A stretch of 64,000 nucleotides of DNA from a virus (taxonomy: Duplodnaviria; Caudoviricetes). This document shows, one piece after another, positions 1 to 64,000 of the stretch. The notes under the pieces were generated by a model that ran no database searches, was not told the DNA's origin, and was given only the letters and a program-made list of their open reading frames with translations. The DNA is taken from IMG/VR virus record IMGVR_UViG_3300005719_000012, positions 3,695 through 67,694 of that record; one strand, given 5' to 3'. Positions within the stretch are counted from its first letter, which is position 1, and the number at the start of each line of letters is the position of its first letter. A program made the position numbers and the translations under genes.

Positions 1-2
1 CT

Positions 3-440
3 GTCGGTGTCAAGATGGGCCGTTCGCGTTTATCCGGCATGTTCTACGTCGTTGACGTCGTTCGCGTGCGCAAGGTGCTTGTAGATGATGTAATCCTGTC
101 CGCCGCGAAAATGGACGGTATCATGTGCAAGATCCGTGAAGGCTCCGGATCGGGCAAATCCACGATCAAGGCAAGGTCGATCATGCTTGCGGGGTATGAT
201 TACGAAGCGAGCCCCGAGACAGTAAAGGAAGGCGATAAAGTCAAGCGGTCTAATCCGTTTCGCGCACAATGCCAGAACGGGAATGTTAAGATCCTGCGCG
301 CGCCGTGGAATGACGTTTACCTATCCGTATTGTGTTCATTTCCGGTCGGCAAGTGCGACGACGACGTAGATGGAAGCAGCAACGCGTTTAATTGTTTGGT
401 CGTCGTGCAAATGAAGCCGGTTTATGAGATCTCGTGGTAG
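3..440 (+). CDS. terL: Terminase large subunit, C-terminal nuclease fragment (5'-truncated by window edge)
   Basis: Frame is open from base 3. Motifs GSGSGK, DKVKRSNPF..Q, GNVKILRAPWN and FPVGKCDDDVD are typical of the TerL RNase H-like C-terminus. Lies immediately upstream of the portal. Confidence 0.85.
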   Translation, partial: VGVKMGRSRLSGMFYVVDVVRVRKVLVDDVILSAAKMDGIMCKIREGSGSGKSTIKARSIMLAGYDYEASPETVKEGDKVKRSNPFRAQCQNGNVKILRAPWNDVYLSVLCSFPVGKCDDDVDGSSNAFNCLVVVQMKPVYEISW

Positions 441-1969
441 AGCTTATGTCCGAACTTGCGCAATCTGCCGAACCTACCTCGCCCGAGTCGCCGAGTCTTC
501 TCGCAGCAAAGCAAGCGCTTTTGTCTGTCGCGCGCTCGCTTCTCGTCCAGCGGCGCGAATTTGCACGCATGTTTGGCTTCGAGCAATTCGGCGGCAATCG
601 AGACTTGTTCAAGGTTCTCGGCTACCCTGAGACGTTATCTTTCACGCATTACAAGCAGAGATATGAGCGCGGGGGCATTGCTAAGCGTATCGTAAACGCC
701 GCACCCGAAGCCATGGGATGGTCTAAACTCGTAATTGTCGAGGAGGATGATCCCAAGAATAAGACACCTTTTGAGCTCGCTTGTGAGTCGCTATTCGCGC
801 GGCTTAATATTGGCTCGGTGTTGGAGCGTGCGGACATTCAGGCAGGAATTGGCGAATACTCAGTTATTTACATTGGCGTGAGGGAGAGGGGCACAAAGGG
901 GAATCCAAACATTCTGGCGAGTGAAATCTCGCGATTAAGCGGCCCGGACGACGTTGCTTATCTACGGCCGCTTTCGCAAGAATTTGCTACCGTCACCGAG
1001 TGGGTAGGTGACGCATCCGATGATGATGTTTCCGACCCGCGATACGGGCTGCCGAAGTTTTACGATATTCAACTGTCTGGCGCGCGGCGATCGATTACAG
1101 GGCGTGGCGGGCCGACTTCTGGCACGATTCGCAAGGTTCATCACTCGCGGATCATTCATGTAACGCATTCGCCGCTCGACAGCGAAGTGTTCTCGGCGCC
1201 GGAATTGCAAGCGGCATGGAATTACCTAGTTGATCTTGACAAATTAGTCGGTGGCGGAGCGGAAGCGACATGGAAGGAAGCAGTCAATCGTACGCTATTC
1301 GATCTTGACAAGGATATCGGCCCAGATGGTGGATCGATACTTTCGCAAGCGGCAATCGATCCCGAGAACGTCGAGTTATTCAACAAGGCGAAAGAGAAGT
1401 TAAAAGAGCAACTCGAAGAGCTTGAGAACAATCTACGTAAGTATATGCTGACGCGTGGGATAACACCGAAGACTATCCCAGGCAAGGTGGTCAATTTTAG
1501 AGAAAATGTAGAGGTATTGAAGTCGCTTATTGCTTCTACCTGTAATCACCCCCAACGTAATTTATTTGGATCGGAAATTGGCAAAGCATCTTCAATGCAA
1601 GATAGTGATAATTGGAATAACTTCAAGGCAGGCCGGCAAAATAAATTCGGTAACGTTGTTGCGCGTGAAATGTTCGATCGATTTATCAAGTACGGGGCGC
1701 TACCGACACCAAAACAGTATATGCCGAAATGGCCAGACGAAGAGGAATTAAACGAGCCGCAAAAAGCGTCAGTCGCGCAGACGTTGACGCTAGCTAATCG
1801 TAATCAATACGCGGCGGACAGAACTCTCGTATTTACCGCGGATGAGATTCGCGATCGTGTTTATCAAATGGAGCCGCTGCCGAAGCCGAAAGTAGTAGAT
1901 CCGGCGTTGCCTGTCACTGCTGATCCAATCGCGGCGCCTGAGATTGTGCCGTCTGTGGAGACTAACTAG
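434..1969 (+). CDS. Portal protein (DUF1073-type)
   Basis: 511 aa between terL and the head protease. YKQRYERGGIAKRIVNAAPE, YSVIYIG, RYGLPKFY, VHHSRIIH and NYLVDLDKLVGGGAEATW match this portal family. Confidence 0.85.
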   Translation: MVELMSELAQSAEPTSPESPSLLAAKQALLSVARSLLVQRREFARMFGFEQFGGNRDLFKVLGYPETLSFTHYKQRYERGGIAKRIVNAAPEAMGWSKLVIVEEDDPKNKTPFELACESLFARLNIGSVLERADIQAGIGEYSVIYIGVRERGTKGNPNILASEISRLSGPDDVAYLRPLSQEFATVTEWVGDASDDDVSDPRYGLPKFYDIQLSGARRSITGRGGPTSGTIRKVHHSRIIHVTHSPLDSEVFSAPELQAAWNYLVDLDKLVGGGAEATWKEAVNRTLFDLDKDIGPDGGSILSQAAIDPENVELFNKAKEKLKEQLEELENNLRKYMLTRGITPKTIPGKVVNFRENVEVLKSLIASTCNHPQRNLFGSEIGKASSMQDSDNWNNFKAGRQNKFGNVVAREMFDRFIKYGALPTPKQYMPKWPDEEELNEPQKASVAQTLTLANRNQYAADRTLVFTADEIRDRVYQMEPLPKPKVVDPALPVTADPIAAPEIVPSVETN

Positions 1970-4188
1970 TGGTGGTAAGTAAATTGCCTAAACCTGTCGA
2001 AAAATGCGCATGGCCTGGATGCCCTAATGACGCGCTGTGTCAATTAGGTAACTATGGCAATCGCCTCGTATGTTCGCTACATTTCGAGATCGTGAGCGGG
2101 CGCAAAGAGTCACTCCTTGCGCAAAGTAATCAACAGCTCAGGGTGCTCGAAAATCGCTATGTCGAGCTACGATCAATGGCAGATGGCTCACTGCTACGTA
2201 CCGCTACTTTTAACAACGTCGATCATATTGTAGTCCCGATTGTCACTGCGGTAGGTGACAACGTATGGTGGCCGGCGAATGCGCCCACGCCGGAATTTGT
2301 TCCTGCGAGTGTCCTAGCCGCGCATGCGTTTTCTCGCAACAACCGTCCTATCGTCATGGGGCATCCGAAGTCGGGCGGGGATTATGTTAGTGCGAACGAC
2401 CCGAAAATCATAGAAGAGTGTGGTTTTGGTCAAATGTTCGCGTCCCAGTTTGAAAACGGTAGGATTAAAGTTGAAGCATGGCTAGATCCGGCCAAAGCAG
2501 AAAAGGTAGGCTCTGACGCCGTGGCGGTGTGCGAGAGATTGCAGTCCGGCGAGCAAGTGGAAGTAAGCGAGGGAGATTACGTTGTCACGCGAATTGAAAA
2601 AGGAGAATTCGGCGGCAAGCCCTACGGCGCGGTATGGATATCTGCTGTGTCGGACCATCTCGCGATGCTCGCGGAAGGGGATGTCGGTGCGTGCAGTAAT
2701 GAGATGGGATGCGGAGGGCCGCGAGTCGCCGTGTTGCGCGCATCTGACGGAAAGGACGATAAATGGGCATTCGGTGTTCCTACTGCGGGAGCCACTATCT
2801 CGACTAGTGCTCTGCATACTGCTGCGTTATCGCAAGCCCGTCGTCCGTCATTTACTGGCACTGAGTCTGTTCGTTGGTCGAAACCCTCGTTCGCGGATTA
2901 CATCAAATATCTCGATAGTAGTAGCGAACCGCCCAAAACCGTTGCACAATGCTCGTCAGAGTTGAAAGAGAAAATTGCAGTGCACACATTGCTCGGTGAT
3001 CCTTCCGCGTCGTCGTTTGCGGATCTATCACTATTCCCTGTCGTCAATCCTGCGAACGACAAACTTAACGAGCGTGCGTTACGCGCAGTATTGTCGGGTC
3101 GCGGCTCCGCGAGCGTGTCGGATGTTGCTCTTGCTTCTGCGCAAGAAATCGCGAGGCGGCTACTTAATTCCGAATTCTCGGCTAGCATCGTAACATCTCA
3201 GGAGGGCAGGATTGTCATGGGACAAAGAAAAGACAGCCTTTTCAAGCGCATGCTGGCTTCTATTCGCGCGTCTATGTCTAATAACGATCTCCGCTGGCAG
3301 CTATACAAGGCCGTTAGCAAGCTTGAGCCGGGCGTCGAATATGTCGAGGACGAAGATGTTGATACTGGTATTTTCCGGTACGTTGTAATCGTGCGATATG
3401 GGGACTATTGGATGGATGATTCTGTTATCGAGTATCACTACTTCCAGCGGACTTTTACCATCGACGGTGATAACAATGTTACAGTGAATGACGACCGCGT
3501 CGAATACGTCTACGATGAAAACAGCGCATGGAAGCCCTTAAACGAGGTTTTTGCTGATACACCCGAGATGACCGCAAATTGCGAATGCAAGCACAAAGGA
3601 GATGACAACATGAAGCCGACCGTAAGCCAAGCACAGAAGGACCTTGTCAGCCGACTGATCACGTCGTCGGGTTCGCCTTTTGAGGAGTCGGATCGAAGCA
3701 CTTTGGAATCGATGTCTGAGGACAAGCTCGGGGCGCTGGCAGACGCATACAAGGAGGCTGAGAAAGTCGCGGAGAATCCGGCCGCGCCTATCGCTGAAGC
3801 GTCAACCGTTACGGCCTCTGCTGCCTCCCCCGCAGCCGGCCAGCGCGTCCTCACCGAAGCCGAATACCTCTCCCTTAAATCCGCCGCGGATGCATTCCAG
3901 CGGCAGCAGGAGCGCCACCGCGCGAATCTCGTTACGTCTCTCAAGGCAGCGTGCGGCAGCGCTTTCACGGAAGCCGACCTGAACGGGCTTGACACGCCCG
4001 TGCTCGAAAAATTGGCCGCCTCACACCATGTAGACATGCCCGCGACTGTTGATTTTTCCGTTCGCGGGATTCCGACTTCGGGATTGTCTCTGTCCGAAGC
4101 AGATAAGCTTAAAGCGCATAAGCCAAGCGATACGTGGGGGCTGGCGCTCGCTAAGAGGAACAAACAGCCGAATAACGTCGCGAATTGA
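1969..4188 (+). CDS. Prohead protease (DUF2213-like) / scaffold fusion
   Basis: PIVMGHP, EVSEG and DHLAML..G.GACS..MGCG are DUF2213-like. N-terminus is Cys/His-rich; C-terminus is an acidic, helical scaffold-like region. Confidence 0.75.
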   Translation: MVVSKLPKPVEKCAWPGCPNDALCQLGNYGNRLVCSLHFEIVSGRKESLLAQSNQQLRVLENRYVELRSMADGSLLRTATFNNVDHIVVPIVTAVGDNVWWPANAPTPEFVPASVLAAHAFSRNNRPIVMGHPKSGGDYVSANDPKIIEECGFGQMFASQFENGRIKVEAWLDPAKAEKVGSDAVAVCERLQSGEQVEVSEGDYVVTRIEKGEFGGKPYGAVWISAVSDHLAMLAEGDVGACSNEMGCGGPRVAVLRASDGKDDKWAFGVPTAGATISTSALHTAALSQARRPSFTGTESVRWSKPSFADYIKYLDSSSEPPKTVAQCSSELKEKIAVHTLLGDPSASSFADLSLFPVVNPANDKLNERALRAVLSGRGSASVSDVALASAQEIARRLLNSEFSASIVTSQEGRIVMGQRKDSLFKRMLASIRASMSNNDLRWQLYKAVSKLEPGVEYVEDEDVDTGIFRYVVIVRYGDYWMDDSVIEYHYFQRTFTIDGDNNVTVNDDRVEYVYDENSAWKPLNEVFADTPEMTANCECKHKGDDNMKPTVSQAQKDLVSRLITSSGSPFEESDRSTLESMSEDKLGALADAYKEAEKVAENPAAPIAEASTVTASAASPAAGQRVLTEAEYLSLKSAADAFQRQQERHRANLVTSLKAACGSAFTEADLNGLDTPVLEKLAASHHVDMPATVDFSVRGIPTSGLSLSEADKLKAHKPSDTWGLALAKRNKQPNNVAN

Positions 4189-4237
4189 TCCTGAAAAACG
4201 GGGCAAAAGATACGATACATAAAGGAGAGAAAAACCA

Positions 4238-4705
4238 ATGCCACTTACCAAGCTACCGCCCAATACGATCCTACTCTCGGGGCGCGCCAGAGCAACAATT
4301 ATTAACGATCTTCCAATCATCGATACTGGAGCGCTGCCCGGGCACTTTGTCGAGAAATTCGTATCCGACGGCGTGCTGGCCTTTCGCAAGGTTACATCCG
4401 CGACGGGAATGCAGTCAAAATATATCCTGCTGGAGGAGGACTATAAGAACAAGGCGCTAACTGAAGCCTACGTGTCAGGCTCGCCCGCGATGGTTGCCGT
4501 GCTGGAGCGCGGCATGACGGTGTGGGCGTTGCTTCCTTCAGGACAGGACATTACGGCTAGCGATTACCTGCAACAAAACGGTGACGGTAACCTCAAGGAA
4601 GCAACGGCTACTACTGCGGCCGCTAACGTCGCACACTATCAGGCGCTCGAAACTCTCGGCGCGATTACTACACTAACGCGCTGTCGCGTAGACGTGATTC
4701 AGTAA
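4238..4705 (+). CDS. Probable head decoration/stabilisation protein
   Basis: 155 aa between scaffold and capsid genes, strong RBS aaggag; synteny with T1-like head modules. Confidence 0.55.
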   Translation: MPLTKLPPNTILLSGRARATIINDLPIIDTGALPGHFVEKFVSDGVLAFRKVTSATGMQSKYILLEEDYKNKALTEAYVSGSPAMVAVLERGMTVWALLPSGQDITASDYLQQNGDGNLKEATATTAAANVAHYQALETLGAITTLTRCRVDVIQ

Positions 4706-4741
4706 AGTTAATCGACCGAGAATAGGAGAGGATGAACGAAA

Positions 4742-5764
4742 ATGGAACTACAAATCGCAACAAGCGCCTCGCAGCTTTCTATCCTTGCGGGCGTTCCTGG
4801 GCATATTTCTGATCCTGTTGCCTATATCCGGGCTAACAACCCGATGCCGTTGCACGCCGAAGAGATTATTGAAAGCGGGATCACAGAAGTTGCGCTTGAC
4901 GATCTCGTTCTTGTTGGCGATCTTTACGCCCGCGGTCTCGAAACGCCACTGCCAAACTGGTTAGGCCACATGGACATGAAGTGGCAGAAGCGATCGCGCG
5001 TAGGTAACCCTGTGGCGTCGCTAACACCTGAAGTCGGGCTCCGTCGTGAGGACGCCAAATTCGATCTCGCGCTTGATGGCCTGCCTGTATACTGCTGGTC
5101 TGCCGAGTTTTCTATTCATCCGAAACTCTGGGCGGAGTGGGAACTTGCGGTCTCGCGCGGGCTTACCGATACGATGCTCGACGTGTCGATCGTGCAGGAC
5201 TACATCCGGCGTATGAACGAGGCGATCGACTTAGCAGTGATCGAGGGCCCGCCGATTGCACCCAACGGTGTGCATATCGATGGACTAATCGACACGCCTA
5301 ACGTATCGCCCTTTGGCTCCGGTACGCTCTGGGACGCGTCAGGCAAGACCGGCGCGCAAATCTACGACGACATCGCCGCGGGGATCGACGTCATGCAGGC
5401 GCAGCATCACAACGGCAAGGTCGTTCTCTACGTGTCGAAAAAGTACAATCGCGTGCTGAATCGCGATTACGTCACGACGATGGCGAATACCAAGTCGATC
5501 CGCTCGCGTATTCTGGAAGACACCGACGTGCAAGATATCGTCATGGTGCCGACGCTATCCAAAGACACGGTACTACTGATCGAGCCGAAGAAAACCAATC
5601 TTGACGTTATCGTCGGACAAAGGCCGACTGTGTTTTCATGGCTTAGTGAGGGTCCGGTCGGACTTCAAGTGCGTCGGTTTATGGCCGTGGCTTGTGTGAT
5701 GTTGCGTATTCGTGAGGATTACGATGGGCAAAACGGCATAGTCAAGCTCGTGCCGACTGTTTAA
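4742..5764 (+). CDS. Major capsid protein (HK97 fold, Linocin/encapsulin-like branch)
   Basis: 340 aa; RRMNEAIDLAVIEG...GLIDTPN pattern; strong RBS; canonical position. Confidence 0.85.
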   Translation: MELQIATSASQLSILAGVPGHISDPVAYIRANNPMPLHAEEIIESGITEVALDDLVLVGDLYARGLETPLPNWLGHMDMKWQKRSRVGNPVASLTPEVGLRREDAKFDLALDGLPVYCWSAEFSIHPKLWAEWELAVSRGLTDTMLDVSIVQDYIRRMNEAIDLAVIEGPPIAPNGVHIDGLIDTPNVSPFGSGTLWDASGKTGAQIYDDIAAGIDVMQAQHHNGKVVLYVSKKYNRVLNRDYVTTMANTKSIRSRILEDTDVQDIVMVPTLSKDTVLLIEPKKTNLDVIVGQRPTVFSWLSEGPVGLQVRRFMAVACVMLRIREDYDGQNGIVKLVPTV

Positions 5765-5803
5765 GCCACAAAGGAGCTAACACAAAAGGAAGGAAGGAAA
5801 CGT

Positions 5804-6028
5804 ATGCCGACCTATAAAATCCTACGAGGGTTCTTCAACCTCGAAAAAGAAGACGGAGAACGCGAGATCAAGAAGCGGGGCGACACTATACGGCTGTCTG
5901 AAAAGCGCGCCGTGAAGTACGGAAATGCATTGGAGATCGTTGCAGAGGCGGGCGCTGAACTGGTAGCAGTTATGCCACGCGAGGAAGGAAAGGCAAAGGT
6001 CAGACCCGCAAAGGAGTCTCTGCGGTGA
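5804..6028 (+). CDS. Small head-associated hypothetical protein
   Basis: RBS aaggaaggaaa; 74 aa; KRGDTIRLSEKRA resembles small genes that follow capsid genes. Confidence 0.5.
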   Translation: MPTYKILRGFFNLEKEDGEREIKKRGDTIRLSEKRAVKYGNALEIVAEAGAELVAVMPREEGKAKVRPAKESLR

Positions 6029-6342
6029 TCGTTCGTGTTGTAAAGCAGCATCGCAACATCGGACGCGTCGAAACCGATTATCCGTGCTCAACAATGCGCA
6101 AGGTGTACTGGGACGACGGTATCGACGTGGTTTTGTACGACGTCGGCGGCGATCCGGCTAAGGAAATCAAAATCGAAATGCCAAGGGATGGTAAGCGCGT
6201 ATTCGTTATGAACGATCGTGGGGACACGACGGACTCGATTAGTTGGCCGATCGGCACGAAGGACAAAGACAGGGAAAAGGACAAAAAGAACGTAAGTGAA
6301 GAGCCCGAGAACGCAACGCCCGAGCTTCGTGTAATGGTTTAG
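6025..6342 (+). CDS. Hypothetical protein
   Basis: GTGA overlap with the upstream gene; 105 aa. Confidence 0.5.
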   Translation: MIVRVVKQHRNIGRVETDYPCSTMRKVYWDDGIDVVLYDVGGDPAKEIKIEMPRDGKRVFVMNDRGDTTDSISWPIGTKDKDREKDKKNVSEEPENATPELRVMV

Positions 6343-6345
6343 CTT

Positions 6346-6930
6346 ATGCCCGTCCCTGCACTAGTTTCAACTCCCGGCGCCGCGAACGCGAACACGTACG
6401 CGGATCTTGCATATTACAAGACGTTTATTGCGACGCGGCGGCCGAAACTCTCATGGGCGACGCTGGCGGCAGGATCGACGATTGACGACGACTTGACCGT
6501 TGATTTACTCGCGGCGGCGAAGTTGCTTGACTCGGGTTTCGTGTGGACGGGACAACCGGCGAACGCAACGCAAGCGCTTATTGCCCCGCGTATCGGCTGG
6601 CTAAATCGCAACGGTGTTCTTATCGATCTGTCTATCGTACCGGACGGCATGAAAGACGCGCAGTGCGAACTCGCGGCAACGTTGCACGATGGCGACGTGA
6701 TCACGGATGACGAAGCCGCGAAGGCGAATGTCCGAAGCGTCAAAGCGGACACGGTCGCGGTGGAGTTTCAGAGCGTTTCTGATTCACTGGAGGCAGTCAA
6801 CGCGGCTATGCGGCGGCGAGAATCGCAATTCACGTACTTGTCGATGCCGGCGAAAGTGCGCATGTATCTGGTACCGTCGTGGTACGTGCAGGCGGAGATG
6901 AGTAGAGATGCGATCTTCGAGGTGCTGTGA
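6346..6930 (+). CDS. Head-tail adaptor (DnaT-like family)
   Basis: N-terminus LVSTPGAANANTYADLAYY, QALIAPR, VPDGMKDAQCELA and SVKADTVAVEF are typical of this connector family. Confidence 0.7.
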   Translation: MPVPALVSTPGAANANTYADLAYYKTFIATRRPKLSWATLAAGSTIDDDLTVDLLAAAKLLDSGFVWTGQPANATQALIAPRIGWLNRNGVLIDLSIVPDGMKDAQCELAATLHDGDVITDDEAAKANVRSVKADTVAVEFQSVSDSLEAVNAAMRRRESQFTYLSMPAKVRMYLVPSWYVQAEMSRDAIFEVL

Positions 6931-6931
6931 T

Positions 6932-7048
6932 ATGAGGAGGCAAAAAGAAACACTTTACATCTCAATGTGGAAATGTGAGCGTTGTGGTGATCTCGTTTTT
7001 CTGGTTTCGGGTGTTGGACGCTATTGTCTCTCGGGATGCTGTGAATGA
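6932..7048 (+). CDS. 38-aa Cys-rich micro-ORF (MRRQKETLYISMWKCERCGDLVFLVSGVGRYCLSGCCE)
   Basis: Fills the gap exactly, with ATGA overlap into the next gene; CxxC...CxxxC possible zinc ribbon. Below the ORF-track cutoff. Confidence 0.4.
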   Translation: MRRQKETLYISMWKCERCGDLVFLVSGVGRYCLSGCCE

Positions 7049-7443
7049 GTTTTCCATTCTCCAGTCTCATTCGTCTTGGCGTGACTCTCGCCGATTCCTT
7101 CACTGAAGACGGCCAAGCGACGATTACGCACGAGGCATGGATCGGGCAAGACAGATTCGGCAAGCCGACATACGCGACCGCAACAAATCCGCGATGCGTT
7201 ATTAGTAACAAGTTGCGTACGATTGTCTCGACGTCGGGGCAGTTGATTACGACAGTGTCAACGTTGACGTTTACGACGTTGCCGGCCGCGAATGGCGCAC
7301 TTGGACGCCGTGAGCCGATAGACCCACGAGATCGGATAACTCTCCCGGATGGATTTTCAGGTCCGATCGTGTATAGCGGCGCGCCGATCGATCCGACAAC
7401 AGGCAAGGGATACATTCTGAGTGTTGCGCTGGGGGCGAGATAA
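7045..7443 (+). CDS. Head closure protein
   Basis: GQDRFGKPTY and DPRDRITLPDG motifs; position after the adaptor. Confidence 0.6.
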   Translation: MSFPFSSLIRLGVTLADSFTEDGQATITHEAWIGQDRFGKPTYATATNPRCVISNKLRTIVSTSGQLITTVSTLTFTTLPAANGALGRREPIDPRDRITLPDGFSGPIVYSGAPIDPTTGKGYILSVALGAR

Positions 7444-7447
7444 AAAC

Positions 7448-8050
7448 ATGCCGAGCACGGTTGACATATCTCGCGCGCTTGCTATCGACGGATGGATGTC
7501 CGAAGAAGAATTACTGTGGCTTGCGAGCGTCGCGAGTCAATCATTTCGGTGTGTTGAGATCGGTACATATCTAGGGCGTTCGGCTCGCGCTATTGCCGAT
7601 AGCCTACCTGCCCTAGATGGCCTGAGCGGATGTCTGTATTGCGTTGATCCGTACAAACTTTTTGACGATCCAGTTTTGGGTGGCAAATCGCAAGTCGAAC
7701 TGCAACAGATCCACGAACAGGCGCAAGACAATCTAGCGGATCTACGGCAGTGCTATCAACTTGTAATGCTCTGCGAAACGTCCGCGTCGGCAATTCGACA
7801 TTTTGCCGATTCTTCGCTTGATTTTGTTTTTATCGATGGTGAGCACACTTACGAAGCGGTAAAACAGGATATCTCTCTGTGGCTGCCGAAAGTCAGGCGC
7901 GGCGGCTTAATTGCCGGCCATGATTACGGTGTTTACCGTAGCGTTACAGACGCAGTTGATGAGGCGTTTTTAACAAGTCACATGGGAACCTCTGACAATG
8001 TAAAGATAGGGGCAGTCGGAAGTATATGGGCGGTTCGCATAGGCGCATAA
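7448..8050 (+). CDS. Class I SAM-dependent (O-)methyltransferase, Methyltransf_24-like
   Basis: VEIGTYLGRS and DFVFIDGEHTYEAVKQDISLWLPKVRRGGLIAGHDY. Start placed at ATG 7448. Confidence 0.9.
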   Translation: MPSTVDISRALAIDGWMSEEELLWLASVASQSFRCVEIGTYLGRSARAIADSLPALDGLSGCLYCVDPYKLFDDPVLGGKSQVELQQIHEQAQDNLADLRQCYQLVMLCETSASAIRHFADSSLDFVFIDGEHTYEAVKQDISLWLPKVRRGGLIAGHDYGVYRSVTDAVDEAFLTSHMGTSDNVKIGAVGSIWAVRIGA

Positions 8051-8066
8051 AGGAGGGACAAGCGAC

Positions 8067-8831
8067 ATGAAGATTACCGTGGCAATGATTACGATGGATC
8101 GCTCGTCTCGCGGCAAGGCAAATTATTTACCTATTACATTGGCGAACATGAAGCGCGCAGGTGTATTTCAGTCCCGACACTTGCACGCGCTTCATGTTTT
8201 CGATTCTGGATCGCCGGATGGATGGCTACGGGGGATAATCAATGAACAAGGCATCTCGGCTGAATGTCATTATCCTATTGCTGGGCCACGCCTTGCGTGC
8301 GAAAATTGCGGCACTGCTTTGGCTACCGCAGGGCTTACAGACTGTGATTATGTGTTGTTCTGCGAAGACGATTTGGACGTATCGGATGGGTTTCTAGATT
8401 CGGTCGCGGATTGGTTACACGATCACGGCGAGAACGGCAATCAATATCCGTTATTTGCGTTCGGTGCTGCATACGACCAGATTAATCAGAATTTTGCTCG
8501 CGGCGCAACTGCTTGGGTCTATCCCGTTCGCGCTTTCTACGGCACACAATGCTTTGCGTTACGCCCCGCCGATGCTGTTTCGCTAGGCTCATATGTCGAA
8601 AGTAATCCTTTGATCGGTGGGGTGCGAAATCCAAACGCTTATGACCTAATGTTCCATCTTTGGGCGGACATGAAATATCCGGGCTGCTCGTTTCTTGCTT
8701 CCGTGCCGTCTTTTGTCGAGCACATTGGGCGTGAATCGGGTTGTACAGGCAAAGACGAAACACATACATTCCCGTGGCGAGGCGCAGATTATCGATATCG
8801 TTCGCGCGGCCGGGCACTAATTGCAGCATGA
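8067..8831 (+). CDS. Glycosyltransferase, GT-A fold (GT2/GT25-like)
   Basis: KITVAMIT start, VFDSGS, DYVLFCEDD (DxD-type motif), PSFVEHIG. Confidence 0.7.
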   Translation: MKITVAMITMDRSSRGKANYLPITLANMKRAGVFQSRHLHALHVFDSGSPDGWLRGIINEQGISAECHYPIAGPRLACENCGTALATAGLTDCDYVLFCEDDLDVSDGFLDSVADWLHDHGENGNQYPLFAFGAAYDQINQNFARGATAWVYPVRAFYGTQCFALRPADAVSLGSYVESNPLIGGVRNPNAYDLMFHLWADMKYPGCSFLASVPSFVEHIGRESGCTGKDETHTFPWRGADYRYRSRGRALIAA

Positions 8832-8856
8832 AAAGAGAGAGGAGCAAGAAAAAAAC

Positions 8857-10119
8857 ATGAAAGTACTTTTCATTGGCGACTCTCCGACGGTATCTACCGG
8901 TTTCTCGCGCTGCACTCGTGCTGCATGTGACACGCTGCATGCTTCTGGTCATGACGTTACTGTGCTTGGTATGGGCTACTACGGCGATCCGCACAATTTT
9001 CCGTATCCTATCTATCCGTGCATCGCTCCCTTTGACAACGGACGCACATATGGGGGCGAAACTCGTCTTCCGTCGATGATTGCGCGACTCAAACCGGACG
9101 TTGTTGTCATTTTGCAGGACCCGTGGAATATCCCGCCGTATTTTGAGGCACTGGACGAAGTAAAGACGATTTGCGACCGAGACGGTATTCTGTTCGATAT
9201 CCCTCCGATCGTCGGATGGATTGCTGTGGACGCGCGAAATCAAAAAGGCGAACAGCTCGCGCGACTTTCGCATCTTATGGTCTGGACAGGATTTGCAGGT
9301 AAAGAGCTAATTAAGGGCGGCTACACTGGCGCGTACGATATCGTGCCTCTTGGCGTCGATACTGATCTATTTCACCCTCGCAATCGCACAGAATCGAGGC
9401 GAGACATTGGCTTGATCGATGCCGGAATCTCACCTGACGCGTTTATCGTTGGCGTCGTTGGTAGAAATCAAATGCGTAAGCGTCTTGAACTCTCGCTATG
9501 TTACTTTGCCGAGTGGCTGCGTCGAGATCAAGTCGCCAACGCTTATCTGTACCTGCACGTAGCGCCTACCGGTGAGCGATCCGCGGACTTGCGCCAGCTT
9601 GTTAAGCACTACGGGCTCGCTGGAAAAGTTATCGTCAATACGCCGAACATCGGTACGGGTGATGACGACTCGATTATGCCGCTCGTTTATAACGCTTTTG
9701 ACGTCTATATGAGCCAATCGCAGGCGGAGGGATTCGGGTTACCCGCGCTTGAAGCTATGGCGTGCGGGATTCCGTGCATCTTGCCCGACCATTCCGCGTT
9801 TGGCACAGACGGCTGGATTGACTCGTCGGTTAAGACGCCCAAAGTGCCTTGCTACGTCGATTCTCTTACCGCGCCTTTAGGCAATAGTCCTTACACGGTC
9901 GGAAGTTTGCCGGATCGTGACTGGACGGTAGAGATATTGTCGCATCTGTGCGGTAATCCTGAGGCCAGAGAGATGTACTCGCGTCAAGGAATACAGCTCG
10001 CGAAGAATCTAACGTGGAAGCGCGTGGGCGAGATGTTTGTAGGATCGCTAGAGCGGTTGTTTCTGAATGCCGATTACGATGCCGATTGCGCTACAGAGGA
10101 GGTACACGCTCGTGGCTGA
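8857..10119 (+). CDS. Glycosyltransferase family 4 (GT-B fold)
   Basis: MKVLFIGDSPTVSTGF, VPLGVDTDLFHP, VGRNQMRK, YNAFDVYMSQSQAEGFGLPALEAMACGIP. Confidence 0.9.
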   Translation: MKVLFIGDSPTVSTGFSRCTRAACDTLHASGHDVTVLGMGYYGDPHNFPYPIYPCIAPFDNGRTYGGETRLPSMIARLKPDVVVILQDPWNIPPYFEALDEVKTICDRDGILFDIPPIVGWIAVDARNQKGEQLARLSHLMVWTGFAGKELIKGGYTGAYDIVPLGVDTDLFHPRNRTESRRDIGLIDAGISPDAFIVGVVGRNQMRKRLELSLCYFAEWLRRDQVANAYLYLHVAPTGERSADLRQLVKHYGLAGKVIVNTPNIGTGDDDSIMPLVYNAFDVYMSQSQAEGFGLPALEAMACGIPCILPDHSAFGTDGWIDSSVKTPKVPCYVDSLTAPLGNSPYTVGSLPDRDWTVEILSHLCGNPEAREMYSRQGIQLAKNLTWKRVGEMFVGSLERLFLNADYDADCATEEVHARG

Positions 10120-10567
10120 TTTTACTCTCCGCGGCGTTGACGACTGTAAGCGTCGGCTTACGGCGATCGAACGCAATTCGCGCGATGCGCTGTCAGACGC
10201 CGCAATGCAAGAGGCCGAACAAATCGCACAAAGATCGCGAGATGAGTTCGTTCCTGTTGAGACCGGCAACTTGCGCGATACAATCCGTGTCGTCAAGGGC
10301 GAATTGTCACAAGGTCGCGATTCCGGTGGACGCTTTACAGAAGGCTCGGCGGTTGAAATTATCGTAACCGCGGGCGATGATACGACGCCGCAGGCCGTCG
10401 CGATTCATGAGCATCCGTCGCCGCACGATCCACCGTCATGGCAGGGTGTAGACGTGCATTTTAATCCGTCGGGGCGAGGACCTAAATATTTGCAACAACC
10501 TTTGCTTGAGTCCGTGCAAGGTATGGCCGAGCGCGTAGGATCGAAAGTCGGAACGAGACTAGGATAA
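10112..10567 (+). CDS. HK97 gp10-like neck/tail-completion protein
   Basis: GTG start after gaggagg; FVPVETGNLRDTI, AVAIHE and GPKYLQQPL. Confidence 0.7.
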   Translation: MADFTLRGVDDCKRRLTAIERNSRDALSDAAMQEAEQIAQRSRDEFVPVETGNLRDTIRVVKGELSQGRDSGGRFTEGSAVEIIVTAGDDTTPQAVAIHEHPSPHDPPSWQGVDVHFNPSGRGPKYLQQPLLESVQGMAERVGSKVGTRLG

Positions 10568-10571
10568 GAAA

Positions 10572-12155
10572 ATGACTAATCGGCTGCTTCTTATCGGCTT
10601 TTTTGTTTTCGCCCTGTGTGCGTTGTTCGTTGTTGTCAGTCACGCGCAAGTCTCTGGCATCTCGTCTCGCACATTTGGGGATCGCCACTGGCGGGCGCCT
10701 GTCGCGAATTCGTCTCTGCTTCCCGCGTCCGGCAACTCACTCAACGATCGCATTTGCACAAACGACGACGGTAGCGAATACTGGTGGGACGGCGTGACGT
10801 GGCAAGAGGTGCTTGCGGGTGCCGGCGAACCCGGACCTCAAGGCGAGAAGGGCGACCCTGGCGATCCAGGCCCTCAGGGGCCGCAAGGCGTCGCGGGGCC
10901 GGTCGGTCCTCAGGGGGTACAAGGGCCTCAAGGAATTCAAGGCGTACAGGGGCCGACAGGAGCATCGGGTGCGGCAGGCGCCACAGGTCCTACAGGGCCA
11001 CAAGGAGAGAAGGGGGACAAGGGGGACGCGGGAGATACTGGCCCGGCCGGAGCTACTGGGCCAACAGGCTCAACAGGCGCTCAAGGGCCGCAAGGTCCGG
11101 TAGGCGCCGCGGCCTCGATCACGACAGGGGCCGTAGTGACCGGTGCTCCGGGTACGTCCGCCGCGATAATAAATTCCGGAACGTCATCCGCTGCGGTATT
11201 TGACTTTACGATTCCTCGCGGAGATGTCGGCCCCGCGGGAGCAACGGGCGCAACTGGCAGTGTGGGGCCTGCTGGCGCTACGGGCCCTGCGGGCGCGACA
11301 GGAGCAACAGGCCCCCAAGGACCCGCCGGACCTGTCGCGGGGACCGACACGCAAGTCATATTCAACGACGCTGGTGCCGCGGCCGGTGACGCCGGTATGA
11401 CGTACAACAAGACGACAGACACGATCTCGCTTGTTGGATCGGCGAAAGCAGGGAATTTAAAACTCACGGGGAATACATTATCATCAGAGAATACGAACGG
11501 GAATATCCGCCTGATTCCGAACGGCACTGGACAAGATCTTTTGCCGGTCGGTTTGCGGTCTGCTCCTGGGCTCGCGTTCGACTTGGCGGCTACACGCGGG
11601 ATCTACGGGGCAAATGGCGGGTTGCACGTATCGATCTCCGGTACCAACGTGCTCGGCATTGATGGCGGCGGATCTGGCGCGGGCGCGGTTCTCGTTCGTT
11701 CGGCAGCGCAATTTGGATTTTCAAGCAGCGAGCCCGACAGTACAGGACTTGATACGGGAATGAAGCGGGACGCAGCAGGAACGATCGCGTTTACTAACGG
11801 TAGCTCTGGCACTGGTAATATGCGCGTTGGGAAAATCATCCAATACGTCCAGGCTCTCGCGATCGCGGATAACGGCAACGGGGCGACGCGAGCCGCCGCG
11901 ACTCTCACGGCGACCACGAGCTATGTTACCTGCGCTTGTAGCGACGCGCAGGGGTGCGACATAACGGTTTCCGAGACCGGCGCCGTGGACGGGCAAATGC
12001 TGGTGATAGTAAACACGGGCGCGAACGTCTGCGGCTTTGCGGATTCAAGCGGCGTGACGGAAATGGCGGGGAACTTTGATATCCCACAGTGGGGAAGTTT
12101 ACGTTTAATGTACGTGACCGATAGGTTTGTAGAAACCGGAAGGAGCACAAATTGA
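10572..12155 (+). CDS. Collagen-like fibre protein with N-terminal signal peptide
   Basis: Hydrophobic leader MTNRLLLIGFFVFALCALFVVVSHA|Q; two Gly-X-Y blocks; beta-rich fibre-like C-terminus. Confidence 0.85.
   Translation: MTNRLLLIGFFVFALCALFVVVSHAQVSGISSRTFGDRHWRAPVANSSLLPASGNSLNDRICTNDDGSEYWWDGVTWQEVLAGAGEPGPQGEKGDPGDPGPQGPQGVAGPVGPQGVQGPQGIQGVQGPTGASGAAGATGPTGPQGEKGDKGDAGDTGPAGATGPTGSTGAQGPQGPVGAAASITTGAVVTGAPGTSAAIINSGTSSAAVFDFTIPRGDVGPAGATGATGSVGPAGATGPAGATGATGPQGPAGPVAGTDTQVIFNDAGAAAGDAGMTYNKTTDTISLVGSAKAGNLKLTGNTLSSENTNGNIRLIPNGTGQDLLPVGLRSAPGLAFDLAATRGIYGANGGLHVSISGTNVLGIDGGGSGAGAVLVRSAAQFGFSSSEPDSTGLDTGMKRDAAGTIAFTNGSSGTGNMRVGKIIQYVQALAIADNGNGATRAAATLTATTSYVTCACSDAQGCDITVSETGAVDGQMLVIVNTGANVCGFADSSGVTEMAGNFDIPQWGSLRLMYVTDRFVETGRSTN
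10824..11336 (+). repeat. Gly-X-Y collagen repeats: 32 triplets (10824-11111) plus 13 triplets (11220-11336)
   Basis: Counted from the translation. Blocks are interrupted by TGAPGTSAAIINSGTSSAAVFDFTIPRG, a linker common in phage collagen fibres. Confidence 0.95.
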
Positions 12156-12598
12156 AGAAATCCGCGATTATCACTGTCGTATTACTTACACTCTTGGTTA
12201 CGCCGTCAGCGTTCGCGGTGACGCGCTCATGCACTGCGGGGATGGTGACATTAAACATCTGCCGGAGCACGTCCGACGTAGCTTACTGTCTCGCGATCGG
12301 CACATCGGACCCGGACGGTATAGGCCCTCTACTTGCGCCGTCGCAGTTACTCCAAGACGCATTCGCGGTAGTCGGGAATTACCAAACGCCAGCGGCGTGC
12401 ACAAGCGAAATGGTTACCGGCGGAGTTTGCTCCTCAGGGCAGATCGGCACTTTAGTCGCGATCACCAAGGCGCAGTTCGCGGATATCGCGGTGCGACGAT
12501 ATGTCATGGAGACGATCAGGCGCTATCGCGCAAAGCTCGTGCTAGACGCTGCGCAAGTCGCGACCGATACAGAATCGGCACCGGACATTGGAAACTAG
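12152..12598 (+). CDS. Secreted hypothetical protein
   Basis: TTG start overlapping the collagen gene stop; classic signal peptide MKKSAIITVVLLTLLVTPSAFA|V; 5 Cys in the mature part. Confidence 0.7.
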   Translation: MKKSAIITVVLLTLLVTPSAFAVTRSCTAGMVTLNICRSTSDVAYCLAIGTSDPDGIGPLLAPSQLLQDAFAVVGNYQTPAACTSEMVTGGVCSSGQIGTLVAITKAQFADIAVRRYVMETIRRYRAKLVLDAAQVATDTESAPDIGN

Positions 12599-12612
12599 TA
12601 CTAAGCACACAT

Positions 12613-13518
12613 ATGAAACTGCATCTTCATCTAGCGGACTCCGGGCTGTCACTTTCCGACTTGTCGCTGCGAGTCTATGAAGGTGATAGTCCGGTATCGC
12701 TGTCGTCGCTTTCGCTATCGCCGGTATCATTGCTTGGAACAGATTACGTCCTCGATGGGATTCCTTCGCTCGAAACAGTTGGCGGACTTACGGTCACTTT
12801 TGAAAGCCCAGAAGGTGTATTCCATGCGTATCGATTTGGTGTTGCTGATCGCCAGCCGTTGAACGTGATAATTCCGATTCGAGAGGTGTTCTCTGATCCG
12901 ATTAACGCGCTCTCGATTCGTATTTTCAAAGACGGCGTCGAAACTGTTCCCGATGATGCCGATGTAGTACAGCTTAATCCGGATGGCGAGTACTCGGTAT
13001 CGGGTTGGGCATCTACGCCGATTAATGAGCAATGGTCCGTGCGCTGGATTTACAACGGTCTCGTCTACTCGCATCAATGGACCGGCACGACAGGCAATAC
13101 GGGCACGTTTTATCAATCAATTCGCGCAATGCAATCGCCGATACCTTACAAAGTGGACGGCGACAACCGGCAATTGTTCTCGTGCAATTTTATCGCTACT
13201 ATCGTCGCGCCCACTTCGCACTTTGAAGAGGAAATAGAAGAAATTCTTAAAGTCGGCCCAGGCACGCCGCCGATCCCGCCCGACGAAATTGTCTATTTAG
13301 GCTTCAAGGGATCGCTGCCCGACGATAGCGCGTCTGAACCATTTAACGTTATCATACCTACAGGAGGATACGAACCGGACGAATCACATGACACGAAACG
13401 CGAAAATCGAGGCTTGCAAATCATTACGTGCGCGACCGATTACGAAACTGCCAGGGACAGGGCTGAGGCCGTCTGGCATTACCTCGACGGGCTGCGCGCG
13501 GTTGTTGTATCGCTATAG
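12613..13518 (+). CDS. Tail terminator (Minor_capsid_3-like), circularly permuted, with N-terminal beta-rich extension
   Basis: GSLPD, IIPTGGYEP, LQIITCATDYETARDRAEAVWHYLDGL and QSIRAMQSP...DGDNRQLFSCNF. Lies just upstream of the tail tube gene. Confidence 0.7.
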   Translation: MKLHLHLADSGLSLSDLSLRVYEGDSPVSLSSLSLSPVSLLGTDYVLDGIPSLETVGGLTVTFESPEGVFHAYRFGVADRQPLNVIIPIREVFSDPINALSIRIFKDGVETVPDDADVVQLNPDGEYSVSGWASTPINEQWSVRWIYNGLVYSHQWTGTTGNTGTFYQSIRAMQSPIPYKVDGDNRQLFSCNFIATIVAPTSHFEEEIEEILKVGPGTPPIPPDEIVYLGFKGSLPDDSASEPFNVIIPTGGYEPDESHDTKRENRGLQIITCATDYETARDRAEAVWHYLDGLRAVVVSL

Positions 13519-13559
13519 AAAAGTTAACGCCGCCGAATAAAAAAAAGGAGACATAAACC

Positions 13560-14027
13560 ATGCCTGTCACACCCGGAACTTTGCCCGTCGCAGGACATGC
13601 GGCGATCCACGCAATCGAGGTAGATCCTTCCGGCTCGCAAGGAGTCTTTACAACTGTGCCGGAAGTTACGAGTTCTATTGATTGGGATACTACAAGGGAA
13701 AAAACAGTTATCACGCCGCACGGCGCGGGAGTGAGCTCTAACATCGTTTCTCAGGTTATCACCGTCAACGATATATCTGGGGAGATGACGTTCAAGCATG
13801 CTAACACTGTGCATGCTGCGATGCTTAACCACTACCTCAACAAGGTGCAGTTCGGATGGATGATGGTCGGCCCGGACGGGACAGCGCCCAGCACTGACAC
13901 CGTTATTTGTTCCGGCGAATTTACAACGTTCAAGAAGATGGCACCAGCGCGAAACGGCGAGTACAAGGTAGGCTTTGTATTTACGCCGTCCGGACCGTTC
14001 AAGGCGAACGGTGTGATTTATTCGTAG
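13560..14027 (+). CDS. Major tail tube protein
   Basis: RBS aaggag; 155 aa beta-rich; VPEVTSSIDW...ITPHG; position before chaperone and tape measure. Confidence 0.75.
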   Translation: MPVTPGTLPVAGHAAIHAIEVDPSGSQGVFTTVPEVTSSIDWDTTREKTVITPHGAGVSSNIVSQVITVNDISGEMTFKHANTVHAAMLNHYLNKVQFGWMMVGPDGTAPSTDTVICSGEFTTFKKMAPARNGEYKVGFVFTPSGPFKANGVIYS

Positions 14028-14080
14028 TAGCAAAAACAAGGTAGGCAGTTTCACTTTTCTCGAAAGGTAAGGAAACTCAA

Positions 14081-14476
14081 ATGGCTAATCGTCCGTCGTC
14101 TCGTTCGTCCGCAAAGAAGCCCAAGTCGCAGGCCGAAATCAATCGTATCAAGCCAGTTGGTACACTATCTTTATCTGTACTGCAAGAAAAGTCATCCGTC
14201 GTCGAGACGATCAACGTTAAGCTGCCGGATGGAGAGATCTATGAATTCTATCATAAACCCATGACAGTAGGAGTATCTGAGAATTTTCTAGACCAGTCCA
14301 CGTCTAAGAATCGTGTGGAGGCTGTGCGCAATCTGCTCGCGGAGTTGCTGGTAAACAAGGACGGTACGCGGCTTGTCGAGGACGTTGAAGACTTGAGCAA
14401 TGTCTCGTGGAAGGTTCTTAATTCGATTTTTGAGGCGATCAATGCCTCTGATCGCGAGGAACCGGGGGAAGACTAA
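14081..14476 (+). CDS. Tail assembly chaperone (gpG-like)
   Basis: Position, and ends at a slippery site (EPGED*). Confidence 0.75.
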   Translation: MANRPSSRSSAKKPKSQAEINRIKPVGTLSLSVLQEKSSVVETINVKLPDGEIYEFYHKPMTVGVSENFLDQSTSKNRVEAVRNLLAELLVNKDGTRLVEDVEDLSNVSWKVLNSIFEAINASDREEPGED

Positions 14477-14497
14477 GGCGAAGTCCGTTCCTTCGCC
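14464..14497 (+). promoter_or_regulatory. -1 programmed ribosomal frameshift signal
   Basis: G GGG GAA heptamer at 14464-14470, 6-nt spacer, then a perfect 7-bp hairpin GGCGAAG-TCCGTTC-CTTCGCC at 14477-14497. Confidence 0.8.
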
Positions 14498-14895
14498 AAG
14501 TATATCGACTAGCGGCGCATTTTCGTGAGTGGGATGTGGAAGGTCCGAACGGGTTCATGTCCCGGCTTACTGTGCAACAGTTTTGGTCGTGGATGTCATT
14601 TGACCGGTTGTATCCGTTTATGCAAGAACGGGAGGATTGGCGGATGGGCACCGTGGCATCGGCGATTTACAATACCAATATTGTCGACAAGGACAAGATG
14701 ACGACTGCGGGGGATTTCGTGTATCCGACGATGGAGGAGATTATCGAACGAGACGTAGAGAGGAAAAACGAGCAACAGGCATGGAACGGCTTATCCGAAC
14801 GTGAGCAAAAAGACTCTGACGTGCGTGCTTGGGAGCAGCATATCGCACGAATGACGGCCGGACGAAAACCACTTCAGACGACGATCAAGGGATAA
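14470..14895 (+). CDS. Tail assembly chaperone frameshift extension (gpT-like)
   Basis: The -1 frame is open from the slippery site (RLRRSPFLRQVYRLAAHF...QQFWSWMSFDRLYPFMQEREDWRMG). Confidence 0.75.
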   Translation, partial: RLRRSPFLRQVYRLAAHFREWDVEGPNGFMSRLTVQQFWSWMSFDRLYPFMQEREDWRMGTVASAIYNTNIVDKDKMTTAGDFVYPTMEEIIERDVERKNEQQAWNGLSEREQKDSDVRAWEQHIARMTAGRKPLQTTIKG

Positions 14896-14917
14896 GAAGC
14901 AGAGGGGCAAAAAGGCA

Positions 14918-17900
14918 ATGGCCGCGACCGTAAACGTCGGCACTTTAGAAGGTCTGCTTCGTTGGAAAGCGGATGATGCTGACGTTCAACGTTCGCTTAA
15001 TACCATTGCCAGTAAGGCCAATATCTCGCGTACGACCTTGTTCGAATACGGCAAGGAATTAGTCGGTGTCGAAAAAGCCTACAAGCGTGTCGCAGCGTCA
15101 ATCGATCCAGCCGTCGCTGCTGAGCAGAAACTAGAGACGGCTACGCGTGCACTAAACGCTGCGTTAAAAGCCAATCTGATCGATCAGCAAAAGTACAACG
15201 CGCAACTTGACCTAGCGCGTGCGAAATACACCTCAGCGCAGAATCCGCTTGATCTGCTCAAGGGTCGTGTAGGTGAGCTTTCTGGCAAAGTCGGTGAGCT
15301 GGGCGGCGTCATTGCCCGTTTTGGTGGTTCGGCTGGGGCAGGTCTCGCGAGTGTCGCATCATCTCTCACCGGCATAGGTAGTGCTGCCACCGGTGCGATC
15401 GCCTCCCTTGGCCCCCTGCTTCCTGTCATAGCTGGACTAGCCGCCGCCGCCGCGCTGGTCACAGTGGGCTTCAAGGGCTTCGAGGCGCTCAAGGACATCG
15501 TCTCGGACGGCATGGAGACCGAGAAGATACTCAACAAGCTCAACGCGACGATGAAGCTCAACGGCTCAATCTCGGGCATGTCGTCGCGTCAGTTAAACGA
15601 TCAAGCCGAGAAGTGGGCACTACTGACCGGGCGCCAGGACGATGAAATCCTGACCATGGACACGGTACTGTCACGGTATGACAAGCTCACCAAGGATACG
15701 TTCCCCAGAGCGCAAGTTGCGGCGCTGAATCTCGCCAAAATTACTGGCGGTGATCTTGCTGGCGCTTCCGAAAAAGTAGGCATCTTACTCTCTGGCGGGA
15801 CGCGATCGCTAAACGCTTTCCGGGAAGCTGGAATCGTTTTGACCGCCGGCCAGACTACGATGCTCAAAAAGCTGGTCGAGACCGGCCAAGGTGCTGAGTA
15901 CGTAGCCAAAGTGATGGAGCTTCTTGAGGGCAAGCTCGGCACCAATATTAAGACCGCGGACACGCTCGAAAAGGGCATGAAGAATGTCCGCTACATCTAT
16001 GGTGAATTCCGCGAGGCGATTGCGGGCGAGCTGATTCCTGCACTTGAGCACTTCTTCTATTCTCTCGTCAAGCAGCTTGGTGGGTGGGAGAACATTCTCA
16101 TTGTGGCTACGAAGGTTGGCGGTGTTATCAGTCGCACTCTCGCCAACATGGTGTACAGCGCTGAGACAGCCTATCACGCTTGGATGGTTGCTACCGGCAC
16201 ACTAGTCACTACACTGTCAAGGCAATTCGGTGATCTTGCGCACACGATTCTTGAGATCCCGCTACGTATTGCAGATGGCTTCAGCAAACTACCGATACCA
16301 ATTGCTCCCGCCTTCGCCGCGGCTGCGGCCGGCATTCGCCAGATGCAAATGACAACCGATGCGCTATTCTTGGGCGCGGAAGCCAAGTCTCGCGCGTTTT
16401 TGCAATCTCAAAAGTCCGAACTGGCTGACACGATCAAATCATGGAAAGAGCACAAGTCCGCGGTTGAAGGTACCGACGAAATCTACAAGCGAACGGGTAA
16501 TGCAACTTCTGATCTTGTCGCGCGGAACAAAGAGCTTGAGGCCGCGCTCAAGGCAGTTAACAGTGCAATTGATGCCGCTACCAAAGCCTACGATTCGCTG
16601 AATAACACCATCGACGCGCAGGCGCAAAAAATAGGCGAGGAGATATCCGACCGCACCCGCTTGATCTCTGCTTTGATGGCTGGCACTGACGCGTACGAAA
16701 AAGAACGCGTTGCAATCGCCGCCGAGAAGCAGATACGTTCTGATCTTGCCGCCGTACAAAAGTCGTATCAAGCGGCGGTTGAAGCGGCAAACAAAGCGGT
16801 CGACCTAGCTACAGAAAAGTTCGGTGCGCAGTCCGCGAAGGCATTGGAAGCGCGCACGATACTCGCGCAAATCGTCGCCACGTACGGTTCGGCAGTTTCG
16901 GGCCTGAAAGAGCTAAGCGCTGCCAATATCGCATCAGCTCGCGCGCTCGAAGAAGAGAAACAAAAGTGGAAGGACATCGACGCCGCGGTTAAAAGTTACG
17001 GCGCCGCGATAGAAGCGGTTCTAAAGCGGACGGCTGAATTCAACCGACAGCTTGCCGTTGATCAGGCGTCGCTGGCAGATCAGAAAGCGCGAATTGATCT
17101 TGAAACGCGCTATGGTACCGTAGTAGCCGACCTTGCCGTCCGTCTCGGCGCGGTGTCGGATTCAACGCGTAAAGTGCGTATTGAAGCGGAAGCGCTTAAT
17201 AATGTTCGAGCAGCCGCGCGTCAAGGGTTGACCTTAGATCTGGAAGCGGAAATCCAAAAGCTCACCCTGCAAGATGCACAACTACAGGCAATCAAGAAGC
17301 AACAAGCCTTGCTGGAGATCAAGGCTGACGTCTGGCGTCCGGTGACGGACGGTTTCCAAACCGCCTCAGGTATCATTCTAGATGGCATATTCAGTTGGAA
17401 GGGCTCGGCCAAAGACGTAGCCAGCGATATCGCACACAATTTGATCGACTTCCTAGTCAAGGCGTTTCAGGAGATCTTGCAACGATGGATCACGCTGCAA
17501 ATGACCATGGCGGCGGTAGAGCGTTCGCGGCTCCTGTCCAATGCCGCGATTGGCAATGCCTCGGCTGCGTCGGGTGCCGGAGTTACAGGCTTGCAATCTG
17601 TCGGGCTAACTTCTATCGGCTCGGCAACAACCGGCAACGCGTCGATGGGTGCGTCTTTGTCGCAGTGGGGCACGTACGCGGCATACGGATTCCTTGCCTG
17701 GGTGGGCTTTAAGATTGTCGAAGGGTGGACAAAGGCGCGAACGAAATACGGTGAAGCGTCTATCGGGGGTAGCACGTCCGGGGATCGCCGCATTGCCAGT
17801 CAGATATCTCAAACTATTACTGATCTTGTGCAGCAGGTTACTGACTTAGCGTTGCAATGGCACTTAGGGCTTGTGTCACTGACTCGCGGATCTGTGACAA

Positions 17901-20152
17901 TCGGTGCGAATTCGGACGGTTCTATTATCGTCAAATCGCTGATCGATAACGTCGGTCGCGTGTTCAAGACGATGTCTGAAGCGCTGGACTATGCGAAGGT
18001 ACAGGCACTTAAATTCGCTACGTTCTCAGATCAGGTATCAGAACTTGTCAAGGCGGCAATTCTCAAGTCCCGCGCAACGACGACAGAGGGGCTACAAGCT
18101 GATATCGACTTTGCTAATCGGCTCGTGACGCAAAACCTATCTGAAATCGAGCAACAGTTTCACTCGTTCTTGCAGACGTTCGTGGAGGATTTTCATCATT
18201 TGCTCGATTTGTTTGGGCCTGGCTCGTTACGGAGCTTGAGTGATTTTACACAACTGGGCGCCGCTGCCGAATCCGCGATTACCAGTCTACTCGGTGGCAT
18301 TCAGGGCATGTACGATCAGCTTACCGGGCATAAAGTAGACCAAGACGCGATAGATGAGCGAAACCGGGTTGCGTTTAATGCGCAGCGGGCTATTGTTATT
18401 GCCCAACTGACTCTGCTGTATGAAGAGATCAAGGCGCGAATCGCCGAGTATCAGGTGCGTTTGCGGATCTTGCAGTCCGGTGTTCTCGGTGGCGGTGGTG
18501 GTACTGACGCAGGAACGCCTAACACAAACGATTCAGGCTCGCGATCGAAGGGCGGTGGCGTACTTACGCGTGACGATCGCAACCCCACCGGCGATAGCGG
18601 GTTGGCAGCTTTATTACAAGTATTGGACAATCTTGCTCGTGCCATGCAAGGGCTGCCTCCTGAGATCGCGCCCGGCGGTGTACATCGCGGCGGCGGCGGC
18701 CGTGGAGCCGCAAGCCGCGACTCCGTGCAGTCGTTCATTGACGATAGGCGTTTTCAATTATCGCTATCGGCGCTTGATGATTTCCATCGGCAGCTTAAGC
18801 AGATCGAACATGACTACGCGGCACAGATTACGGCGGCAGGTAAGGACAAGAAATTACGTGAGCAGTTACTCGCTCTACAGCAGCAAGAGACAGCAGCGGC
18901 GGTCAAAGCGCACGAAGAGGAAGTTGCTGCTCGACAGGCCGAATTGCGCACCGAGTTTGGTCGCTTGGTCGCGCCTGACGCATTCGAGCAGGCTACTCGC
19001 CAATTCGAGGACATGAAAAAGGAGATCGAGAAAGCCGGATTCGGCGCGGACGAAACCGCAAAGATGATCGCCGGGCTAACTGCGGCAGAAATCGACGCGA
19101 TAAACAAGCTCGCGGATCAGCAATTCTCGTCGCTGGTTGGCGATTTGTCTAATATTATCGCAGAGAGCGAAACCAACGCGGAGCAAAATAAGTTGCATAA
19201 TGAGTTGCTGCGCGCGCAGGAGATTATCAACTATCAGATGAAGATGGTACAATTGCGTGCTGATTATGCAATAGTCAGGGCGAAGGGGTTGCTAACTCAA
19301 CAGGAGTTGGCGCTACTCGACAAAGCTTTCGGCTGGATCGACGCGAACGCGAATATTCTGCCCGGCGGGGCCGACTGGGCGCCGAGTTTCGAGCGCGTAT
19401 CTACCGCTGCGTCGGACATGTCTTCTGCGGCCGCGAATCAGAACGACGCCGCGGACAGGTTACGTACCGCGGTCGAATCACTTATCGATTATCAAACGTC
19501 GCTGCATACGGATGCGTCGCTAGGGCTTGTCGATCCTCGCACCGCGCTTGATAACTCGCGCGCAGATTACGAAGCGAATCGCGTAAAAGCACTTGCCGGC
19601 GACGTGGACGCGATTAGCAAATTCAAAGATTTCGCGGAGACGTATCGCCGCAATCTCGTGGGCTTCTCGCCTTCGTCTGAGCTTACGGCGTCGGTGTTGT
19701 CGGGCATAGACGACACGATTAACCGCATCCGGGGGTTACGCTCGGTACAAGCTGCGTTGTCGTCCGACGGACAGGCAATCGTCGGAGGCTTGAACGCGGT
19801 ATCGTCGGGTGTGGCGATGGTTTACTCGGTCGCGGCAGCGGTAAATGATAATACGAAAGAGACAAAAGACGCGATTCAAGCGCTCACGCCAGATGCGATT
19901 GCGGACGCGGCGAAATCGAAACAAGCGGATTATCTCAGTGCGACGTTGGCAGCGCAACAGTCTTCCGCGGCGGCGTTACGGACGGTGTCGGATGATATCA
20001 AGGCGCTAGGCGCGAATATCCTTGCTTGGCGGACCGAATCGCGCGGGAACGTCGATGAGGCGTACGGGCAATTGCAAGAAGCGAACGGGAAATTAGCGGC
20101 AATTGCCGCGAATACGAAACACGCAAGGAAACTCGCGGGTACAGGTGGATAA
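14918..20152 (+). CDS. Tape measure protein
   Basis: 1744 aa Ala/Leu-rich helical protein after the chaperones; AATVNVGTLEGLLRWKAD start. Implies a tail of about 260 nm at about 0.15 nm per residue. Confidence 0.9.
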   Translation: MAATVNVGTLEGLLRWKADDADVQRSLNTIASKANISRTTLFEYGKELVGVEKAYKRVAASIDPAVAAEQKLETATRALNAALKANLIDQQKYNAQLDLARAKYTSAQNPLDLLKGRVGELSGKVGELGGVIARFGGSAGAGLASVASSLTGIGSAATGAIASLGPLLPVIAGLAAAAALVTVGFKGFEALKDIVSDGMETEKILNKLNATMKLNGSISGMSSRQLNDQAEKWALLTGRQDDEILTMDTVLSRYDKLTKDTFPRAQVAALNLAKITGGDLAGASEKVGILLSGGTRSLNAFREAGIVLTAGQTTMLKKLVETGQGAEYVAKVMELLEGKLGTNIKTADTLEKGMKNVRYIYGEFREAIAGELIPALEHFFYSLVKQLGGWENILIVATKVGGVISRTLANMVYSAETAYHAWMVATGTLVTTLSRQFGDLAHTILEIPLRIADGFSKLPIPIAPAFAAAAAGIRQMQMTTDALFLGAEAKSRAFLQSQKSELADTIKSWKEHKSAVEGTDEIYKRTGNATSDLVARNKELEAALKAVNSAIDAATKAYDSLNNTIDAQAQKIGEEISDRTRLISALMAGTDAYEKERVAIAAEKQIRSDLAAVQKSYQAAVEAANKAVDLATEKFGAQSAKALEARTILAQIVATYGSAVSGLKELSAANIASARALEEEKQKWKDIDAAVKSYGAAIEAVLKRTAEFNRQLAVDQASLADQKARIDLETRYGTVVADLAVRLGAVSDSTRKVRIEAEALNNVRAAARQGLTLDLEAEIQKLTLQDAQLQAIKKQQALLEIKADVWRPVTDGFQTASGIILDGIFSWKGSAKDVASDIAHNLIDFLVKAFQEILQRWITLQMTMAAVERSRLLSNAAIGNASAASGAGVTGLQSVGLTSIGSATTGNASMGASLSQWGTYAAYGFLAWVGFKIVEGWTKARTKYGEASIGGSTSGDRRIASQISQTITDLVQQVTDLALQWHLGLVSLTRGSVTIGANSDGSIIVKSLIDNVGRVFKTMSEALDYAKVQALKFATFSDQVSELVKAAILKSRATTTEGLQADIDFANRLVTQNLSEIEQQFHSFLQTFVEDFHHLLDLFGPGSLRSLSDFTQLGAAAESAITSLLGGIQGMYDQLTGHKVDQDAIDERNRVAFNAQRAIVIAQLTLLYEEIKARIAEYQVRLRILQSGVLGGGGGTDAGTPNTNDSGSRSKGGGVLTRDDRNPTGDSGLAALLQVLDNLARAMQGLPPEIAPGGVHRGGGGRGAASRDSVQSFIDDRRFQLSLSALDDFHRQLKQIEHDYAAQITAAGKDKKLREQLLALQQQETAAAVKAHEEEVAARQAELRTEFGRLVAPDAFEQATRQFEDMKKEIEKAGFGADETAKMIAGLTAAEIDAINKLADQQFSSLVGDLSNIIAESETNAEQNKLHNELLRAQEIINYQMKMVQLRADYAIVRAKGLLTQQELALLDKAFGWIDANANILPGGADWAPSFERVSTAASDMSSAAANQNDAADRLRTAVESLIDYQTSLHTDASLGLVDPRTALDNSRADYEANRVKALAGDVDAISKFKDFAETYRRNLVGFSPSSELTASVLSGIDDTINRIRGLRSVQAALSSDGQAIVGGLNAVSSGVAMVYSVAAAVNDNTKETKDAIQALTPDAIADAAKSKQADYLSATLAAQQSSAAALRTVSDDIKALGANILAWRTESRGNVDEAYGQLQEANGKLAAIAANTKHARKLAGTGG

Positions 20153-20169
20153 GCTCAAACAATAAAAAT

Positions 20170-20197
20170 CCCGAGAGGTATATCCGCACCTCTCGGG
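20170..20197 (-). terminator. Rho-independent terminator
   Basis: Perfect 10-bp stem CCCGAGAGGT/ACCTCTCGGG with an 8-nt loop, followed on the minus strand by a T-rich tract. Sits between the convergent tape measure and minus-strand genes. Confidence 0.75.
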
Positions 20198-20222
20198 TCG
20201 GAGACTGTCTCTCGCACCCCTC

Positions 20223-20678
20223 TTAGCCGCGAATCTGGCCCTCCGCCAGCCCGGTTTCCGCTCCCGTGGCTGTCGTCTCGCTCGGAGCCGCGGGCGTGGA
20301 CGTAGACGTGACCGTGCCGGCAGAAGTCGTACCGCTGATACCGCCTAGCAACGCTTCGATTCGCTGGTCGATCGCCGCGATCTTTGCCGTAGCGGTTGCG
20401 ACAGCTTCGTCGTCGCTGTTCGCGCGAGCCGTATCCAGCTCATTTCGCAGCGTGGCCACTTGGGCCTTGAGGTCCCGTACTTCGCCTTCGACTGACGTGA
20501 CATCGCTGTCCAGGTCCGTGATCTTCTCATTCAACTTGTCCGTCGCTTCACTCATTCGCTTGATCTCCTTTTCGAGTACCATGATTCGTTTCGTGTGCTC
20601 GTCTACTTGTGCGCGGTCGATTGCAACTGCTCGCCAGAGGGTACGTAAGAACCATTCGCTAAGTTTGTTTTGTGACGT
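20223..20678 (-). CDS. Coiled-coil protein with Thr/Ser/Ala-rich tail, antisense to the tail operon
   Basis: Heptad-rich translation. Strong SD AAGGAGG lies 6 nt before an ACG codon at 20678; an alternative ATG gives MSEATDKL. Confidence 0.65.
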   Translation of the reverse strand, partial: TSQNKLSEWFLRTLWRAVAIDRAQVDEHTKRIMVLEKEIKRMSEATDKLNEKITDLDSDVTSVEGEVRDLKAQVATLRNELDTARANSDDEAVATATAKIAAIDQRIEALLGGISGTTSAGTVTSTSTPAAPSETTATGAETGLAEGQIRG

Positions 20679-20709
20679 CGGGCGCCTCCTTTCTTTTCTC
20701 TCGGCACTA

Positions 20710-20739
20710 TTGTAACACAAGCTCCGCCCGTGATATACT
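20710..20739 (+). promoter_or_regulatory. Sigma70-type promoter, probably giving a leaderless mRNA
   Basis: TTGTAA-18-TATACT with an extended TG; ATG 20747 is 7 nt downstream and has no SD. Confidence 0.55.
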
Positions 20740-20746
20740 TCCGCCT

Positions 20747-23152
20747 ATGCTCTTCGGCCTAGAGCCCTTCGGCCTGTCCTCGTTCGGCCTTCGCTACGAT
20801 CCGACATCGGACTTGTCTGTCGCGAATCCTTTAGCGGGATTGTTATCCGACACGTCCCTGCGTCGGTCCTATCTCGTATACGCTACACCGCTAAACCCCC
20901 AGATCGGCGCCCGCGAAGTCGTCAAGCTCGGCGACGGGTTCGCATCTCAATCGGACGACATGCTCCCTTCTCCTTTTCTCTCATCTCTGCCGCACGCACT
21001 ATTCAAAGCTGGGCTTATTGCGCCGTACTCATCGACAAATCGCGTAATGTCCGATGGCCAAATCATCGAAAGCGCTTTGCCGTCACAAGGCGAAATGTCT
21101 TTTGAGACAAACACGAAACGTCTTGCGGAATTGCGATCGCTCGAATGGGACCTTGCGCCAGTCGCGGTACTTATCGGACAGCCGGAATCGCGACTGTCGG
21201 AATTCGTAACGATTTATAACGGTGTCGCGGGAACGGTTAATACGTCGTCTACATCGGAATGCTCCGTTCCGCTACTCGACAAGACACATAGACTCAAGAC
21301 GCCGATTATCACGGAAACGTATCGCGGGTCGGGCGCTGCATTACGCGGCAACGGGACGTCTACCTTCGCGTCAGGAACGTGTGTGTTTCCTGCCGGATCG
21401 ATGACCGTTGAAGTGTGGATCAGGCCGCGAACTTCCTCGACGGTGCAAAAGGATATACTAGGCTGGCGGAATGGCACATCCGCAGGACTTCGCGCACTGC
21501 GACTCATCGCAGGGTCTCTCAACAACACTCCGGCAGCCATAGTTAGAAACGATGCCGGTACCGTGTTCACACTTGCGGCGACTTCTAGTGGCTCGTTTGT
21601 TCTCACAACCGCGATCATGTATCATATAGCGTTCGTGCTGGATGCGGCCAATTTAACGTTGACGTTGGTCATTGATCTAGACAATCTCACTCAAAGCGTC
21701 TATACGATGCCGGTTTCTGGCACGTTTACGACTGTGCTTTCCAATTTTACGCTTTTGCGAACGCCCGACGCATCGGCTAACTTTGCAGATGTTGATATCG
21801 ATGAGGTTAGGATTTTCTCGCGAGCGCTTTCGATCGATGAAATCAACGCGAACCGCGACCGGCAGTTATCCGATCCGGCGACGACGGCCGACTATTACAA
21901 AATAGACGAAGGCACAGGCTCAACGTTATTTGACTCGGGCCCCGGCGCGCATAATCTCACGATCTCGGGCACGGTCAAATGGGTCGGATCGCTTGAAGGT
22001 AATAGCGATCTTGTAGGGCAATATCCGCCTTTGTGGGAAGGCAAGCGGAGGCAAATCGAGCCGGTTAACGTCGATTCGCAGAATTACGTTTATGAAGTCT
22101 CGCGCAATCCCGCGACAACGACGGTTACGGTTGCGGACGTTGCTGATAAAGGCGATCCTACATACATAATCGACGCGCCCGTCGCCGACATCTACGATTG
22201 GACACCCGTAGCGGGACATTGCGTCGTCTCACGAATGGGCGCGCGGACGTTACTACGGTTACAGGCACCACCACAAGGAGCGTTGACTGCCACTGCCACG
22301 ACCGACACGACGGATTTTGCCGGTATCATCCGTAAGCTCGCGCAACGCTATCCAGTCGCGGCGAATCGATTCACGGATGCGGAAATCGACTTAGTAGCGT
22401 TCGCGCGAACCTCCGCGAGCTATCCGCAGATCGGCGGTATTGGTGTTCGTGGCGAAAATCCTACTATCTGGGATCTCATGCAAGAGCTTGCAAAAAAGTC
22501 AGGCGCATGGTTGACTGTACGACGATCCGGCGAGCTTACGTTGCACGTGCTTGAGGAGCCGAGCGCGCCGAAGTTTTTCTTGAACGAAAATGACGTTATC
22601 TCCGGCGCCGTCTCGCTGCTCAACAAGACGCTAGCGGTGAAACGCACAACGCTCAATTACCGGCCTTATCAGACAACACAGCAGGCGACAAACCTTGCGA
22701 CGTCGTTATCTCAAGCAACGAAAGCGGACTTGGCAAAACCGTTCCGGAGCGTATCGACGCCTCTGTCGCCTGCCGTTCTCACGTCCCGCGCATCCGCACT
22801 CGACCTACTTCAAGATACCCTTTACGACGACGGCCAGCAGGCGTATACTGAAGCAGTCAGGCGGCAGGCGCTATGGGGCGTTAACCGTGCGACATATTCG
22901 CTACCGTTATCGCGAGGGTTATATCAGTATTCAATCGGTGACGTCATTGGTGTTACGATACGAGCCGAAGACGGACAGTATGTTGAGAACTTACGTAACG
23001 CGGTTTTAGTTATCGTCGGGTACTCAGAAGACGCGAGCAACAACGCGATCACGTTAGAGGGTTGGGGGTTGTATTACACCGAGATTTACCTGATTACCGA
23101 TGATGGCGAAGTTTTGATCACCGACGACGGCAGAGGATTGGTGATCGATTAA
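20747..23152 (+). CDS. Tail tip hub-like protein with inserted LamG/ConA-like domain
   Basis: SMTVEVWIRP, YHIAFVLD, DIDEVRIFSRALSIDEI and YYKIDEGTGSTLFDSG are LamG signatures. The flanks resemble tail hub proteins. Confidence 0.75.
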   Translation: MLFGLEPFGLSSFGLRYDPTSDLSVANPLAGLLSDTSLRRSYLVYATPLNPQIGAREVVKLGDGFASQSDDMLPSPFLSSLPHALFKAGLIAPYSSTNRVMSDGQIIESALPSQGEMSFETNTKRLAELRSLEWDLAPVAVLIGQPESRLSEFVTIYNGVAGTVNTSSTSECSVPLLDKTHRLKTPIITETYRGSGAALRGNGTSTFASGTCVFPAGSMTVEVWIRPRTSSTVQKDILGWRNGTSAGLRALRLIAGSLNNTPAAIVRNDAGTVFTLAATSSGSFVLTTAIMYHIAFVLDAANLTLTLVIDLDNLTQSVYTMPVSGTFTTVLSNFTLLRTPDASANFADVDIDEVRIFSRALSIDEINANRDRQLSDPATTADYYKIDEGTGSTLFDSGPGAHNLTISGTVKWVGSLEGNSDLVGQYPPLWEGKRRQIEPVNVDSQNYVYEVSRNPATTTVTVADVADKGDPTYIIDAPVADIYDWTPVAGHCVVSRMGARTLLRLQAPPQGALTATATTDTTDFAGIIRKLAQRYPVAANRFTDAEIDLVAFARTSASYPQIGGIGVRGENPTIWDLMQELAKKSGAWLTVRRSGELTLHVLEEPSAPKFFLNENDVISGAVSLLNKTLAVKRTTLNYRPYQTTQQATNLATSLSQATKADLAKPFRSVSTPLSPAVLTSRASALDLLQDTLYDDGQQAYTEAVRRQALWGVNRATYSLPLSRGLYQYSIGDVIGVTIRAEDGQYVENLRNAVLVIVGYSEDASNNAITLEGWGLYYTEIYLITDDGEVLITDDGRGLVID

Positions 23153-23193
23153 TCGATGAATAGCGAACATTTCGCAACGGAAAGGAATAAGAT

Positions 23194-23439
23194 ATGACCA
23201 TTCAAGAACGGATACGTGCTGTCACGGCCTACAGGAAGTATTCAGACGACTGGCGCGATAGAGTTCTGTACCTCATACATCATACTGTAGGGGAACTCGT
23301 ATATCGCATCTGCTGTGTTGTAGGGTTGCATAGACTCGGTGCGCGTTTCTATTGGTATACTGATCCGGCATCAAAGAAATTCCATTGGGCGTGGATGCAG
23401 AATCAAACTGAATGGATTGAGCAGGACGTTTCCGAATGA
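23194..23439 (+). CDS. Hypothetical protein (Trp-rich)
   Basis: RBS aaggaa; 81 aa. Confidence 0.5.
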   Translation: MTIQERIRAVTAYRKYSDDWRDRVLYLIHHTVGELVYRICCVVGLHRLGARFYWYTDPASKKFHWAWMQNQTEWIEQDVSE

Positions 23440-23473
23440 TCGATACTAATCTGGAACCAAGAAGGCAAAGATT

Positions 23474-23674
23474 ATGCTAGACAAATCATGGGGCACTTTG
23501 GGCGAGCTTCTCAATCCTGATAAACCGGAACACCCAGTAGTGAAAGCTGAATACGACAGGCATGCAGCTTGGGGCCATGAACTGGTCGAGATCACTACTC
23601 ACGACGCCAAATATAAAAGCTATTTATGCAGTTGTGGAATTGGACTCTCTGCGGATCGTTATGGAGGAGGTTAA
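23474..23674 (+). CDS. Hypothetical protein
   Basis: 66 aa; H..H...CxC tail. Confidence 0.5.
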   Translation: MLDKSWGTLGELLNPDKPEHPVVKAEYDRHAAWGHELVEITTHDAKYKSYLCSCGIGLSADRYGGG

Positions 23675-23682
23675 AAAAAGAA

Positions 23683-23871
23683 ATGGGAAACACAATCGAG
23701 ATCACGGAAGCGACGGATGAAGAACGAGCTGTACTGGCCCGATTCGGATTCATTGTCGGCGAGAAATACGTAAGGCCCCCAAATCGCTCTGGACTACTAG
23801 CGATAATCAAGGAGCACAACCGGATGACGGATCTGGAATCTGTCGCGGTAGACAACGATGATACCTACTGA
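23683..23871 (+). CDS. Hypothetical protein
   Basis: SD ggagg; starts MGNTIEITEAT; overlaps the next gene. Confidence 0.5.
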   Translation: MGNTIEITEATDEERAVLARFGFIVGEKYVRPPNRSGLLAIIKEHNRMTDLESVAVDNDDTY

Positions 23872-24712
23872 TCGCGACTGGCTGCTGATTTCCGATCGCC
23901 TATCCCGCTGGGCGGATTTATCATCATCATCGGTTACGGCCGCGGACATGCCACTGGCGAATATGGTCTCGTCGCAGCAGCCGACAGATCGCTGCCGGTT
24001 TATTGATCTCGGATCGCCGATCGAATTTACAGTAGACTTGTCCGCGGCAATGTCGGCACAGGGCGTGACGTCGTACCGCTGCATCGTGCTTGCGTATAAT
24101 AATTCGTCCGCGGATGGGACATTCTCGGTATTCGGGAATCTCGGATTCACGATAATCGACGCGCCATTGTGGCCAACTCCTGACTGCGGGCGATTCAAGC
24201 GGATTCATTCGTATATTTATGTTCCCGCTGGCATACCGGACACGTTTTTGACCATATCGATTAACGACCCGAACCCGCGGCGGCCGGTCATCAGCGCGTC
24301 AGGATTCGCGGCCGCGGATTACTTTGAAATCGGTAATCTCTTGATCGATTACGGCATACGGTCGGATATCAACAACGTTGTGCGGCAGCAGGGCACAGTT
24401 ACCGAGGGCCTTGACGAAGAGTCGAAATTGATCGTTTCGGAAGGCGGGCCGACATTCCCGCGTATACGCCCGCGGTCGTCGCGCAAGTCATTCTCGTTAC
24501 GGTTTCGGAATAAACAATCGTATCGCGCGGGCATGGCACAGTTGCGTCGTGACGTTGGCGTGTCGGAAGCGGTCATGCTTATTGAAGATCTTAATGGCGC
24601 GGAGTTCGCAATGGACGGGATGGTGTATGGTTTGTTTGATGGGCTGCAAGACGTCTCGCTCGCGGATGATAACAATTTCGAGGTCGTAGTTAAAATAAGG
24701 GAGATGTTATGA
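23858..24712 (+). CDS. Distal tail/tail tip structural protein
   Basis: 284 aa beta-rich; IVLAYNNSS, YFEIGNLLI, RSSRKSFSLRF, YGLFDGL; tail-tip position. Confidence 0.6.
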   Translation: MIPTDRDWLLISDRLSRWADLSSSSVTAADMPLANMVSSQQPTDRCRFIDLGSPIEFTVDLSAAMSAQGVTSYRCIVLAYNNSSADGTFSVFGNLGFTIIDAPLWPTPDCGRFKRIHSYIYVPAGIPDTFLTISINDPNPRRPVISASGFAAADYFEIGNLLIDYGIRSDINNVVRQQGTVTEGLDEESKLIVSEGGPTFPRIRPRSSRKSFSLRFRNKQSYRAGMAQLRRDVGVSEAVMLIEDLNGAEFAMDGMVYGLFDGLQDVSLADDNNFEVVVKIREML

Positions 24713-24831
24713 GCGAACCGAGTAAACAAGAAATGCACAATGATCTTGTTATGCGAAGACTCGACAGGATCGTCATCCTACTAGAACGCATCGTTAAAAA
24801 TCTAGATATGAGCCGGAACATAGGCGGGTGA
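24709..24831 (+). CDS. 40-aa micro-ORF (MSEPSKQEMHNDLVMRRLDRIVILLERIVKNLDMSRNIGG)
   Basis: ATGA overlap and SD aaggga; fills the gap. Confidence 0.4.
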   Translation: MSEPSKQEMHNDLVMRRLDRIVILLERIVKNLDMSRNIGG

Positions 24832-24835
24832 TTAG

Positions 24836-25777
24836 ATGGCCTTTCCCGTCGTCTATCGTCCCTCGAATGGCATTTGGCAGGGTTCAACGTCCGCGACGAC
24901 CGGCGGGACGGTAACGCTTAATGTCGCCGCGGCGGCGGGCAAGCTCAACTTCCGTGACCGGTACGCGAACGGTGCAACGGGTGTGCCGCTGGAGTTGCAG
25001 GACTCGACATCGGGAGTGTACGAGTTTTCATACGGGACGTTGACTTATGGCGGCGGCGGACCTGCGACAGATACGATTTCATCCCGGGTTATTACCTACT
25101 CGTCAAATGGTCCCGCGACGCCAGTTGCGTGGGGTGCTGGCACTCGCAACGCGTGGTGCAATGTTGCCGCAGAATCGTTCCTGTTTGCCGAAAACGCGCT
25201 CGCGGAATTTAACCCGATTCAGCTAGCACACGCACAAGGAAACCTTGGGATTTCTTTTGGAGTAGACACAGGCGATATTCCTCAGCTTATTGGCACTCCT
25301 GTGGCCGGAGAGCTTCCTGTAATTGGCGGTTACAATTTAAAATCACTCCCCCCCACCTATGCCGGCGGCTTGGTCCAAGCGTATACGGGCGCGGCTAATA
25401 ACAAAATTTGCAGGTTCGTGAGCTTCAACGGCACGACAGGTGTGCTTACCGTCACGACCGCGAATGCAACCGCGACGACAGACACGGCGGCGCAGTTACG
25501 CTCGGTGTGGTGTCGCGGGTCGGATTCGAAACTATACCGCCCTGGGTCGATTGTACCGTTCACGCGCTCGCCAGCGATTGTCGCAGGGCAGGAGTATTAT
25601 CTCGGGACGGTGGGAGATCTACGCACGACACCGGTTACGGTGGACGGCGTCAATAGCCACGGGAGTATGGGGCTGGGATTCGCGAGTGGGTGGTTTTATT
25701 TTGATCCTCGCGCGGTTGTTGTCGGTGATACGGGCGGCGTGGCGTTGAAATTGGACGGCGGACATTTCGCCGCGTAA
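24836..25777 (+). CDS. Tail fibre / virion structural protein
   Basis: N-terminus TSATTGGTVTL...YEFSYGTLT...SSNG..VAWGAGTR resembles a widespread fibre-anchor domain. Confidence 0.65.
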   Translation: MAFPVVYRPSNGIWQGSTSATTGGTVTLNVAAAAGKLNFRDRYANGATGVPLELQDSTSGVYEFSYGTLTYGGGGPATDTISSRVITYSSNGPATPVAWGAGTRNAWCNVAAESFLFAENALAEFNPIQLAHAQGNLGISFGVDTGDIPQLIGTPVAGELPVIGGYNLKSLPPTYAGGLVQAYTGAANNKICRFVSFNGTTGVLTVTTANATATTDTAAQLRSVWCRGSDSKLYRPGSIVPFTRSPAIVAGQEYYLGTVGDLRTTPVTVDGVNSHGSMGLGFASGWFYFDPRAVVVGDTGGVALKLDGGHFAA

Positions 25778-25809
25778 ATTTTCGTAAGAAAAAGAAAGCG
25801 AGTTGAAGT

Positions 25810-26931
25810 GTGGGAACACCGATTCGATTACTTCCGAAAAATACGACACCGTCACTAGAAGACGAGATTGCGGAGGCGGCTGTAGGTGGCGGCACTTATC
25901 GAATTTCACTGGAGCAACTAGCTAGCTTAGTCGCTGACGTTGTAGTTTCTCTAATCGAAACTGATGGAGCTGGATTTACTGTCAGAGAAGAAACCGGCGC
26001 AACAGTTCACCCTATCACTATTATCGAAATCGGAGGCGGGCTTACCCTCGGAGATCCATCTCCCGGAATCGCGCGCATCAATCTGGACAAACACGACGCA
26101 GCGAATCATCAGGGAAACTTGTTCCCTGGAGACTCCGATCAGGACTTGGGCGCGCACGCGATCCAGATATCCGAGATCGGTGCGCCAGCCACGCCGACCG
26201 CGGGCAAGCAGACAATATTTCTCAGCAGTTCTTCTCACGAACTATCTGTCAAGAACTCCGCTGGCGTTGTGACCTCTCTGGTCTCCGCTGTTGGTGTTCA
26301 TGATCTCGCCGCTCACACCGGCAACATTATGCCCCTGGATGAGACTCAGTTTCTCGGTCAAGGTGGTGTGAGATTCTCGCCCAGCTCGATCATAAGCACG
26401 CCCAGCGGTCTCGATAAGACTCTATTCAACAACGCAGGCACTCTAAGCGTTATAGCCTTTGGCGGTGGAGTATTCCCACTTGCATACATCAAGGATCATC
26501 CATCCGTTAAGCTGACTAACGAAACTGTATCATCGTCCGCGACATTACAGGATGATGACGATCTATTCGGAGATGTCACATCGGGGCATGTCTACGCTGT
26601 CTATGTGCTGGGTTTTGTTGACAACTCCGGAGATCGAGGAATCAAGGCGGGATTCGGCGGCACTGCAACTGTCTCACTGCTTCGAGCCAATGCGCGACTA
26701 TACAGCGTTACGAATCTTGGAGATATTGCAGCAGAAACGCTTTCGTCTCTCGGAGCCACAATTGCCGGCGGGTCCGGCGCGGCATCTCCAGATCTAGAAT
26801 TGGAGATAAAGGGAACTGTCGTGGCTAGCTCTACAGGGGTTTTTAAATTCCGGTGGGCTCAGGAGTCGGCCTCCGGCTCCACAGTGCTCAAGGCCGGCTC
26901 CCGGATGCTTTTGACGGATATTACGCCGTGA
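25810..26931 (+). CDS. Minor tail / receptor-binding protein
   Basis: C-terminal KLTNETVSSSATLQDDDDL...FKFRWAQ..S..STVLKAGSRMLL module, seen in minor tail proteins. Confidence 0.65.
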   Translation: MGTPIRLLPKNTTPSLEDEIAEAAVGGGTYRISLEQLASLVADVVVSLIETDGAGFTVREETGATVHPITIIEIGGGLTLGDPSPGIARINLDKHDAANHQGNLFPGDSDQDLGAHAIQISEIGAPATPTAGKQTIFLSSSSHELSVKNSAGVVTSLVSAVGVHDLAAHTGNIMPLDETQFLGQGGVRFSPSSIISTPSGLDKTLFNNAGTLSVIAFGGGVFPLAYIKDHPSVKLTNETVSSSATLQDDDDLFGDVTSGHVYAVYVLGFVDNSGDRGIKAGFGGTATVSLLRANARLYSVTNLGDIAAETLSSLGATIAGGSGAASPDLELEIKGTVVASSTGVFKFRWAQESASGSTVLKAGSRMLLTDITP

Positions 26932-26934
26932 TCT

Positions 26935-27783
26935 CTAAGGATTACACCACCCAATCTCTCGGCCGAAGAACACGCACTCAACGCGATCCTCGGTCGCAAG
27001 GCAAGTCTTGCAGACGTCCTCTCCGAACCCGAACTGTTGGTCACAGGCCCGCGGCGTGTAGCACCCCTCACTGCACTTGGGGACCTGCGGATCGACAAAC
27101 TTGCAGAAGTAGGAAGGATCGACGGGATCATCTTTAGGGCCGGTTCCGGAAGTGACAATGGCACTCTTAGGAGCCAGGTTACAGAAGCCTGCAAAAGGGG
27201 CGCAGGAGTGAACCGATCCGCTATCGGCGAGGGAGGCCAGACAGTCCTTGCACTCTTTGACCGTAAGCCCTGTTGCTTCTGCGCACTTGGTCTCGGTGAG
27301 GCAGGAGGCGCTTACACAGTCCGGCACGAGCGCAAAAACATCGCCGCAGGTTAGAGACGCCGGCGGGGACGGTTCATAGTCCTTAGGCGTTGCGTCTTCT
27401 ACCGAGCACGGACCCACGTGCACCAGCTCGATTTGCCTGACTGTCGGGATGGTCCGCGAACCGTCTGCGGTGCATTCCTCTACCTGATAACGGATGCAGT
27501 GCGAAACCGGAGCACTGTCCCTGCAATCGTACGCCGAGCTTGAAGACGTATCACACCGCAACAGCTCGCACCCGAACGCCGAGCCAAGGCAGTCGCCGAT
27601 GTTGTTCCCGTCTCCGGGCTTCATCGCCATGAGGTGCATGTCCGCGGCGGGATAAACCCAAGCTAGCGACCCGGTATGCCACTCTGTGCTGCACGTCGTG
27701 ACACCTGCAAACCCCGGAGCTGCTGCAATCATCGCCACGACCGCCACTACAGCAACCAACACGAACACACTCTTTCTACACAT
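26935..27783 (-). CDS. Secreted Cys-rich protein (24 Cys in mature part)
   Basis: SD aagggga 7 nt before ATG 27783; signal peptide MCRKSVFVLVAVVAVVAMIAAAPGFA|G; internal repeat C..C.T...C....G....CKxCLA occurs twice. Confidence 0.8.
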   Translation of the reverse strand: MCRKSVFVLVAVVAVVAMIAAAPGFAGVTTCSTEWHTGSLAWVYPAADMHLMAMKPGDGNNIGDCLGSAFGCELLRCDTSSSSAYDCRDSAPVSHCIRYQVEECTADGSRTIPTVRQIELVHVGPCSVEDATPKDYEPSPPASLTCGDVFALVPDCVSASCLTETKCAEATGLTVKECKDCLASLADSGSVHSCAPFAGFCNLAPKSAIVTSGTGPKDDPVDPSYFCKFVDPQVPKCSEGCYTPRACDQQFGFGEDVCKTCLATEDRVECVFFGREIGWCNP

Positions 27784-27803
27784 GGACAACTCCCCTTTGA
27801 AAC

Positions 27804-27831
27804 AGGCGGCTCTCGAAATTGAAAGCCGCCT
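27804..27831 (-). terminator. Intergenic hairpin (attenuator or weak terminator)
   Basis: AGGCGGCT/AGCCGCCT 8-bp stem with a 12-nt loop and only a short T tract. Confidence 0.45.
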
Positions 27832-27885
27832 TCACAGCAATAAGACACGATCTTGTCGAGATTGTTTAGTTGAGAGCCCTGCCGC

Positions 27886-28104
27886 TTACCTGGCAGCGCT
27901 CGTGCCTACAGTCCAGGTCTGGCAGGTGACTTCAGCCGTGGGCTCAGGGCCGGTGCATCCGGTGTAAGCCTGGCAAGTCCAAGCTTCGGTGCACATCATG
28001 TTCCCAGAGGTTCCTTCGCCGCGCACCTGAGTCATTTCCGCGTTGTTGAGGCGGATAATCGTTTCCTTTGCTAGCACTAACTTCACCAGCTTCGACCTTT
28101 TCAT
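27886..28104 (-). CDS. RiPP (lanthipeptide-like) precursor peptide 2
   Basis: SD aagggga; leader MKRSKLVKLVLAKETIIRLNNAEMTQVRG(E); core GTSGNMMCTEAWTCQAYTGCTGPEPTAEVTCQTWTVGTSAAR has 4 Cys and is Thr-rich. Confidence 0.75.
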   Translation of the reverse strand: MKRSKLVKLVLAKETIIRLNNAEMTQVRGEGTSGNMMCTEAWTCQAYTGCTGPEPTAEVTCQTWTVGTSAAR

Positions 28105-28218
28105 GGCTATCCCCTTGCGTGCATCATTCCGGCCTTGTTGGACATGTGAGGATCGTGCAACATGCTGTACCTTGGGTGTCCACCGGGACTTGCGTATCCT
28201 TTTATCTTTTATCGTGGA

Positions 28219-28575
28219 CTACCTGTGCACGCCTGCGCAAATCACGCCGTTGGACCGACCCAAGAGAGCGCCGGCAAGGCCGACGGAAGCGAAAAGCCCG
28301 CCAGATGTGCTTTGCCGCCCGAACGCACCATAGTTCTGGTACTCGGGCCCGCAGATTTCGCCCCGGGTGTATTCATGGTCGCCCACCTGCTGGCAGGCAT
28401 AACAGTTGTTCATACAACCGCAAGACCCCGGTTGAAAGGGGCCCCACTGCGCGCAATCGTCCCAGCAGTAATCAAAGCACGAACAAAAACTTTGCCCGCA
28501 TGACGCACTGACAGGAATGGCGCTAAAAACAAGAAAAACCACAAAAACCACGAGTGCGCTTGTAAGCTGTCTCAT
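28219..28575 (-). CDS. Secreted Cys-rich small protein (11 Cys)
   Basis: SD aaggga; signal peptide MRQLTSALVVFVVFLVFSAIPVSA|S; CGQSFCSCFDYCWDDC...CGCMNNCYAC. Confidence 0.75.
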   Translation of the reverse strand: MRQLTSALVVFVVFLVFSAIPVSASCGQSFCSCFDYCWDDCAQWGPFQPGSCGCMNNCYACQQVGDHEYTRGEICGPEYQNYGAFGRQSTSGGLFASVGLAGALLGRSNGVICAGVHR

Positions 28576-28666
28576 TTGTCTGTTCCCTTTCTTTGAAAAA
28601 GTAACGGGCCGAGCCGATACTCGCGCCCCGAGTCGAGAGCGACATCAGCCACACGCTGACGTCCCC

Positions 28667-28888
28667 TCAGTAGATTGGAGGTTGACAAGTCACCTCATAA
28701 CTTGGCTCACAATAGCACGTATAATAACACGTCTGGCACGTGTCAACGTAAACGCAAACAGTGCCATTGCTATTGCCGGCAGGCTCGGAATAATGGCCCG
28801 TATAGCCGCCACGAATCAGAGAATTGGACAGATTCGTGAGAGTCTCTCTAGACAAAGATAACCTGTGAGCCGCTATTTTCTTTTTCAT
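28667..28888 (-). CDS. RiPP (lanthipeptide-like) precursor peptide 1, 73 aa
   Basis: SD aaggaag; leader MKKKIAAHRLSLSRETLTNLSNSLIRGG; core YTGHYSEPAGNSNGTVCVYVDTCQTCYYTCYCEPSYEVTCQPPIY has 6 Cys and 9 Ser/Thr. Confidence 0.8.
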   Translation of the reverse strand: MKKKIAAHRLSLSRETLTNLSNSLIRGGYTGHYSEPAGNSNGTVCVYVDTCQTCYYTCYCEPSYEVTCQPPIY

Positions 28889-28937
28889 TTTCTTCCTTTC
28901 TTCTTCTGGATTATCCAAGAATGGTGGTGGTCTGCGG

Positions 28938-29495
28938 TTATTGACCAAGCAGCTCATCTCGCAACATTGCCCGTACCTTCTCCATAAGCTCTTTACAGCG
29001 CAGCAATCCCTCACGCTCGACAACCATCCATTGAATCACCCGCGTTGCTGCCCGGTCAATTGCTTCATCATACGCCTTGCTGAGGTCGTTGTCAAGTGCT
29101 ATATCCTCGTACGATCGCATCTCTGGGCTTGGCTCTGGCCCGTCGATGAGATTGCGACACTCGATCATACGAGCAAAGGAAGAGACTTCCGTAGGGAACA
29201 GGGCTATCGCTTCGAGTACGACATTGCCGCTAGAATCTAAAACGTTATACGATTGCAGAACATCATCGGTATGAGAGGAGGATTGCGGCTCTAGCCGCCA
29301 AGTCGTTATTTCCGACACCTTGCACTTCTCGCACGACCGCAAGTCAACAAACGGTCGGCCGCACTCGCTGCATACGTCATCGTCTTCAAGGTACGCGGGA
29401 ACAATCAGCGGCGGATGCCACGCGCCGAAGTCGAAAGTTTGATCGTACATTGCGGCGTTCATGAGTCTGTCCGTGCCAGTCGTCTCTGTGCTCAT
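28938..29495 (-). CDS. Hypothetical protein with CxxC...CxxC zinc ribbon
   Basis: CSECGRPFVDLRSCEKC; ggag SD. Confidence 0.6.
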   Translation of the reverse strand: MSTETTGTDRLMNAAMYDQTFDFGAWHPPLIVPAYLEDDDVCSECGRPFVDLRSCEKCKVSEITTWRLEPQSSSHTDDVLQSYNVLDSSGNVVLEAIALFPTEVSSFARMIECRNLIDGPEPSPEMRSYEDIALDNDLSKAYDEAIDRAATRVIQWMVVEREGLLRCKELMEKVRAMLRDELLGQ

Positions 29496-29500
29496 TTCTT

Positions 29501-29764
29501 TTAGCTCCGCTGATTGTAGAATCCATCATAGAGATCTTCGAGCTTATGTATCCTGTCCTCTAGTTTCGACTGATAGGATGGAGTGTGTTTACGCGGTTCT
29601 CTTTCACAATCGCGACAAGCACTACGTAGCCCGTCTGACTTTCTTCTGTCTGAGCTAAAACACAACACATGCAACTCGTGCTGGCATCGTGTGCAGATTT
29701 TCGTGCCCGTCGTCGCCGGCTCGTGAGTACCTTTCTTGGGCCGTGCCATATCCATCCTACTCAC
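29501..29764 (-). CDS. Stand-alone zinc-finger DNA-binding protein
   Basis: KICTRC....CFSSDRRKSDGLRSACRDC, the finger usually found N-terminal in HNH/EndoVII homing nucleases. No nuclease domain follows. Confidence 0.6.
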   Translation of the reverse strand: MSRMDMARPKKGTHEPATTGTKICTRCQHELHVLCFSSDRRKSDGLRSACRDCEREPRKHTPSYQSKLEDRIHKLEDLYDGFYNQRS

Positions 29765-30005
29765 CGCACTCCTCGGTGCCCTCCCCCAGTCCCATCAAAA
29801 CATCCCACGCCCGCGCACGGTCGCCTATCAAGCTCGCGAGTTCCTTGCGAGGATCACGAAACTTCTTCAGGTGATCGTAATAGATCTCAGGCTTTCCGCC
29901 GTGCGTGGTCGTAACCAGTGCCGCATACGAGGCTGCAAGAGCGTCTTCGGAAGCGCGAGAAACACCTACACGCTTCAGTGATTTAGTGGCTTGCTCAAAG
30001 TCCAT
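29757..30005 (-). CDS. Hypothetical protein
   Basis: Starts MDFEQATKSL; overlapping operon arrangement. Confidence 0.5.
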   Translation of the reverse strand: MDFEQATKSLKRVGVSRASEDALAASYAALVTTTHGGKPEIYYDHLKKFRDPRKELASLIGDRARAWDVLMGLGEGTEECGE

Positions 30006-30225
30006 ATCGACGCTCCTCTGTCTGCTGCTGGTGCTCGATGTCGTCACCGCGATGTTCGGCACGTCCGTACACGGTCTCATAGTAATCATCTTCGTCTATG
30101 GCTACTTGCGTAGATCGTCTTATTGCGATTTCCGCCGCGATCTCGTCATTCGTCCACAGCGCGATTAACGACTTCTGGGTCTCGGTTGTAGACATGTACC
30201 TGCTAGTCTGGTCCTTGGTGCTCAT
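29995..30225 (-). CDS. Hypothetical protein
   Basis: ATGA overlap; SD gagggg. Confidence 0.5.
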   Translation of the reverse strand: MSTKDQTSRYMSTTETQKSLIALWTNDEIAAEIAIRRSTQVAIDEDDYYETVYGRAEHRGDDIEHQQQTEERRYGL

Positions 30226-30527
30226 CGCTTTGTCCCCCTCTTTGGTGTAAGCGCCGCAACAAAATCCCGCATTGTCTTGTTACGCTCGATCGGATCATTT
30301 GCCAGCTCGCGGCCCGTCTTGTGCCAGCCTTCTGGTGCTGGCGTATCGACATGCGCGCAGCGGACACCCCACTTCGCGCCCGTCTGATTGCGAAAGGTCT
30401 CAAGATCCGGGAACCATCCAAGAACGAGACTCCCGCGAACGCCAAGGCTCGAATACAGATATAGCTTGCGTGCCTTGCCGTCGTAGATCTGCGGCTCGGA
30501 GGGCGCATCAATGATCTTGGCGCTCAT
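30222..30527 (-). CDS. Hypothetical protein
   Basis: Starts MSAKIIDAPSEP after SD gagggag. Confidence 0.5.
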   Translation of the reverse strand: MSAKIIDAPSEPQIYDGKARKLYLYSSLGVRGSLVLGWFPDLETFRNQTGAKWGVRCAHVDTPAPEGWHKTGRELANDPIERNKTMRDFVAALTPKRGTKR

Positions 30528-30664
30528 CGACTCTCCCTCGCGATCACCGCCGTTACGATCCGTCCATTCGCGAGCTGATACTCCATCCACGACGCACCCC
30601 GACAAAGCTCCCAGGCAACCGAGACCGTGCGGCCGTCAGGAAGAGGAGGGCTAGGTATTGTCAT
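30524..30664 (-). CDS. 46-aa hypothetical protein (MTIPSPPLPDGRTVSVAWELC...)
   Basis: SD aggagg; abuts both neighbours. Confidence 0.45.
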   Translation of the reverse strand: MTIPSPPLPDGRTVSVAWELCRGASWMEYQLANGRIVTAVIARESR

Positions 30665-30665
30665 C

Positions 30666-31226
30666 TTAGACCTCCTTGCAATCGTGATCATCGGAAGGGC
30701 CGGACAGCGGGACGCCGCAGCCGCGGCAGATCCAGCCAGCAGGCGCACTGTTGTCAAGAGGCTCAAGCTCCGGGACTATAATGGCATCTGGGTCGTCGTC
30801 AATAACTGACGTAGAGACGGCAATCGTCTGTGACATATACCACGGCGACGACCCGCATACGTAAACGACCCATCGCGATCCGCCGGCCCAGAACCAGTTG
30901 CGGATGATGCGCCCTGACCGCGTAATGTTATGCACAGCCAGCTCTATCCGACGATCGCCGTCGTAGCACTCCCATCCGCCGCAGCGAGATCGTGCGATCA
31001 CCCATCCATCCGGCAGGTCGAGACACAGCGGCACTCGGGTCTCAGTGTAGGCGTTGGTCTCGGGAGTCCCAAGCGCAGGGCCGAGGAGCAGGGCGTCTAC
31101 GCGCATAAGGTCGCGGGAGATGGACAGCTCAGCGTTGGCAGTCAGCTCGGGCTGGATCTGACTTGACATGGCGCTCTCCTTTTTTGGTTTCTCGGCCGCG
31201 TCATCGCGGTCGATCTCGGTTGCCAT
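30666..31226 (-). CDS. Hypothetical protein, first gene of the leftward operon
   Basis: 186 aa; C-terminal CxxC; internal second start with SD aaggag. Confidence 0.55.
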   Translation of the reverse strand: MATEIDRDDAAEKPKKESAMSSQIQPELTANAELSISRDLMRVDALLLGPALGTPETNAYTETRVPLCLDLPDGWVIARSRCGGWECYDGDRRIELAVHNITRSGRIIRNWFWAGGSRWVVYVCGSSPWYMSQTIAVSTSVIDDDPDAIIVPELEPLDNSAPAGWICRGCGVPLSGPSDDHDCKEV

Positions 31227-31232
31227 GTACGT

Positions 31233-31262
31233 ACACTAAGCTCACGCCCTATCCGTCGTCAA
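31233..31262 (-). promoter_or_regulatory. Leftward promoter, leaderless start
   Basis: TTGACG-18-TAGTGT; ATG 31226 is 6 nt after the -10. Confidence 0.6.
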
Positions 31263-31506
31263 TGTGCCCGGTGCTCAAACTTTGCGCAGTCATGACGTAA
31301 CTCTCTAATCCATAAGGCCGAACGCGCGCAACACGATCTTATCTGCGATGCGCGAGAGGGGCAGAATCAAGCTCCCATCCGGACTTGGCACAAGAGAGAC
31401 GAATCCCGCGCGCGAGAGAGAGGGAGGGAGGTGTGCGAGTCTGGCAACGGTCGCGGGCAGGGGCATCATGCAAGGAAGTCTAGCATGAGCAGGAGCACCC
31501 GAAACC

Positions 31507-31597
31507 GTCCTCGAAAGAGGACAAGATGTAAAAGTTGTAAAATCTTTGATCGGGGCGCGAAAAGGGGCTTGACAGGTACGGACCGGTCCGGTAGAGT
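31507..31597 (+). promoter_or_regulatory. Tripartite promoter copy 1
   Basis: GTCCTC-gaaa-GAGGAC, AGTTGTAAAATCTTTG, TTGACA-17-TAGAGT; palindrome CGGACCGGTCCG in the spacer; ATG 31605 is 7 nt after the -10. Confidence 0.8.
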
Positions 31598-31604
31598 GCG
31601 GTCC

Positions 31605-31811
31605 ATGAGAAACAACACGTGGAACGGTCCTCAAGCCCATCTCTCCTCTACCACTACCGGTGGCGGCAAAGCGAGCTGCGGGAACAAGAGAGCACATTTG
31701 ACTCTCCCAGAGGAGCGCTTTGGGTTAGAAGATGTAGAGTGGCAGTGCCAGAAATGCCGAGCGATCTACATGCGGTCGATCGCCCGTCGACCCCGTAACG
31801 AAGGAGAATGA
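31605..31811 (+). CDS. Hypothetical protein (leaderless), C-terminal CxxC
   Basis: Starts MRNNTWNGPQ directly after the promoter. Confidence 0.55.
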   Translation: MRNNTWNGPQAHLSSTTTGGGKASCGNKRAHLTLPEERFGLEDVEWQCQKCRAIYMRSIARRPRNEGE

Positions 31812-32185
31812 AAGTGAAAATCAAGCTTAACGAAGTCGAAAAGCAAATCATCCTGAGGCATGAACCGTCCGTCCGCGCACGCGCTCTCCTGGAGCTGGAA
31901 ATCGTCTGCGCGCTGATCCGCAGAGCAAATGATTGCGGTTTTTATCTCGGCATCCACGCGCTCTCAAATAGGGTACGAAGCGATAACGAGCTTAAGAAGG
32001 AGCTTTTTGATCTTGACGAAGCGACCGTCGAGGTCTATGCCGACGAGCCTGCAAGCCCACAACCGCATGGATGGATCAGGCTCGTCTTCGGCAACAATGG
32101 ATACGGCTTGATATCGGACTACTCAACGAACCTCGAAACGTTTCTCGCACCGGTCAAGGAAGTCGCCGAATTCTGGGGAGGTTAG
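31808..32185 (+). CDS. Hypothetical protein
   Basis: ATGA overlap and SD aaggag; WIRLVFGN.G..LISDYS motif. Confidence 0.6.
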   Translation: MKVKIKLNEVEKQIILRHEPSVRARALLELEIVCALIRRANDCGFYLGIHALSNRVRSDNELKKELFDLDEATVEVYADEPASPQPHGWIRLVFGNNGYGLISDYSTNLETFLAPVKEVAEFWGG

Positions 32186-32191
32186 ACGAAA

Positions 32192-32353
32192 ATGAAAACT
32201 CAAGGCCCTGTCCGTCGCGGCAAGCTTCGCAAGCATCCTCAAGGATATGCGCTGAACGTGTTTCTTGGTGACGATACACTGCTCGCGACCGTGTACGGTG
32301 GTTCGCCTGCCGAGACGGGACAGACAGGTGTTCAAGACGGAAAGGAGAGATAG
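32192..32353 (+). CDS. 53-aa hypothetical protein (MKTQGPVRRGKLRKHPQGYALNVF...)
   Basis: SD ggagg; fills the gap. Confidence 0.5.
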   Translation: MKTQGPVRRGKLRKHPQGYALNVFLGDDTLLATVYGGSPAETGQTGVQDGKER

Positions 32354-32357
32354 CTAA

Positions 32358-33056
32358 ATGCTTTCAATGATAAGTAGGGCTAATCTGTCGATCTCGCCAA
32401 AAATTTACGCAGAGGCTGATTTGTCGGTCCCGTGCCTGGGAGCCTACAACTGTACTCCTCCCGGCGATCAATATATCCTCAGAATGCCGATCAAGACTCC
32501 GGACACGCCTTTAACGATCCCGGACGAGCTTTCTTGGATTCGGCCGGCAATCGAACGCTGTATCGACTATCAAAAGATCGCCTTTGACGTGCATCCGTAC
32601 ATCTACGCGACGAGCCGCTGCGGCATCGTTCGCAGTGTCACCGACGATGAATGGCACGTGGACGGATTCTCGGTTCGGATTCCGCACGTGCCAGAGCAAG
32701 ATTATTTTTGGTGTGACTCGTATCCGACTGAAGTTTTGCGCCAGCGGTTTGATTTTCCGGAAGACTTCTGCGGGCTGACACACAATATCAACGATTATTT
32801 TCAGGATCACGCCGACGAGAGCAAGCGCGAATCACTACACCCCGGCATGATCTATTGCCTTGATCCGTATGTAGTGCATCGTCGCCCTACCGTCCCAGAA
32901 GACACTAGACGTGCGTTTTTTCGTATCACGTTTGTGCCGATCCCGATTCGAGTAGATTCAAATAGCACACCGAATCCACTTTTGTCGTTGCCTCGATTCG
33001 GAGACGAAGATATAAGAACAACCCTGCGGCGTTATCCCTCGAAAAGGGAGGCGTAA
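32358..33056 (+). CDS. Putative Fe(II)/2-oxoglutarate dioxygenase-fold protein
   Basis: WHVDGF (HxD), distal YVVHRR, and an Arg about 10 residues later (TRRAFFR): facial-triad spacing. Confidence 0.6.
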   Translation: MLSMISRANLSISPKIYAEADLSVPCLGAYNCTPPGDQYILRMPIKTPDTPLTIPDELSWIRPAIERCIDYQKIAFDVHPYIYATSRCGIVRSVTDDEWHVDGFSVRIPHVPEQDYFWCDSYPTEVLRQRFDFPEDFCGLTHNINDYFQDHADESKRESLHPGMIYCLDPYVVHRRPTVPEDTRRAFFRITFVPIPIRVDSNSTPNPLLSLPRFGDEDIRTTLRRYPSKREA

Positions 33057-33248
33057 ATGTCGCAACAATATTCGCGGGTGGAGCTAAAAGTCCCCGACGA
33101 TCTCCTAGACGAGATCGACCGCTCAGCCTCACGTGCGGGCTTGTCTCGCGCGGCGTGGATCAAGGAAGCATGCAGGCTATACGTTCGTCTGCTCGTGCAT
33201 CCCTCGTTTCTGAGATACGTCGAGCAAGAGCTGAAGAGGAGCGAATAG
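33057..33248 (+). CDS. Ribbon-helix-helix (CopG-like) regulator
   Basis: RVELKVPDDLLDEIDRSASRAGLSRAAWIKEAC. Confidence 0.85.
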   Translation: MSQQYSRVELKVPDDLLDEIDRSASRAGLSRAAWIKEACRLYVRLLVHPSFLRYVEQELKRSE

Positions 33249-33269
33249 ACTAATAAAGGAGAAGCAAAA

Positions 33270-33509
33270 ATGAGCGAATCAATTACAGCAGCCGGCCCGT
33301 GGACGTTGCATCTCGGCATTCATTGTGGGACTTGTCTTTCCCGCGATGCCGAACGACCCAAACAATTTCCGAGCCTAAACGCGTGTCGCACAGAGGCAGA
33401 AAGCGCCGCGCGAACCTATCGCGGGCTCGGCTGCAAGATCTGGTTCGGCTACGCTACAGGACCTGCGGGCGAGCATGTTTCGCTGCTTCGCGGAGAGCCA
33501 TATGAGTAG
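33270..33509 (+). CDS. Hypothetical protein
   Basis: SD aaggag; HCGTC motif. Confidence 0.55.
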   Translation: MSESITAAGPWTLHLGIHCGTCLSRDAERPKQFPSLNACRTEAESAARTYRGLGCKIWFGYATGPAGEHVSLLRGEPYE

Positions 33510-33972
33510 CGAAGAGGAGGTGTCAACGCCCGAAGTCTCTCCCCCTCCTTGCGTTTACGACGACGGAGGACGTAAAGCCGCGGGGTATAAAGGCACCGCC
33601 GGCGACTGCTTTTGCCGGGCGCTCGCGATCGTGACCGAGCGGCCGTATCAGGAAGTCTACGAAATTATCAACCGCGAGGCCGTCAAAGAACGCAGCAGCA
33701 GTAGGAAGCAGGGCAGGAGTAGTGCGCGAGGTGGAGTGCGCGCGGGAACCGCACGACGTGTGGCGCGATTGCTCGGGTTGCGTTGGGTGCCGATGATGAG
33801 AATCGGAACCGGCTGCAAGGTACACGTGCGTGAGGGCGAGATCCCGCAAAAAGGACGCCAAGTGCTGAACTTGTCAAGACACTTTACAGCGGCCGTGGAC
33901 GGCGTTATCCACGATACTCATGATCCGTCGCGGGACGGATATAGATGCGTGTACGGATGGTGGGAGGCATGA
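33502..33972 (+). CDS. Conserved phage protein, possible papain-like Cys-His-Asp fold
   Basis: GDCFCRALAIVTERPY...HFTAAVDGVIHDTHD. Confidence 0.55.
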   Translation: MSSEEEVSTPEVSPPPCVYDDGGRKAAGYKGTAGDCFCRALAIVTERPYQEVYEIINREAVKERSSSRKQGRSSARGGVRAGTARRVARLLGLRWVPMMRIGTGCKVHVREGEIPQKGRQVLNLSRHFTAAVDGVIHDTHDPSRDGYRCVYGWWEA

Positions 33973-34190
33973 CCGGGAAAACAATCATACGTTCTCAAGT
34001 CTTCGCAGTCATCTCGCTAGGCGGACTATTCGATTGGACGAGCGGCCCGAACGAGGAAGACATTCGATTGAGATCCGAGAGCGAGGGTTTTGATATCCTC
34101 GAATGGTGCGAGACTGAAGAGGCATGCGCGCGATCGATCAATGCACGACTGGCGGAATGGTTCAAGGAGAGGCGAGGAGGAGCCTCGTAG
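33969..34190 (+). CDS. Hypothetical protein
   Basis: ATGA overlap; SD ggagg. Confidence 0.5.
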   Translation: MTGKTIIRSQVFAVISLGGLFDWTSGPNEEDIRLRSESEGFDILEWCETEEACARSINARLAEWFKERRGGAS

Positions 34191-34229
34191 CATCGCCGCG
34201 CGGCTCCTTATAAAGTGCTACTTACTCTT

Positions 34230-34415
34230 CTATTTTTCCGGCTTTGTGGATTCCGTTTGACTTCCCGGTGCGATATCTGACACGGGGCGCGTCTCAGTCG
34301 CGGTGCTGTGCGGCACAGTGCCCGACTTGCCGGTCTTGGATGCAACGGAATCCTCAGTGTTGCCGGGCGTGTTCGTGCTGGTGTTCGAGGGACGAGACTC
34401 TCTGGAATCACTCAT
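34230..34415 (-). CDS. 61-aa Ser/Thr-rich low-complexity peptide
   Basis: SD aagggag 9 nt upstream; MSDSRESRPSNTSTNTPGNTEDS... Confidence 0.5.
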   Translation of the reverse strand: MSDSRESRPSNTSTNTPGNTEDSVASKTGKSGTVPHSTATETRPVSDIAPGSQTESTKPEK

Positions 34416-34462
34416 TTTTCGTTCTCCCTTTTCCGATTACAAAACATAAAGTACTTGCCGGC

Positions 34463-34523
34463 AGAAGCCCGGCACGTGGACGTTTACACACAGTAAACCA
34501 TGCAATAACCGTGCCGGGCTTCT
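34463..34523. other. Long hairpin in divergent intergenic region
   Basis: 14-bp perfect inverted repeat AGAAGCCCGGCACG/CGTGCCGGGCTTCT enclosing GTTTAC-acaca-GTAAAC. Confidence 0.7.
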
Positions 34524-34526
34524 CCC

Positions 34527-34556
34527 TTGACAACCATCCGCCGCCTCGTATATCGT
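34527..34556 (+). promoter_or_regulatory. Promoter for the envelope/lysis-like operon
   Basis: TTGACA-18-TATCGT upstream of ATG 34582. Confidence 0.5.
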
Positions 34557-34581
34557 TGCTCGCATAACACACCACAGGTAT

Positions 34582-35961
34582 ATGACGGGTGTGTTAGGAG
34601 TTAATAAACTGATGACGCCTGCACTGTCCGGATCGCGCGCCGTGATTCTCTCCTGCCTTTTACCTTTCCTATCGACTGGCTGTATTTCGTCTCTCCCGCC
34701 CGAAGATCGTGCCGTCGTTATCAATTCGACAATCAGCGCGCTTATCAGCGGTGCGGTAAAAGTCGCAACCGAGGACGTGAGCGTGTCTTCGGCGTGCGCG
34801 GCTGAAACAAAAAAGCTGACAGGCCGCACGCATACGTACGCGGAATGGCAAAAATTGATTCTAGCGTGCCAGTCGCCGAGTACTCGCGTGACGACGGAAG
34901 CAGTTACGCCTATCTGCACGACTGTAGATCCGCGGCCGAGTCTTTGGCCGCGAGTGCCCGCGGGATTCAATTTGACATTCCGCTCCGAGTGGCTCAATTC
35001 ACTTCGAGCGCTTCCGGCGTCTATGCGTGGGTTTGATACGGGAGCGCTACAGCTCAACACCGTCACTCGCTGTTGGGAAATCCTCACGATTGGCGGAGCT
35101 GATCCGGGATACTTTTGGCGTCCATACGATTCGCGGTTCGACTTCATTTCTGCGTCGAAATTCAACCGCTACGGCCCGGGTGTTGGCGGCGGGCATTCGC
35201 ACGGTAATGACGGTCTCGTTTGCAGCCCCGCTGAATGGCTGAACGAAATCGAACACAGAACAGGCATAAGTCTGTTGACGTGTGAAAGCATCGAAGTGCT
35301 CGATACGTGGTATAACCGCGGGTTGTTTTATTCGCTCATGGCGCAGTACAACGCGTTGCACCCTCAGACACCGACACCGAGCCCGCCAGTCGTGCCGCCG
35401 GTCGCACCTCCTCCTGTTATGCCTCCTATCGTCACACCCCCGAGCTGTCCTGAGGGGCAAGCATGCCGCGCGCCCTGTGAAGTCTGCAAAACATGCGAGC
35501 CGTGTAAGGTCTGCGAGACTTGCGTTACATGCTCACCGCTACCGGTACTGAAACCGATTCCCTCAGACGTGCTCGCAACCGCGACTCATGCATTTGAATG
35601 GGTCGCAGATCAAACGGCAAAAAATCCGGCAAAACGAAAAGAAGCGCTGCGCCGAGTTGAGGCACTTCATCGTCTGCAAGACTGGCTACAGGCGCAGCAA
35701 GCATGTCAGATGGTTGTCGGTGATGACTTCTCTAAGGTCGATGTACTCGGTGGCTTGCTGAGCGGACTTAGGACTAGGCCGAGTAAGCAGCCAACAAAGG
35801 AGCAAGTCGTCGCGCAGGAACCGGTTTGGTTTTGTGGAATGACAGCGGACAGCACTGGCTTAGTGCGTAAGGTCAAGCTAGCTATCACACAGGACGGCTT
35901 TAGTTTGGAGCTAAAGGACTGCGGCAGGGTTGAAATGAAGCGCTGCTCGGAGGATCGGTAG
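34582..35961 (+). CDS. Putative lipoprotein with Pro-rich linker and CxxC repeats
   Basis: Hydrophobic VILSCLLPFLSTG|C lipobox-like site; PTPSPPVVPPVAPPPVMPPIVTPP; CEVCKTCEPCKVCETCVTC. Confidence 0.6.
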   Translation: MTGVLGVNKLMTPALSGSRAVILSCLLPFLSTGCISSLPPEDRAVVINSTISALISGAVKVATEDVSVSSACAAETKKLTGRTHTYAEWQKLILACQSPSTRVTTEAVTPICTTVDPRPSLWPRVPAGFNLTFRSEWLNSLRALPASMRGFDTGALQLNTVTRCWEILTIGGADPGYFWRPYDSRFDFISASKFNRYGPGVGGGHSHGNDGLVCSPAEWLNEIEHRTGISLLTCESIEVLDTWYNRGLFYSLMAQYNALHPQTPTPSPPVVPPVAPPPVMPPIVTPPSCPEGQACRAPCEVCKTCEPCKVCETCVTCSPLPVLKPIPSDVLATATHAFEWVADQTAKNPAKRKEALRRVEALHRLQDWLQAQQACQMVVGDDFSKVDVLGGLLSGLRTRPSKQPTKEQVVAQEPVWFCGMTADSTGLVRKVKLAITQDGFSLELKDCGRVEMKRCSEDR

Positions 35962-35965
35962 TGCC

Positions 35966-36808
35966 ATGAATACGGTAAGCTCCGAAAGCCAGAATCTTGA
36001 CGTCCACGGCGCAATGGAGGTGTTCCACGCCTGGGCGCAAAACGGCGGCAATCGTCCTGCCGGCAAATCCGCTCTGTCACGCATCCTCTCTGAGCCTTTT
36101 CCGCTCGGGCAATTCGGCGGTAAGTCGGAAAATATGAAGCTCGCACGCGGTGTTTTGAATGGACTTGAGTGGAATGACTGGCGGAATCTAGAAACGATCC
36201 TGCGCCGCTATGCCACAATCGGTCACCAGGGAGGAGAAATCTTTCCCGCATCTCATGACCAAATTAATCATGCGAGTGTGGGCGTAGCACTACTCGTCGC
36301 GTACAATAATGACATGTCTACGCTAGAGGACTTGCTCATCGAATGGCACCAGCGGCAATTTCGCCTTTGCCGCTTGCTGGACACGTCTCCGCTCAAAGAC
36401 GCAAAGGGCCGGCCTGTAGGTCCCTGGGGGCCTGGTGCTCGTGCTGACAAGACGATCTATGGCAATAACGGCGGACGTACTCTTGCGTACATGGCTGCAC
36501 AGGGCCAGATGCCGCGGGCCGCTCAGCTTGCCGATCGCAGTAATGCCGGTGCCTTGGCAATAAAGATGATGTCGGCAAGCCTGCGCAATCGACTGCTTGA
36601 AATACCTAAATCGCTAGTCCTCTCTCTCAAGCTACATATCGGCCAGGGCGAAGATCAAGATTATATTGCGTGGTTCGATCAAGCACCCAACGATTATGTC
36701 GCCGTCGCTGGCGTCTGGTTTGGAAAGCTATTTGCATCTCGCGCATTCGGCCTTGACAGTGATACGGAAAAGATTGAAGCATGTCACAGGATTGAGGTCG
36801 TCGGCTAA
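35966..36808 (+). CDS. Hypothetical protein
   Basis: 280 aa in operon; no motif recognised. Confidence 0.6.
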   Translation: MNTVSSESQNLDVHGAMEVFHAWAQNGGNRPAGKSALSRILSEPFPLGQFGGKSENMKLARGVLNGLEWNDWRNLETILRRYATIGHQGGEIFPASHDQINHASVGVALLVAYNNDMSTLEDLLIEWHQRQFRLCRLLDTSPLKDAKGRPVGPWGPGARADKTIYGNNGGRTLAYMAAQGQMPRAAQLADRSNAGALAIKMMSASLRNRLLEIPKSLVLSLKLHIGQGEDQDYIAWFDQAPNDYVAVAGVWFGKLFASRAFGLDSDTEKIEACHRIEVVG

Positions 36809-36924
36809 TGATCATTATTCGCGTTCTGGTAGCAATCATCGGTATTGTCTGGTCCGCAGAGATCATTTTCGGCATCTGGCTTGTAGGGTCTGCGTTATTC
36901 GATCGTGATACATCAATAAAGTAG
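36808..36924 (+). CDS. 38-aa single-TM peptide (MIIIRVLVAIIGIVWSAEIIFGIWLVGSALFDRDTSIK)
   Basis: TAATG overlap; strongly hydrophobic. Confidence 0.5.
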   Translation: MIIIRVLVAIIGIVWSAEIIFGIWLVGSALFDRDTSIK

Positions 36925-36931
36925 GGCAATC

Positions 36932-37408
36932 ATGACGAATGCCTCGACGTCTCCCGTGATCGATCCGACGAAGAACGTCCTGGAGCACGTAGCGGCTGCT
37001 GTGCGGCGACTAGACGACGTCGCTGCCTTACGCGAAGAGCTTTCGAGGGAGCGAACCGAAAACCTACGCCGCGAGATGGAATTACGGGCGCAACATGCGG
37101 TTCAAATTTCTACCGCCGAAGCGAGACGCGTTGATGCCTTACGTGAACTCGATCGGTTAGAGACGAGATCTCAAACCGAGCAAGCGCGTCAGGTAGCCGC
37201 AACGCTACAAAGCGCGACCGAAGTCATGGCGCAGAAACTCGCCGCGATCGCCGAGACGATCCGCAAAGAACTTGACGCACGCGTGGGTGTTGTAGAGCGA
37301 TATCAAGCCGCGGGCTCCGGCAGAGGTTCGGGTATGGAAAAGCTCTGGGCTTTGATCGGCGGCGGCATATTGTTGGCTTTGGCGTTATGGAAGGGACTTT
37401 CGCATTGA
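36932..37408 (+). CDS. Coiled-coil protein with C-terminal TM (holin/lysis-associated candidate)
   Basis: DPTKNVLEHV start, long helix, terminal LWALIGGGILLALALWK. Confidence 0.6.
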   Translation: MTNASTSPVIDPTKNVLEHVAAAVRRLDDVAALREELSRERTENLRREMELRAQHAVQISTAEARRVDALRELDRLETRSQTEQARQVAATLQSATEVMAQKLAAIAETIRKELDARVGVVERYQAAGSGRGSGMEKLWALIGGGILLALALWKGLSH

Positions 37409-37433
37409 CACATTTATTAGTGGAGACGCAAAG

Positions 37434-37799
37434 ATGACCATGAATCCTCTGCTGTCTCTATTGGCTGATCCCGACTTATCGTGGGTTTTTACCAGCGCCG
37501 GAAATGTTCTCATTGGTCAGGCGATACTGGGATTGATTGGTTTTATTGGCTTCTACGCTGTCATCAAGCGGTTTATGAATAATGACTTTCCCGTGGCCAT
37601 GAAGGGTGTGCACGATCGCCTTGACACCTTGCACGTTGACTTGAAGCACCTGGAGGAGGAGTTCAGACGCACAGTTCTCGATATCGAGCGGCTAAAAGAA
37701 CGACAAGACTACATGAAATCCCGGATCGAACGTCTTGAGCAGCAGCCGTTAGATGACACACGTTCCGGCGGACGTAGAAGAGGCCCGCAAGGTCAATAG
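37434..37799 (+). CDS. Holin/XhlA-like membrane protein
   Basis: N-terminal TM (VLIGQAILGLIGFIGFYAVI) followed by a coiled coil and a basic tail. Confidence 0.55.
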   Translation: MTMNPLLSLLADPDLSWVFTSAGNVLIGQAILGLIGFIGFYAVIKRFMNNDFPVAMKGVHDRLDTLHVDLKHLEEEFRRTVLDIERLKERQDYMKSRIERLEQQPLDDTRSGGRRRGPQGQ

Positions 37800-37802
37800 T
37801 AT

Positions 37803-38135
37803 ATGTCGCAACGCTTGACAAGTCTTACTGATTCCCGTGAGCGTGTCCAGCTTACGGTAATCCTGCCCCACGGATCGGTAATGATTCCTTCATGGCTCAT
37901 GGCCTGTTTTCTTGCAACGTTTTTGATTTCTCCGCTCGCACTTGTTCTTGTCTGGAATGAAAGCTTCCAACAGACGAAAGAAATCAGAGTATTGCAGCTA
38001 CACATTCAGGACCTTGAAAACGTAATGATAAGGTCCGGCGCAGCGACAAGGTCTGATTTTATTCGTTGGACGGACGCTAAAGCAGGTCGAGAGCAACCTA
38101 GGCAAAAACCGACTGTACGGAGGGCACCACAATGA
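37803..38135 (+). CDS. Single-TM membrane protein
   Basis: WLMACFLATFLISPLALVLVW followed by a short coiled coil. Confidence 0.55.
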   Translation: MSQRLTSLTDSRERVQLTVILPHGSVMIPSWLMACFLATFLISPLALVLVWNESFQQTKEIRVLQLHIQDLENVMIRSGAATRSDFIRWTDAKAGREQPRQKPTVRRAPQ

Positions 38136-38482
38136 AGGACGACAAGGCCGACAACACAAGCCCAAACGGCTCAACCTCGAACCCCGAGATCCGCTGTTGT
38201 ATTCTCGACTTGCCCTGCTGTCGCCCGCCGGGCACCCAGGTAGACGCCGTCATGCTCAAGATGGCGCACGGTATTCTCGGCGACACATACATGCCGCGAC
38301 GGCTGAAAATCGAAGACATCCGCGAAATGGACTGGTATCAGACGGTACGCGCGGGCGTCGAAGAGCTACTGTCCGAGTACGGACTCGTGCCGCGATCAGT
38401 CGCGAGCGCGATCCGTGACGGATATGCGGAGTTCATGCAGAGCACGAGTAGCAAGAGTAAGGAGCACAAGGAGCAGTCGTAG
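38132..38482 (+). CDS. Hypothetical protein
   Basis: ATGA overlap; CCILDLPCC motif. Confidence 0.55.
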   Translation: MKDDKADNTSPNGSTSNPEIRCCILDLPCCRPPGTQVDAVMLKMAHGILGDTYMPRRLKIEDIREMDWYQTVRAGVEELLSEYGLVPRSVASAIRDGYAEFMQSTSSKSKEHKEQS

Positions 38483-38510
38483 GTCCTTTCGACGAGAGGT
38501 CGGCTCGTCT

Positions 38511-38546
38511 AGGCCCGATCGCTTGGCTCGCGGTCGGGCCTTTTTT
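38511..38546 (+). terminator. Rho-independent terminator
   Basis: AGGCCCGATCGC-7-GCGGTCGGGCCT followed by a T run; preceded by a GACGAG/CTCGTC hairpin. Confidence 0.85.
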
Positions 38547-38639
38547 GCGTCCAGGCGCTTAAGTTCTTTGTTTGCAATGACTTGAGCACAACTTACGCCT
38601 CGTTCGCGAAGTGACTTTCAGGGAAAGTGGGGAAAGCAC

Positions 38640-38668
38640 TTGACACGGGGAAAGTAGGGGTGTAAGCT
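38640..38668 (+). promoter_or_regulatory. Sigma70-type promoter with GGGAAAG direct repeats
   Basis: TTGACA-17-TAAGCT; three GGGAAAG copies within 38621-38655. Confidence 0.65.
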
Positions 38669-38712
38669 CCTCTCAGATCGAACGAGAACCCCCAAGGAGA
38701 CCAAGCCCATAA

Positions 38713-38910
38713 ACAGACACTACAGAAGTCCGCGTTGATGGCGTCCGAAAGTTTTCAGGTGCAGAGAGTCTCGCGAGGAAGATGTTTTGGGTCGCTGTTG
38801 AGGAATATCCCGGCTGTACTGTTGAGCTAGTAGACTCGTCCGGAGTCATTGATTTCGTAGATGAAGGCAAGACAAGATCTAAGTCTCTTTCAGCTCGAAA
38901 CCTAGAGTAA
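38713..38910 (+). pseudogene. Protein-like frame lacking a valid start (TDTTEVRVDGVRKFSGAESLARKMFWVAVEE...)
   Basis: SD aaggag is followed by 'cccATAAacagac' where ATG ACA would be expected; damaged start or assembly error. Confidence 0.4.
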
Positions 38911-38913
38911 GCC

Positions 38914-39165
38914 ATGCGCGACTACCTTGATCTCCAGAAAGCTCCTCACAATCGCGAGGAGCACAATATCTACAAAGCGCGTACTCGTGCTGTGGCGTTA
39001 ACGTTTGCGCGCCGTTATGGGTGGTCTGCAAAAAACTTACGCCTCGCATGTAGTCATGTTGATGCTTGGTGGGTTATCGCGCAATGCATAGGAGATCAGA
39101 TGACGTTTCTATGCCGTGACGGTTCGTGGGTTACACTACCCTATCCTGGATACGTCAAGAAGTAG
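38914..39165 (+). CDS. Hypothetical protein
   Basis: 83 aa in operon. Confidence 0.55.
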   Translation: MRDYLDLQKAPHNREEHNIYKARTRAVALTFARRYGWSAKNLRLACSHVDAWWVIAQCIGDQMTFLCRDGSWVTLPYPGYVKK

Positions 39166-39174
39166 GAAGGACTA

Positions 39175-39363
39175 ATGCACAATTTCAACATAAAGCTACA
39201 AGACCGCGAAATCGATCTCTGGCGCAAGGGCCAGCATTGCGCCGAGTCTAAGTCTCTAAGCGCCTTCGTGCGTGACTGTGTACGACAGCGACTCACTGCG
39301 CTCGGCCTCACGGGTGCGACGCAGAGCAGCGTTGAAGCGTCCTCTTTCGAGGACGAGTTGTAA
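39175..39363 (+). CDS. RHH-like regulator
   Basis: FNIKLQDREIDLW...SLSAFVRDCV; ends SSFEDEL* inside promoter copy 2. Confidence 0.6.
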   Translation: MHNFNIKLQDREIDLWRKGQHCAESKSLSAFVRDCVRQRLTALGLTGATQSSVEASSFEDEL

Positions 39364-39418
39364 AATCTTTGCCGGCGTCGATTTGGCCCTTGACAGGTGT
39401 ACTCGCATAGAGTACGCT
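39339..39418 (+). promoter_or_regulatory. Tripartite promoter copy 2
   Basis: GTCCTC-tttc-GAGGAC, AGTTGTAAAATCTTTG, TTGACA-17-TACGCT; inverted repeat GTACTC-5-GAGTAC over the spacer and -10. Confidence 0.8.
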
Positions 39419-39437
39419 GGGAGAGTCAAAGGGAGAG

Positions 39438-39607
39438 ATGAACATGAGCCACACGAACACGACCGAGCAGACCTACCGCGTCACCGTCGTCTATGCCAGC
39501 GGCCGAGTCTGGCGGGTTCGTGGGCTTTCCCTCTACGACGCGATCGAGTCAAGGAAGCGACGATGCAGCAGGAAGGCGCGATCGCGGGATACTGCATTCC
39601 GGAATGA
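39438..39607 (+). CDS. Small hypothetical protein, apparently frameshifted near 39541
   Basis: MNMSHTNTTEQTYRVTVVY... rejoins DRVKEATMQQEGAIAGYCIPE* if one base is added. Confidence 0.4.
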
Positions 39608-39620
39608 GGAGAGTACGAGA

Positions 39621-39902
39621 ATGGCGGCTACATTTGCTTACGCATGGCGATCGGGCTTGTTAGAGTTCGGATCGACTGTTCCTGACGGCGCCATAAAGAT
39701 TGGCCGTCTCGGTTCCGGAGTCCGAAAAGCTGACATTGAAGCTCTCGCGCGCCATTCGCGCACTGTGAAGGGTCAACTACTTGTTCCCGGAGTTCCCGAG
39801 GCACTAGACGACACCGAAGCAGTAGATGCGCTGATCCGCTTTGAATCCATGGTCAAGGAGCGACAGGTTAAGCGTCAAGCGAAATCAGGAGGCAGAGGAT
39901 GA
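39621..39902 (+). CDS. Homologue of Mu-like prophage protein often labelled host nuclease inhibitor
   Basis: AYAWRSGLLEFG...ALARHSR...QLLVPGVPEA...DALIRF, recognised from memory; own SD gaggag. Confidence 0.55.
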   Translation: MAATFAYAWRSGLLEFGSTVPDGAIKIGRLGSGVRKADIEALARHSRTVKGQLLVPGVPEALDDTEAVDALIRFESMVKERQVKRQAKSGGRG

Positions 39903-39943
39903 ATGTTAACTACTTTGCTCGGCCCGTTAAGATCTGGTGAGCC

Positions 39944-40165
39944 GTGATAGTCAGGTACGGTCGTACCTGTCCGGCGCGAGGATTTCTTCCGATCTTTTCA
40001 GTCGAGACGGAACAGGAAGCAGAAGAGCTACTTGTCATGACATGTCCTCGGAATCTCAAGAGTGAGTTTGTGGCGCCTGAGCTAGTAGATGAGCAGACGT
40101 TAGACAATCTATTCGCCTTCGGAGATCGCTTGAATGAAGCGTATCAGAAAATGATAAGGTCTTAG
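39944..40165 (+). CDS. Hypothetical protein
   Basis: 73 aa; LPIFSVETEQEAEELLVMTC. Confidence 0.5.
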   Translation: MIVRYGRTCPARGFLPIFSVETEQEAEELLVMTCPRNLKSEFVAPELVDEQTLDNLFAFGDRLNEAYQKMIRS

Positions 40166-40267
40166 CCGCGCGAGCAATTCGGCCCTCGCGGCTTACAGTC
40201 CGAGGCGCTATCTAATGACCTCCTCGTTTGCGTAACGCTCCGGACCTTTTTCTCTCACGAGGCATCG

Positions 40268-40420
40268 ATGCCGAGACGGAATTACGTACAGGTTCGCTTT
40301 GACGAGGACGAGAACAAGGCTGTGCAATCGGAGGCTTCTCGGTGTTCATTGTCGCGTGCGGCGTGGATCCGCATGGTCATTCGCGAGTATTTACAGAAAC
40401 TTAAGGAGGCGGCATCGTGA
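40268..40420 (+). CDS. 50-aa RHH regulator (missed by ORF track)
   Basis: MPRRNYVQVRFDEDENKAVQSEASRCSLSRAAWIRMVIREYL; shares LSRAAWI with the 33057 protein. Confidence 0.75.
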   Translation: MPRRNYVQVRFDEDENKAVQSEASRCSLSRAAWIRMVIREYLQKLKEAAS

Positions 40421-40761
40421 GCGAAGAGTATAGAGAGAAATCTTACATCTTTACCGCTCCGCAGGTTTTTGACTCGCTTGACGATGCGTTGACATTTACC
40501 GCGGCACGCCCTCGCGCTGTGTTTCAAAGCGAGAGGTTCTATGATCGGTACCGAACGTGGCTTGTCGTTTTCGTCGGCCCTCACTGCCCGATCTGCGGCC
40601 TATCTGATGGCGTCTCGGACCCAGGCGCGCCGGACCCTCGTAGACAAGGTGGCGCCGAGCACATTTGCTGGAAGTGCGCCAAAGCTTATAAGCCGTTTAT
40701 TCAACTCGCGCAACGCCAAGCTAGGAGAGAAATCAATGGACATTCTATATGGCCAAGATAA
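40417..40761 (+). CDS. Hypothetical protein with CxxC..CxxC
   Basis: HCPICG...HICWKCAK; GTGA overlap. Confidence 0.55.
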   Translation: MSEEYREKSYIFTAPQVFDSLDDALTFTAARPRAVFQSERFYDRYRTWLVVFVGPHCPICGLSDGVSDPGAPDPRRQGGAEHICWKCAKAYKPFIQLAQRQARREINGHSIWPR

Positions 40762-40966
40762 TCTAGTCGGGCAACGAATGCAGAACACGATCACTTATGC
40801 CATGCAGTCGAGTCACAAGTTCAGCCTTCAGCCGGGAAGCAAGTTCAACAGCGCACCGAAACTCTCCGCGGCGGGGCAGTTTTATCTCGCATGCGAGCAT
40901 TGCAAGCGCTGTGTATTCGAGGACGGCACAGGCTCGGCAACTGAAACTCATGTTTGCGGCTACTGA
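40736..40966 (+). CDS. Hypothetical protein
   Basis: SD aggag; starts MDILYGQDN; CEHC motif. Confidence 0.5.
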   Translation: MDILYGQDNLVGQRMQNTITYAMQSSHKFSLQPGSKFNSAPKLSAAGQFYLACEHCKRCVFEDGTGSATETHVCGY

Positions 40967-41003
40967 AAGTTTGCTAATCTTGTAGCCTCTGGGAGCACAA
41001 TTT

Positions 41004-41336
41004 ATGGATAAACCCATGCGTGGTTCTTTTCGCCCGTTGAACGATCTGGAGATCCGGGCAATACGAAGTCTAAACCGGAGTATGCGCCTCAGCAAGCATA
41101 TTGAGGCTTTTCGACTCGAAGACATGGAAGTATCGTATGAGTTCATGCAGGGCGGTTTCTGTGTCTGCGTTGTCTTAGTTTACTCGGTGGCAAAACGAAA
41201 GAACTCTGTACGCTACGTAGAGACTGTGTTTTATGGTGCATCTCGGCGCTCCTACAAAGATCCTCGGAATAGCACAAAGGGAGAGATGCTTGCGTTCTGT
41301 CGCGCGATGAAGTCCTCGCGAGGAACACAGATATGA
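41004..41336 (+). CDS. Hypothetical protein
   Basis: 110 aa in operon. Confidence 0.55.
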   Translation: MDKPMRGSFRPLNDLEIRAIRSLNRSMRLSKHIEAFRLEDMEVSYEFMQGGFCVCVVLVYSVAKRKNSVRYVETVFYGASRRSYKDPRNSTKGEMLAFCRAMKSSRGTQI

Positions 41337-41623
41337 GTCGTCGAGCGCTAGGACCGCAAGCGATCCGGCTGATACACGAAACCGCAGAGGCGGTAAACGA
41401 GATCGAGGAGCGGGCGGCATCCGCAGAAGCGCCAAAGCGTGCGCTCAAAGCAAGTCGCCGGCACGTCTCTGAAACCGAAAAAGCGCTTCATCCGTCCGCG
41501 GCTCTTCGAAAATGCGCTTGTGGCGTTCGGTTTATCCCCTCGACAACAAAGGGCGATAGCCCGGCGAAGTGTCAGACGTGCAATCGATCATGGTCTAAAC
41601 TCTTTGTTAGGCCGATTATCTAG
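41333..41623 (+). CDS. Hypothetical protein, coiled coil plus zinc ribbon
   Basis: KCACG...KCQTC. Confidence 0.55.
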   Translation: MSRRALGPQAIRLIHETAEAVNEIEERAASAEAPKRALKASRRHVSETEKALHPSAALRKCACGVRFIPSTTKGDSPAKCQTCNRSWSKLFVRPII

Positions 41624-41638
41624 GCGCAGGATCGAAAA

Positions 41639-41884
41639 ATGAACCACGAGACCTTTACGCTTTCTCAGATCTCCCAAGTAACCGGCATCTCAATGCCTAC
41701 TTTGATCAAATATAAAAAAGAAATAACCGAGACTGATGGAATTTCTTGGGGAGCGGGACGCAAAATGCGGTTTAATTTCGGCGCCCTATCTTGGTTTAAG
41801 AGCCGACGGGCAAAATCCCTTCCGGGAGGACGGCCTTCCAAAAGGAAACGAGAAGCTTTGGTCGCACGGATCACCAAGACTTAG
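41639..41884 (+). CDS. MerR/excisionase-like winged-HTH protein
   Basis: FTLSQISQVTGISMPTLIKY...GAGRKMRF; basic tail. Confidence 0.65.
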   Translation: MNHETFTLSQISQVTGISMPTLIKYKKEITETDGISWGAGRKMRFNFGALSWFKSRRAKSLPGGRPSKRKREALVARITKT

Positions 41885-41904
41885 AAAGTGAGTGTCTATT
41901 CGCG

Positions 41905-43395
41905 ATGCGCCCTTCCGATTTTAACCTCGACGCGAGACGCTTTCGCGCATTTCACGCCGTCCAAGAACGTGCGATCCGCGATCTCTCAGCGTCGTTCGCG
42001 CCACGAGATTTGCTCATCGCGCCGACAGGCTCAGGCAAGACGTTAATTAATTGGTGTGCGGGAAAAATCCACGGCGAACGCATGCTCTATCTTGTAAGTA
42101 CCAAAAGCCTAGAGGATCAAGTGTTGGACTCTCTACTATCCGCCGGCATGGAGGGAATCCGTGGACATAGTAATTACCCATGCGCTACTCGCAACACACA
42201 AGACGACTCTTTCGAGTGTAGTAAATCTCGTGGGTGCCGCTACCGCGACAAAGTCTACGCATGCCGCAAGTCATCTGCGGTAACCACGAACTACGCACAC
42301 CGAGTTCATATGATTCTCGCCGGCGACGAGAACCGGCTTGGTGAATTCGACGTCTTGATTTGCGATGAAGCACACAAGCTCGTGGAGAGTGTATGCTCTC
42401 ACGTTGGATTTACGTTGTCGGATCGTGTACTCGCGGATCTCGGCGTGGGCGTTCCGTCAGATCTCGGCGACGATACTGCGCGCAAATTTATTGATTATCT
42501 TGCATCGAAGCTAGAACGCGAGAAGAAAGACAAGCCGCACTTAACTTCGATTCTCACACGTGTGAATCTCTTTCGCCATGACTCGTCGCGGGCCTGGGCA
42601 ATCGAACGCCGACACAGTCGCGCGCATGAGCTTGAAGTCGTATTCTCGCCCGTCTGGCCGCTCGATTTGGTGCAATCGTTTGTCTTCGGTAAGATCCCGA
42701 AAGTGATACTCTCCTCTGCGACGATCCGCGAGGACGAAATGCCGCGGCTGGGAATATCAAAACGCGATCTTTCAGTTACGCGTGTCCCTTCAACGTTTCC
42801 AAAAGAACGCCGACCGGTCGTGTTTTATAACTCGCCGCCGCATGTGCGCCTCTCCGGCAAGTCTTCCCCAACAGACAAGAAGCGAATTATAAACCGCACG
42901 GACATGCTAACGTCAGAGTTTCGACACCTTCGGGGATTGATCCAGTGCACGAGCTACGAATGGGTACAGTTGTACAAGTCGATTTCGCGACATCCGCAAC
43001 GATACCTTGAGCATTTTTCGAGTAAACAACTCCGCGCAACGCTGGCACAATTCAAAAACTCGCCGCCCGGGCAGTTTCTCCTATCACCCTCGTGCAAGGA
43101 GGGAGAAGATTTTCCCTACGACGCCTGCGAGCTTATCATTGTGCCCAAGGTGCCGTTTATCGACGTGCGTCCGGCGCTTCAGGCCTTGCGGCAGAAGTCC
43201 GACCCGGGATATCGGCTGAGCGAGACGGCGAGAATCGTGGAGCAGATGTGCGGCAGGGGCATGCGTCGCGCGGACGATTTTTGTTTGACCGTGATCCTTG
43301 ACGCACAATGGCTATGGTTCAATCAACAGGCGCCGTTTTCGCCTCACTTTCGTGACGCGTTTCATATCGCGAGTGATCTACGGGAATGGAAGTAA
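41905..43395 (+). CDS. DinG/XPD-family SF2 helicase
   Basis: APTGSGKT, GHSNYPC..C..C (Fe-S-like), DEAH, LSSAT, EGEDF, IVPKVPF and QMCGRGMRRADD. Confidence 0.85.
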   Translation: MRPSDFNLDARRFRAFHAVQERAIRDLSASFAPRDLLIAPTGSGKTLINWCAGKIHGERMLYLVSTKSLEDQVLDSLLSAGMEGIRGHSNYPCATRNTQDDSFECSKSRGCRYRDKVYACRKSSAVTTNYAHRVHMILAGDENRLGEFDVLICDEAHKLVESVCSHVGFTLSDRVLADLGVGVPSDLGDDTARKFIDYLASKLEREKKDKPHLTSILTRVNLFRHDSSRAWAIERRHSRAHELEVVFSPVWPLDLVQSFVFGKIPKVILSSATIREDEMPRLGISKRDLSVTRVPSTFPKERRPVVFYNSPPHVRLSGKSSPTDKKRIINRTDMLTSEFRHLRGLIQCTSYEWVQLYKSISRHPQRYLEHFSSKQLRATLAQFKNSPPGQFLLSPSCKEGEDFPYDACELIIVPKVPFIDVRPALQALRQKSDPGYRLSETARIVEQMCGRGMRRADDFCLTVILDAQWLWFNQQAPFSPHFRDAFHIASDLREWK

Positions 43396-43410
43396 AAAAA
43401 AGGCGACCAA

Positions 43411-43698
43411 ATGCGATCCGGCACTGACTGGCAACAACTAATCGAAAAACTCCCTAACGCTACGAATCGGGACGGCAGAGCTGTGTCCGATCTAGGGCAG
43501 GAAATCATTACCTTTTTTGCTTTGGAGGCCCAGAGACAGAATCTATCGATCACCGATCTTGCTGGAATCTTGAATTGTAGTAAACAGAATGTGTGTCAGT
43601 TTTTTGCCGGATTTACAAGTCCTACATTGATTCGTGTAGAGGGAATAATGCGGGCGCTAAGAGTCAACCGGTTGTCGGTTAAGTTGCGTGCGGAGTAA
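43411..43698 (+). CDS. XRE-family HTH regulator
   Basis: LSITDLAGILNCSKQNVCQF...SPTL...IMRAL. Confidence 0.75.
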   Translation: MRSGTDWQQLIEKLPNATNRDGRAVSDLGQEIITFFALEAQRQNLSITDLAGILNCSKQNVCQFFAGFTSPTLIRVEGIMRALRVNRLSVKLRAE

Positions 43699-43737
43699 AT
43701 ATCAATCTAAGGACAAGAAAAGGAGCTAAGCACCAAA

Positions 43738-44778
43738 ATGGCGGAACAAGAGCTAAAAAAGAGTATCGTAGGATTCAACCCCCAGGGCGACTTTATCGAA
43801 GGAGGTAGCGCGCTGCCCAAACGATTCCGCGGGCCGGTCAAGCTCGCGAGGTTCGCACCATGGCCGATTAAGCGAGACGGAGCCAAGCATGGCTACTTCG
43901 CGATCATTCGTATTGAAGATCTCGAAACTGAGATCGAGCATGACCTAAGGTTGCGTGCGGGCTGGCTTCCGAAACGTTTTGACGACGGCAGGATTGGCGG
44001 CACCGTGCCGAGCAATGACGGACCTGACGTAGACGACGACGAGCGCGAACCAACTGCGGAATTGTCAGTCTTCATCGGCCTTGGCGACGGCTCAAAGCCG
44101 GTTCCCGAAGGTACCGATCTCGTAGACGAGTACGGCGGGCTGTACTCTATGGGTGACGGCCCAGGCAAAGATGAGCCGTTTTTTAAGTTCTGTGAGCATC
44201 TTGCAGAGTGCGAATTTCCCTTCACGGACCAAAGCATCGCGAGCTTAGAAGAATGGATACTTACCGTTGAGAGTACGGAAATCGGTGAGTATCAGAAAGA
44301 CGGGCAGACCAAGAAGCTCAAGGCACACATGCCCGTAGAGGCCGAACCGCCCGCGAAAAAGAAAAGCAAGGCTGGAACGGAATCCGTCGCGAAAAAAAGC
44401 AAGCCGAAGCCCGCGGATGACGATGACGAAGACGAGGAGACGCCGAAAACGAAGACGACCGCAACCACAAAACGCAAGCCCGAACCTGAGCCGGAAGAGG
44501 ACGAAGACGAGAGCGAGGAAGAGTCCGGTGGGCCGGTCGAGGTGCTTCACGACGCCATTGTTCAGATGCTGAAGAAGACGGTGAATCGACAAATGCAAGA
44601 AGGCGAGGTCATGCGAGAGGTCATTAAGGACGCGGAGTTCCGCAAACTGAGAGAAAGAGATCGCAAGACTGCGGTCAACGCATACAACGATCGGAGCCTG
44701 TTCGAGGAATCGGACGTGCTGATTCTGGACGAAGAGGCGGACACCGTAAGTCTTAAGGGAGGAAAGAAAGGCAAGTAG
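43738..44778 (+). CDS. Acidic protein, probable ssDNA-binding/recombination accessory
   Basis: Beta-rich N-terminus, long D/E/K-rich disordered linker; located among recombination genes. Confidence 0.45.
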   Translation: MAEQELKKSIVGFNPQGDFIEGGSALPKRFRGPVKLARFAPWPIKRDGAKHGYFAIIRIEDLETEIEHDLRLRAGWLPKRFDDGRIGGTVPSNDGPDVDDDEREPTAELSVFIGLGDGSKPVPEGTDLVDEYGGLYSMGDGPGKDEPFFKFCEHLAECEFPFTDQSIASLEEWILTVESTEIGEYQKDGQTKKLKAHMPVEAEPPAKKKSKAGTESVAKKSKPKPADDDDEDEETPKTKTTATTKRKPEPEPEEDEDESEEESGGPVEVLHDAIVQMLKKTVNRQMQEGEVMREVIKDAEFRKLRERDRKTAVNAYNDRSLFEESDVLILDEEADTVSLKGGKKGK

Positions 44779-44867
44779 GCTAGACACAAGACGCTGCCCG
44801 TTGAATGCTGGGCGTCTGTGTTCTCGGCAGGCGCTCAGTTTTGAACGTACAGTCAGATAGAATAAGT

Positions 44868-45077
44868 ATGCAAAACAAAAGCAGATTAACCGCCGGGGCA
44901 AAGTTTGCGATCTTCTGGGGCTCAGGGAACGCTCTTGCGATTATGATTTCTCGCTCGCTTGGGGATTCCTGGTGGACAGTGCTCCATGCGTTTTGCGGAT
45001 GGTTCTATGTTCTTTATGCCGCCGTGTTTCATGCGCGGGAGATAGGTCCCGTGATCCGCTCGATATTTGGGGTTTAG
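44868..45077 (+). CDS. Small two-TM membrane protein
   Basis: FAIFWGSGNALAIMIS...WWTVLHAFCGWFYVLY. Confidence 0.6.
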   Translation: MQNKSRLTAGAKFAIFWGSGNALAIMISRSLGDSWWTVLHAFCGWFYVLYAAVFHAREIGPVIRSIFGV

Positions 45078-45086
45078 GGGGACAAG

Positions 45087-45281
45087 ATGACGAGGAAAGA
45101 ACAAAACAAGGACAGCCCGTTTACCGGCCTCTCGACCCGTACGCAGAACGTTCTTCGTTTGCTCGGTGTTGCCGACAGAGAACAGCTCAAGCAAGTCACG
45201 ATAGCCGACATTTTGTATTGTCGGAATGCTGGCCCTGCGACCGCTAAAGAGCTTGTCGATTTTGTGTGGCGGCGAATCTAG
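45087..45281 (+). CDS. Stand-alone RNA polymerase alpha-CTD-like protein
   Basis: GLSTRTQNVLRLLGV...L..V...ILYCRNAGPATAKEL aligns to the alpha-CTD pattern LSVR..N.L...GI...L.......RN.G..S..EI. Confidence 0.75.
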   Translation: MTRKEQNKDSPFTGLSTRTQNVLRLLGVADREQLKQVTIADILYCRNAGPATAKELVDFVWRRI

Positions 45282-45320
45282 ACCTGACAACTATTGATGC
45301 ATAAAAAGGAGCAGACGAAG

Positions 45321-45550
45321 ATGGCGACCGAAACCGCATACAGTACATTAATCGAAACGTCTTCAGGAACTATCGAAGTCTTTGGATTGATTGACGAAGA
45401 CAGAGAGTTAGTCGGACTAGGCCGTTAACGATCCCGCGCAGAGGATTTGCATTGTCGCGAGAAGCCACTGAAAGACTACACGGTGTCTTGGGATTGTGGC
45501 TCGAAAAGGGATTCGAGGGCCTAGATTGCAAATTTAGTCTTGCGGGATAG
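45321..45550 (+). pseudogene. Hypothetical gene broken by two apparent indels (about 45420 and 45441)
   Basis: Segments MATETAYSTL...ELVGL / AVNDPAQ / GFALSREATERLHGVLGLW lie in successive frames. Confidence 0.35.
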
Positions 45551-46127
45551 CAAAGTGCCGACGATTATTCGCACCGATATCCCGGATCTCTTGCCGATGT
45601 ACCGCAAGCCGGGACTACATTTGTCGGATATCATTCAATACCTTTGTCTCTCACGCGGTATGTTCAAAGAGACGCCGACAAACTCGACACGCCTTCAACT
45701 CGGGCTCGCGTTTGAGTGGGCAACGAAGGCAAGATACCGGGCAGATCCACGCTATAATTACGTTGAGATGCCGTTTACGAAGGACAAAATTCACTGTAAT
45801 CCGGACTTCGTGGATCTTAATATGTCCGTTGACGAGTTCAAATTAACGTGGCTGTCGTCATCAAAAGGTTGGGACGCAGATGCATTCTGGAAGTACATAA
45901 TTCAAGTTATGGCGTACTGTTACGGACTCGACTATAATACTGGACGGCTGCATGTCTGTCACGTCAACGGCGACTATAAGTGGGGCACGCCGGGCGCCGA
46001 GCCTACCTGTCCTGTTTACGAGGAACACTGGACGCGACGAGACTTGCTGCGAAATTGGGAGATGTTACGGAGTAACGCGGATGACGCGTGGAAGTGGCGG
46101 CAAGGACTTTTAACCATAGGAGAGTAG
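45540..46127 (+). CDS. PD-(D/E)xK (Cas4/RecB-like) exonuclease
   Basis: LQLGLAFEW, CNPDF, VDEFKLTW and QVMAYC. Confidence 0.75.
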   Translation: MRDSKVPTIIRTDIPDLLPMYRKPGLHLSDIIQYLCLSRGMFKETPTNSTRLQLGLAFEWATKARYRADPRYNYVEMPFTKDKIHCNPDFVDLNMSVDEFKLTWLSSSKGWDADAFWKYIIQVMAYCYGLDYNTGRLHVCHVNGDYKWGTPGAEPTCPVYEEHWTRRDLLRNWEMLRSNADDAWKWRQGLLTIGE

Positions 46128-46128
46128 C

Positions 46129-46476
46129 GTGTCAAACTGGATGCATAGATGGGGCTTTATCTCGATCCCTCAAGAATTCGTCGGCAAAACCATTGTAAAG
46201 GTCGAGACGATGGAAATGGAATACGGCTGTACATATAACACGTCGATAGCGTTTGAATTTTCTGACGGTTCGCGTGGATGGTTGCTAGGTGGCCCCGGGG
46301 CGCACTGCGAGCCGAGTCCGTCAGAAAATGCCATAGGAAAGTCAACGATCATAACTCCGGAAGAGTTTGGCAGGTATCAGGAAGCAAAACACAGAAGGTA
46401 CCTAGAACGAAAGAAAAGTGAGCGCATAAGGAAGGAACAGGAGCTAGAGCGATTGAAAAGGGAGCTAGGGCAATAA
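46129..46476 (+). CDS. Hypothetical protein
   Basis: SD aggag; C-terminal coiled coil. Confidence 0.55.
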   Translation: MSNWMHRWGFISIPQEFVGKTIVKVETMEMEYGCTYNTSIAFEFSDGSRGWLLGGPGAHCEPSPSENAIGKSTIITPEEFGRYQEAKHRRYLERKKSERIRKEQELERLKRELGQ

Positions 46477-46477
46477 C

Positions 46478-46645
46478 ATGGAACGGTTACAATGGATGAC
46501 TCTCTGGGATCGCTTTCGCGAAGAAGTCGAAAAGGGCCAAACGTCGTACGGCAAGAATCAGATTATCGCGCTCATGGAGCGTCTGGAGCGCGAAGAAGTC
46601 CGGCGAGTTGAGATCGATAACCAATTCGAGAAAGAGGACCAATAG
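46478..46645 (+). CDS. 55-aa hypothetical protein (MERLQWMTLWDRFREEVEKG...)
   Basis: Fills the gap between adjacent genes. Confidence 0.45.
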   Translation: MERLQWMTLWDRFREEVEKGQTSYGKNQIIALMERLEREEVRRVEIDNQFEKEDQ

Positions 46646-46648
46646 CGT

Positions 46649-47533
46649 ATGCCAGTCGTTAAACGTCCCGAGCCAAAAAAGCCGCAGTCTTCTCGTGCTG
46701 CATCCTACGCGGTGCCTATCGGCGAAGGGTTCACAACTTCGTCAACGAAAAAGCCGCAGAGTATCGGCATCATTATCGGCGATGGTGGTAGCGGCAAAAC
46801 GACTTTCGTAACTCGTTATTGTCCCGGTCCGATTGCATTTTTCAATTTCGATGGTCGTTCGTCCCAAGCTATCGACGAAGCCCGCGAGCTGCGCGGTGAG
46901 GGTATCATCCAAGAGTGTCCAATCACGTTTCCGTTTGATAGTCTGTTTCTATCCAAAGAACGTGCAATGACTACCACAAAGCCGGTTATTATGGATTTCC
47001 TGAAGAAGCTGCGCACTGCGTGCGTTGCGGCAGAGCAGGGACTTATCAACCTGATTGCATTCGATACAGGGACAGAACTAAACGATCTGTTCTGGATACA
47101 TGCGCGCGGTGATCTTGAAACAACAAAACTAGAGGGTGAGCGTGGCGGTAGTAAATTTATAATCAATCGGCAATGGAATACGATATATCAGATGGTCAAG
47201 GCGTCAGGAGCGCATTTTATAGTTATTGGGCGTCCAAAACAAAAATGGGTAGATAATGCACCGGTCAAAGATTCGTACATTCCATATCTGCCTCAAGTTT
47301 GCGACGATCTCACGGACTGGACAGGGCGGATTGCTGCAAACGTAGTTCCGGCGACACGCAAGACTCCCGCAGAAGTGTCATTTGAAATCAAGATATCGAA
47401 GGCGGGGCCGAACATCACGCAACTCGGCCGCGTGTATACCTCCCGCGAGTGGGAAGATGAAGGGGGCCCGTTCGCGTTTATTTCCGCGCAGATGTACACT
47501 AAGGTTCGGGATAAGAAAGTGTGGATGCCGTGA
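46649..47533 (+). CDS. AAA_24 / Sak4-like P-loop ATPase
   Basis: IIIGDGGSGKTTF, FNFDG, IAFDTGTEL and HFIVIGR. Confidence 0.75.
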   Translation: MPVVKRPEPKKPQSSRAASYAVPIGEGFTTSSTKKPQSIGIIIGDGGSGKTTFVTRYCPGPIAFFNFDGRSSQAIDEARELRGEGIIQECPITFPFDSLFLSKERAMTTTKPVIMDFLKKLRTACVAAEQGLINLIAFDTGTELNDLFWIHARGDLETTKLEGERGGSKFIINRQWNTIYQMVKASGAHFIVIGRPKQKWVDNAPVKDSYIPYLPQVCDDLTDWTGRIAANVVPATRKTPAEVSFEIKISKAGPNITQLGRVYTSREWEDEGGPFAFISAQMYTKVRDKKVWMP

Positions 47534-47703
47534 AGATAAGAGAGTCAGATTACAGAATCATAGAGGGTGCCGGCTTAGAATTCCTCGATCGCGTGAATTA
47601 CTATCTTGATAGAGGCTACGTCACTGTCGGCGGATTTATAGAGCAGACAGAAACAAAAACATGGGCGCAGGCTGTCGTCTATCGATGGACGGAGGAGGCG
47701 TGA
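47521..47703 (+). CDS. Hypothetical protein
   Basis: VNYYLDRGYVTVGG...WAQAV pattern common in small phage proteins. Confidence 0.5.
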   Translation: MDAVKIRESDYRIIEGAGLEFLDRVNYYLDRGYVTVGGFIEQTETKTWAQAVVYRWTEEA

Positions 47704-47906
47704 TGCCAGAACAGCCTAAAGATCCCCAGGACGTCCTCGTTACCGTTTGCGCTGCTTGCAAACGTGCGTCATGTTGGCAAGGCGAGCATTTCTGCGATCA
47801 GGAATCGGACACCGTGCAGATGTGGCGATCCGAGTTACTGCTTCTAAGTCTGGAGCACGAACGTTACTTGAAATCAGATGACGAGCTTTTGTGCGAGAGT
47901 TTGTAA
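47703..47906 (+). CDS. Hypothetical protein
   Basis: TVCAACKRASCWQGEHFC. Confidence 0.55.
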   Translation: MPEQPKDPQDVLVTVCAACKRASCWQGEHFCDQESDTVQMWRSELLLLSLEHERYLKSDDELLCESL

Positions 47907-47927
47907 GATCGTCGCGGAGGAAGGAAA

Positions 47928-48206
47928 ATGGCAACCAAACTGGCCGCAGAGTCGCACATTGGCCAATACACGTTTCATAGTCCAGTGCGCGCACAAATCA
48001 GCCCAGGAACAAAAATGCCGTGTTTCTGTTGTGCGCGCCCAATAACGCTTCCGCATGTTCGGGGCATAGAGTCGATTTCTGGAAACGCATATCATTTTCA
48101 CGTGTGTTGCTGGAATAGTAACTCGGATTTGGCAGACGGAATCAGTGCCGCAATACGACAAGAGCAGTGGGAGCGAGAGCACGCGAAAGTGTGGCCGGTC
48201 TATTAA
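47928..48206 (+). CDS. Hypothetical protein with CxCC / HxxC
   Basis: SD gaggaagg. Confidence 0.55.
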   Translation: MATKLAAESHIGQYTFHSPVRAQISPGTKMPCFCCARPITLPHVRGIESISGNAYHFHVCCWNSNSDLADGISAAIRQEQWEREHAKVWPVY

Positions 48207-48208
48207 CC

Positions 48209-49090
48209 ATGATCCTAATTGCCAAAGATATCGGCTCGCGTGAGCTACATTCCGTGTTTCCGCTCTCGGAAGTCTCGATTTTATCAAAACTCGAATCCGG
48301 GGACATCGTCTTTAGCGGCAACGGCCCGGATAATCAACCGCTATCAATCGCGATTGAACTCAAGTCGCTCACTGATTTCATAGACAGCATAAGGAGTGGC
48401 AGACTTCACGGAAGGCAATCTCGTCTAATGCTTTCGACGTATGATGTCAATTACCTAGCGATCTACGGGATCTTCAAATGCGATTTGGAGACTGGCGATC
48501 TTATTTATCTTCACGGTCGCGAATGGAAACCGCTAATAAATCGGTGGAAGAAGAGAAATAGCACTGTGGGCGGATTTGGACCGCTACTTAAACCTTCAGA
48601 GCCGGGACAACCATATAAGTATTCGTTTCTTCAGTCGTGTATAGCTTCCGCAGAGGCAGTAGGTCTACGCGTCAAGGAGCTTCCATTTAGCCACCTCGGC
48701 ATTCATGCGGAGACAACGCGGGCGCAACTTGCTTACTGGATCTACTGTCGATACTCCTGGTGGTCAAAGCGCTGGGAAGAACATCGCAGCATATGTCAAC
48801 TTGACGACTCGCGGCGGATCATTCGCACGACGTCAAATTTACAAACAATGGGCCTGACGGATGCGCAACTCTTGACCGCGAACGTCGCAAAGGAGTTTCC
48901 GGGCTTAAGATTCGAGCGTGCGCTAGCGATCGCGAGGGAATTTGAGTCGCCTGAGGCGTTCCTTACCGCATCCGAAGACGAGATTGCGAACGTCGTTACT
49001 GTGTCGAGTCGCGGGCGGAAAGTGAAAATCGGCAAAATAATCGCAAGGAATATCAAACAGGCTTATCGCGGGAAAGGAAAAAAAGCGTGA
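48209..49090 (+). CDS. ERCC4 (XPF/Mus81/Hef-like) structure-specific nuclease with HhH tail
   Basis: LESGDIVF, IAIELKSLTDFIDSIRSGRL..Q; C-terminal FPGLRFERALAIAREF...KIGKIIA. Confidence 0.8.
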   Translation: MILIAKDIGSRELHSVFPLSEVSILSKLESGDIVFSGNGPDNQPLSIAIELKSLTDFIDSIRSGRLHGRQSRLMLSTYDVNYLAIYGIFKCDLETGDLIYLHGREWKPLINRWKKRNSTVGGFGPLLKPSEPGQPYKYSFLQSCIASAEAVGLRVKELPFSHLGIHAETTRAQLAYWIYCRYSWWSKRWEEHRSICQLDDSRRIIRTTSNLQTMGLTDAQLLTANVAKEFPGLRFERALAIAREFESPEAFLTASEDEIANVVTVSSRGRKVKIGKIIARNIKQAYRGKGKKA

Positions 49091-49692
49091 GCGAAATCAC
49101 GAACCAAACAATTATAGATTATCTTCTTGACGTGGAAGGGTGGCCCAAGTACACGAACAACCCAAACGACAAAGGCGGCCCAACGCGTGGCGGCATTACC
49201 TTACGCACTCTTAGATCGTGGCCAGGATACGCAGCAGCGGAAGCAGAGACGCTTAAATCGTTACCTGACTATATCGCGCGTCAGATATACGCGAACATGT
49301 ACATTGAAACACCGAAGTTCGATAAAATCGACGACGCGTTATTGCGCTGGCAGATTGTCGATGCCGGAGTCCTACACGGCCCTGCGCGTACTAAACATTG
49401 GTTACAAGAGGCGGTAGGACTCACGGGAAGCGACGTTGACGGGATTCTAGGCCCGAAAACGTTATCTATCATCAACAACATGCCGACCCTTGATCCGTGG
49501 CCTGACGTTCTCACTTGGCCTGACGTACTTGCAATTCACTTCCACAGTACTGCACTCAAATTCGCGGCCATTCGCCTCCGTTTTATTGCATCAATCGTTC
49601 ATGGCGATCACTCGCAGGCGGTATGGATCAACGGATGGACCGCACGCGCAACCAAATTTATCGAACTGGAGGCAGAACGTGAGCTACTTTGA
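49087..49692 (+). CDS. Endolysin, glycoside hydrolase family 108 with PG-binding region
   Basis: EG...YTNNPNDKGGPTRGGIT, DAGVLHGP, LQEAVG....DGILGPKT and NGWTAR. Confidence 0.85.
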   Translation: MSEITNQTIIDYLLDVEGWPKYTNNPNDKGGPTRGGITLRTLRSWPGYAAAEAETLKSLPDYIARQIYANMYIETPKFDKIDDALLRWQIVDAGVLHGPARTKHWLQEAVGLTGSDVDGILGPKTLSIINNMPTLDPWPDVLTWPDVLAIHFHSTALKFAAIRLRFIASIVHGDHSQAVWINGWTARATKFIELEAERELL

Positions 49693-50059
49693 CTGCTGGC
49701 CGCGACAGGCGCTATTTAACGGCAAGTTCCTTTTCGGCAAGTACAAAGATCGATATCTTATCGACATCGCGGACGAAGACCCGAGTCATCTGGAGTGGTT
49801 TCTAGACAACGTTGATGGGCTATCGCGCACAGAGACACGAGCGATAAAAGAGGCGGTGGCTCGCGATTCAAGAGGACGAACAATGAGCACAAAATGTGAC
49901 TGTCCGATTTACTGCCGTTACTGTGGCAGGCGAAGAAGCAGAGATCACGTCGGGCATTATTGTAAGACACCGAATTGTCAATGGCGGTGCGGCTATACTA
50001 CATGCGCGGTCTCAAAGAATTCAATTATGGCGGCGAAGGAAAAGAGCACATGCCAGTAA
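49679..50059 (+). CDS. DUF3820/ExoX-C-like small protein, possibly fused to a Cys-rich ORF
   Basis: FLFGKYKDRYL.DI...DPSHLEW; second SD and ATG at MSTKCDC. Confidence 0.5.
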   Translation: MSYFDCWPRQALFNGKFLFGKYKDRYLIDIADEDPSHLEWFLDNVDGLSRTETRAIKEAVARDSRGRTMSTKCDCPIYCRYCGRRRSRDHVGHYCKTPNCQWRCGYTTCAVSKNSIMAAKEKSTCQ

Positions 50060-50649
50060 TCCGACGAAGCCGACAAGACGAACCCTCGATAGCTTGCCCG
50101 GTATCGGATTCCTTACAACCACGCCCACGTGTCCTGCATTCAAGCATGGCACCCTTCGGCGGCTACAGCAACCGCGATACGCAAGATCTCGAATTCCCTT
50201 CGTTCCCGCGGTCAATCGGCGTTATTGTACGCGCGGAAAAGCGATCGCGAGGACCCGAGACAATCCTCGTGGAGCAAGAATGGCCCACATTGACGAGCGT
50301 CGTCCGCGGCGAAGAATCCGACAGAGATAGCGTAGAGAAGCTAACGCGCGAAAAGGTCGCCGAGCTGATCTTGCGGTGCCGGTCGATCGCGAAGGAGTTG
50401 ACGAAGCACGCGGAGAAACTTGAGCGCAGGTTGAACGACCCGTGTATAGTCGATCAAGCAGGGAAATCGAGCCTAGAGACGTCTGGCGCCGGCCGTGAGT
50501 CTGGCGAGGTCCAGGCGCGTACGGCCCGACATGATGCGCCAGAAGCGCCGCGAGGGGGCAAATCGCGGGTATCTCATCGTGCGCCTGTCCGGATTGACGG
50601 TAACGCTGCGCGACTAAACCGTGCGCTGTCCTCTGAAGATGACGATTAG
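50050..50649 (+). CDS. Hypothetical protein
   Basis: SD aaggaaaag; about 200 aa. Confidence 0.45.
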   Translation: MPVIRRSRQDEPSIACPVSDSLQPRPRVLHSSMAPFGGYSNRDTQDLEFPSFPRSIGVIVRAEKRSRGPETILVEQEWPTLTSVVRGEESDRDSVEKLTREKVAELILRCRSIAKELTKHAEKLERRLNDPCIVDQAGKSSLETSGAGRESGEVQARTARHDAPEAPRGGKSRVSHRAPVRIDGNAARLNRALSSEDDD

Positions 50650-50782
50650 GGGAACAGCGAGAAAATCCAAACTCGGCCGCGAAAACCTATTGACTGGCGC
50701 GCGCAAATTTGCTAGAATCTCTCTCAGTCGAGTTTGTCCAACCCCGCTAGCGACGCCTAGCAGACACGAGAGGAGATTCCGA

Positions 50783-51244
50783 ATGCCAGTAACTGCCAAA
50801 AAGACACAGGGCAAGGTCAACACCGTCGCCGCACGCTCCGAGGACGCGGACGACGAAGAGGACGAGATCGAGGATGCCGACACCGCGACGGGCGACACCG
50901 AGGGCGATACCACGGCCGCCAAGCCCCGCAAGCCTCGCGCACCCAAGGCCGACATTCCCTGGGACTTCGATCTCGACGTCATTCTCGCCAAGACGGTCAA
51001 GCAGATCAACGCGGGCAGCCTTCGCGGGTCCCTGACCGCGCACGCGGTAACTCAGCATCTCAAGGAGCATCCCGCGTTTGCCGAGATCGCAGATCGTCTC
51101 ACCCCGCGAGAGGTTGTCCGGGAGGTGAACCTCATCAACAAGGAGCTGAAGGCCGGCAAGTTCAAGACGCTGCCGAAGCTGGAGCGTGGCCGCTACGACA
51201 TGGGCAAGTTTGCGGCAGCGATGGAGGACGAAGACGAGGAGTAA
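50783..51244 (+). CDS. Acidic/basic, probably highly expressed protein (possible nucleoid or DNA-mimic protein)
   Basis: SD gaggag; poly-D/E patches, KPRKPRAPK; strongly C/G-ending codons. Confidence 0.65.
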   Translation: MPVTAKKTQGKVNTVAARSEDADDEEDEIEDADTATGDTEGDTTAAKPRKPRAPKADIPWDFDLDVILAKTVKQINAGSLRGSLTAHAVTQHLKEHPAFAEIADRLTPREVVREVNLINKELKAGKFKTLPKLERGRYDMGKFAAAMEDEDEE

Positions 51245-51260
51245 GAACGCGTACCAGGAT

Positions 51261-51510
51261 TTAGAGCTACCCTTCCAGACCAGCATGGCTGGGCGGCGGG
51301 TAAGCGAGCGGGTGGCGATGGAAGGGTAGCTCTGAAACGCCTATAGGCCGACGTCATACGCCAGCGGGGACGCGGCGCCGGTTAATCCCCGGTAGCTCTT
51401 CGGAGCAGGCCGGGGCGCAGGTCGAACGAGCACGAAGGCGCCGCTGGAGTCTCGTGTGAGGGAGACCAGACGGGGCGATGAACCCCGGCAGCCGGTGGAA
51501 GCCCGGCGCT
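51261..51510 (+). ncRNA. Candidate structured ncRNA
   Basis: 15-bp perfect stem (51263-77/51319-33), cUUCGg-capped stem (51387-51415), and two 5-bp/7-nt hairpins including a T-loop-like TGGAAGC, within a roughly 390-bp gap with no convincing gene. Confidence 0.55.
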
Positions 51511-51634
51511 ATTCTCTCTGAAATTACGGGATCTCATGAACCAAGGCTGGCGGCAGGGATCTCTTGCCGATCGATCCGTGCGAGAAGTGCGCGATGTTGG
51601 CAAGTAAACGAGATGTAAGAATCGAGGGCATAAA

Positions 51635-52099
51635 ATGCGCTTCTACTATCTGACCATCTCTACCTACATTGGTATATCTTGCGGCGCGATGCATTACTAC
51701 GGCCGAATAAGATACGACAGCAATGACGGCGACCATAAAGAGGTTGACTTGGAGCACCCGATATCACCGCGAGCGTCCAGGAAGATCAATCGAAGCGAAG
51801 GATGGATTGTATTTCGTCCCGGCGACATGATCCGCAGCTTTGCCTCGGAAAATGAAGTCAGAGACGCAGCGATAAAATGGTTCATTGAGGCCGGCGATAG
51901 TCAAGGGATTTTACTGGAAGGATTATTCGCAAGTGCCGATCCGATGAAGGCATTGGCCGGAGACCCGGCAGCAATAGAAAACATAAATTCTCTTTACGCG
52001 GCGTGGGAAAGTATTCACGGTTGGGGAGGAGTACATAGCGCAGCGCAGACGGTTGCCGATCTGTGGGACAGTCTTATGCGTGAGCTGTCGCTTTCTTAG
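51635..52099 (+). CDS. Hypothetical protein
   Basis: 154 aa; gaggg SD. Confidence 0.55.
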   Translation: MRFYYLTISTYIGISCGAMHYYGRIRYDSNDGDHKEVDLEHPISPRASRKINRSEGWIVFRPGDMIRSFASENEVRDAAIKWFIEAGDSQGILLEGLFASADPMKALAGDPAAIENINSLYAAWESIHGWGGVHSAAQTVADLWDSLMRELSLS

Positions 52100-52109
52100 G
52101 CGAGAGGAA

Positions 52110-52622
52110 ATGTACGCCGTTACGGGACATCGCCCCGAACGTCTCGGCATTTCATATTCCGAGCGCGACCGACGTGTACTCACACGTTTCGCAATTCAAA
52201 CTCTCGGGACGTACTGCGACCTTGACGACACGTTAATAACCGGTATGGCGCTGGGCTGGGATCAAGCATGCGCGGAAGCGGCACGATCGCTCGGCATGCG
52301 GTATATTGCCGCGATACCGTTCGAAGGCCAAGAGTCAACGTGGCCAGAGGAAGCACAGAGACGATACGGACGACTTCTTGCTAGTGCTGACTTGATCGTT
52401 ACGATTAGCACTAGAGCTAACATATCGAGCGCGTTCAAGGCTCGCAACGTCTATATGGTCGATCGCGCGGAAACGATCATCGCGCTCTACGACGGCACGG
52501 CTCGCGGCGGCACATTTCATGCAGTAACGTACGCGAAGACACAAGGGCGGCGAGTCATTAACGTTTGGAAGGACTGGCAGGCGTTTTTCGGAGGTCAACG
52601 ACATACGTCAAATTCCGTTTAA
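52110..52622 (+). CDS. SLOG-family protein (YspA/DUF1273-like)
   Basis: VTGHRP, ITGMALGWDQ, AIPFEGQE..W, RNVYMVD and GGTFHAVTYA. Confidence 0.85.
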   Translation: MYAVTGHRPERLGISYSERDRRVLTRFAIQTLGTYCDLDDTLITGMALGWDQACAEAARSLGMRYIAAIPFEGQESTWPEEAQRRYGRLLASADLIVTISTRANISSAFKARNVYMVDRAETIIALYDGTARGGTFHAVTYAKTQGRRVINVWKDWQAFFGGQRHTSNSV

Positions 52623-52840
52623 TCGGTTTGTCTGTCCGCGCTGCGGTGGGACTGGTAAGTGTAAAGAAGTGGACGGATATAAGATGAAGGCTGCTTCGGA
52701 AAGCAACCAATGTTAGTTTGAGAGAAATGGCCAGCCGGCTTAACATCAGCGCGATGTATCTATCGGATCTGGAGCTAGGTCGAAGAAACTTTTCCGAAGA
52801 ACTTGCACGTAGATTCGTGGCCGAATGCTCCATATCGTGA
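52603..52840 (+). pseudogene. Zn-ribbon plus XRE HTH protein split by a +1 indel near 52687
   Basis: CPRCGGTGKCKEVDGYKM in one frame continues as RLLRKATNVSLREMASRLNISAMYLSDLELGRRN in the next; ATA follows the ggagg SD. Confidence 0.55.
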
Positions 52841-55629
52841 ATCCTCTTGCTACTGCCGTCTTCGGCTTCGGCCGTACACCGAACGACATAATGCTTGTTG
52901 GCGAAGGCCCGGGCGCCGAAGAATACCGCTACGGAAAGCCGTTTATCGGCCCTAGTGGCATAGAACAAGACTGGTATCTCGCAGCGCACGATCTCTCCTC
53001 ACGCTTCTGGTACAAAACGAACGTCTCGAAAACCTTCATCCCCGGCAATCCCGACCCGGACGATGCACTAATCTCCTTTTGGTCGTCCTGGCTTGAGGAC
53101 GAGATCCGCGAGTGCTCCCCTAAACTTATCATCGCGGTCGGCAAAATCGCGGCAACGTGGTTCCTGCACAAACGCCGTGACATGGAGACGATTCACGGAA
53201 TACCGTTTCCTGTGACCGTCGCTGGCGTACGCGCGATCGTAATTCCGATTTTCCACCCTGCGTATGGCCTACGCAACCCGGATATTAAAGGTACGATCGC
53301 TTGGGATTATTCAATCGGCGCGACCGCGGTACGACTCGCACAGCGCACGTCCCGCGAGTCGTTCTACGCGCACTATGCCGCGCAGACTCCCGTTAACGAA
53401 ATTCCGTCGCCGAAATACACAGAACTCTCCGGCCCGGACTTCATCTCCGCGATGCGCCCCTACGAAGATTCTCTCCTCGGCGCGCCTATCGAATTCGGCC
53501 TTGATACCGAAGGCTGGACAGACTACCCGTGGCCGCAGTGGCTGCAAATCTCACCCGAACCCGGCGTATCGTACATTCTCAAGTCGGGCCGCAAAAACAA
53601 CGGATTCGATCTCGCGATTCGCAAGCTGCAATCCTACATCGATCGCGGATCTACCGTCGTCGCGCATCAGGCGGGCTCACCCTCGGGCGCAATGATCGAT
53701 ACGCAGATCTGTCGCATTCTTGGGCTTGAGCTTCGAGACGCTTGCCTCGACGACACGATGTACGCGGCTTACCTCCTGCGCGTATTGTCTCGCGGCCTCA
53801 AGCCTTTATGCTTCCGATTCGCCGGCATGGAAATGGACAATTACGAAGGCATCATCGGCGACATTGGCCGCGCGAAACAAATCGACTACCTGCGGCGCGC
53901 CTTGACGCATAACTGGACTAAGCCTGATTCGTACCCCGAACGCCAGAACGACGGTACGTGGAAGATCAAATCGCCGAAGTCAATGGCCGTGCTTATCGAG
54001 GGCGTTCTCCGCGATATTGACAGCGGCAAGATTCTCAAAGATGGGCCGACTGATCCTGAAAAACGCTGGCGGAAGTTTCCAAAGCGCAGCCGCCGGGAGA
54101 TCTCTGCGGCCATGGGCACGTTCCCGCGCGGTACACTTGACGACGTCGATCCTAAACTCGCAAACGGTTACGCGGGCGCGGACTCAGACGGCGTACTGCG
54201 AATCAAGCCACGCATACTTCATGAGCTAGACGCACTTGGCTTAATCCCTATCTACAATCAAGCGATGAGATTCCTGCCCATCGTTGAAGACATGCAACGC
54301 GAGGGCATGCCGGCGCGACGTTCAAAATTCAACGCGTTGCAATCGTACATCTTGCGCGAGAAGCTAAAAATGCAACGCGAGATAAACGAAATAAACGGTA
54401 AGCCGATTAACGTCAACTCGCCAAAGCAGATGATTCCCGCGTTACGCCGAATGTCCGTTACGCCACGCAAGCGCACAAAATCAGGCGCACCTTCGATCAG
54501 TAAGAAGAGCCTAGAGTACGCGAAGCACTTCTCGCGCTTCGTACTACTGTCATTCCAAATCAAGGAGCACGGCAAAATCGAGAGCACGTACTGCCGCCCT
54601 GCGATCGATATTGCCGATAATAAAGACGTGGATGGTGCGCCCGATAATGACGAATTCATTGTCAATTCGTTTTTCCAGGCCGCAAAGCTAACGTCACGAC
54701 GACTCGCAACCGAAAAGCCCTCGCTGCTGAATCAGCCCAAGCGAACAAAAATCGGTCGCATGGTCCGCGATTGCTACGTATTTCCTGCAAAGCGTGAAGT
54801 CTGTGAATATGACTTCAAGGCGCAAGAGTTACGCGTCGCGGTGTCGATCTCTCGCGACCCGTTCGGCATCCAAATGTTCACGAAGTGCTCGATATGCGGT
54901 GTGGACCTGCCAACAAAATCTCCATGTCGCAAGGACGACAAAGGCGAGCACAGCGACCCGCACAGACAAGCTGCCGCGCGTATCTTCGGTATTGACTACC
55001 GCGACGTAGATAAATACGAGCATCGCTTGCCCGCAAAGACTGCTACATTCGGCGTCATCAACGGATTGTCTGACCTCGGCCTTGTCGATCAATTTCTTAT
55101 GTACATCCCTCCCGGCCCTGACGGTGTTCATCCGTGGGCGAAAGTATCTGACTGTGAGCATCTGATTAAGGAGATCCTAACAAAGGTTTACAGGGGAATC
55201 GGTGAGGAGATCAAAGCCACGGAGCGATATCTACGCGCTCATGGGCTCGTACGTGACGTCTATGGCGACAATCAACCCGGGATGCTGCGCTACCTGCCCA
55301 ATGGTCGCTCAGAACGCCAGCGCGACCGTGCAGAGGCAATCCGCCAAGGGTTTAATCATCGCGTCCAGGGTACCGCAGCGCAAATGTCTCAAGCGTCGAT
55401 GGTATGGTGCGATCTGCATATCCGCAAGATGCAGCGGCGCGGCGTAGATGTGCACTGGCACTTACTTTCGCATGATGCGTTTATGTTGTCTTATCCGCCG
55501 CAGTATCGCGAGCAGGTTGGCGCGATCATTCTAGAAGGTATGACGAAACATCATGGTGTTAAACTCTGCGTCCCCGTCGAGGCTGACGGGGAGTTTGCGC
55601 AGTCTTGGGGGGAGTTGAAAAAAGACTAG
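52825..55629 (+). CDS. polA: Family A DNA polymerase with N-terminal family-4 UDG-like domain and 3'-5' exonuclease
   Basis: UDG: LVGEGPGAEE...PFIGPSG and FHPAY. Exonuclease: LDTEG and DTMYAAYLL. Polymerase: motif A YDFKAQELRV, motif B AKTATFGVING, motif C SHDA. Confidence 0.9.
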   Translation: MLHIVNPLATAVFGFGRTPNDIMLVGEGPGAEEYRYGKPFIGPSGIEQDWYLAAHDLSSRFWYKTNVSKTFIPGNPDPDDALISFWSSWLEDEIRECSPKLIIAVGKIAATWFLHKRRDMETIHGIPFPVTVAGVRAIVIPIFHPAYGLRNPDIKGTIAWDYSIGATAVRLAQRTSRESFYAHYAAQTPVNEIPSPKYTELSGPDFISAMRPYEDSLLGAPIEFGLDTEGWTDYPWPQWLQISPEPGVSYILKSGRKNNGFDLAIRKLQSYIDRGSTVVAHQAGSPSGAMIDTQICRILGLELRDACLDDTMYAAYLLRVLSRGLKPLCFRFAGMEMDNYEGIIGDIGRAKQIDYLRRALTHNWTKPDSYPERQNDGTWKIKSPKSMAVLIEGVLRDIDSGKILKDGPTDPEKRWRKFPKRSRREISAAMGTFPRGTLDDVDPKLANGYAGADSDGVLRIKPRILHELDALGLIPIYNQAMRFLPIVEDMQREGMPARRSKFNALQSYILREKLKMQREINEINGKPINVNSPKQMIPALRRMSVTPRKRTKSGAPSISKKSLEYAKHFSRFVLLSFQIKEHGKIESTYCRPAIDIADNKDVDGAPDNDEFIVNSFFQAAKLTSRRLATEKPSLLNQPKRTKIGRMVRDCYVFPAKREVCEYDFKAQELRVAVSISRDPFGIQMFTKCSICGVDLPTKSPCRKDDKGEHSDPHRQAAARIFGIDYRDVDKYEHRLPAKTATFGVINGLSDLGLVDQFLMYIPPGPDGVHPWAKVSDCEHLIKEILTKVYRGIGEEIKATERYLRAHGLVRDVYGDNQPGMLRYLPNGRSERQRDRAEAIRQGFNHRVQGTAAQMSQASMVWCDLHIRKMQRRGVDVHWHLLSHDAFMLSYPPQYREQVGAIILEGMTKHHGVKLCVPVEADGEFAQSWGELKKD

Positions 55630-56543
55630 TACGTTGCGGTGTCTGCAAGAAACTCTATAACGTCAGAGTACCGTTGCGCAATTCTTCTCAGATGCTCTTT
55701 AGCCCGATCTTCTCTCGCTCGCGATTCATTCCACAGTTCCCGTTCAAGCCGCTCTTCAATCTCTGCTTCAATCAGTTCGGCAATAACGTTGGGAGATAGC
55801 GCGTCTAGCTCCCACGAATCCTCCCCGTACTCTGTCGCATACCCATCAAAACGGCTATCAGTAGTCTTAGCCGGATTCGGTGGCGGCTGGTATCTCTCTA
55901 CCTGCTCCATATTGAGTGCCAGTCGAATAACCTCTACCGGACGTCCAACAAATAGAGTTAAGCGCTCAGTAATATCCCTAGTCATATCAATGCCGCTAGG
56001 GTCGTGATCTCCTAAATGCAAGATAGTAATTTGCTTGCCGTTACGGGTCTGCCTACGTAGACGATTGTACCCCGCATCCCACATTTCAGACTGACTTGTA
56101 TAGCCCTTACAAGCAAAGTGCGGTACTCGCCACGTATTACAGGGCACAGCGATAACACCGATCAGCGCTTCTTTCTCTACCCATACCTCAACATAGTGCC
56201 TCTGATCTTCCCATAGATTATACCGAAACTGGTGAGCGCAAGCGCCAATGATCTCAGACGGCGATTCCCAAGATGCCGACGATTGAAGGTTTCGCCCCCG
56301 ATCTTCGATAGCGTTCCAGTCGATTAATCCGGCCAAGCGTCCATCGTTGATGATTGAGCCAAGCCGCTTATACTCAGACTGCTTATTGGCAATCCAATCC
56401 CGAGATACAAACTGGTAATATAGCTGGCGAAGAGTGAGAGTAAAGCCCATAGCTGCAAACTCATCGATGATGACGTTTGCCTGCGCTATTACGGCCAGAG
56501 AGGACCCTCGTAACTTAACGGACGAAAACCTGATAGTAGGCAT
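55626..56543 (-). CDS. Topoisomerase VI subunit A / Spo11-like WHD-TOPRIM protein
   Basis: LTLRQLYYQ (catalytic Tyr position), VEVWVEKEAL, KGYTS, HLGDHDPSGIDM and SWELDAL. Confidence 0.8.
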   Translation of the reverse strand: MPTIRFSSVKLRGSSLAVIAQANVIIDEFAAMGFTLTLRQLYYQFVSRDWIANKQSEYKRLGSIINDGRLAGLIDWNAIEDRGRNLQSSASWESPSEIIGACAHQFRYNLWEDQRHYVEVWVEKEALIGVIAVPCNTWRVPHFACKGYTSQSEMWDAGYNRLRRQTRNGKQITILHLGDHDPSGIDMTRDITERLTLFVGRPVEVIRLALNMEQVERYQPPPNPAKTTDSRFDGYATEYGEDSWELDALSPNVIAELIEAEIEERLERELWNESRAREDRAKEHLRRIAQRYSDVIEFLADTATY

Positions 56544-56618
56544 TTCCCTGTTTCCTTTGTATTAGGTAAGGACTGCGTTATGATGGCTCCCCCGGCTAAG
56601 ACTACTCATGGTCGGCGC

Positions 56619-56786
56619 CTATAGTCCTCTCTTGCTTAGCAGCCGCTCGGCCATCTCAGCTCTCACGCGACGGTCCTTGTCATCGTCATTTTGCAGAGAC
56701 CAGCACAGCGACCGGATTTCGGCCGCGAGTAGCGAAATCGTTTGCTTGTCGTTTCGGGACTGTTCTACCAGTTCGTAAAGTTCCAT
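56619..56786 (-). CDS. 55-aa hypothetical protein (MELYELVEQSRNDKQTISLLAAEIRSLCW...)
   Basis: SD gaggag/aagg; missed by the ORF track. Confidence 0.5.
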   Translation of the reverse strand: MELYELVEQSRNDKQTISLLAAEIRSLCWSLQNDDDKDRRVRAEMAERLLSKRGL

Positions 56787-57024
56787 TTACCTTCTCCTCG
56801 TGCTCGCGGACCAGTTGACCAAAAACCGCGGATCGTACGTTTCGAGCTGATGCGTGGCGATCATGATTTTGCGACCCCTCTTGCTCTAACTCATATTTAC
56901 ACCACGGACATGTAACGAACGATTTATGCGACGTCAAGCGCTGCGGAAATCTGTGCTCACAAAGAGCCGTACCCCACCGACGAAGATGCACAGCATGATA
57001 CGTCTCTTGCTCCTTCACAGTCAT
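56787..57024 (-). CDS. Small C/H zinc-binding protein, probable homopolymer indel near 56877
   Basis: HAVH...ALC....VTCPWC; removing one G gives a C-terminus that stops directly before the next ATG. Confidence 0.45.
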
Positions 57025-57218
57025 AACGCCTCCACGTACTTGTGTTCAAGCACGGCCAACCGATATTCCAGATTCGCCATGCGCTCCGCTAACTTCTTCC
57101 TCACGTTGTAACTTTCGTCCGGGGTCGTCGAGCGAACAAGATCGCTCAACATGTCTTCCCACTCCGTCTTCCTCCGATCTATGAAAGCGGCGCTGTCTAC
57201 TTTTGCCTTAGTGCTCAT
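57021..57218 (-). CDS. Hypothetical protein
   Basis: ATGA overlaps; 65 aa. Confidence 0.5.
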   Translation of the reverse strand: MSTKAKVDSAAFIDRRKTEWEDMLSDLVRSTTPDESYNVRKKLAERMANLEYRLAVLEHKYVEAL

Positions 57219-57508
57219 AACGCCTCCATTGCCTGTCTGAGATATTCAACTTCTTTCGGATCGCTTACCGTCTGCCCTACGTAACGCCCCTTCACGAGCC
57301 GGTTATACGCTGCACCGTGCGACAACCGCTCGCCGTCTTTCGTCTTGACTCGCCCGGCCGCGATCAACCCTGGCAACGTCGCCGGTACGTCGCGGTAGAG
57401 GATCGCGGGACCCGCGAACGTGAACACGGCTAGCCAAGTCGTATTGTCGGGCGCTCGGCGGTAGCCGATCTCTGAGATCCACGAAGAGCGCTTGAGGGTA
57501 GTAGTCAC
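57215..57508 (-). CDS. KTSC domain protein
   Basis: SSWISEIGY...LAVFTFAG...YRDVP...SHGAAYNRLVKGRY. Confidence 0.7.
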   Translation of the reverse strand: MTTTLKRSSWISEIGYRRAPDNTTWLAVFTFAGPAILYRDVPATLPGLIAAGRVKTKDGERLSHGAAYNRLVKGRYVGQTVSDPKEVEYLRQAMEAL

Positions 57509-57720
57509 CGGGCGCTCCTAAGCGTGAGATTCAGCCGGAAACGGTCGTTTTCTATACCATCAAGGTTTCCGTTGTGGAACGAGATCGGCTCAACGTCGGG
57601 GAACTGTACGGCGATCTCGCGAGGCGTGAGTTCCTTCTGTTGATGCTTCCCGAAATTGAATCCGGGGATGAAGCTATCGGCGCTGTTCATCCGCTCTGTA
57701 CCTTTATGTGCGGTGGTCAT
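57505..57720 (-). CDS. Hypothetical protein
   Basis: SD aggag; first gene after promoter copy 3. Confidence 0.5.
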   Translation of the reverse strand: MTTAHKGTERMNSADSFIPGFNFGKHQQKELTPREIAVQFPDVEPISFHNGNLDGIENDRFRLNLTLRSAR

Positions 57721-57745
57721 TGCGTTCTCCTCTCTAACTTCCAAG

Positions 57746-57826
57746 AGTGTATGCGCGGTGCATATGCACGTCAAGGGCTTTCTGCGAGTTTTACAACTTG
57801 TTTACAACTCGTCCCCGAAAGAGGAC
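57746..57826 (-). promoter_or_regulatory. Tripartite promoter copy 3
   Basis: GTCCTC-tttc-GGGGAC, AGTTGTAAA twice, TTGACG-17-TACACT; palindrome GTGCATATGCAC in the spacer. Confidence 0.8.
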
Positions 57827-58215
57827 AATTCTAGCCACGCTACCTGAGCTCCCTCTACGAGCTCAGGCCGATAAGCTCCTCTTACGCCCCTTACGCGCCC
57901 GTCCAGGCACGGCCACCCATAACCCGTAGGGACGACCACGACCGTCACGAGCCCGCCGACAGGGCCGCCGTCTAAGGCACTCGCGCTGGGACTCCTCCAG
58001 GCGTATAGCCCGCTACTCTGAGGCAGGTTACACACCCAGGCCAACTCGCGCGAGACTCTGGGCCGCCCTTCGACAATGCTATCCGCGACGACGTCCGTCG
58101 CAACTTTAATCAATTCCGATAACGCGCAACCCTTCAAGTCCGCGGCACGTTGCCAGATCTCGCGACGTTTCGGCGCCAGACGGATCGGGAAGTTGGGATT
58201 CCCGCGCCGACTCAT
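57802..58215 (-). CDS. RHH-like regulator with C-terminal extension
   Basis: NFPIRLAPKRREIWQRAADLKGCALSELIK; ends SSFGDEL* inside promoter copy 3. Confidence 0.65.
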   Translation of the reverse strand: MSRRGNPNFPIRLAPKRREIWQRAADLKGCALSELIKVATDVVADSIVEGRPRVSRELAWVCNLPQSSGLYAWRSPSASALDGGPVGGLVTVVVVPTGYGWPCLDGRVRGVRGAYRPELVEGAQVAWLELSSFGDEL

Positions 58216-58463
58216 TCGGCCATCCGATCGTCATGCGTGTATACGTCAACTTGCTCGTGCAATTTAGCGCGCGTGGCTTTGTCGAGTAAATTATTCCGCA
58301 AGGCGCTCGCCGTAACTCGCTCGATTGCTCCTGCTAGGTCTCCTTCCTCAACGTCAAGATATCGACCGCCTCGCGACAGTAGCCATTGATGCCCAGTGGT
58401 GATTAGATGCTGGAATAGTTCTCGACAGATCGCATCCGATGCCACTTTGTTAGTCTCGCTCAT
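58212..58463 (-). CDS. Hypothetical protein
   Basis: SD ggagg; ATGA overlap. Confidence 0.5.
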   Translation of the reverse strand: MSETNKVASDAICRELFQHLITTGHQWLLSRGGRYLDVEEGDLAGAIERVTASALRNNLLDKATRAKLHEQVDVYTHDDRMAE

Positions 58464-58622
58464 ACTTCCTCCGTGTAAAATTCGGTGCGCAGGTCCTTGC
58501 CTGAGTTCCTCTCATGTGCCCTCATCGTGCCCACAAATCAACCCGGCGGCTCCATTTGTGGGGACAACGTGGGAACAAATCGTTCAATCGCGCCGTATGC
58601 TTCGCTAGGATTTATTGATTTC

Positions 58623-58916
58623 TCAATCTTCCCCTAGTGAGTCATTCAACCGCCGGGCATAATTGCTTGTGTCGCTCTTGCCGTTTCGTGCGTCACATTC
58701 CCTCTGCGACTGTTCGCGGTCTTCAAACTCTAGTATAAAACCTTCCTCAGTTTTGGCGTACTCGCGTCGTATGCGCTTTCCCTCCGGATGTCTGAATATC
58801 CGCCAGAACACTCGTCCTGTTGGGCCGTCCGCGCATTGTGTTAGCTGCCAAAGCATATATATAATCTTCTCTCTTATGCTCGTACCCACATCACGACTCA
58901 ATCCTTGTGAGCCCAA
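58623..58916 (-). CDS. Hypothetical protein
   Basis: 97 aa in operon. Confidence 0.45.
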   Translation of the reverse strand: MGSQGLSRDVGTSIREKIIYMLWQLTQCADGPTGRVFWRIFRHPEGKRIRREYAKTEEGFILEFEDREQSQRECDARNGKSDTSNYARRLNDSLGED

Positions 58917-59500
58917 GACTGAGGTAAGCCAGGAACATTCTCAATTCGCCACCTTTTGGCAATTTTTCCTCCGATAACACGAATCATATCGCTCAGTTCG
59001 TCGTCGCCGTCGTCAGAAGCCAGTAAGGCGGCGGTGACGATGCCCGATAAAACCCTATCCTGCGCATGATGCAAAAGATCGCGCTTCGAGCGATTGCGGC
59101 CTCGCGCAACGTGCGCTCCTGCGCGAGCGACAAAATTGCGCTCCGGAACTACTCGAAACTCTCCTGTTTCAAGGTTGACCTCGCATGTTAACTTCTCCGT
59201 TTCGGTCGGTCGGCCAGCAAGTCTTGCGTCTACGTCCGCGGCCTTACAGCGATGGACGCCTGTATGTCCTTTATCTCGCGTGCACACATTATGGCCAAAA
59301 CCCGGAACTTGCTCACGACACTCACCAATAGAGCTGATGAGGGCAATATGTCGCTTTGCCGCACATCGTTCCGAATCGCCCGCCATAAATCCGCGCCACC
59401 ACTCCTTGCCGGCCTTGGTGCGCCCGTCGTAGGGGCACGTCAAGCCGTAGGGGCTGGCGAGTCCGGCGGTGTAGCCTTCGTTATACTGTTGATCACTCAT
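58898..59500 (-). CDS. Hypothetical protein (RMF-like CPY...WWRG motif, C..H..HxC)
   Basis: GYTAG.....CPY.......WWRGF; CTRDKGHTGVHRC; SD aggagg. Confidence 0.55.
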   Translation of the reverse strand: MSDQQYNEGYTAGLASPYGLTCPYDGRTKAGKEWWRGFMAGDSERCAAKRHIALISSIGECREQVPGFGHNVCTRDKGHTGVHRCKAADVDARLAGRPTETEKLTCEVNLETGEFRVVPERNFVARAGAHVARGRNRSKRDLLHHAQDRVLSGIVTAALLASDDGDDELSDMIRVIGGKIAKRWRIENVPGLPQSWAHKD

Positions 59501-59550
59501 TAAGGTTACCTCCTGTTTGACTCCCTAGTGTTGGCTGCTAGAGCATAACG

Positions 59551-59766
59551 CTAATCTTCCGCCAGCAGTGTGTTAAGCCGCGCAGCAAAGCCGGTATCGT
59601 CGGATTTTTGACTCGTGTTGACTCCTTCGTTTGCTTCAATTGTCTCATTGTCGAATCCCTCGCGCGGCTTCCGATAATCTGCGATTAAGTTAGCACTCTC
59701 TAAGTACCGCGCTTCACGTTCGAATCCATCGCTACGAAGTCTTTCCGCCAGCTCGTGACGCACCAT
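59551..59766 (-). CDS. Hypothetical protein
   Basis: 71 aa. Confidence 0.45.
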   Translation of the reverse strand: MVRHELAERLRSDGFEREARYLESANLIADYRKPREGFDNETIEANEGVNTSQKSDDTGFAARLNTLLAED

Positions 59767-59962
59767 CGGAATTGCAGCGCCTAGTCGGTTTATGAGATTC
59801 TCGTGCGGCCATGCGAACCGCGAGCCGACCTCGCGAATCTCCGGATGCTCGAATCACCGTTTACTCATCTCCAACAAGTTGACCATTTCGAGCCACAAAA
59901 AATGACCCGGCAGTGCCGTCAGCATCTCCGCGTATTCATCTGTCGAGAGAATCCACACGGCG

Positions 59963-60217
59963 CTAATCCTGCAACCATGCCAGACGCTCAGTCGCCGGCT
60001 TGATTTCGATCGCCGGGCCGTATCCGCCGTCATTGTATCGTACGCACTTGAACGACTTTCTACCGCGTGGCGTCCGCAGCGTCAGATACGCCGAGACGCC
60101 GTCATGCGCCATCTTGGCAACGGTGCCGTAGTTGCCGTCGTTCTCTTCGTCTTCAAGCGCACGTGTCGCGACTACGATGTAAGTGGTCCCGACGATCGTT
60201 ACCGTGTTCGTGTTCAT
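59963..60217 (-). CDS. Hypothetical protein
   Basis: SD aagga; 84 aa. Confidence 0.55.
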   Translation of the reverse strand: MNTNTVTIVGTTYIVVATRALEDEENDGNYGTVAKMAHDGVSAYLTLRTPRGRKSFKCVRYNDGGYGPAIEIKPATERLAWLQD

Positions 60218-60221
60218 TTCG

Positions 60222-60389
60222 TTATCCTTTCACGTTCGCGAGAAACGCAACTTTGTTATTCCAGAACTCCAGATCTTCAGCCGCCGTCCGTCGTGCCGTC
60301 TTCGTCTTTGCCGCATCGTAACGCTCGTGAGCATTCCGTGATTCGGCTTGCGCGTTCCAGAGTTGTTCGGCCTGATACTGTCTCGTCAT
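60222..60389 (-). CDS. 55-aa hypothetical protein (MTRQYQAEQLWNAQAESRNAHERYDAAKT...)
   Basis: SD aagggag; first gene after promoter copy 4. Confidence 0.55.
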   Translation of the reverse strand: MTRQYQAEQLWNAQAESRNAHERYDAAKTKTARRTAAEDLEFWNNKVAFLANVKG

Positions 60390-60415
60390 TTCGTTATCTC
60401 CCTTTGACTCCCCCT

Positions 60416-60506
60416 AGTGTATGTGCGGTGCATGCGCACTGTCAAGCCCCGAGATGCCCATTTCCAAAGATTTTACAACTTTTACGTTTTGTCCACTTTT
60501 GAGGAC
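60416..60506 (-). promoter_or_regulatory. Tripartite promoter copy 4
   Basis: GTCCTC-aaaa-GTGGAC, AGTTGTAAAATCTTTG, TTGACA-18-TACACT; near-palindrome GTGCGCATGCAC. Confidence 0.8.
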
Positions 60507-60549
60507 ACTTTCTCGCCGCCACCACGCCTATCTAGATGAATCCCGCGTG

Positions 60550-60578
60550 CGCGTAGCACACCCGCGGCCTACTGTCAA
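60550..60578 (-). promoter_or_regulatory. Possible second leftward promoter
   Basis: ggggcTTGACA-17-TACGCG with extended TG. Confidence 0.4.
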
Positions 60579-60720
60579 GCCCCCTGGGCTATGTCAACTA
60601 GGAGCAGTAGGCTGACTCTATCTCCTGCCCTTGCGTGCTAAGATCAGCCCGCTGACATAAACCTTAACTGGAAGGTGTGCCCCTCCCTCTATCGGAGGGT
60701 GGAGGACGGTACCGCATCCC

Positions 60721-60749
60721 TTGACATATCTTCCCCGGGGGCGTACACT
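60721..60749 (+). promoter_or_regulatory. Rightward promoter
   Basis: TTGACA-17-TACACT; CCCCGGGG palindrome in the spacer. Confidence 0.65.
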
Positions 60750-60976
60750 CCTCTTAGTTGTACGTACACGTTTCTGCCGCACGTCTCTGGAGGCTCCCTC
60801 GGCATACCCCTTATGGCGACCGCACAAGCAGCCTCAACATGTGACGTTGAGCCTCTGGTAGGCTCTCTACGGGCTCTAGGCTGCCGCCCTGCCCGGACCT
60901 TGGGCGCCGACGTCTTCTATGCGATCCTGCCCCTTGACCTTCCCCGCCCTACTGTTCTTCGGGCCTTCTTGTCGGT

Positions 60977-61255
60977 ATGGGGCGCGAGTTGGTAAGCTCG
61001 TCGCCGGCGGGTCGGCGCTCTATCTCAGCGTCTCCTGTGCCCTCTCCAGACCGCCTCGGGCGCTCCAACTACCCTCTCCGCGGGCTCGCCCCCGGGTCCC
61101 CGCGTCGGCAGTCCTGGCAGGCCGCGGCTGACTCGCTCGGCATGCCGCTGTCCGACTTCATTCGCTGGACGTGCGACCTGCATGCGCGAATCCAGCGCGG
61201 GGAGATCTCTCCTACAGAAGGCGTCGAAATCATACTAAGCACCCAAAAGTCGTAA
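60977..61255 (+). CDS. RHH-like regulator
   Basis: RRQSWQAAADSLGMPLSDFIRWTC. Confidence 0.6.
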   Translation: MGRELVSSSPAGRRSISASPVPSPDRLGRSNYPLRGLAPGSPRRQSWQAAADSLGMPLSDFIRWTCDLHARIQRGEISPTEGVEIILSTQKS

Positions 61256-61264
61256 GAGGACAAA

Positions 61265-61432
61265 ATGGACAAAACAACAGAGCTTAAGAAAAAGATCTCA
61301 GACCTCGAAGAATTGCTCGCCAATGCGGAAGATAGTGGATGGTGTCTTGGAGATCCCTACGAAGCGTTAGATAGTCTAAAGCATCAACTGGACCAAGAAA
61401 CCGCACAGCGCGAGAAAGCATGCGATGAGTAA
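61265..61432 (+). CDS. 55-aa hypothetical protein (MDKTTELKKKISDLEELL...)
   Basis: SD gagga; fills the gap. Confidence 0.5.
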   Translation: MDKTTELKKKISDLEELLANAEDSGWCLGDPYEALDSLKHQLDQETAQREKACDE

Positions 61433-61775
61433 CGAAAAGCGCAAAGTGTGCAATCTAGCCGATCTCGATTTTCCTGAACCTATTGTGGCAAAGATCAAAC
61501 GCCTCGGCGGCAAAATCGCGGATTTATCGTCTCTACTCGCGGACTACGAAGATCTCAAGTCAACGTATATGACGCAGCTCGCGGACCTTACCGGCGACAT
61601 TGATTACAACATTCGCGGAGATGGCTGGACATACGAGGAGGTATCCGGCCGCACACACCTTTCTGAAGAAAAACTTCTTGAATTTCTCCCAATATCAAAA
61701 ATCGCAAAGTGCAAGATCCGTGGAAAGTCGTATCGGCAAATTCGCCGTGATCGCGAGAAAAAGGAGAAAGCATGA
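61425..61775 (+). CDS. Hypothetical protein
   Basis: 116 aa; overlapping operon arrangement. Confidence 0.55.
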   Translation: MSNEKRKVCNLADLDFPEPIVAKIKRLGGKIADLSSLLADYEDLKSTYMTQLADLTGDIDYNIRGDGWTYEEVSGRTHLSEEKLLEFLPISKIAKCKIRGKSYRQIRRDREKKEKA

Positions 61776-62044
61776 GCGAATCGTGCACGGGAGATTGCGG
61801 CATTCCGGAAGTCCCTCTGATCGATCGCACGGACGTAGCGACCCGCAAGATGGTGCGCACCGCAGAGTCGGAATTCAGACTTAGACAGAAAAAAGAGCCT
61901 AAGAGGCTCAAATTTCTCCGTCTCGCAAAAACGCGCAACCCGATTCCGAGCATGCGTCATTGTCTCGTCGCGTGGCGTTATGGTGCGAGTTACACACATG
62001 ACTCTAATAAGTGCCTCTGGTGCGATAAAATCGCGGAGAATTAA
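61772..62044 (+). CDS. Hypothetical protein
   Basis: ATGA overlap; SD aaggag; HC...H...KCLWCD. Confidence 0.55.
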   Translation: MSESCTGDCGIPEVPLIDRTDVATRKMVRTAESEFRLRQKKEPKRLKFLRLAKTRNPIPSMRHCLVAWRYGASYTHDSNKCLWCDKIAEN

Positions 62045-62052
62045 AATCTCGC

Positions 62053-62679
62053 ATGCGCGCAATGCACACATTCGCGGAATCGATTTCGCGACGAAATTTG
62101 AAACGTGACGAAACAGACGAAACGTTCACGCGCCGTCAACTTCTCGCGCTTGATTGCCTAGTAGATCGCAGGCCCGATGAGACGCTTACAGAAGTGGGAA
62201 AACGGGCAGGAATCTCTCGTGTTACATTATACCGTTATCTCAACGATCCCGAGTTCCATCGCGAGTATCGTGCACGTGTCGCGGCAGAGTTAACTAGCCA
62301 GCGATCGCGTATGGCGAATGCACTCATTAAGGGCGGCGTAACCCCAGGACCGGGACAAGCGTCATTACAGAAGATCTACTGGACTATGCTCGGCGAATTA
62401 CGCGACACGTTAGAAGTGACCGGCAAAGACGGTGGGCCGATTGATATCAACGTGCAACCGATTCCGCTCGATAAGTTAAGTCCCGAGGGGTTGACGAAAA
62501 TTCTCGCGATACTTGAAGACGAGTTAGGTGCAGGATTCGCAGGAGAGGGCGCTCGGCTCATTGGTAGTGGCGCGACGGACGCAATTGATGTAGAACCTGC
62601 CGAACCCGAAGAATCGCATTCGACGTTCTGGGGGCTGCAAACTGTGAAAACGCAAATCGACGATAGGAGTCAAAAGTAA
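62053..62679 (+). CDS. terS: Terminase small subunit
   Basis: HTH TLTEVGKRAGISRVTLYRYLNDPEF, and LEVTGKDGGPI..N..LDKLS, typical of TerS. Confidence 0.75.
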   Translation: MRAMHTFAESISRRNLKRDETDETFTRRQLLALDCLVDRRPDETLTEVGKRAGISRVTLYRYLNDPEFHREYRARVAAELTSQRSRMANALIKGGVTPGPGQASLQKIYWTMLGELRDTLEVTGKDGGPIDINVQPIPLDKLSPEGLTKILAILEDELGAGFAGEGARLIGSGATDAIDVEPAEPEESHSTFWGLQTVKTQIDDRSQK

Positions 62680-62680
62680 A

Positions 62681-62926
62681 ATGACAGACACTAGGCAGAG
62701 TTTAAAGGACATCCGTAAAGAATTAACATGGAGATGGTACGTTTCCGTCTTAGCCATGTCCGTCCCTTGTATACTTCTAGGTTGTTGGGTGGTTCATACT
62801 GGCAAAGGTCCGTGGTGGGCTTTTATCTTCTTCGCATTCGATGGCGTATTCTCTGGAGTTTCGGTAGGAAATCTGGTAGAAGCAATACACATATTAAAAA
62901 CGTCTAATGTACCAGACGATCATTAA
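62681..62926 (+). CDS. Two-TM membrane protein
   Basis: WYVSVLAMSVPCILLGCWVV and WWAFIFFAFDGVFSGVSV. Confidence 0.6.
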   Translation: MTDTRQSLKDIRKELTWRWYVSVLAMSVPCILLGCWVVHTGKGPWWAFIFFAFDGVFSGVSVGNLVEAIHILKTSNVPDDH

Positions 62927-62983
62927 GACGGGAACAGGAGCCCGGATGACACTGTACGATATTCTCGGCCTCTGACTACGATC

Positions 62984-63730
62984 ATGCAGCCCACGCGCAA
63001 ACCTCCGGGTTCGACCGTTATTCCCTGGCCGGGCACGAGCACGTCTCCGTCATATGAGTTCAATCGCGCGCTTGTGCCGATCGGTCCCGGTGCGTTATCG
63101 AACGTGTTTGACGTGCTTGTCGAACTGCAACCGAGCAATCGCGAGAGATACGCAAACCCGGAGCGCACATCCTATATTACGATTTACGCTATGCCGATTT
63201 CCGTTGCTCTTACACTTGAGCGCCTGCGCGAGCGAGTCACTTCTACGTCAAAACCAGGACTGGAAGTCTCGCTAGCTTGTTGTGCGGCAAACGGAATCGT
63301 GGCGCTAGAGAAAGATGCTAATCTTCAAGAGCTGTCATTACAGCGACGTCGGATATTTCAGATTGAAAATCCCGACGCTGCTTTTTTGGAAGAGGCGCGT
63401 AACTGGTGTGACAAGTGCGATATACGATTGCCTGAAAGTGATAAGGCTAAGTTGAACGTCTATATGCCGGACTGGCTAAAGATGTCGGTTCATGGCCTTG
63501 CGAAGCAAATAGGAGTAGCAGGGTGGCCGCTGCTTATACTTGCCGTGATGACTACGTTGGTAACTCAGCGCAAAACACTAGACGAGCATCGCGAAATTAT
63601 GAGAAAGTCGCTTAATAAGTTTCACCGGCGGATGGAATTGAGGCGCGAGATAGGAAAAGCGCTCATTCAGTTTATAGACACAGATCCGCCGGAAAGAGAT
63701 GAAAAGAGCGAAGAAGAGAGCGAATCATGA
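62984..63730 (+). CDS. Hypothetical protein with possible tandem RHH-like segments
   Basis: YITIYAMPISVALTLERLRE and KLNVYMPDWLKMSVHGLAKQIG. Confidence 0.5.
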   Translation: MQPTRKPPGSTVIPWPGTSTSPSYEFNRALVPIGPGALSNVFDVLVELQPSNRERYANPERTSYITIYAMPISVALTLERLRERVTSTSKPGLEVSLACCAANGIVALEKDANLQELSLQRRRIFQIENPDAAFLEEARNWCDKCDIRLPESDKAKLNVYMPDWLKMSVHGLAKQIGVAGWPLLILAVMTTLVTQRKTLDEHREIMRKSLNKFHRRMELRREIGKALIQFIDTDPPERDEKSEEESES

Positions 63731-63747
63731 GAATTGCGGTCAAATCC

Positions 63748-63937
63748 TACCTATACGCGCAGGTAGACTTGCCATTCTTACCTACGCGTATAGGTCGTAT
63801 AGGTCTAGGACCCCATATAACTATAAGAGGGATGACCGGCTCATCATCGCCCGCGAAGCGTATAGGTAAGGAGGTGGGATCCACCTACATACCTGCGCGT
63901 GCAGGTAAGAATCAGAAGATACCTATACGTGTAGGTA
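63748..63937. repeat. Array of TACCT-(RY)4-AGGT(A) palindromes
   Basis: Full copies at 63748-65, 63779-96, 63890-907 and 63920-37; half-sites at 63796-805 and 63858-68. Confidence 0.85.
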
Positions 63938-63977
63938 GGAGTATCCAACGTACCTTTGAGGGTAGGATCGAAATCTT

Positions 63978-64000
63978 CCCCCCCCCCCCCCCCCCCCCCC
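63978..64000. repeat. Terminal poly-C run (23 nt), probable library/assembly artefact
   Basis: Homopolymer running to the window end. Confidence 0.6.

Follow-up and report, generated by a model that had tools for sequence, protein, structure and literature searches.

RiPP precursors are usually viewed as parts of bacterial gene clusters. In the sublancin cluster of the Bacillus prophage SPbeta, a Cys-rich secreted peptide with a Gly-Gly leader is accompanied by an immunity protein that is exported or in the membrane, and the prophage provides its own exporter-peptidase, a glycosyltransferase and thiol-disulfide oxidoreductases. Immunity proteins of the LanI type, which protect lantibiotic producers, are also exported and membrane-attached. 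The precursors of class I lanthipeptides (LanAs) carry an LxLxKx5L leader motif (PMC7268733). In prochlorosin-type systems, one promiscuous enzyme, ProcM or SyncM, acts on tens of dispersed precursors (cf. PMC9872173), and an anti-phage lanthipeptide family has been reported in Streptomyces (bioRxiv 10.1101/2024.06.26.600839; review PMC12360287). Among phage proteins, Llp of T5 is a small exported superinfection-exclusion protein, whose gene directly follows that of the receptor-binding protein (PMC9586334).

The phage record analysed here comprises 67,694 bp, is complete (CheckV 100%) and has a G+C content of 54%; the window, the stretch of DNA in which the genes were originally noticed, covers 64,000 nucleotides of it, and the 3.7 kb beyond contain only a terminase and small ORFs. 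The phage encodes PolA and a helicase, no integrase was found in it, and there are no tRNA genes in the window; this soil phage is probably virulent. The original prediction had described four co-oriented genes, each with its own SD, in which precursors alternate with secreted Cys-rich proteins, and this arrangement was confirmed, with pre1, Cys118, pre2 and Cys284 following each other on the minus strand (Table 1). The SDs are of the AAGG(A/G) type and are located 5–9 nt upstream of the four starts, and the intergenic gaps are 91, 114 and 102 nt. In six frames of the window, only Cys118 and Cys284 combine a signal-like N-terminal segment with at least 6% Cys; since the window contains only these two ORFs and only two leader-model matches, their clustering is not attributable to chance.

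Table 1 Features of the four-gene region and of the neighbouring virion module.
Feature	Position	Strand	Description
pre1	28667..28888	(-)	73 aa; 28-aa leader and 45-aa core; NF038153 score 19.8-20.4 bits
Cys118	28219..28575	(-)	118 aa, 11 Cys; ATG start, SD AAGGGAA
pre2	27886..28104	(-)	72 aa; 41-aa core; NF038153 score 29.3-30.2 bits
Cys284	26935..27783	(-)	282 aa from ATG; 24 Cys after the signal peptide
Hairpins after pre1	28595..28669	(-)	two, stable; -44.3 kcal/mol, z -4.15; 0/200 shuffles fold as well
Hairpin between pre2 and Cys284	27805..27830	(-)	11-bp, G+C-rich, followed by UGUUUC
Sigma-70-like promoter	29067..29095	(-)	TTGACA-17-TATGAT, 11/12; ~180 nt upstream of pre1
Tail-fibre-like gene	25810..26931	(+)	last of the virion module; stop 3 nt from the Cys284 stop, convergent
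Tail fibre	10572-12155		upstream of the tail-fibre-like gene
Minor tail protein	20672-23152		upstream of the tail-fibre-like gene

Both precursor genes are followed by hairpins, and the order of precursor, hairpin and exported protein thus appears twice within 2 kb. The second hairpin after pre1 is G+C-rich, precedes a U-run and looks like a terminator or attenuator; the whole spacer between pre2 and Cys284 has a folding z of −2.17. The sigma-70-like promoter, no more than a match to the consensus (the scanned region has 6 such sites versus 3.3 expected), lies inside the 185-aa ORF that precedes pre1. On the other side of the region, the tail-fibre-like gene is homologous to a 437-aa fibre-like gene at another locus, L005, which likewise abuts a gene for one of the Cys284 modules described below (module C). 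An IMG/VR search for related loci with the fibre gene found nothing, and no RNA dataset was listed as carrying the cassette; a single DNA dataset, from a rhizosphere metagenome, may represent the sample of origin.

By their leaders, pre1 and pre2 are genuine RiPP-leader peptides and belong to the L1a type of class I lanthipeptides. RiPP-leader HMM scoring, proposed as a check in the original prediction, was performed with NF038153 (lant_leader_L1a; curated cut-off, 22 bits). The score of pre2 exceeded this cut-off (29.3 bits as a protein and 30.2 bits in six frames), whereas that of pre1 remained below it but reached 25.1 bits on an HMM constructed from 76 Acidobacteriota leaders. A six-frame search of the entire 67.7-kb phage with NF038153 matched these two peptides and nothing else. 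The pre2 leader contains an exact LxLxKx5L motif (LVLAKETIIRL), and the pre1 motif (LSLSRETLTNL) is LxLxRx5L, with Arg for Lys as in many Acidobacteriota members. Of the leader ends suited to C39 cleavage (Gly-Gly, or GA/GS), pre1 has the first, with RGG, and the pre2 leader ends in RGEG without the canonical Gly-Gly. The 8-mer LSLSRETL is common to pre1 and four bacterial peptides, the 7-mer LVLAKET is common to pre2 and the peptide at locus L095, and, among the matches listed, the closest full-length one to pre1 is a Thermoanaerobaculia peptide (45% over 58 aa).

The pre1 core contains 6 Cys, 6 Thr and 3 Ser (9 Ser/Thr) and the pre2 core 4 Cys, 10 Thr and 2 Ser (12 Ser/Thr), a make-up that would permit thioether rings and resembles that of 131 bacterial cores. 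The peptides are paralogues with 37% identity, and the motifs TCQ and EVTCQ occur in both cores. Each of them occupies the best of six frames by codon score, which is positive for pre2, and the SD of pre1 is AAGGAAG. The top match of pre2 in the ESM Atlas was a Lant_leader_dom cluster (0.87), which we take as a lead only. Word-indexed homologue searches with pre2, or with the alignment of pre1 and pre2, returned the phage's own proteins only, and PHROGs yielded no match for any of the four proteins.

Six-frame searches of the whole 67,694-bp record with LANC_like, Lant_dehydr_N, Lant_dehydr_C, Radical_SAM, YcaO and Peptidase_C39 gave 0 matches, and a Pfam scan of ~40 phage proteins found none of these modifying and export families. 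As positive controls, bacterial genomes searched with this tool did yield LanB, and Peptidase_C39 was matched in 7 genomes, versus 0 in the phage. The lack of a synthetase and exporter, initially noted for the window, holds for the entire phage, including the 3.7 kb outside it. The precursors would depend on, or interfere with, the host machinery, and the use of host enzymes in trans is plausible.

To find bacteria with the closest leaders, 185,000 species genomes were scanned for the leader motif. The strict pattern identified at least 120 loci, about five-sixths of which were from Acidobacteriota, mostly Thermoanaerobaculia, among the matches listed, in a taxon tally that is biased, the pattern having been set up for a single leader sub-type; among the same matches, the leader type was almost confined to soil Acidobacteriota (Thermoanaerobaculia). 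The 76–131 peptides extracted from the matches listed are 44–80 aa long and have Cys- and Ser/Thr-rich cores. Their most common neighbours are full-length LanB, LanC and C39-ABC exporters, the last adjoining relatives such as L107. Three large genomes contain 17, 29 and 20 leader matches, respectively, and 2–3 Lant_dehydr_N matches each, at distances of at least ~60 kb from the leader matches. In these bacteria a few LanB, LanC and C39-ABC proteins evidently serve many dispersed precursors, a promiscuity read from gene counts only; since the enzymes of this group would already act in trans, their use of a phage-supplied precursor is plausible.

The original prediction had expected such a search to reveal the host as well. 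It did reveal Acidobacteriota with LanB, LanC and C39-ABC, and this group (Thermoanaerobaculia) would be the likely host group as judged from the leaders. The median G+C content of the Acidobacteriota precursor loci is 68%, versus 54% for the phage. Neither the portal nor module A of Cys284 was found in 401 Thermoanaerobaculia genomes, a result that provides no support for the host link and no evidence against it, and the closest portal of a cultured phage, with at most 32.5% identity, offers no host clue.

We weigh several explanations of the region, and the one we favour, with slightly better than even confidence, is an accessory island that combines host-matured LanA-type precursors with independent, exported envelope-acting proteins. 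This island would end the tail module and carry two kinds of cargo. The first would be the paralogous LanA-type genes, the leaders of which would copy the LxLxKx5L motif of class I lanthipeptides from soil diderms. As the phage encodes neither dehydratase nor cyclase nor peptidase-exporter, LanB and LanC of the host would bind the leaders in the infected cell, followed by dehydration and cyclisation of the Ser/Thr/Cys-rich cores. A host C39-ABC transporter would then cut and export at least pre1, with its Gly-Gly site. The second cargo would be Cys118 and Cys284, as unrelated and independent phage envelope proteins rather than dedicated RiPP partners. Located beside the receptor-binding end of the tail module, they would most resemble receptor-masking or superinfection-exclusion proteins, a role that we infer from gene position only. 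Host identity, modification, export and every biological role in this scheme are likewise what we infer.

The leaders might instead serve as decoys, which, as mimics supplied in bulk, would occupy the host LanB, LanC or exporter and shut down a phage-limiting lanthipeptide. The anti-phage family in Streptomyces (bioRxiv 10.1101/2024.06.26.600839; review PMC12360287) is in line with this explanation, and pre2, without a Gly-Gly site, could be a poorly released substrate. In addition, the phage looks virulent (PolA, helicase, no tyrosine integrase), so antibiotic production would be of little benefit to it. However, the cores of the two paralogues are conserved at Cys and Thr positions, suggesting that the product matters and not the leader alone, and Acidobacteriota lanthipeptides are not known to be antiviral. 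We regard decoys as quite improbable.

As to precursor-only phages, for which the original prediction had suggested a survey, other complete phages do carry orphan peptides of the L1a type, and these peptides have no such Cys-rich secreted neighbours. Literature searches of incomplete coverage returned no paper on phage-borne orphan lanthipeptide precursors, and the orphan-precursor phage is a real phenomenon that is apparently unpublished. The phage-borne cores have an even Cys count in 8 of 10 cases, including pre1 and pre2 (p ~0.05), versus 66 even and 65 odd among the 131 bacterial cores, for which the unbiased parity is as expected for thioethers, not disulfides. The even counts in the phage cores, a weak signal, hint at disulfides over thioethers. 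They would fit export without modification, in which a host peptidase-ABC releases disulfide-folded peptides like class II microcin-type toxins or signals, and so would the fact that a Gly-Gly end and a partner C39 exporter are found for many L1a leaders (PMC7268733). Besides the weakness of the parity signal, several features disfavour this route: the cores are as Ser/Thr-rich as the LanB-associated bacterial ones, both peptides retain the conserved leader motif of the family, presumably the dehydratase-recognition element, and pre2 lacks the Gly-Gly cleavage site. We regard export of unmodified peptides as unlikely.

In the second cargo of the favoured island, Cys118 opens with a ~24-aa signal peptide; the exported region that follows contains 10 Cys, and the eleventh lies in a hydrophobic stretch at the C terminus. 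The end of its signal (...VSA/SC) is ambiguous as to a lipobox. It has no relatives in Pfam, NCBIfam or PHROGs and no usable match in the ESM Atlas. Its codon score ties with that of another frame, and on a twin contig a public gene caller called an antisense 113-aa ORF in its place. We count Cys118 as real on three grounds: its ATG is preceded by an SD, its signal peptide is canonical, and 10 of its Cys lie in the exported portion. The lack of relatives, the ambiguous codon score and the preferred antisense ORF would be expected if some or all of the small ORFs were not genes but had arisen by chance in a spacer after the tail module. For the region this is extremely improbable, in view of the leader-model match above the cut-off, the paralogous pair, the SDs at all four starts, the top rank of three of the ORFs among the six frames, and the relatives with conserved Cys and the confident fold of Cys284.

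Cys284 is a Sec-exported fusion of three disulfide-rich modules, with a codon score 37 units above that of the next frame; an alternative start, the TTG at 27789 upstream, would give 284 aa. Its signal (...PGFAG/VTTC) is of the signal-peptidase-I type, as in its relatives. Module A (residues ~14–130) has 8 conserved Cys and is OB-fold-like, and modules B (~130–205) and C (~224–282) are paralogous, with 8 Cys each and three helices plus a hairpin. AlphaFold2 gave pLDDT values of 90 for module A and 79 for module B, and fold searches with both returned generic matches only, to the OB-fold (Z up to 8.2) and winged-helix-like folds. Exhaustive HMMER searches identified 24–25 relatives, nearly all of them single-module secreted proteins of 77–145 aa, and the conserved Cys were seen in two alignments. 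Word-indexed searches with Cys284 returned the phage's own proteins only, and the IMG/VR search for related loci found nothing. One candidate, a 1888-aa eukaryotic repeat protein (E 6e-23), was rejected as a repeat-inflated false match, since individual repeats reach only ~27 bits and align to the linker region.

Each of modules A, B and C is found singly in other phage contigs, always adjoining virion or tail genes, and their distribution is restricted to phages. Single-module relatives lie beside virion genes at 7 loci: phrog_3287 is found at L001, L003, L010 and L013, the virion neighbour at L009 was assigned by likeness to L010, and that at L005 is the homologue of the fibre-like gene. No leader peptides were detected near the single-module relatives in 68.6 kb of flanks, in searches whose positive controls scored 20–35 bits. 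The Cys-rich proteins were present in none of the at least 120 bacterial precursor loci, had no immunity-family match in Pfam or NCBIfam, and are unrelated to each other.

These results bear on the original view of a single system in which precursors alternate with Cys-rich proteins that provide immunity or act as partners; neither part of it was supported, since the modules occur alone without leaders, orphan-precursor phages lack such neighbours, and neither family matches nor bacterial precursor loci point to immunity. In its fullest form, that view posits two pairs, in each of which a precursor is followed by a Cys-rich partner that serves it as immunity, chaperone or receptor factor. The repeated order of precursor, hairpin and exported protein within 2 kb speaks for it, as does the fact that all four products are Cys-rich, bound for the envelope or the outside, and the sole such ORFs in the window; export and membrane attachment are also what LanI-type immunity proteins would lead one to expect. 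The tight interleaving, seen twice, could reflect functional pairing and counts against our own reading. Yet the peptides are paralogous while their supposed partners are not, and we consider two such pairs improbable. Equally doubtful is the broader proposal that soil phages routinely carry leader mimics that reprogram or jam the class I output of the host, with the Cys-rich proteins here as protection or partners in a two-pair, host-dependent RiPP module of an undescribed kind.

If the accessory-island reading is correct, a virus that brings substrates only and works on host enzymes would represent host takeover or chemical warfare in a new form, as well as a natural test of the promiscuity of class I lanthipeptide enzymes, for which the LanB, LanC and C39-ABC clusters of Thermoanaerobaculia MAGs are the candidate enzymes, and Acidobacteriota are indicated as carriers of large, dispersed libraries of class I precursors. 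The three new disulfide-rich secreted modules beside virion and tail genes are receptor-masking candidates for pairs of soil phages and hosts that are uncultured.

Among known systems, the peptides are closest to class I LanAs (NF038153; RODEO family I-17 with pinensin; Walker et al. 2020, PMC7268733), with which they share the leader motif, an HMM score above the cut-off (pre2), 40–45-aa Ser/Thr/Cys cores, the Gly-Gly end (pre1) and leaders close to Acidobacteriota peptides encoded beside LanB, LanC and C39-ABC. They differ in their origin from a phage that lacks LanB, LanC and exporter genes, in the pre1 score below the cut-off and in the GEG end of pre2. The bacteria with the closest leaders recall the prochlorosin producers, with 17–29 scattered precursor-like genes versus 2–3 LanB-type genes; however, the prochlorosin enzymes are class II (LanM) and cyanobacterial, whereas those considered here are class I (LanB and LanC) and from Acidobacteriota, with promiscuity deduced from gene counts. 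The SPbeta cluster likewise includes a phage-borne, Cys-rich peptide with a Gly-Gly leader, but the present phage brings no machinery of its own. Searches of PHROGs, Pfam and NCBIfam gave no sequence match of the Cys-rich proteins to the superinfection-exclusion lipoproteins Llp (T5) and Cor (T1/phi80), and the fold searches gave generic matches only. Unlike Llp and Cor, Cys284 has a signal-peptidase-I-type signal with no clear lipobox and 8 Cys per module; what it shares with them is the placement of a small exported protein beside the receptor-binding end of the tail module, which recurs for the relatives of its modules.

The window covers bases 3695-67694 of a 67,694-bp IMG/VR virus record, probably from a rhizosphere metagenome (100% complete by CheckV), which is the genome of a tailed phage carrying replication genes, including a UDG-PolA fusion, a helicase and others. 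No tyrosine integrase was found in the phage, and no tRNA in the window. Two precursor-like peptide genes (pre1 and pre2) and two genes for secreted Cys-rich proteins (Cys118 and Cys284) lie directly behind the virion module, which runs on the + strand, and are the last genes of a leftward block. As the original prediction stated, the four genes are co-oriented, with an AAGG(A/G)-type SD site at each start. The spacers between them are 91, 114 and 102 nt. Strong hairpins follow both pre1 and pre2, the former (z = -4.15) with a U-run, and pre1 is preceded at about 180 nt by a sigma-70-like promoter, a consensus match only (11/12).

Features of the phage genome, in window coordinates
Feature	Position	Strand	Length
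Portal	434-1969		
Collagen-like tail fibre	10572-12155		
Tape-measure-sized gene			1744 aa
Minor tail protein	20672-23152		
Fibre-like gene, last of the virion module	25810-26931	+	
Leftward gene block	26935-31697	-	
Cys284	26935-27783 (counted from ATG)	-	282 aa
pre2	27886-28104	-	72 aa
Cys118	28219-28575	-	118 aa
pre1	28667-28888	-	73 aa
Cys-containing protein, leftward block	29501-29764	-	87 aa
UDG-PolA fusion	52825-55629	+	934 aa
PF04957-like protein	58898-59500	-	200 aa
Run of >20 C at the record's end	about 63975-64000		

Codon scoring over six frames, with 19 long genes of the phage as the training set, ranked the annotated frame first for pre1, pre2 and Cys284. For Cys118 it tied with one other frame, and in a near-identical contig the gene caller picked an antisense ORF instead. 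Since no ORFs in the whole window other than Cys118 and Cys284 have both a signal-peptide-like N-terminus and a Cys content of 6% or more, Cys118 is probably a real gene.

Elsewhere in the genome, the family A DNA polymerase has an N-terminally fused uracil-DNA-glycosylase-superfamily domain. The Cys-containing protein of the leftward block matches the zinc-finger parts of endonuclease VII, HNH and Lar-like restriction-alleviation PHROGs (E 2e-8 to 1e-5). The N-terminus of the PF04957-like protein scores 27.0 bits against this ribosome modulation factor family (cut-off 27.9), and the protein may be a phage-encoded translation modulator. The terminal C run most likely arose during sequencing or assembly instead of marking a genome end.

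The NCBIfam leader model NF038153 (lant_leader_L1a, "class I lanthipeptide"; cut-off 22 bits) matched only pre1 (20.4 bits) and pre2 (30.2 bits) in six frames of the whole phage. RiPP leaders had been proposed for both peptides; scored as proteins, pre2 exceeded the cut-off (29.3 bits), whereas pre1 fell below it (19.8 bits). Both contain the LxLx(K/R)x5L motif of class I LanAs, the leaders of which often end in Gly-Gly and are paired with C39 proteases (Walker et al., PMC7268733). The pre1 leader ends in RGG and that of pre2 in RGEG, without a canonical cleavage site. In their cores, 6 Cys (pre1) and 4 Cys (pre2) are accompanied by 9 and 12 Ser/Thr, respectively. Sharing 37% identity and conserved core Cys and Thr positions (TCQ, EVTCQ), the two are paralogues, and what is new about them is the setting, their family being already known. 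Six-frame searches of the phage for LANC_like, Lant_dehydr_N, Lant_dehydr_C, Radical_SAM, YcaO and Peptidase_C39 yielded zero matches, and none of these families turned up in Pfam scans of about 40 proteins of the phage, among them the five ORFs that lie outside the window; the LanB search was positive on bacterial genomes, as a control. Thus, the lack of a synthetase and exporter first noted for the window extends to the genome outside it.

Because word-based protein searches returned no relatives of the pre peptides, we searched at the DNA level for a strict but degenerate motif pattern (MKK...LxLxxETxRxL...GG), tuned to one leader sub-type. In IMG/VR, orphan peptides of like build were found in further phage contigs: a complete 118.7-kb phage with at least five, a complete 97-kb phage, a provirus and a 30-kb contig. 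The genes in the 118.7-kb phage (IMGVR_UViG_3300019874_000002) are dispersed, with two in tandem, and encode Cys-rich peptides with 4-6 Cys each (L032:7152-7355, L032:12043-12255, L083:1393-1748 and L084:1390-1578, positions in the retrieved stretches). A literature search, incomplete in coverage, yielded no publication on orphan lanthipeptide precursors carried by phages; such precursors seem to be real, recurrent and undescribed.

The same pattern, applied to a 185,579-species genome collection, gave at least 120 bacterial loci (L089-L208). About five in six of the matches listed are from soil Acidobacteriota MAGs, chiefly of the class Thermoanaerobaculia, with a few from Kofleriaceae, Holophagales and Bacteroidota. 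The peptides from these matches (at least 76 by the strict motif and 131 by a relaxed one) are 44-80 aa long, with Cys-containing, Ser/Thr-rich cores. The 8-mer LSLSRETL is common to pre1 and at least four of them, and among the matches listed a Thermoanaerobaculia peptide (L178) is 45% identical to pre1 over 58 residues, while pre2 is best matched by a Bacteroidales peptide and shares LVLAKET with the peptide in L095. With an HMM built from the bacterial leaders, the scores were 25.1 bits for pre1 and 19.0 bits for pre2, and the phage ORF ranking next had E = 2. In two Kofleriaceae MAGs (L094:942-1347 and L150:5643-6072), tandem peptides with cores of 1 Cys and 13-15 Ser/Thr carry a predicted different core chemistry behind the same leader type.

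We clustered the large ORFs around the first 80 of the at least 120 loci. Full-length LanB (Lant_dehydr_N plus C) was among the most recurrent neighbours (7/80), with LanC in 6/80 and C39-ABC exporters in 4/80; one locus has the order exporter, peptide, LanB (L107:903-7885). Most listed peptides have no such neighbour, about 7 of the 80 loci having one. In three whole genomes of soil Acidobacteriota (mostly Thermoanaerobaculia), 17-29 NF038153-type precursor-like genes are scattered over the chromosome, whereas LanB-type genes number only 2-3 and all lie about 60 kb or more from any precursor gene: OY970330.1 (8.8 Mb; 17 leader hits, three Lant_dehydr_N matches, nearest peptide-LanB distance 61 kb), OY970373.1 (7.7 Mb; 29, two, 96 kb) and G007 (7.5 Mb; 20, three of which two are adjacent pieces of one locus, 64 kb). 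Such numbers and distances resemble, on the class I side, the prochlorosin systems, with few enzymes for many unlinked precursors.

In such a cell, a phage peptide bearing the right leader would meet enzymes that presumably act in trans already, which is the strongest support for the proposal that the phage feeds its substrates into host machinery. We favour a reading in which the pre peptides would be matured by host LanB and LanC and then exported via a host C39-ABC transporter. Export without modification is less likely, even though the Cys count is even in both cores here and in 8 of the 10 cores from phages; the listed bacterial cores show no parity bias (66 even, 65 odd), which fits thioethers rather than disulfides there. 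Still less probable is that the peptides are decoys against a host lanthipeptide, a role to which the missing Gly-Gly site of pre2, the virulent appearance of the phage and the anti-phage lanthipeptides reported in Streptomyces (bioRxiv 10.1101/2024.06.26.600839) would be suited. As for the host, the closest leaders among the matches listed did lead to Acidobacteriota, chiefly Thermoanaerobaculia, with LanB, LanC and C39-ABC, making them the candidate host group; the expected host prediction is limited by the G+C content (54% in the phage vs a median of 68% in the listed Acidobacteriota loci), by the Bacteroidales origin of the best match to pre2, by the tuning of the pattern to one leader sub-type, and by the failure to find the phage portal or module A of Cys284 in 401 Thermoanaerobaculia genomes.

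Searched exhaustively with HMMER against 1.84 billion representatives, Cys284 matched 25 proteins, including itself; one was a false hit inflated by repeats. The remaining relatives are small secreted proteins, each covering one part of Cys284. These parts are module A (residues about 14-130), B (about 130-205) and C (about 224-282); alignments show 8 conserved Cys in A and that B and C are 8-Cys paralogues of each other, so that the three together account for all 24 Cys of mature Cys284. AlphaFold2 models of A and B (pLDDT 90 and 79, confident) matched generic folds only, an OB-fold (Z up to 8.2) and a three-helix plus hairpin winged-helix-like fold. Every placeable relative lies on a phage-like contig adjoining virion genes: the virion structural family phrog_3287 for module A (L001, L013), B (L003) and C (L010), a gene assigned to it by likeness to L010 for another B (L009), and a homologue of the phage's own fibre-like gene for another C (L005). 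The related contigs L009 (618-893, module B) and L010 (8001-8285, module C) carry different modules at one shared site, with near-identical signal peptides and convergent with the same phrog_3287-type gene, which suggests that the exported module is swapped in the manner of a cassette.

Cys118 is not related to Cys284, and the family and structure-atlas searches made found no relatives of Cys118. The notion of a new four-gene system is not supported: no leader-type peptides were found in 68.6 kb around the Cys284 relatives (positive controls, 20-35 bits), nor relatives of Cys284 or Cys118 in the other orphan-precursor phage loci or the 120 listed bacterial loci. In all the other genomes examined, the two kinds of gene assort independently of one another. 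The four genes are most simply explained as part of an accessory island in which two sorts of envelope-directed cargo have gathered. The window adds a paralogous precursor pair and three new secreted module families, and it leads to a specific candidate host group whose class I precursor library is dispersed. In T5, llp lies immediately downstream of the gene for the receptor-binding protein, and Llp blocks the receptor (PMC9586334). Although Cys118 and Cys284 differ from Llp and Cor in having no clear lipobox and no similarity to either, the Cys-rich genes recur next to that end of the virion module which encodes receptor binding, a position that recalls T5 Llp and by which alone a receptor-masking or superinfection-exclusion type of role would be favoured.

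Follow-up and report, generated by a model that had tools for sequence, protein, structure and literature searches.

Lanthipeptide precursors are usually studied within their own gene clusters. Among class I precursors with a leader of the L1a type (NF038153 / PF28317), the studied members are pinensin, Ped15.1/2, thalassomonasin and the viridisin precursors VdsA1/A2. Class I LanA leaders that carry the motif LxLxKx5L, many but not all of which end in Gly-Gly, often cluster with a C39 protease (Walker et al., PMC7268733), and the study of viridisin from Thalassomonas established that LanB and LanC enzymes act on L1a-type peptides, with VdsCB modifying them (PMC9680876). Recognition by C39 peptidases follows a rule of hydrophobic residues at positions -4, -7 and -12 of the leader (PMC6363468), and the canonical double-glycine sites are GG, GA and GS (PMC10885120). 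Not all precursors lie beside their enzymes, as in the scattered multi-copy sets with a prochlorosin-like logic, among them the L1a peptides of Acidobacteriota, in which precursors of one leader type are encoded far from LanC. Such sets show that a foreign, phage-borne precursor could be accepted, although they differ from the phage peptides described below in being chromosomal genes of the producer, and the prochlorosins are class II peptides (ProcM).

Surveys of phage-borne biosynthetic clusters have reported chiefly bacteriocins on temperate phages (10.1101/2020.10.01.322628), and links between RiPPs and phages have also been surveyed (PMC11118758). Phages that encode lanthipeptide precursors alone were not described in the literature passages searched. 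In this study, we analyzed two small leftward genes, here called precursors 1 and 2, in a window of 64,000 nucleotides that comprises bases 3695-67694 of the 67,694-bp IMG/VR record IMGVR_UViG_3300005719_000012, a phage genome rated 100% complete by CheckV. What is new here is the acidic -1 variant together with a paralogue pair in one phage.

Results

The Precursor 2 Gene and Its Leader

An ORF listing and a reading of the sequence agreed with the minus-strand frame and translation of precursor 2 given in the initial annotation, with a start ATG at 28104-28102 and a stop TAA at 27888-27886 (Table 1). Under the codon usage of the phage, this frame ranked best of six (LLR +12.8), the highest codon score among the small genes of the cassette, and the hairpin downstream of it was recovered by RNA folding (z -2.35) and by a separate terminator-like call at the same place. 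A word-index search for close homologues returned the peptide itself alone, and no sequence variants were present in the databases searched. Relatives on IMG/VR viral contigs were not found with A1 patterns, with the commonest leader 9-mer, LNKETIANL, or with KLVL[NA]KET, in scans where records of near kin were possibly masked. Twenty matches to the back-translated EP[ST]xEVTCQ in 596 Gb of species genomes were rejected, all being chance matches in unrelated frames.

The precursor 2 leader matched the NCBIfam model NF038153 (lant_leader_L1a) with 29.3 bits, above the cut-off of 22 (30.2 bits in a six-frame search), with residues 1-29 aligned on profile positions 1-31 of 32. This model was the sole NCBIfam match of the phage peptides. 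The motif LxLxKx5L is present as L9-V-L11-A-K13-ETIIR-L19, and when the last Leu of the motif was set as -12, the positions of the double-glycine consensus proved to be kept as L-12 (L19), E-8 (E23), M-7 (M24), V-4 (V27) and G-2 (G29), which places hydrophobic residues at -4, -7 and -12 with E30 counted as -1. The codons around the site are cgc ggc gaa gga (R28 G29 E30 G31), and with the GAA codon confirmed in the sequence, the earlier description of a leader that fits the double-glycine consensus apart from Glu at -1 holds. The Gly-Gly or Gly-Ala leader end, which is a typical rather than strictly defining trait, is absent (G29-E30).

Residues were tabulated in the same register for 114 non-phage members of the family, 59 from protein databases and 55 from 17 sampled Acidobacteriota genomes. 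In this set, which was selected with profiles containing GG plus a sample of one phylum, positions -2/-1 were GG in 87 relatives (including the row L038 from genome G159, on which none of the conclusions rests), GA in 15, AG in 4, SG in one and GK in one, the other six rows being a junk row and evident register shifts by one or two residues. GG or GA is therefore found in 102 of the 114 relatives and an acidic -1 residue in none, so the RG-E site was rightly called non-canonical. The consensus of the relatives at -4 (V/I/L), -7 (M/L) and -8 (E/Q/D) is matched by V27, M24 and E23, respectively, and the leader of precursor 2 is near-perfect against that consensus save for Glu30. A register in which cleavage follows G31 was discarded because it would set Glu at -2 and Arg at -4, contrary to the consensus of the relatives. 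Gly-Ala leader ends were found in 13 of the 55 members from the Acidobacteriota sample versus 2 of the 59 from the database sample.

The positions tabulated are the very ones that C39 peptidase domains read. In this respect precursor 2 resembles the substrates of the C39 domains of PCAT/AMS proteins, such as ComC/ComA, LahA/LahT and lacticin 481, since L(-12), E(-8), M(-7), V(-4) and G(-2) fit the ComA/LahT rules, and it differs from C39-cut double-glycine leaders in having Glu at -1 and in belonging to a phage without a PCAT. Because the recognition residues are kept and Glu occupies -1, a C39 enzyme would be expected to bind precursor 2 and to cut it poorly. Glu30 would have arisen either by a transition from GGA to GAA in a leader that once ended in RGGG (ends in GGG are found among the relatives) or by an in-frame deletion; MAFFT placed a 9-residue gap directly after the RG of precursor 2 relative to precursor 1, which preserves the common GG-YT..EP start of the cores.

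Table 1. Features of the precursor cassette, with positions in the window.
Feature	Position	Strand	Basis and remarks
282-aa Cys-rich secreted orphan protein	26935..27783	-	Last gene of the cassette; ORF list, codon LLR +22.9
Terminator-like hairpin, 11 bp, G+C-rich, then UGUUUC	27799..27832	-	3' of precursor 2; RNA fold
Precursor 2 gene (protein P0001), 72 aa + stop	27886..28104	-	ORF listing
Precursor 2 core, residues 31-72	27889..28014	-	Translation, composition count
EPTAEVTCQ motif, precursor 2 residues 54-62	27919..27945	-	Alignments with EPSYEVTCQ of precursor 1
Precursor 2 GAA codon (Glu30)	28015..28017	-	Sequence read; Gly/Ala there in relatives
Precursor 2 leader, residues 1-30	28015..28104	-	HMM alignment and register tabulation against 114 relatives
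Shine-Dalgarno AAGGGGA of precursor 2	28110..28116	-	5 nt 5' of ATG; sequence read
118-aa Cys-rich ORF with N-terminal signal peptide	28219..28575	-	Between the precursors; ORF list; reading uncertain
Strongly structured RNA segment, two hairpins with a U-run after the second	28576..28669	-	Directly 3' of precursor 1; RNA fold
Precursor 1 gene (protein P0002), 73 aa	28667..28888	-	Leader end RGG; NF038153 match below cut-off, alignment, register check
Sigma-70-like promoter TTGACA-17-TATGAT (11/12)	29067..29095	-	5' of precursor 1; consensus match, given no functional weight

A Paralogue Pair With a Shared C-Terminal Motif

Precursor 1 has the leader motif LxLxRx5L and matched NF038153 with 19.8 (E 6.7e-4) to 20.4 bits, under the cut-off of 22, in an alignment that stops at profile position 23. 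It retains GG, and a three-residue deletion, overlooked in the initial annotation, removes the helix positions -8/-7 so that it has no equivalents of E(-8)/L(-7). Each paralogue thus departs from the family in a different half of the leader, the helix being shortened in precursor 1 and -1 being Glu in precursor 2.

The proposed status of precursor 2 as a diverged paralogue of precursor 1 was borne out by BLASTP (E 4e-7, 35% identity), by their cores being reciprocal best matches among all relatives collected and by the match of both peptides to the same leader HMM; the BLASTP result and the shared HMM identify their likeness as homology rather than chance. Both cores do contain TCQ twice, as had been claimed, and share EP(S/T)xEVTCQ, but they do not end at it: in precursor 1 (DTCQ, VTCQ) EPSYEVTCQ is followed by the four residues PPIY, and in precursor 2 (WTCQ, VTCQ) EPTAEVTCQ is followed by the ten residues TWTVGTSAAR. 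By composition count, the 42-residue core of precursor 2 has 4 Cys and 12 Ser/Thr.

Relatives in Bacterial Lanthipeptide Clusters

When 1.84 billion representative proteins were searched with a profile, 45 matches were obtained, nearly all of which are 50-120 aa long (most 50-90) and have the same leader and Cys/Thr-rich cores. Across the relatives, Thr was the residue that most often preceded Cys, and its being so common there is as expected for dehydration substrates. TCQ was present in the cores of 11 of 115 relatives versus 2.9 +/- 1.7 after shuffling, in a set that was partly chosen with a TCQ-containing profile.

The C-terminal motif shared by the two phage precursors recurs, in line with the initial annotation, in bacterial relatives. 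One of these, P0017, ends CEPSSIVTCQQN and is encoded between an ABC ATPase gene and a LanC(-like) gene on a 1.7-kb G+C-rich contig (Logan SRR33270631). Its core end, TCQTCEPSSIVTCQQN, compares with TCQTCYYTCYCEPSYEVTCQ in precursor 1 and GPEPTAEVTCQ in precursor 2, and it has the same leader type, whereas its canonical AGG site and bacterial cluster context set it apart from precursor 2. The last residues of P0017 are CEPSSIVTCQ, and C-termini of the form (S/T)EATCQP were found in P0023, P0046, P0047 and P0048, the last of which (NCBI: Tenuifilaceae MAG) has a Ser-Gly cleavage site. Wherever a relative shares core features and its context is readable, it adjoins LanC/LanB. Since the core-sharing relatives lie in lanthipeptide clusters, the C-terminal motif is a trait of the wider subfamily and not a peculiarity of the phage.

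The closest of all leaders to that of precursor 2 is the one of P0023, whose site (...SMFEVKGKGVF), read in the register used for precursor 2, places Lys at -1 between Gly at -2 and Gly at +1. This Gly-Lys-Gly peptide, the one close analogue of the Gly-Glu-Gly site, is paired with a GG-bearing paralogue, P0046, beside LanC and a split LanB, and up to 15 contigs encode the pair along with these enzymes and an S41 peptidase. The whole gene set is seen in the cluster L004:7653-14529 (ENA ERZ27252280 k141_204889), and no PCAT transporter was found on the 15.8-kb contig of P0023/P0046. Removal of the leader or tail in that subfamily may be the task of the S41 enzyme. Like the phage pair, P0023 and P0046 are paralogues with a common C-terminal motif and one deviant site, and their genes are adjacent to each other; unlike it, they are bacterial and have a full enzyme set, and their cores are only weakly similar to the phage peptides. 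A charged -1 residue is thus rare yet found in an ordinary biosynthetic context, and because P0023 is a normal member of a LanC/split-LanB cluster, such a residue need not mean a dead-end peptide. The combination of a canonical and a deviant site within a precursor pair may be recurrent.

Matches to L1a peptides were identified in 17 of 301 sampled Acidobacteriota genomes, with up to 19 copies spread over many contigs. The five L1a-richest of these genomes all have LanC genes (2-8 matches each), few of which adjoin a precursor. Three genomes (G183, G239 and G273; loci L042-L081) have sixteen to nineteen scattered L1a-leader genes each and 2-8 LanC genes. With so many scattered copies and so few LanC genes, modification of distant precursors is normal for L1a peptides.

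The Cassette and the Phage Genome

The precursors lie in a leftward block that is located directly after the rightward tail-fibre genes and comprises, in order of transcription, several small unknown ORFs, a 185-aa ORF, precursor 1, the 118-aa ORF, precursor 2 and the 282-aa protein. Strong RNA structure commonly follows lanA genes, and the 94 nt 3' of precursor 1 fold with -44.1 kcal/mol (z -4.58), a stability equaled by none of 200 shuffles. These hairpins (28576-28669) may be an attenuator or a mRNA-stabilizing element like those after lanA genes. Besides its signal peptide, the 118-aa ORF has a hydrophobic stretch at the C-terminus and is preceded by a Shine-Dalgarno sequence; the public gene call picks an opposite-strand 113-aa ORF at 28162-28503 (+) over it, and the codon score there is roughly neutral on both strands. 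The 282-aa protein has about 24 Cys, and its gene converges on a tail-fibre gene. No relatives of these two Cys-rich neighbors were found in Pfam, NCBIfam, PHROG or Atlas or by sequence, and no flanking repeats were found that would mark the cassette as a mobile insertion.

The remainder of the record includes tailed-phage genes for a portal, a major-head-like protein and minor tail proteins, as well as a 1744-aa ORF of tape-measure size, and replication and lysis genes for a helicase, a topoisomerase-like PHROG match and a GH108/PG_binding_3 endolysin of a type found in phages of Gram-negative hosts. A 934-aa ORF (52825-55629, plus strand) encodes a family A DNA polymerase with an N-terminal domain of the uracil-DNA-glycosylase superfamily, and 5' of it is a gene for a YpsA/SLOG (DprA-like) protein (52053-52622, plus strand). 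The N-terminus of a 200-aa protein (58898-59500, minus strand) resembles ribosome modulation factor (PF04957) at 27.0 bits, under the cut-off of 27.9. There are no tRNA genes in the window.

Neither LanB (PF04738) nor LanC (PF05147) had a match in the complete 67.7-kb record, the former result being the weaker as the PF04738 control was silent in all control genomes; LanB length is reached by no phage ORF except the 1744-aa one. There was likewise no match to a C39 peptidase (PF03412) in the record, with the control positive in 7 of 14 genomes, no RiPP enzyme among the other phage ORFs scanned, and no tyrosine integrase in the complete record. The nearest complete relative, IMGVR_UViG_3300026078_000003, with 60% identity in a tail protein, is without any L1a peptide, and the cassette is accessory on that evidence.

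No relatives of the portal were found in genome contigs. The portal has 28-32% identity to those of cultured phages (Halorubrum, Brevundimonas and enterobacterial phages), and homologues were identified in 2 of 401 sampled Acidobacteriota genomes (38-39% identity), in 3 of 351 Proteobacteria (27-29% identity) and in none of 351 Bacteroidota. The order of the two portal-bearing Acidobacteriota had no L1a peptides in 26 genomes, and the L1a-rich Acidobacteriota order had one portal match, at 33% identity. Together, these sequence matches suggest a weak tilt of the host toward the Acidobacteriota. The Shine-Dalgarno sites and sigma-70-like promoter match in the cassette argue against a Bacteroidota host. 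One Acidobacteriota genome has three portal homologues with 39% identity (G046:C2:494903-496138, 803520-804758 and 3780964-3782202), each inside an open frame of ~780 aa, which may belong to a repeated prophage-like or GTA-like element.

Discussion

Precursor 2 is a real gene with a leader of the L1a family and a paralogue of precursor 1, in a phage without the maturation enzymes, and its -1 residue is rare. It resembles the L1a class I precursors in its leader HMM match, LxLxKx5L, hydrophobic residues at -4, -7 and -12 and Gly at -2, as well as in its Cys/Thr-rich core with frequent Thr-Cys and its length of about 70 aa, and it differs from them in having Glu at -1 instead of Gly/Ala, in being phage-encoded and in the genome around it being without LanB, LanC and a transporter. 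Judging from these sequence features, we consider it probable that both peptides are L1a class I lanthipeptide-type precursors that are carried as phage accessory cargo and matured by host enzymes. They would be orphan accessory genes dependent on host enzymes, because the phage has no LanB, LanC or C39 and its nearest relative has no such cassette, and we infer that both the modification of the phage peptides and the formation of their rings are host-dependent.

During infection, phage transcripts would lead to production of the precursor peptides, whose LxLxKx5L leader would dock them onto the host LanB/LanC. Those enzymes would dehydrate Ser/Thr and close thioether rings onto Cys, with a C-terminal ring that spans (S/T)xEVTC as a likely example. 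Glu at -1 would not be expected to fit the narrow S1 pocket of C39 peptidases, and some other host protease may cut off the leader of precursor 2, at a low rate or at a different bond, or the leader may be retained. Probably, a double-glycine peptidase processes precursor 2 inefficiently, or another protease takes over the task. Several points count against the peptides being substrates of this kind. The L1a leader type may serve other maturases too, and precursor 1 is below the model cut-off and is without the -8/-7 helix positions. In addition, the phage looks virulent, as no integrase was found, and a secreted product would for that reason have little time to benefit anyone.

Possibly, though we think it unlikely, precursor 2 is a duplicate that is drifting and being lost, with a neutral or mildly harmful change of the site by GGA to GAA or by in-frame deletion. 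The intact ORF, strong Shine-Dalgarno sequence, own downstream hairpin and top codon score among the small genes of the cassette do not fit with a decaying copy, nor does the retention of all leader recognition residues and of four Cys, whereas the uniqueness of Glu at -1 against the 114 relatives and the 9-residue gap right after RG would fit, and constraint is not visible as the databases are without variants. Dead genes are, however, quickly shed from phage genomes.

It is improbable, in our estimation, that precursor 2 is a decoy or inhibitor, as the initial annotation suggested, whose uncleavable Gly-Glu leader binds the host lanthipeptide enzymes or PCAT and jams the maturation or export of host lanthipeptides such as defensive ones. 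Such a role presupposes a C39 peptidase as the processing enzyme, and the core has kept a Cys/Thr pattern and C-terminal motif that a pure leader decoy would not need. In addition, the analogous peptide with Gly-Lys-Gly belongs as an ordinary component to a bacterial cluster, on a contig that encodes an S41 peptidase but no PCAT. Consistent with a decoy are a leader near consensus at all recognition positions but -1, the narrowness of the C39 pocket at P1, the location of the cassette in a leftward block of small unknown genes adjoining the divergent early region, and reports of anti-phage lanthipeptides in the literature (10.1101/2024.06.26.600839; PMC12360287). A version in which precursor 2, with its intact recognition helix, mimics a precursor so as to lock the host peptidase/exporter or LanB/LanC and shut down a possibly anti-phage lanthipeptide pathway is more doubtful still; if true, precursor mimicry would represent a new type of phage counter-defence, one based on a RiPP leader.

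A similarly improbable explanation is that the peptides are not lanthipeptides and are instead secreted Cys-rich peptides that stay unmodified or form disulfide bonds, or that another class of maturase acts on, with a double-glycine-type leader. No lanthipeptide enzyme is encoded nearby and the neighboring genes are for Cys-rich Sec-secreted proteins, as this explanation would have it, but the only NCBIfam match is a lanthipeptide leader model, the core-sharing relatives with readable context all adjoin LanC/LanB, and Thr is the most frequent residue before Cys across the relatives. Cys-rich precursors beside class I lanthipeptide enzymes are reported to have been misclassified as rSAM-modified (PMC11118758), and class I and rSAM precursors therefore look alike by sequence. 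Lastly, a sequencing or assembly error with GGA as the true codon would need just a one-base difference and is very improbable, because the identical 72-aa protein with Glu30 recurs on four contigs of ~67.7 kb, including the Logan assembly of SRR5511879, which come from at least two assembly pipelines.

The practical value of the phage peptides is modest; for RiPP engineering, they offer two new cores as well as a variant leader that can be tested. The Gly-Glu site represents a natural experiment on the role of the -1 residue, with a built-in control in precursor 1, which has GG and a shortened helix. The bacterial pair with Gly-Lys-Gly and Gly-Gly sites hints that mixed sites in precursor pairs may be a recurring design, and suggests that proteases other than C39 enzymes serve part of the L1a precursors. 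A precursor-only, virulent-looking phage implies that phage substrates can be plugged into a peptide-maturation line of the host, where they could yield new products or block those of the host.

Follow-up and report, generated by a model that had tools for sequence, protein, structure and literature searches.

Putative orphan class I lanthipeptide-type precursors encoded as a pair in a complete phage genome

We found that a complete phage genome encodes two short paralogous peptides, P0001 and P0002, whose leaders are of the class I lanthipeptide type. The explanation that we consider probable, with some reservation, is that they are phage-borne orphan class I lanthipeptide-type precursors (LxLx[K/R]x5L ... 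GG) matured by host machinery. P0001 is a divergent member of a known precursor family, and what is unusual is its setting, a phage without maturation genes.

Results

The phage genome

The window, which is the whole stretch of DNA that was analysed (64,000 nt), comprises bases 3695-67694 of a 67,694-bp IMG/VR virus record, and CheckV rated the record as 100% complete. It is a phage genome and not a bacterial one, a point that the initial annotation had missed. Gene annotation revealed a portal, a major-head-like protein and a collagen-like tail fibre, and a helicase, an ERCC4-type nuclease and a GH108 lysin were also encoded. The portal protein was only about 32% identical to those of the closest cultured phages. 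The sole related phage that we found was a 14-kb IMG/VR fragment (L013) on which the DNA polymerase is 85% identical. This fragment is too short to span the region of the precursor genes, and the conservation of the cassette is thus not readable there. A 934-aa ORF at 52825..55629 (plus strand) has a uracil-DNA-glycosylase-superfamily domain fused to a family A DNA polymerase (UDG-PolA). In the tail module, a 1744-aa ORF (14918..20152, plus strand) had zero Pfam or PHROG matches and is probably a very divergent tape measure protein.

A terminase-small-like HTH gene sits near the right end of the record, and the large ORF at its left end is a putative large terminase, assigned by position only with no family matched. 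Terminase-like genes at both ends suggest that the record wraps with little missing. The last bases of the record are a homopolymer of more than 20 C (63978..64000), and independent assemblies stop at a similar length (67,694 to 67,796 bp). The homopolymer probably breaks the assemblies, or else it marks a genome end.

A profile search, which covered tyrosine integrase only, was negative in the phage and positive in 14 of 14 control genomes. The phage looks virulent on the basis of the absent tyrosine integrase. Only one public run contained the phage DNA, a rhizosphere metagenome, which is probably its source; no RNA run containing the DNA was found among the public runs. The phage has no tRNA genes. 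Its GC content is 54%, and Shine-Dalgarno-like motifs precede 15 of 27 gene starts, a signal too weak to name or exclude a phylum.

Two further genes of the window deserve mention. A 459-aa family-less protein (34582..35961, plus strand) has a lipoprotein-like N-terminus, a Pro-rich linker and seven CxxC-spaced cysteines in a run. It is a further Cys-rich, envelope-directed phage protein, with a TC-rich stretch that recalls the precursor cores. In a 200-aa protein (58898..59500, minus strand), the first 44 residues match ribosome modulation factor PF04957 at 27.0 bits (cut-off 27.9), and this may be a phage-borne RMF-like domain.

The precursor cassette

The two precursor genes lie in a cassette that closes a leftward block of family-less small ORFs and is convergent with the tail-fibre module. 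The order of the genes is P0005, P0001, P0003, P0002, P0004. The features in window coordinates are as follows.

28938..29495, minus strand: P0005, the upstream neighbour (185 aa) and a possible member of the cassette, with a zinc-ribbon-like CxxC..CxxC and no family
29067..29095, minus strand: sigma-70-like promoter match TTGACA-17-TATGAT, a consensus match only (11/12), located within the 3′ end of the preceding gene, some 170 nt ahead of the P0001 start
28667..28888, minus strand: P0001, precursor 1, a 73-residue ORF plus stop
28595..28666, minus strand: structured spacer 3′ of the P0001 stop, with a pair of hairpins of which the second leads into a U-rich run; terminator- or attenuator-like
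28219..28575, minus strand: P0003, a candidate gene (118 aa) between the precursors, which starts with a signal peptide, is Cys-rich in the middle and has a hydrophobic stretch at the C-terminus; no family
27886..28104, minus strand: P0002, paralogous precursor 2 (72 aa), above the NF038153 cut-off and aligned over its full length with P0001
27799..27831, minus strand: 11-bp GC-rich hairpin with a short U-rich tail 3′ of the P0002 stop; terminator- or attenuator-like
26935..27783, minus strand: P0004, the last gene of the leftward cassette (282 aa), with a signal peptide, very Cys-rich, without relatives

P0001 and P0002 are real genes. The ATG of P0001 is preceded within a few bases by a Shine-Dalgarno-like, purine-rich AAGGAAG, and a public gene caller called the identical 73-aa product on other assemblies of the phage. 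With a codon model trained on the long genes of the phage, the annotated frame scored best of the six, at a value near zero owing to its odd composition. An in-frame TTG start at 29023 (118 aa) was rejected: it overlaps the preceding gene and lacks the MKK N-terminus of the family, and the ribosome binding site is at the ATG at 28888.

The spacer behind P0001 (28595..28666) folds at -39.1 kcal/mol (z -3.5), and 0 of 200 shuffles were as stable. Hairpins 3′ of lanA genes are a familiar means of keeping precursor transcripts abundant.

The neighbours of the precursors are less well defined. In the P0003 region, the public gene call is a 113-aa ORF on the opposite strand (28162..28503, plus strand). 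Codon statistics favoured neither of the two, and the ribosome binding site and signal peptide favoured the minus strand. No matches to the cassette proteins were found in PHROGs or by PDB sequence searches. AlphaFold single-sequence models of P0004 (pLDDT 41) and P0005 (pLDDT 39) were too low for use, and an Atlas look-up of P0004 returned nothing usable.

P0001 and its paralog

The leader of P0001 comprises residues 1-28, with L10-x-L12-x-R14-x5-L20 and the end R26-G27-G28. The core of 45 residues has 6 Cys, 6 Thr, 3 Ser, 8 Tyr and four TC dipeptides, and its C-terminal module is TCQ..EP..EVTCQ. The minus-strand translation thus bore out what the initial annotation had described, namely a GG-ended leader and a core with 6 Cys, 9 Ser/Thr and four TC dipeptides. 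By composition only, such a core would be capable of forming (methyl)lanthionines.

P0002 lies 560 bp downstream on the same strand. Its leader has LxLxKx5L and ends in RGEG instead of GG, and its core has 4 Cys and a TCQ..EP..EVTCQ module as in P0001. The two peptides aligned over their full length with 34% identity (BLASTP, E = 4e-7), and the identical positions comprised 10 in the leader and 13 in the core. Among the 22 conserved residues with degenerate codons, 16 had different codons in the two genes. Synonymous sites were largely randomised while key residues of leader and core were kept, which spoke for long-standing selection on the whole peptide and not on the leader alone. Codon for codon, the comparison shows an old split of the pair, with leader and core both evidently under purifying selection.

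Leader family

We compared the two peptides with NF038153 (lant_leader_L1a), the model of the class I lanthipeptide leader, whose curated cut-off is 22 bits. In a peptide scan P0002 reached 29.3 bits and P0001 19.8 bits; P0001 is therefore below the cut-off, with a leader that falls 3 residues short of the model. When all six frames of the 67.7-kb record were scanned, the model matched at exactly two places, namely P0002 with 30.2 bits (E = 5e-8) and P0001 with 20.4 bits (E = 6e-5). The 14 control genomes, which are of megabase size, gave no match above the cut-off. At E<=1, P0001 and P0002 were matched by no further NCBIfam or Pfam model, TIGR04149 (the rSAM-target leader) included, and generic double-glycine bacteriocin leader models were likewise unmatched by both. 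An Atlas look-up placed P0001 with a Lant_leader_dom cluster at 0.86, which is below threshold.

For class I LanAs of Bacteroidetes, the pinensin family among them, Walker et al. 2020 (PMC7268733) describe an LxLxKx5L leader that is often GG-ended, with a C39 protease encoded in the cluster. P0002 has this motif exactly and P0001 has it with R for K. The Gly-Gly leader end, the C39 cleavage site, is present in P0001, and the G-E-G of P0002 resembles the G-K-G of P0028, a relative from a LanBC cluster.

Three known systems can be set beside the phage pair. Class I LanAs (NF038153, Pfam PF28317 Lant_leader_dom, the LanAs of Walker et al.) are alike in leader motif and length, in the GG-type end and in a core of some 40-45 residues that is rich in Cys and Thr/Ser, and one bacterial locus (L007) also has precursors of 73 and 72 aa in tandem. 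Unlike them, P0001 and P0002 are encoded by a phage without LanB, LanC, protease or exporter; moreover, P0001 has the R for K, a shorter leader and a score below the cut-off, and P0002 has the GEG end. The precursors of Bacteroidota rSAM RiPPs (TIGR04149, GG_sam_targ_CFB) have a related leader architecture, and many relatives of P0001 and P0002 match both models. However, P0001 and P0002 themselves do not match TIGR04149, and the phage has no radical SAM gene. Double-glycine class II bacteriocins and signal peptides, which are exported by C39-ABC transporters, share the short GG-ended leader and the reliance on a dedicated exporter, but their generic models were unmatched and the LxLxKET block of the phage peptides is specific to the RiPP leader family.

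Relatives and their gene neighbourhoods

A word-based search of 5.8e9 proteins with P0001, P0002 and P0004 returned no proteins beyond the queries themselves. A profile of P0001 and P0002, run exhaustively against 1.84e9 representative proteins, gave 52 further matches of 35-43 bits. The best outside match was at 42.6 bits, and the cores had no close relative. All but one of the matches were peptides, 51-122 aa long, in which a Cys/Thr-rich core follows an MKK..KKLxLNKETIxNL..GG leader; the exception, P0038, is a 1611-aa protein rather than a short peptide and was set aside. NF038153 matched 54 of the 54 aligned peptides, and TIGR04149 and NF038158 also matched 31 and 25 of them, respectively. 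The leader had initially been assigned to a lanthipeptide or rSAM-target type, and in view of these relatives the second option was a fair one. P0001 and P0002 themselves match NF038153 only.

Gene neighbourhoods were read only where contigs were long enough. Three relatives adjoined LanC or LanB/LanC genes, one was near a B12 radical SAM gene and two stood alone, as listed here.

P0017: precursor followed by LanC, a full-length LanB, a C39-ABC exporter and an HlyD-like gene
P0028 (locus L007): tandem 73- and 72-aa precursors followed by LanC, a split LanB and an S41 peptidase
P0023: an ABC ATPase on one side and LanC on the other
P0057 (L083:8001-11301): in an island that also has RVT and nuclease genes, a B12-binding radical SAM gene lying about 1.6 kb downstream
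P0009 (L081:2002-4832, L082): no modification genes in the few kb available
P0034: no modification genes in the few kb available

The lanthipeptide reading was to be abandoned if homologues never lay near modification enzymes. P0017, P0028 and P0023 do lie beside LanC or LanB/LanC, and the reading survived this test. In a core-only comparison, P0001 was nearest to the LanC-adjacent P0023 (60% over 20 residues), followed by P0002 (56% over 23). The three share a TCQ..EP..(E/I)VTCQ module, and P0028 and its tandem partner have a C-terminal EATCQP. The relatives with the most similar leaders (LSLSRETL type: P0014, P0034) came from contigs of 59-67% GC, compared with 35-36% in canonical Bacteroidota-like loci and 54% in the phage.

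Two of the other neighbourhoods are of interest in themselves. The island around P0057 (39% GC) contains the B12-binding radical SAM gene, a nucleoside deoxyribosyltransferase, a GT4 'conflict' glycosyltransferase, a reverse transcriptase and a 5′-3′ exonuclease. It looks like a mobile element or defence island and not like a lanthipeptide cluster. The radical SAM protein is a B12-binding one without a recorded SPASM domain. The orphan precursor P0009 adjoins a HEPN/nucleotidyltransferase pair and a reverse transcriptase, on a contig without Lan genes.

Searches among phages were negative. With P0001, P0002 and a consensus-like leader as queries, tblastn gave no match at E<=1 in 50,697 GenBank phages. 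IMG/VR scans for relatives of P0002, of P0004, of the adjacent tail-fibre-like gene and of the leader alignment confirmed none. Two profile searches of genome contigs, one with the leader alignment and one for the LanC adjoining P0023, had nothing confirmed in either. Pattern scans of IMG/VR yielded 3 matches to KKLxLNKETI and 68 to LNKETIxxLN, with 0 RiPP-like precursors among them, and the trait appears rare in IMG/VR, at least for the two exact motifs scanned. A limited literature search found no publications on phage-encoded orphan lanthipeptide precursors.

Most of the pattern matches (L018, L020-L031 and about 40 other loci) were on small viral contigs of about 32% GC that share ISYQLNKETI(stop or x)FLN, often broken by stops. 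This recurrent AT-rich stretch is probably a non-coding element that matches the leader pattern by chance. At L067:953-982, a 253-aa viral ORF opens with LLNKETITSLN..GG and is then Cys- and Gly-rich; its start is leader-like, and it is not a short precursor.

Maturation enzymes

We also searched the phage for genes that could mature the peptides. HMMs of LanB (PF04738) and LanC (PF05147) found none in the 67.7-kb record, and these two models had no positive control among the 14 control genomes. A tblastn search of the phage with genuine LanB, LanC, S41 and ABC proteins found nothing, and the long ORFs scanned with Pfam contained no LanB/LanC-like domain and no ABC ATPase. Radical SAM (PF04055) was absent from the phage and detected in 14 of 14 control genomes, and peptidase C39 (PF03412) was absent from the phage and detected in 7 of 14. 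As the phage is complete and has no LanB, LanC, radical SAM or C39 gene, P0001 and P0002 are orphan precursors.

These results support in part an earlier proposal that the product is a polycyclic lanthipeptide or ranthipeptide. The leader type, the LanC or LanB/LanC genes beside relatives and, for the second option, the radical SAM gene near P0057 speak for it. The phage itself lacks every one of the enzymes named above as well as an ABC transporter, and P0001 scores below the cut-off.

Discussion

To our knowledge, this leader has only two roles: it is recognised by RiPP-modifying enzymes, and C39-ABC exporters recognise and cleave it. As the leader is kept under selection in a phage that has neither, an interaction with the host versions would follow. 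We infer that the leader interacts with RiPP enzymes or an exporter of the host, and this forms the firm core of our reading. The modification is likely to be lanthionine formation, in favour of which we count the LanC or LanB genes that adjoin the nearest relatives, the conservation of Thr-Cys positions and the fact that NF038153 is the only model matched.

During infection, the peptides would be expressed from their own promoter-hairpin units. The host RiPP machinery, a dehydratase and cyclase of the LanB/LanC type and/or a peptidase-containing ABC exporter, would recognise the leader, and Thr/Ser and Cys of the core would be joined into (methyl)lanthionine rings. A cut after GG would then remove the leader and release a phage-specified polycyclic peptide. 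The Cys-rich secreted P0003 and P0004 might be accessory, e.g. immunity or envelope factors, although this is a guess. Several observations stand against this reading. The virulent look of the phage leaves little time for a multi-step maturation, and the same leader family also serves rSAM-modified peptides and has orphan copies in bacteria. In addition, P0001 by itself is below the cut-off, P0002 ends in GEG, and the cognate LanB, LanC and PCAT are hypothetical host ones.

It is unlikely, in our estimate, that the peptides are merely exported. The leader would in this case serve as a ticket for a peptidase-containing ABC exporter of the host and the cores would be folded by disulfides, so that P0001 and P0002 together with P0003 and P0004 would be secreted disulfide-rich phage factors, e.g. 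bacteriocin-like or envelope- or receptor-modifying ones. All four of these cassette genes are Cys-rich with an export signal, C39-ABC exporters accompany this leader type (PMC7268733; P0017 locus) and the phage has no modification enzyme. However, the conserved leader positions, LxLxKETxxxL, are those of NF038153 and extend beyond the GG region, and the generic double-glycine bacteriocin models did not match. The Thr beside Cys is also conserved in the core, likewise in the LanC-adjacent P0023.

We regard as distinctly unlikely the idea that the peptides are decoys, whose leaders mimic those of the host, occupy its lanthipeptide synthetase or exporter and block or redirect its RiPP pathway, possibly an anti-phage one. 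The leader alone would suffice for this purpose, yet the Cys/Thr positions of the core are conserved as much as the leader. Class I lanthipeptide clusters can defend against phages, as reported for the actinobacterial 'lanthiphages' (bioRxiv 10.1101/2024.06.26.600839), and this report favours the decoy, as do the leftward block of family-less small ORFs, the virulent look of the phage and the orphan state of the precursors. Lanthiphages are actinobacterial, however, and a link between the P0001 leader type and such a host defence is purely hypothetical. As lanthipeptide clusters are reported to defend against phages, the hypothesis of counter-defence is testable.

A modification by radical SAM enzymes of the host instead of LanB/LanC, giving ranthipeptide-like or other rSAM RiPPs, is very unlikely. 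Although TIGR04149 also matched more than half of the related peptides (31/54), it failed to match P0001 and P0002 even at E<=1. P0057 points to a radical SAM enzyme about 1.6 kb away, but that enzyme is of the B12-binding type with no SPASM domain on record, and the relative nearest in the core, P0023, adjoins LanC. Lastly, hitch-hiking remnants, i.e. host-derived precursor genes functionless in the phage, would agree with the failure to find relatives in other phages (IMG/VR scans; 50,697 GenBank phages) and with related phage sequence too fragmentary for a conservation check, but they are very improbable given that both ORFs are intact with ribosome binding sites, that synonymous change is saturated while key residues are conserved, and that the genes have promoter-like and hairpin signals of their own.

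Orphan precursors matured by the host thus remain our preferred reading of P0001 and P0002. A bolder version is possible but rather doubtful: a virulent soil phage would commandeer or jam the lanthipeptide synthetase and exporter of its host with a two-peptide RiPP module that includes two new Cys-rich secreted partners. Either host enzymes would then make a phage-specified polycyclic peptide, or a lanthipeptide pathway of the host, possibly an anti-phage one, would be blocked.

RiPP precursors are usually interpreted as belonging to bacterial gene clusters. In the present case, two of them are kept under selection in a complete phage that has no modifying enzyme, which implies that the virus can supply a natural-product pathway of its host with substrates, or decoys, of its own. 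The interest of the finding is moderate until the host and the product are shown. If the reading is true, some 'orphan' precursors in metagenomes would be explained, and new Tyr/Cys/Thr-rich cores with the TCQ..EP..VTCQ module would be available to lanthipeptide enzymology. RiPP machinery would also join the host systems that phages exploit, with a new phage-host interplay at the level of RiPP biosynthesis.
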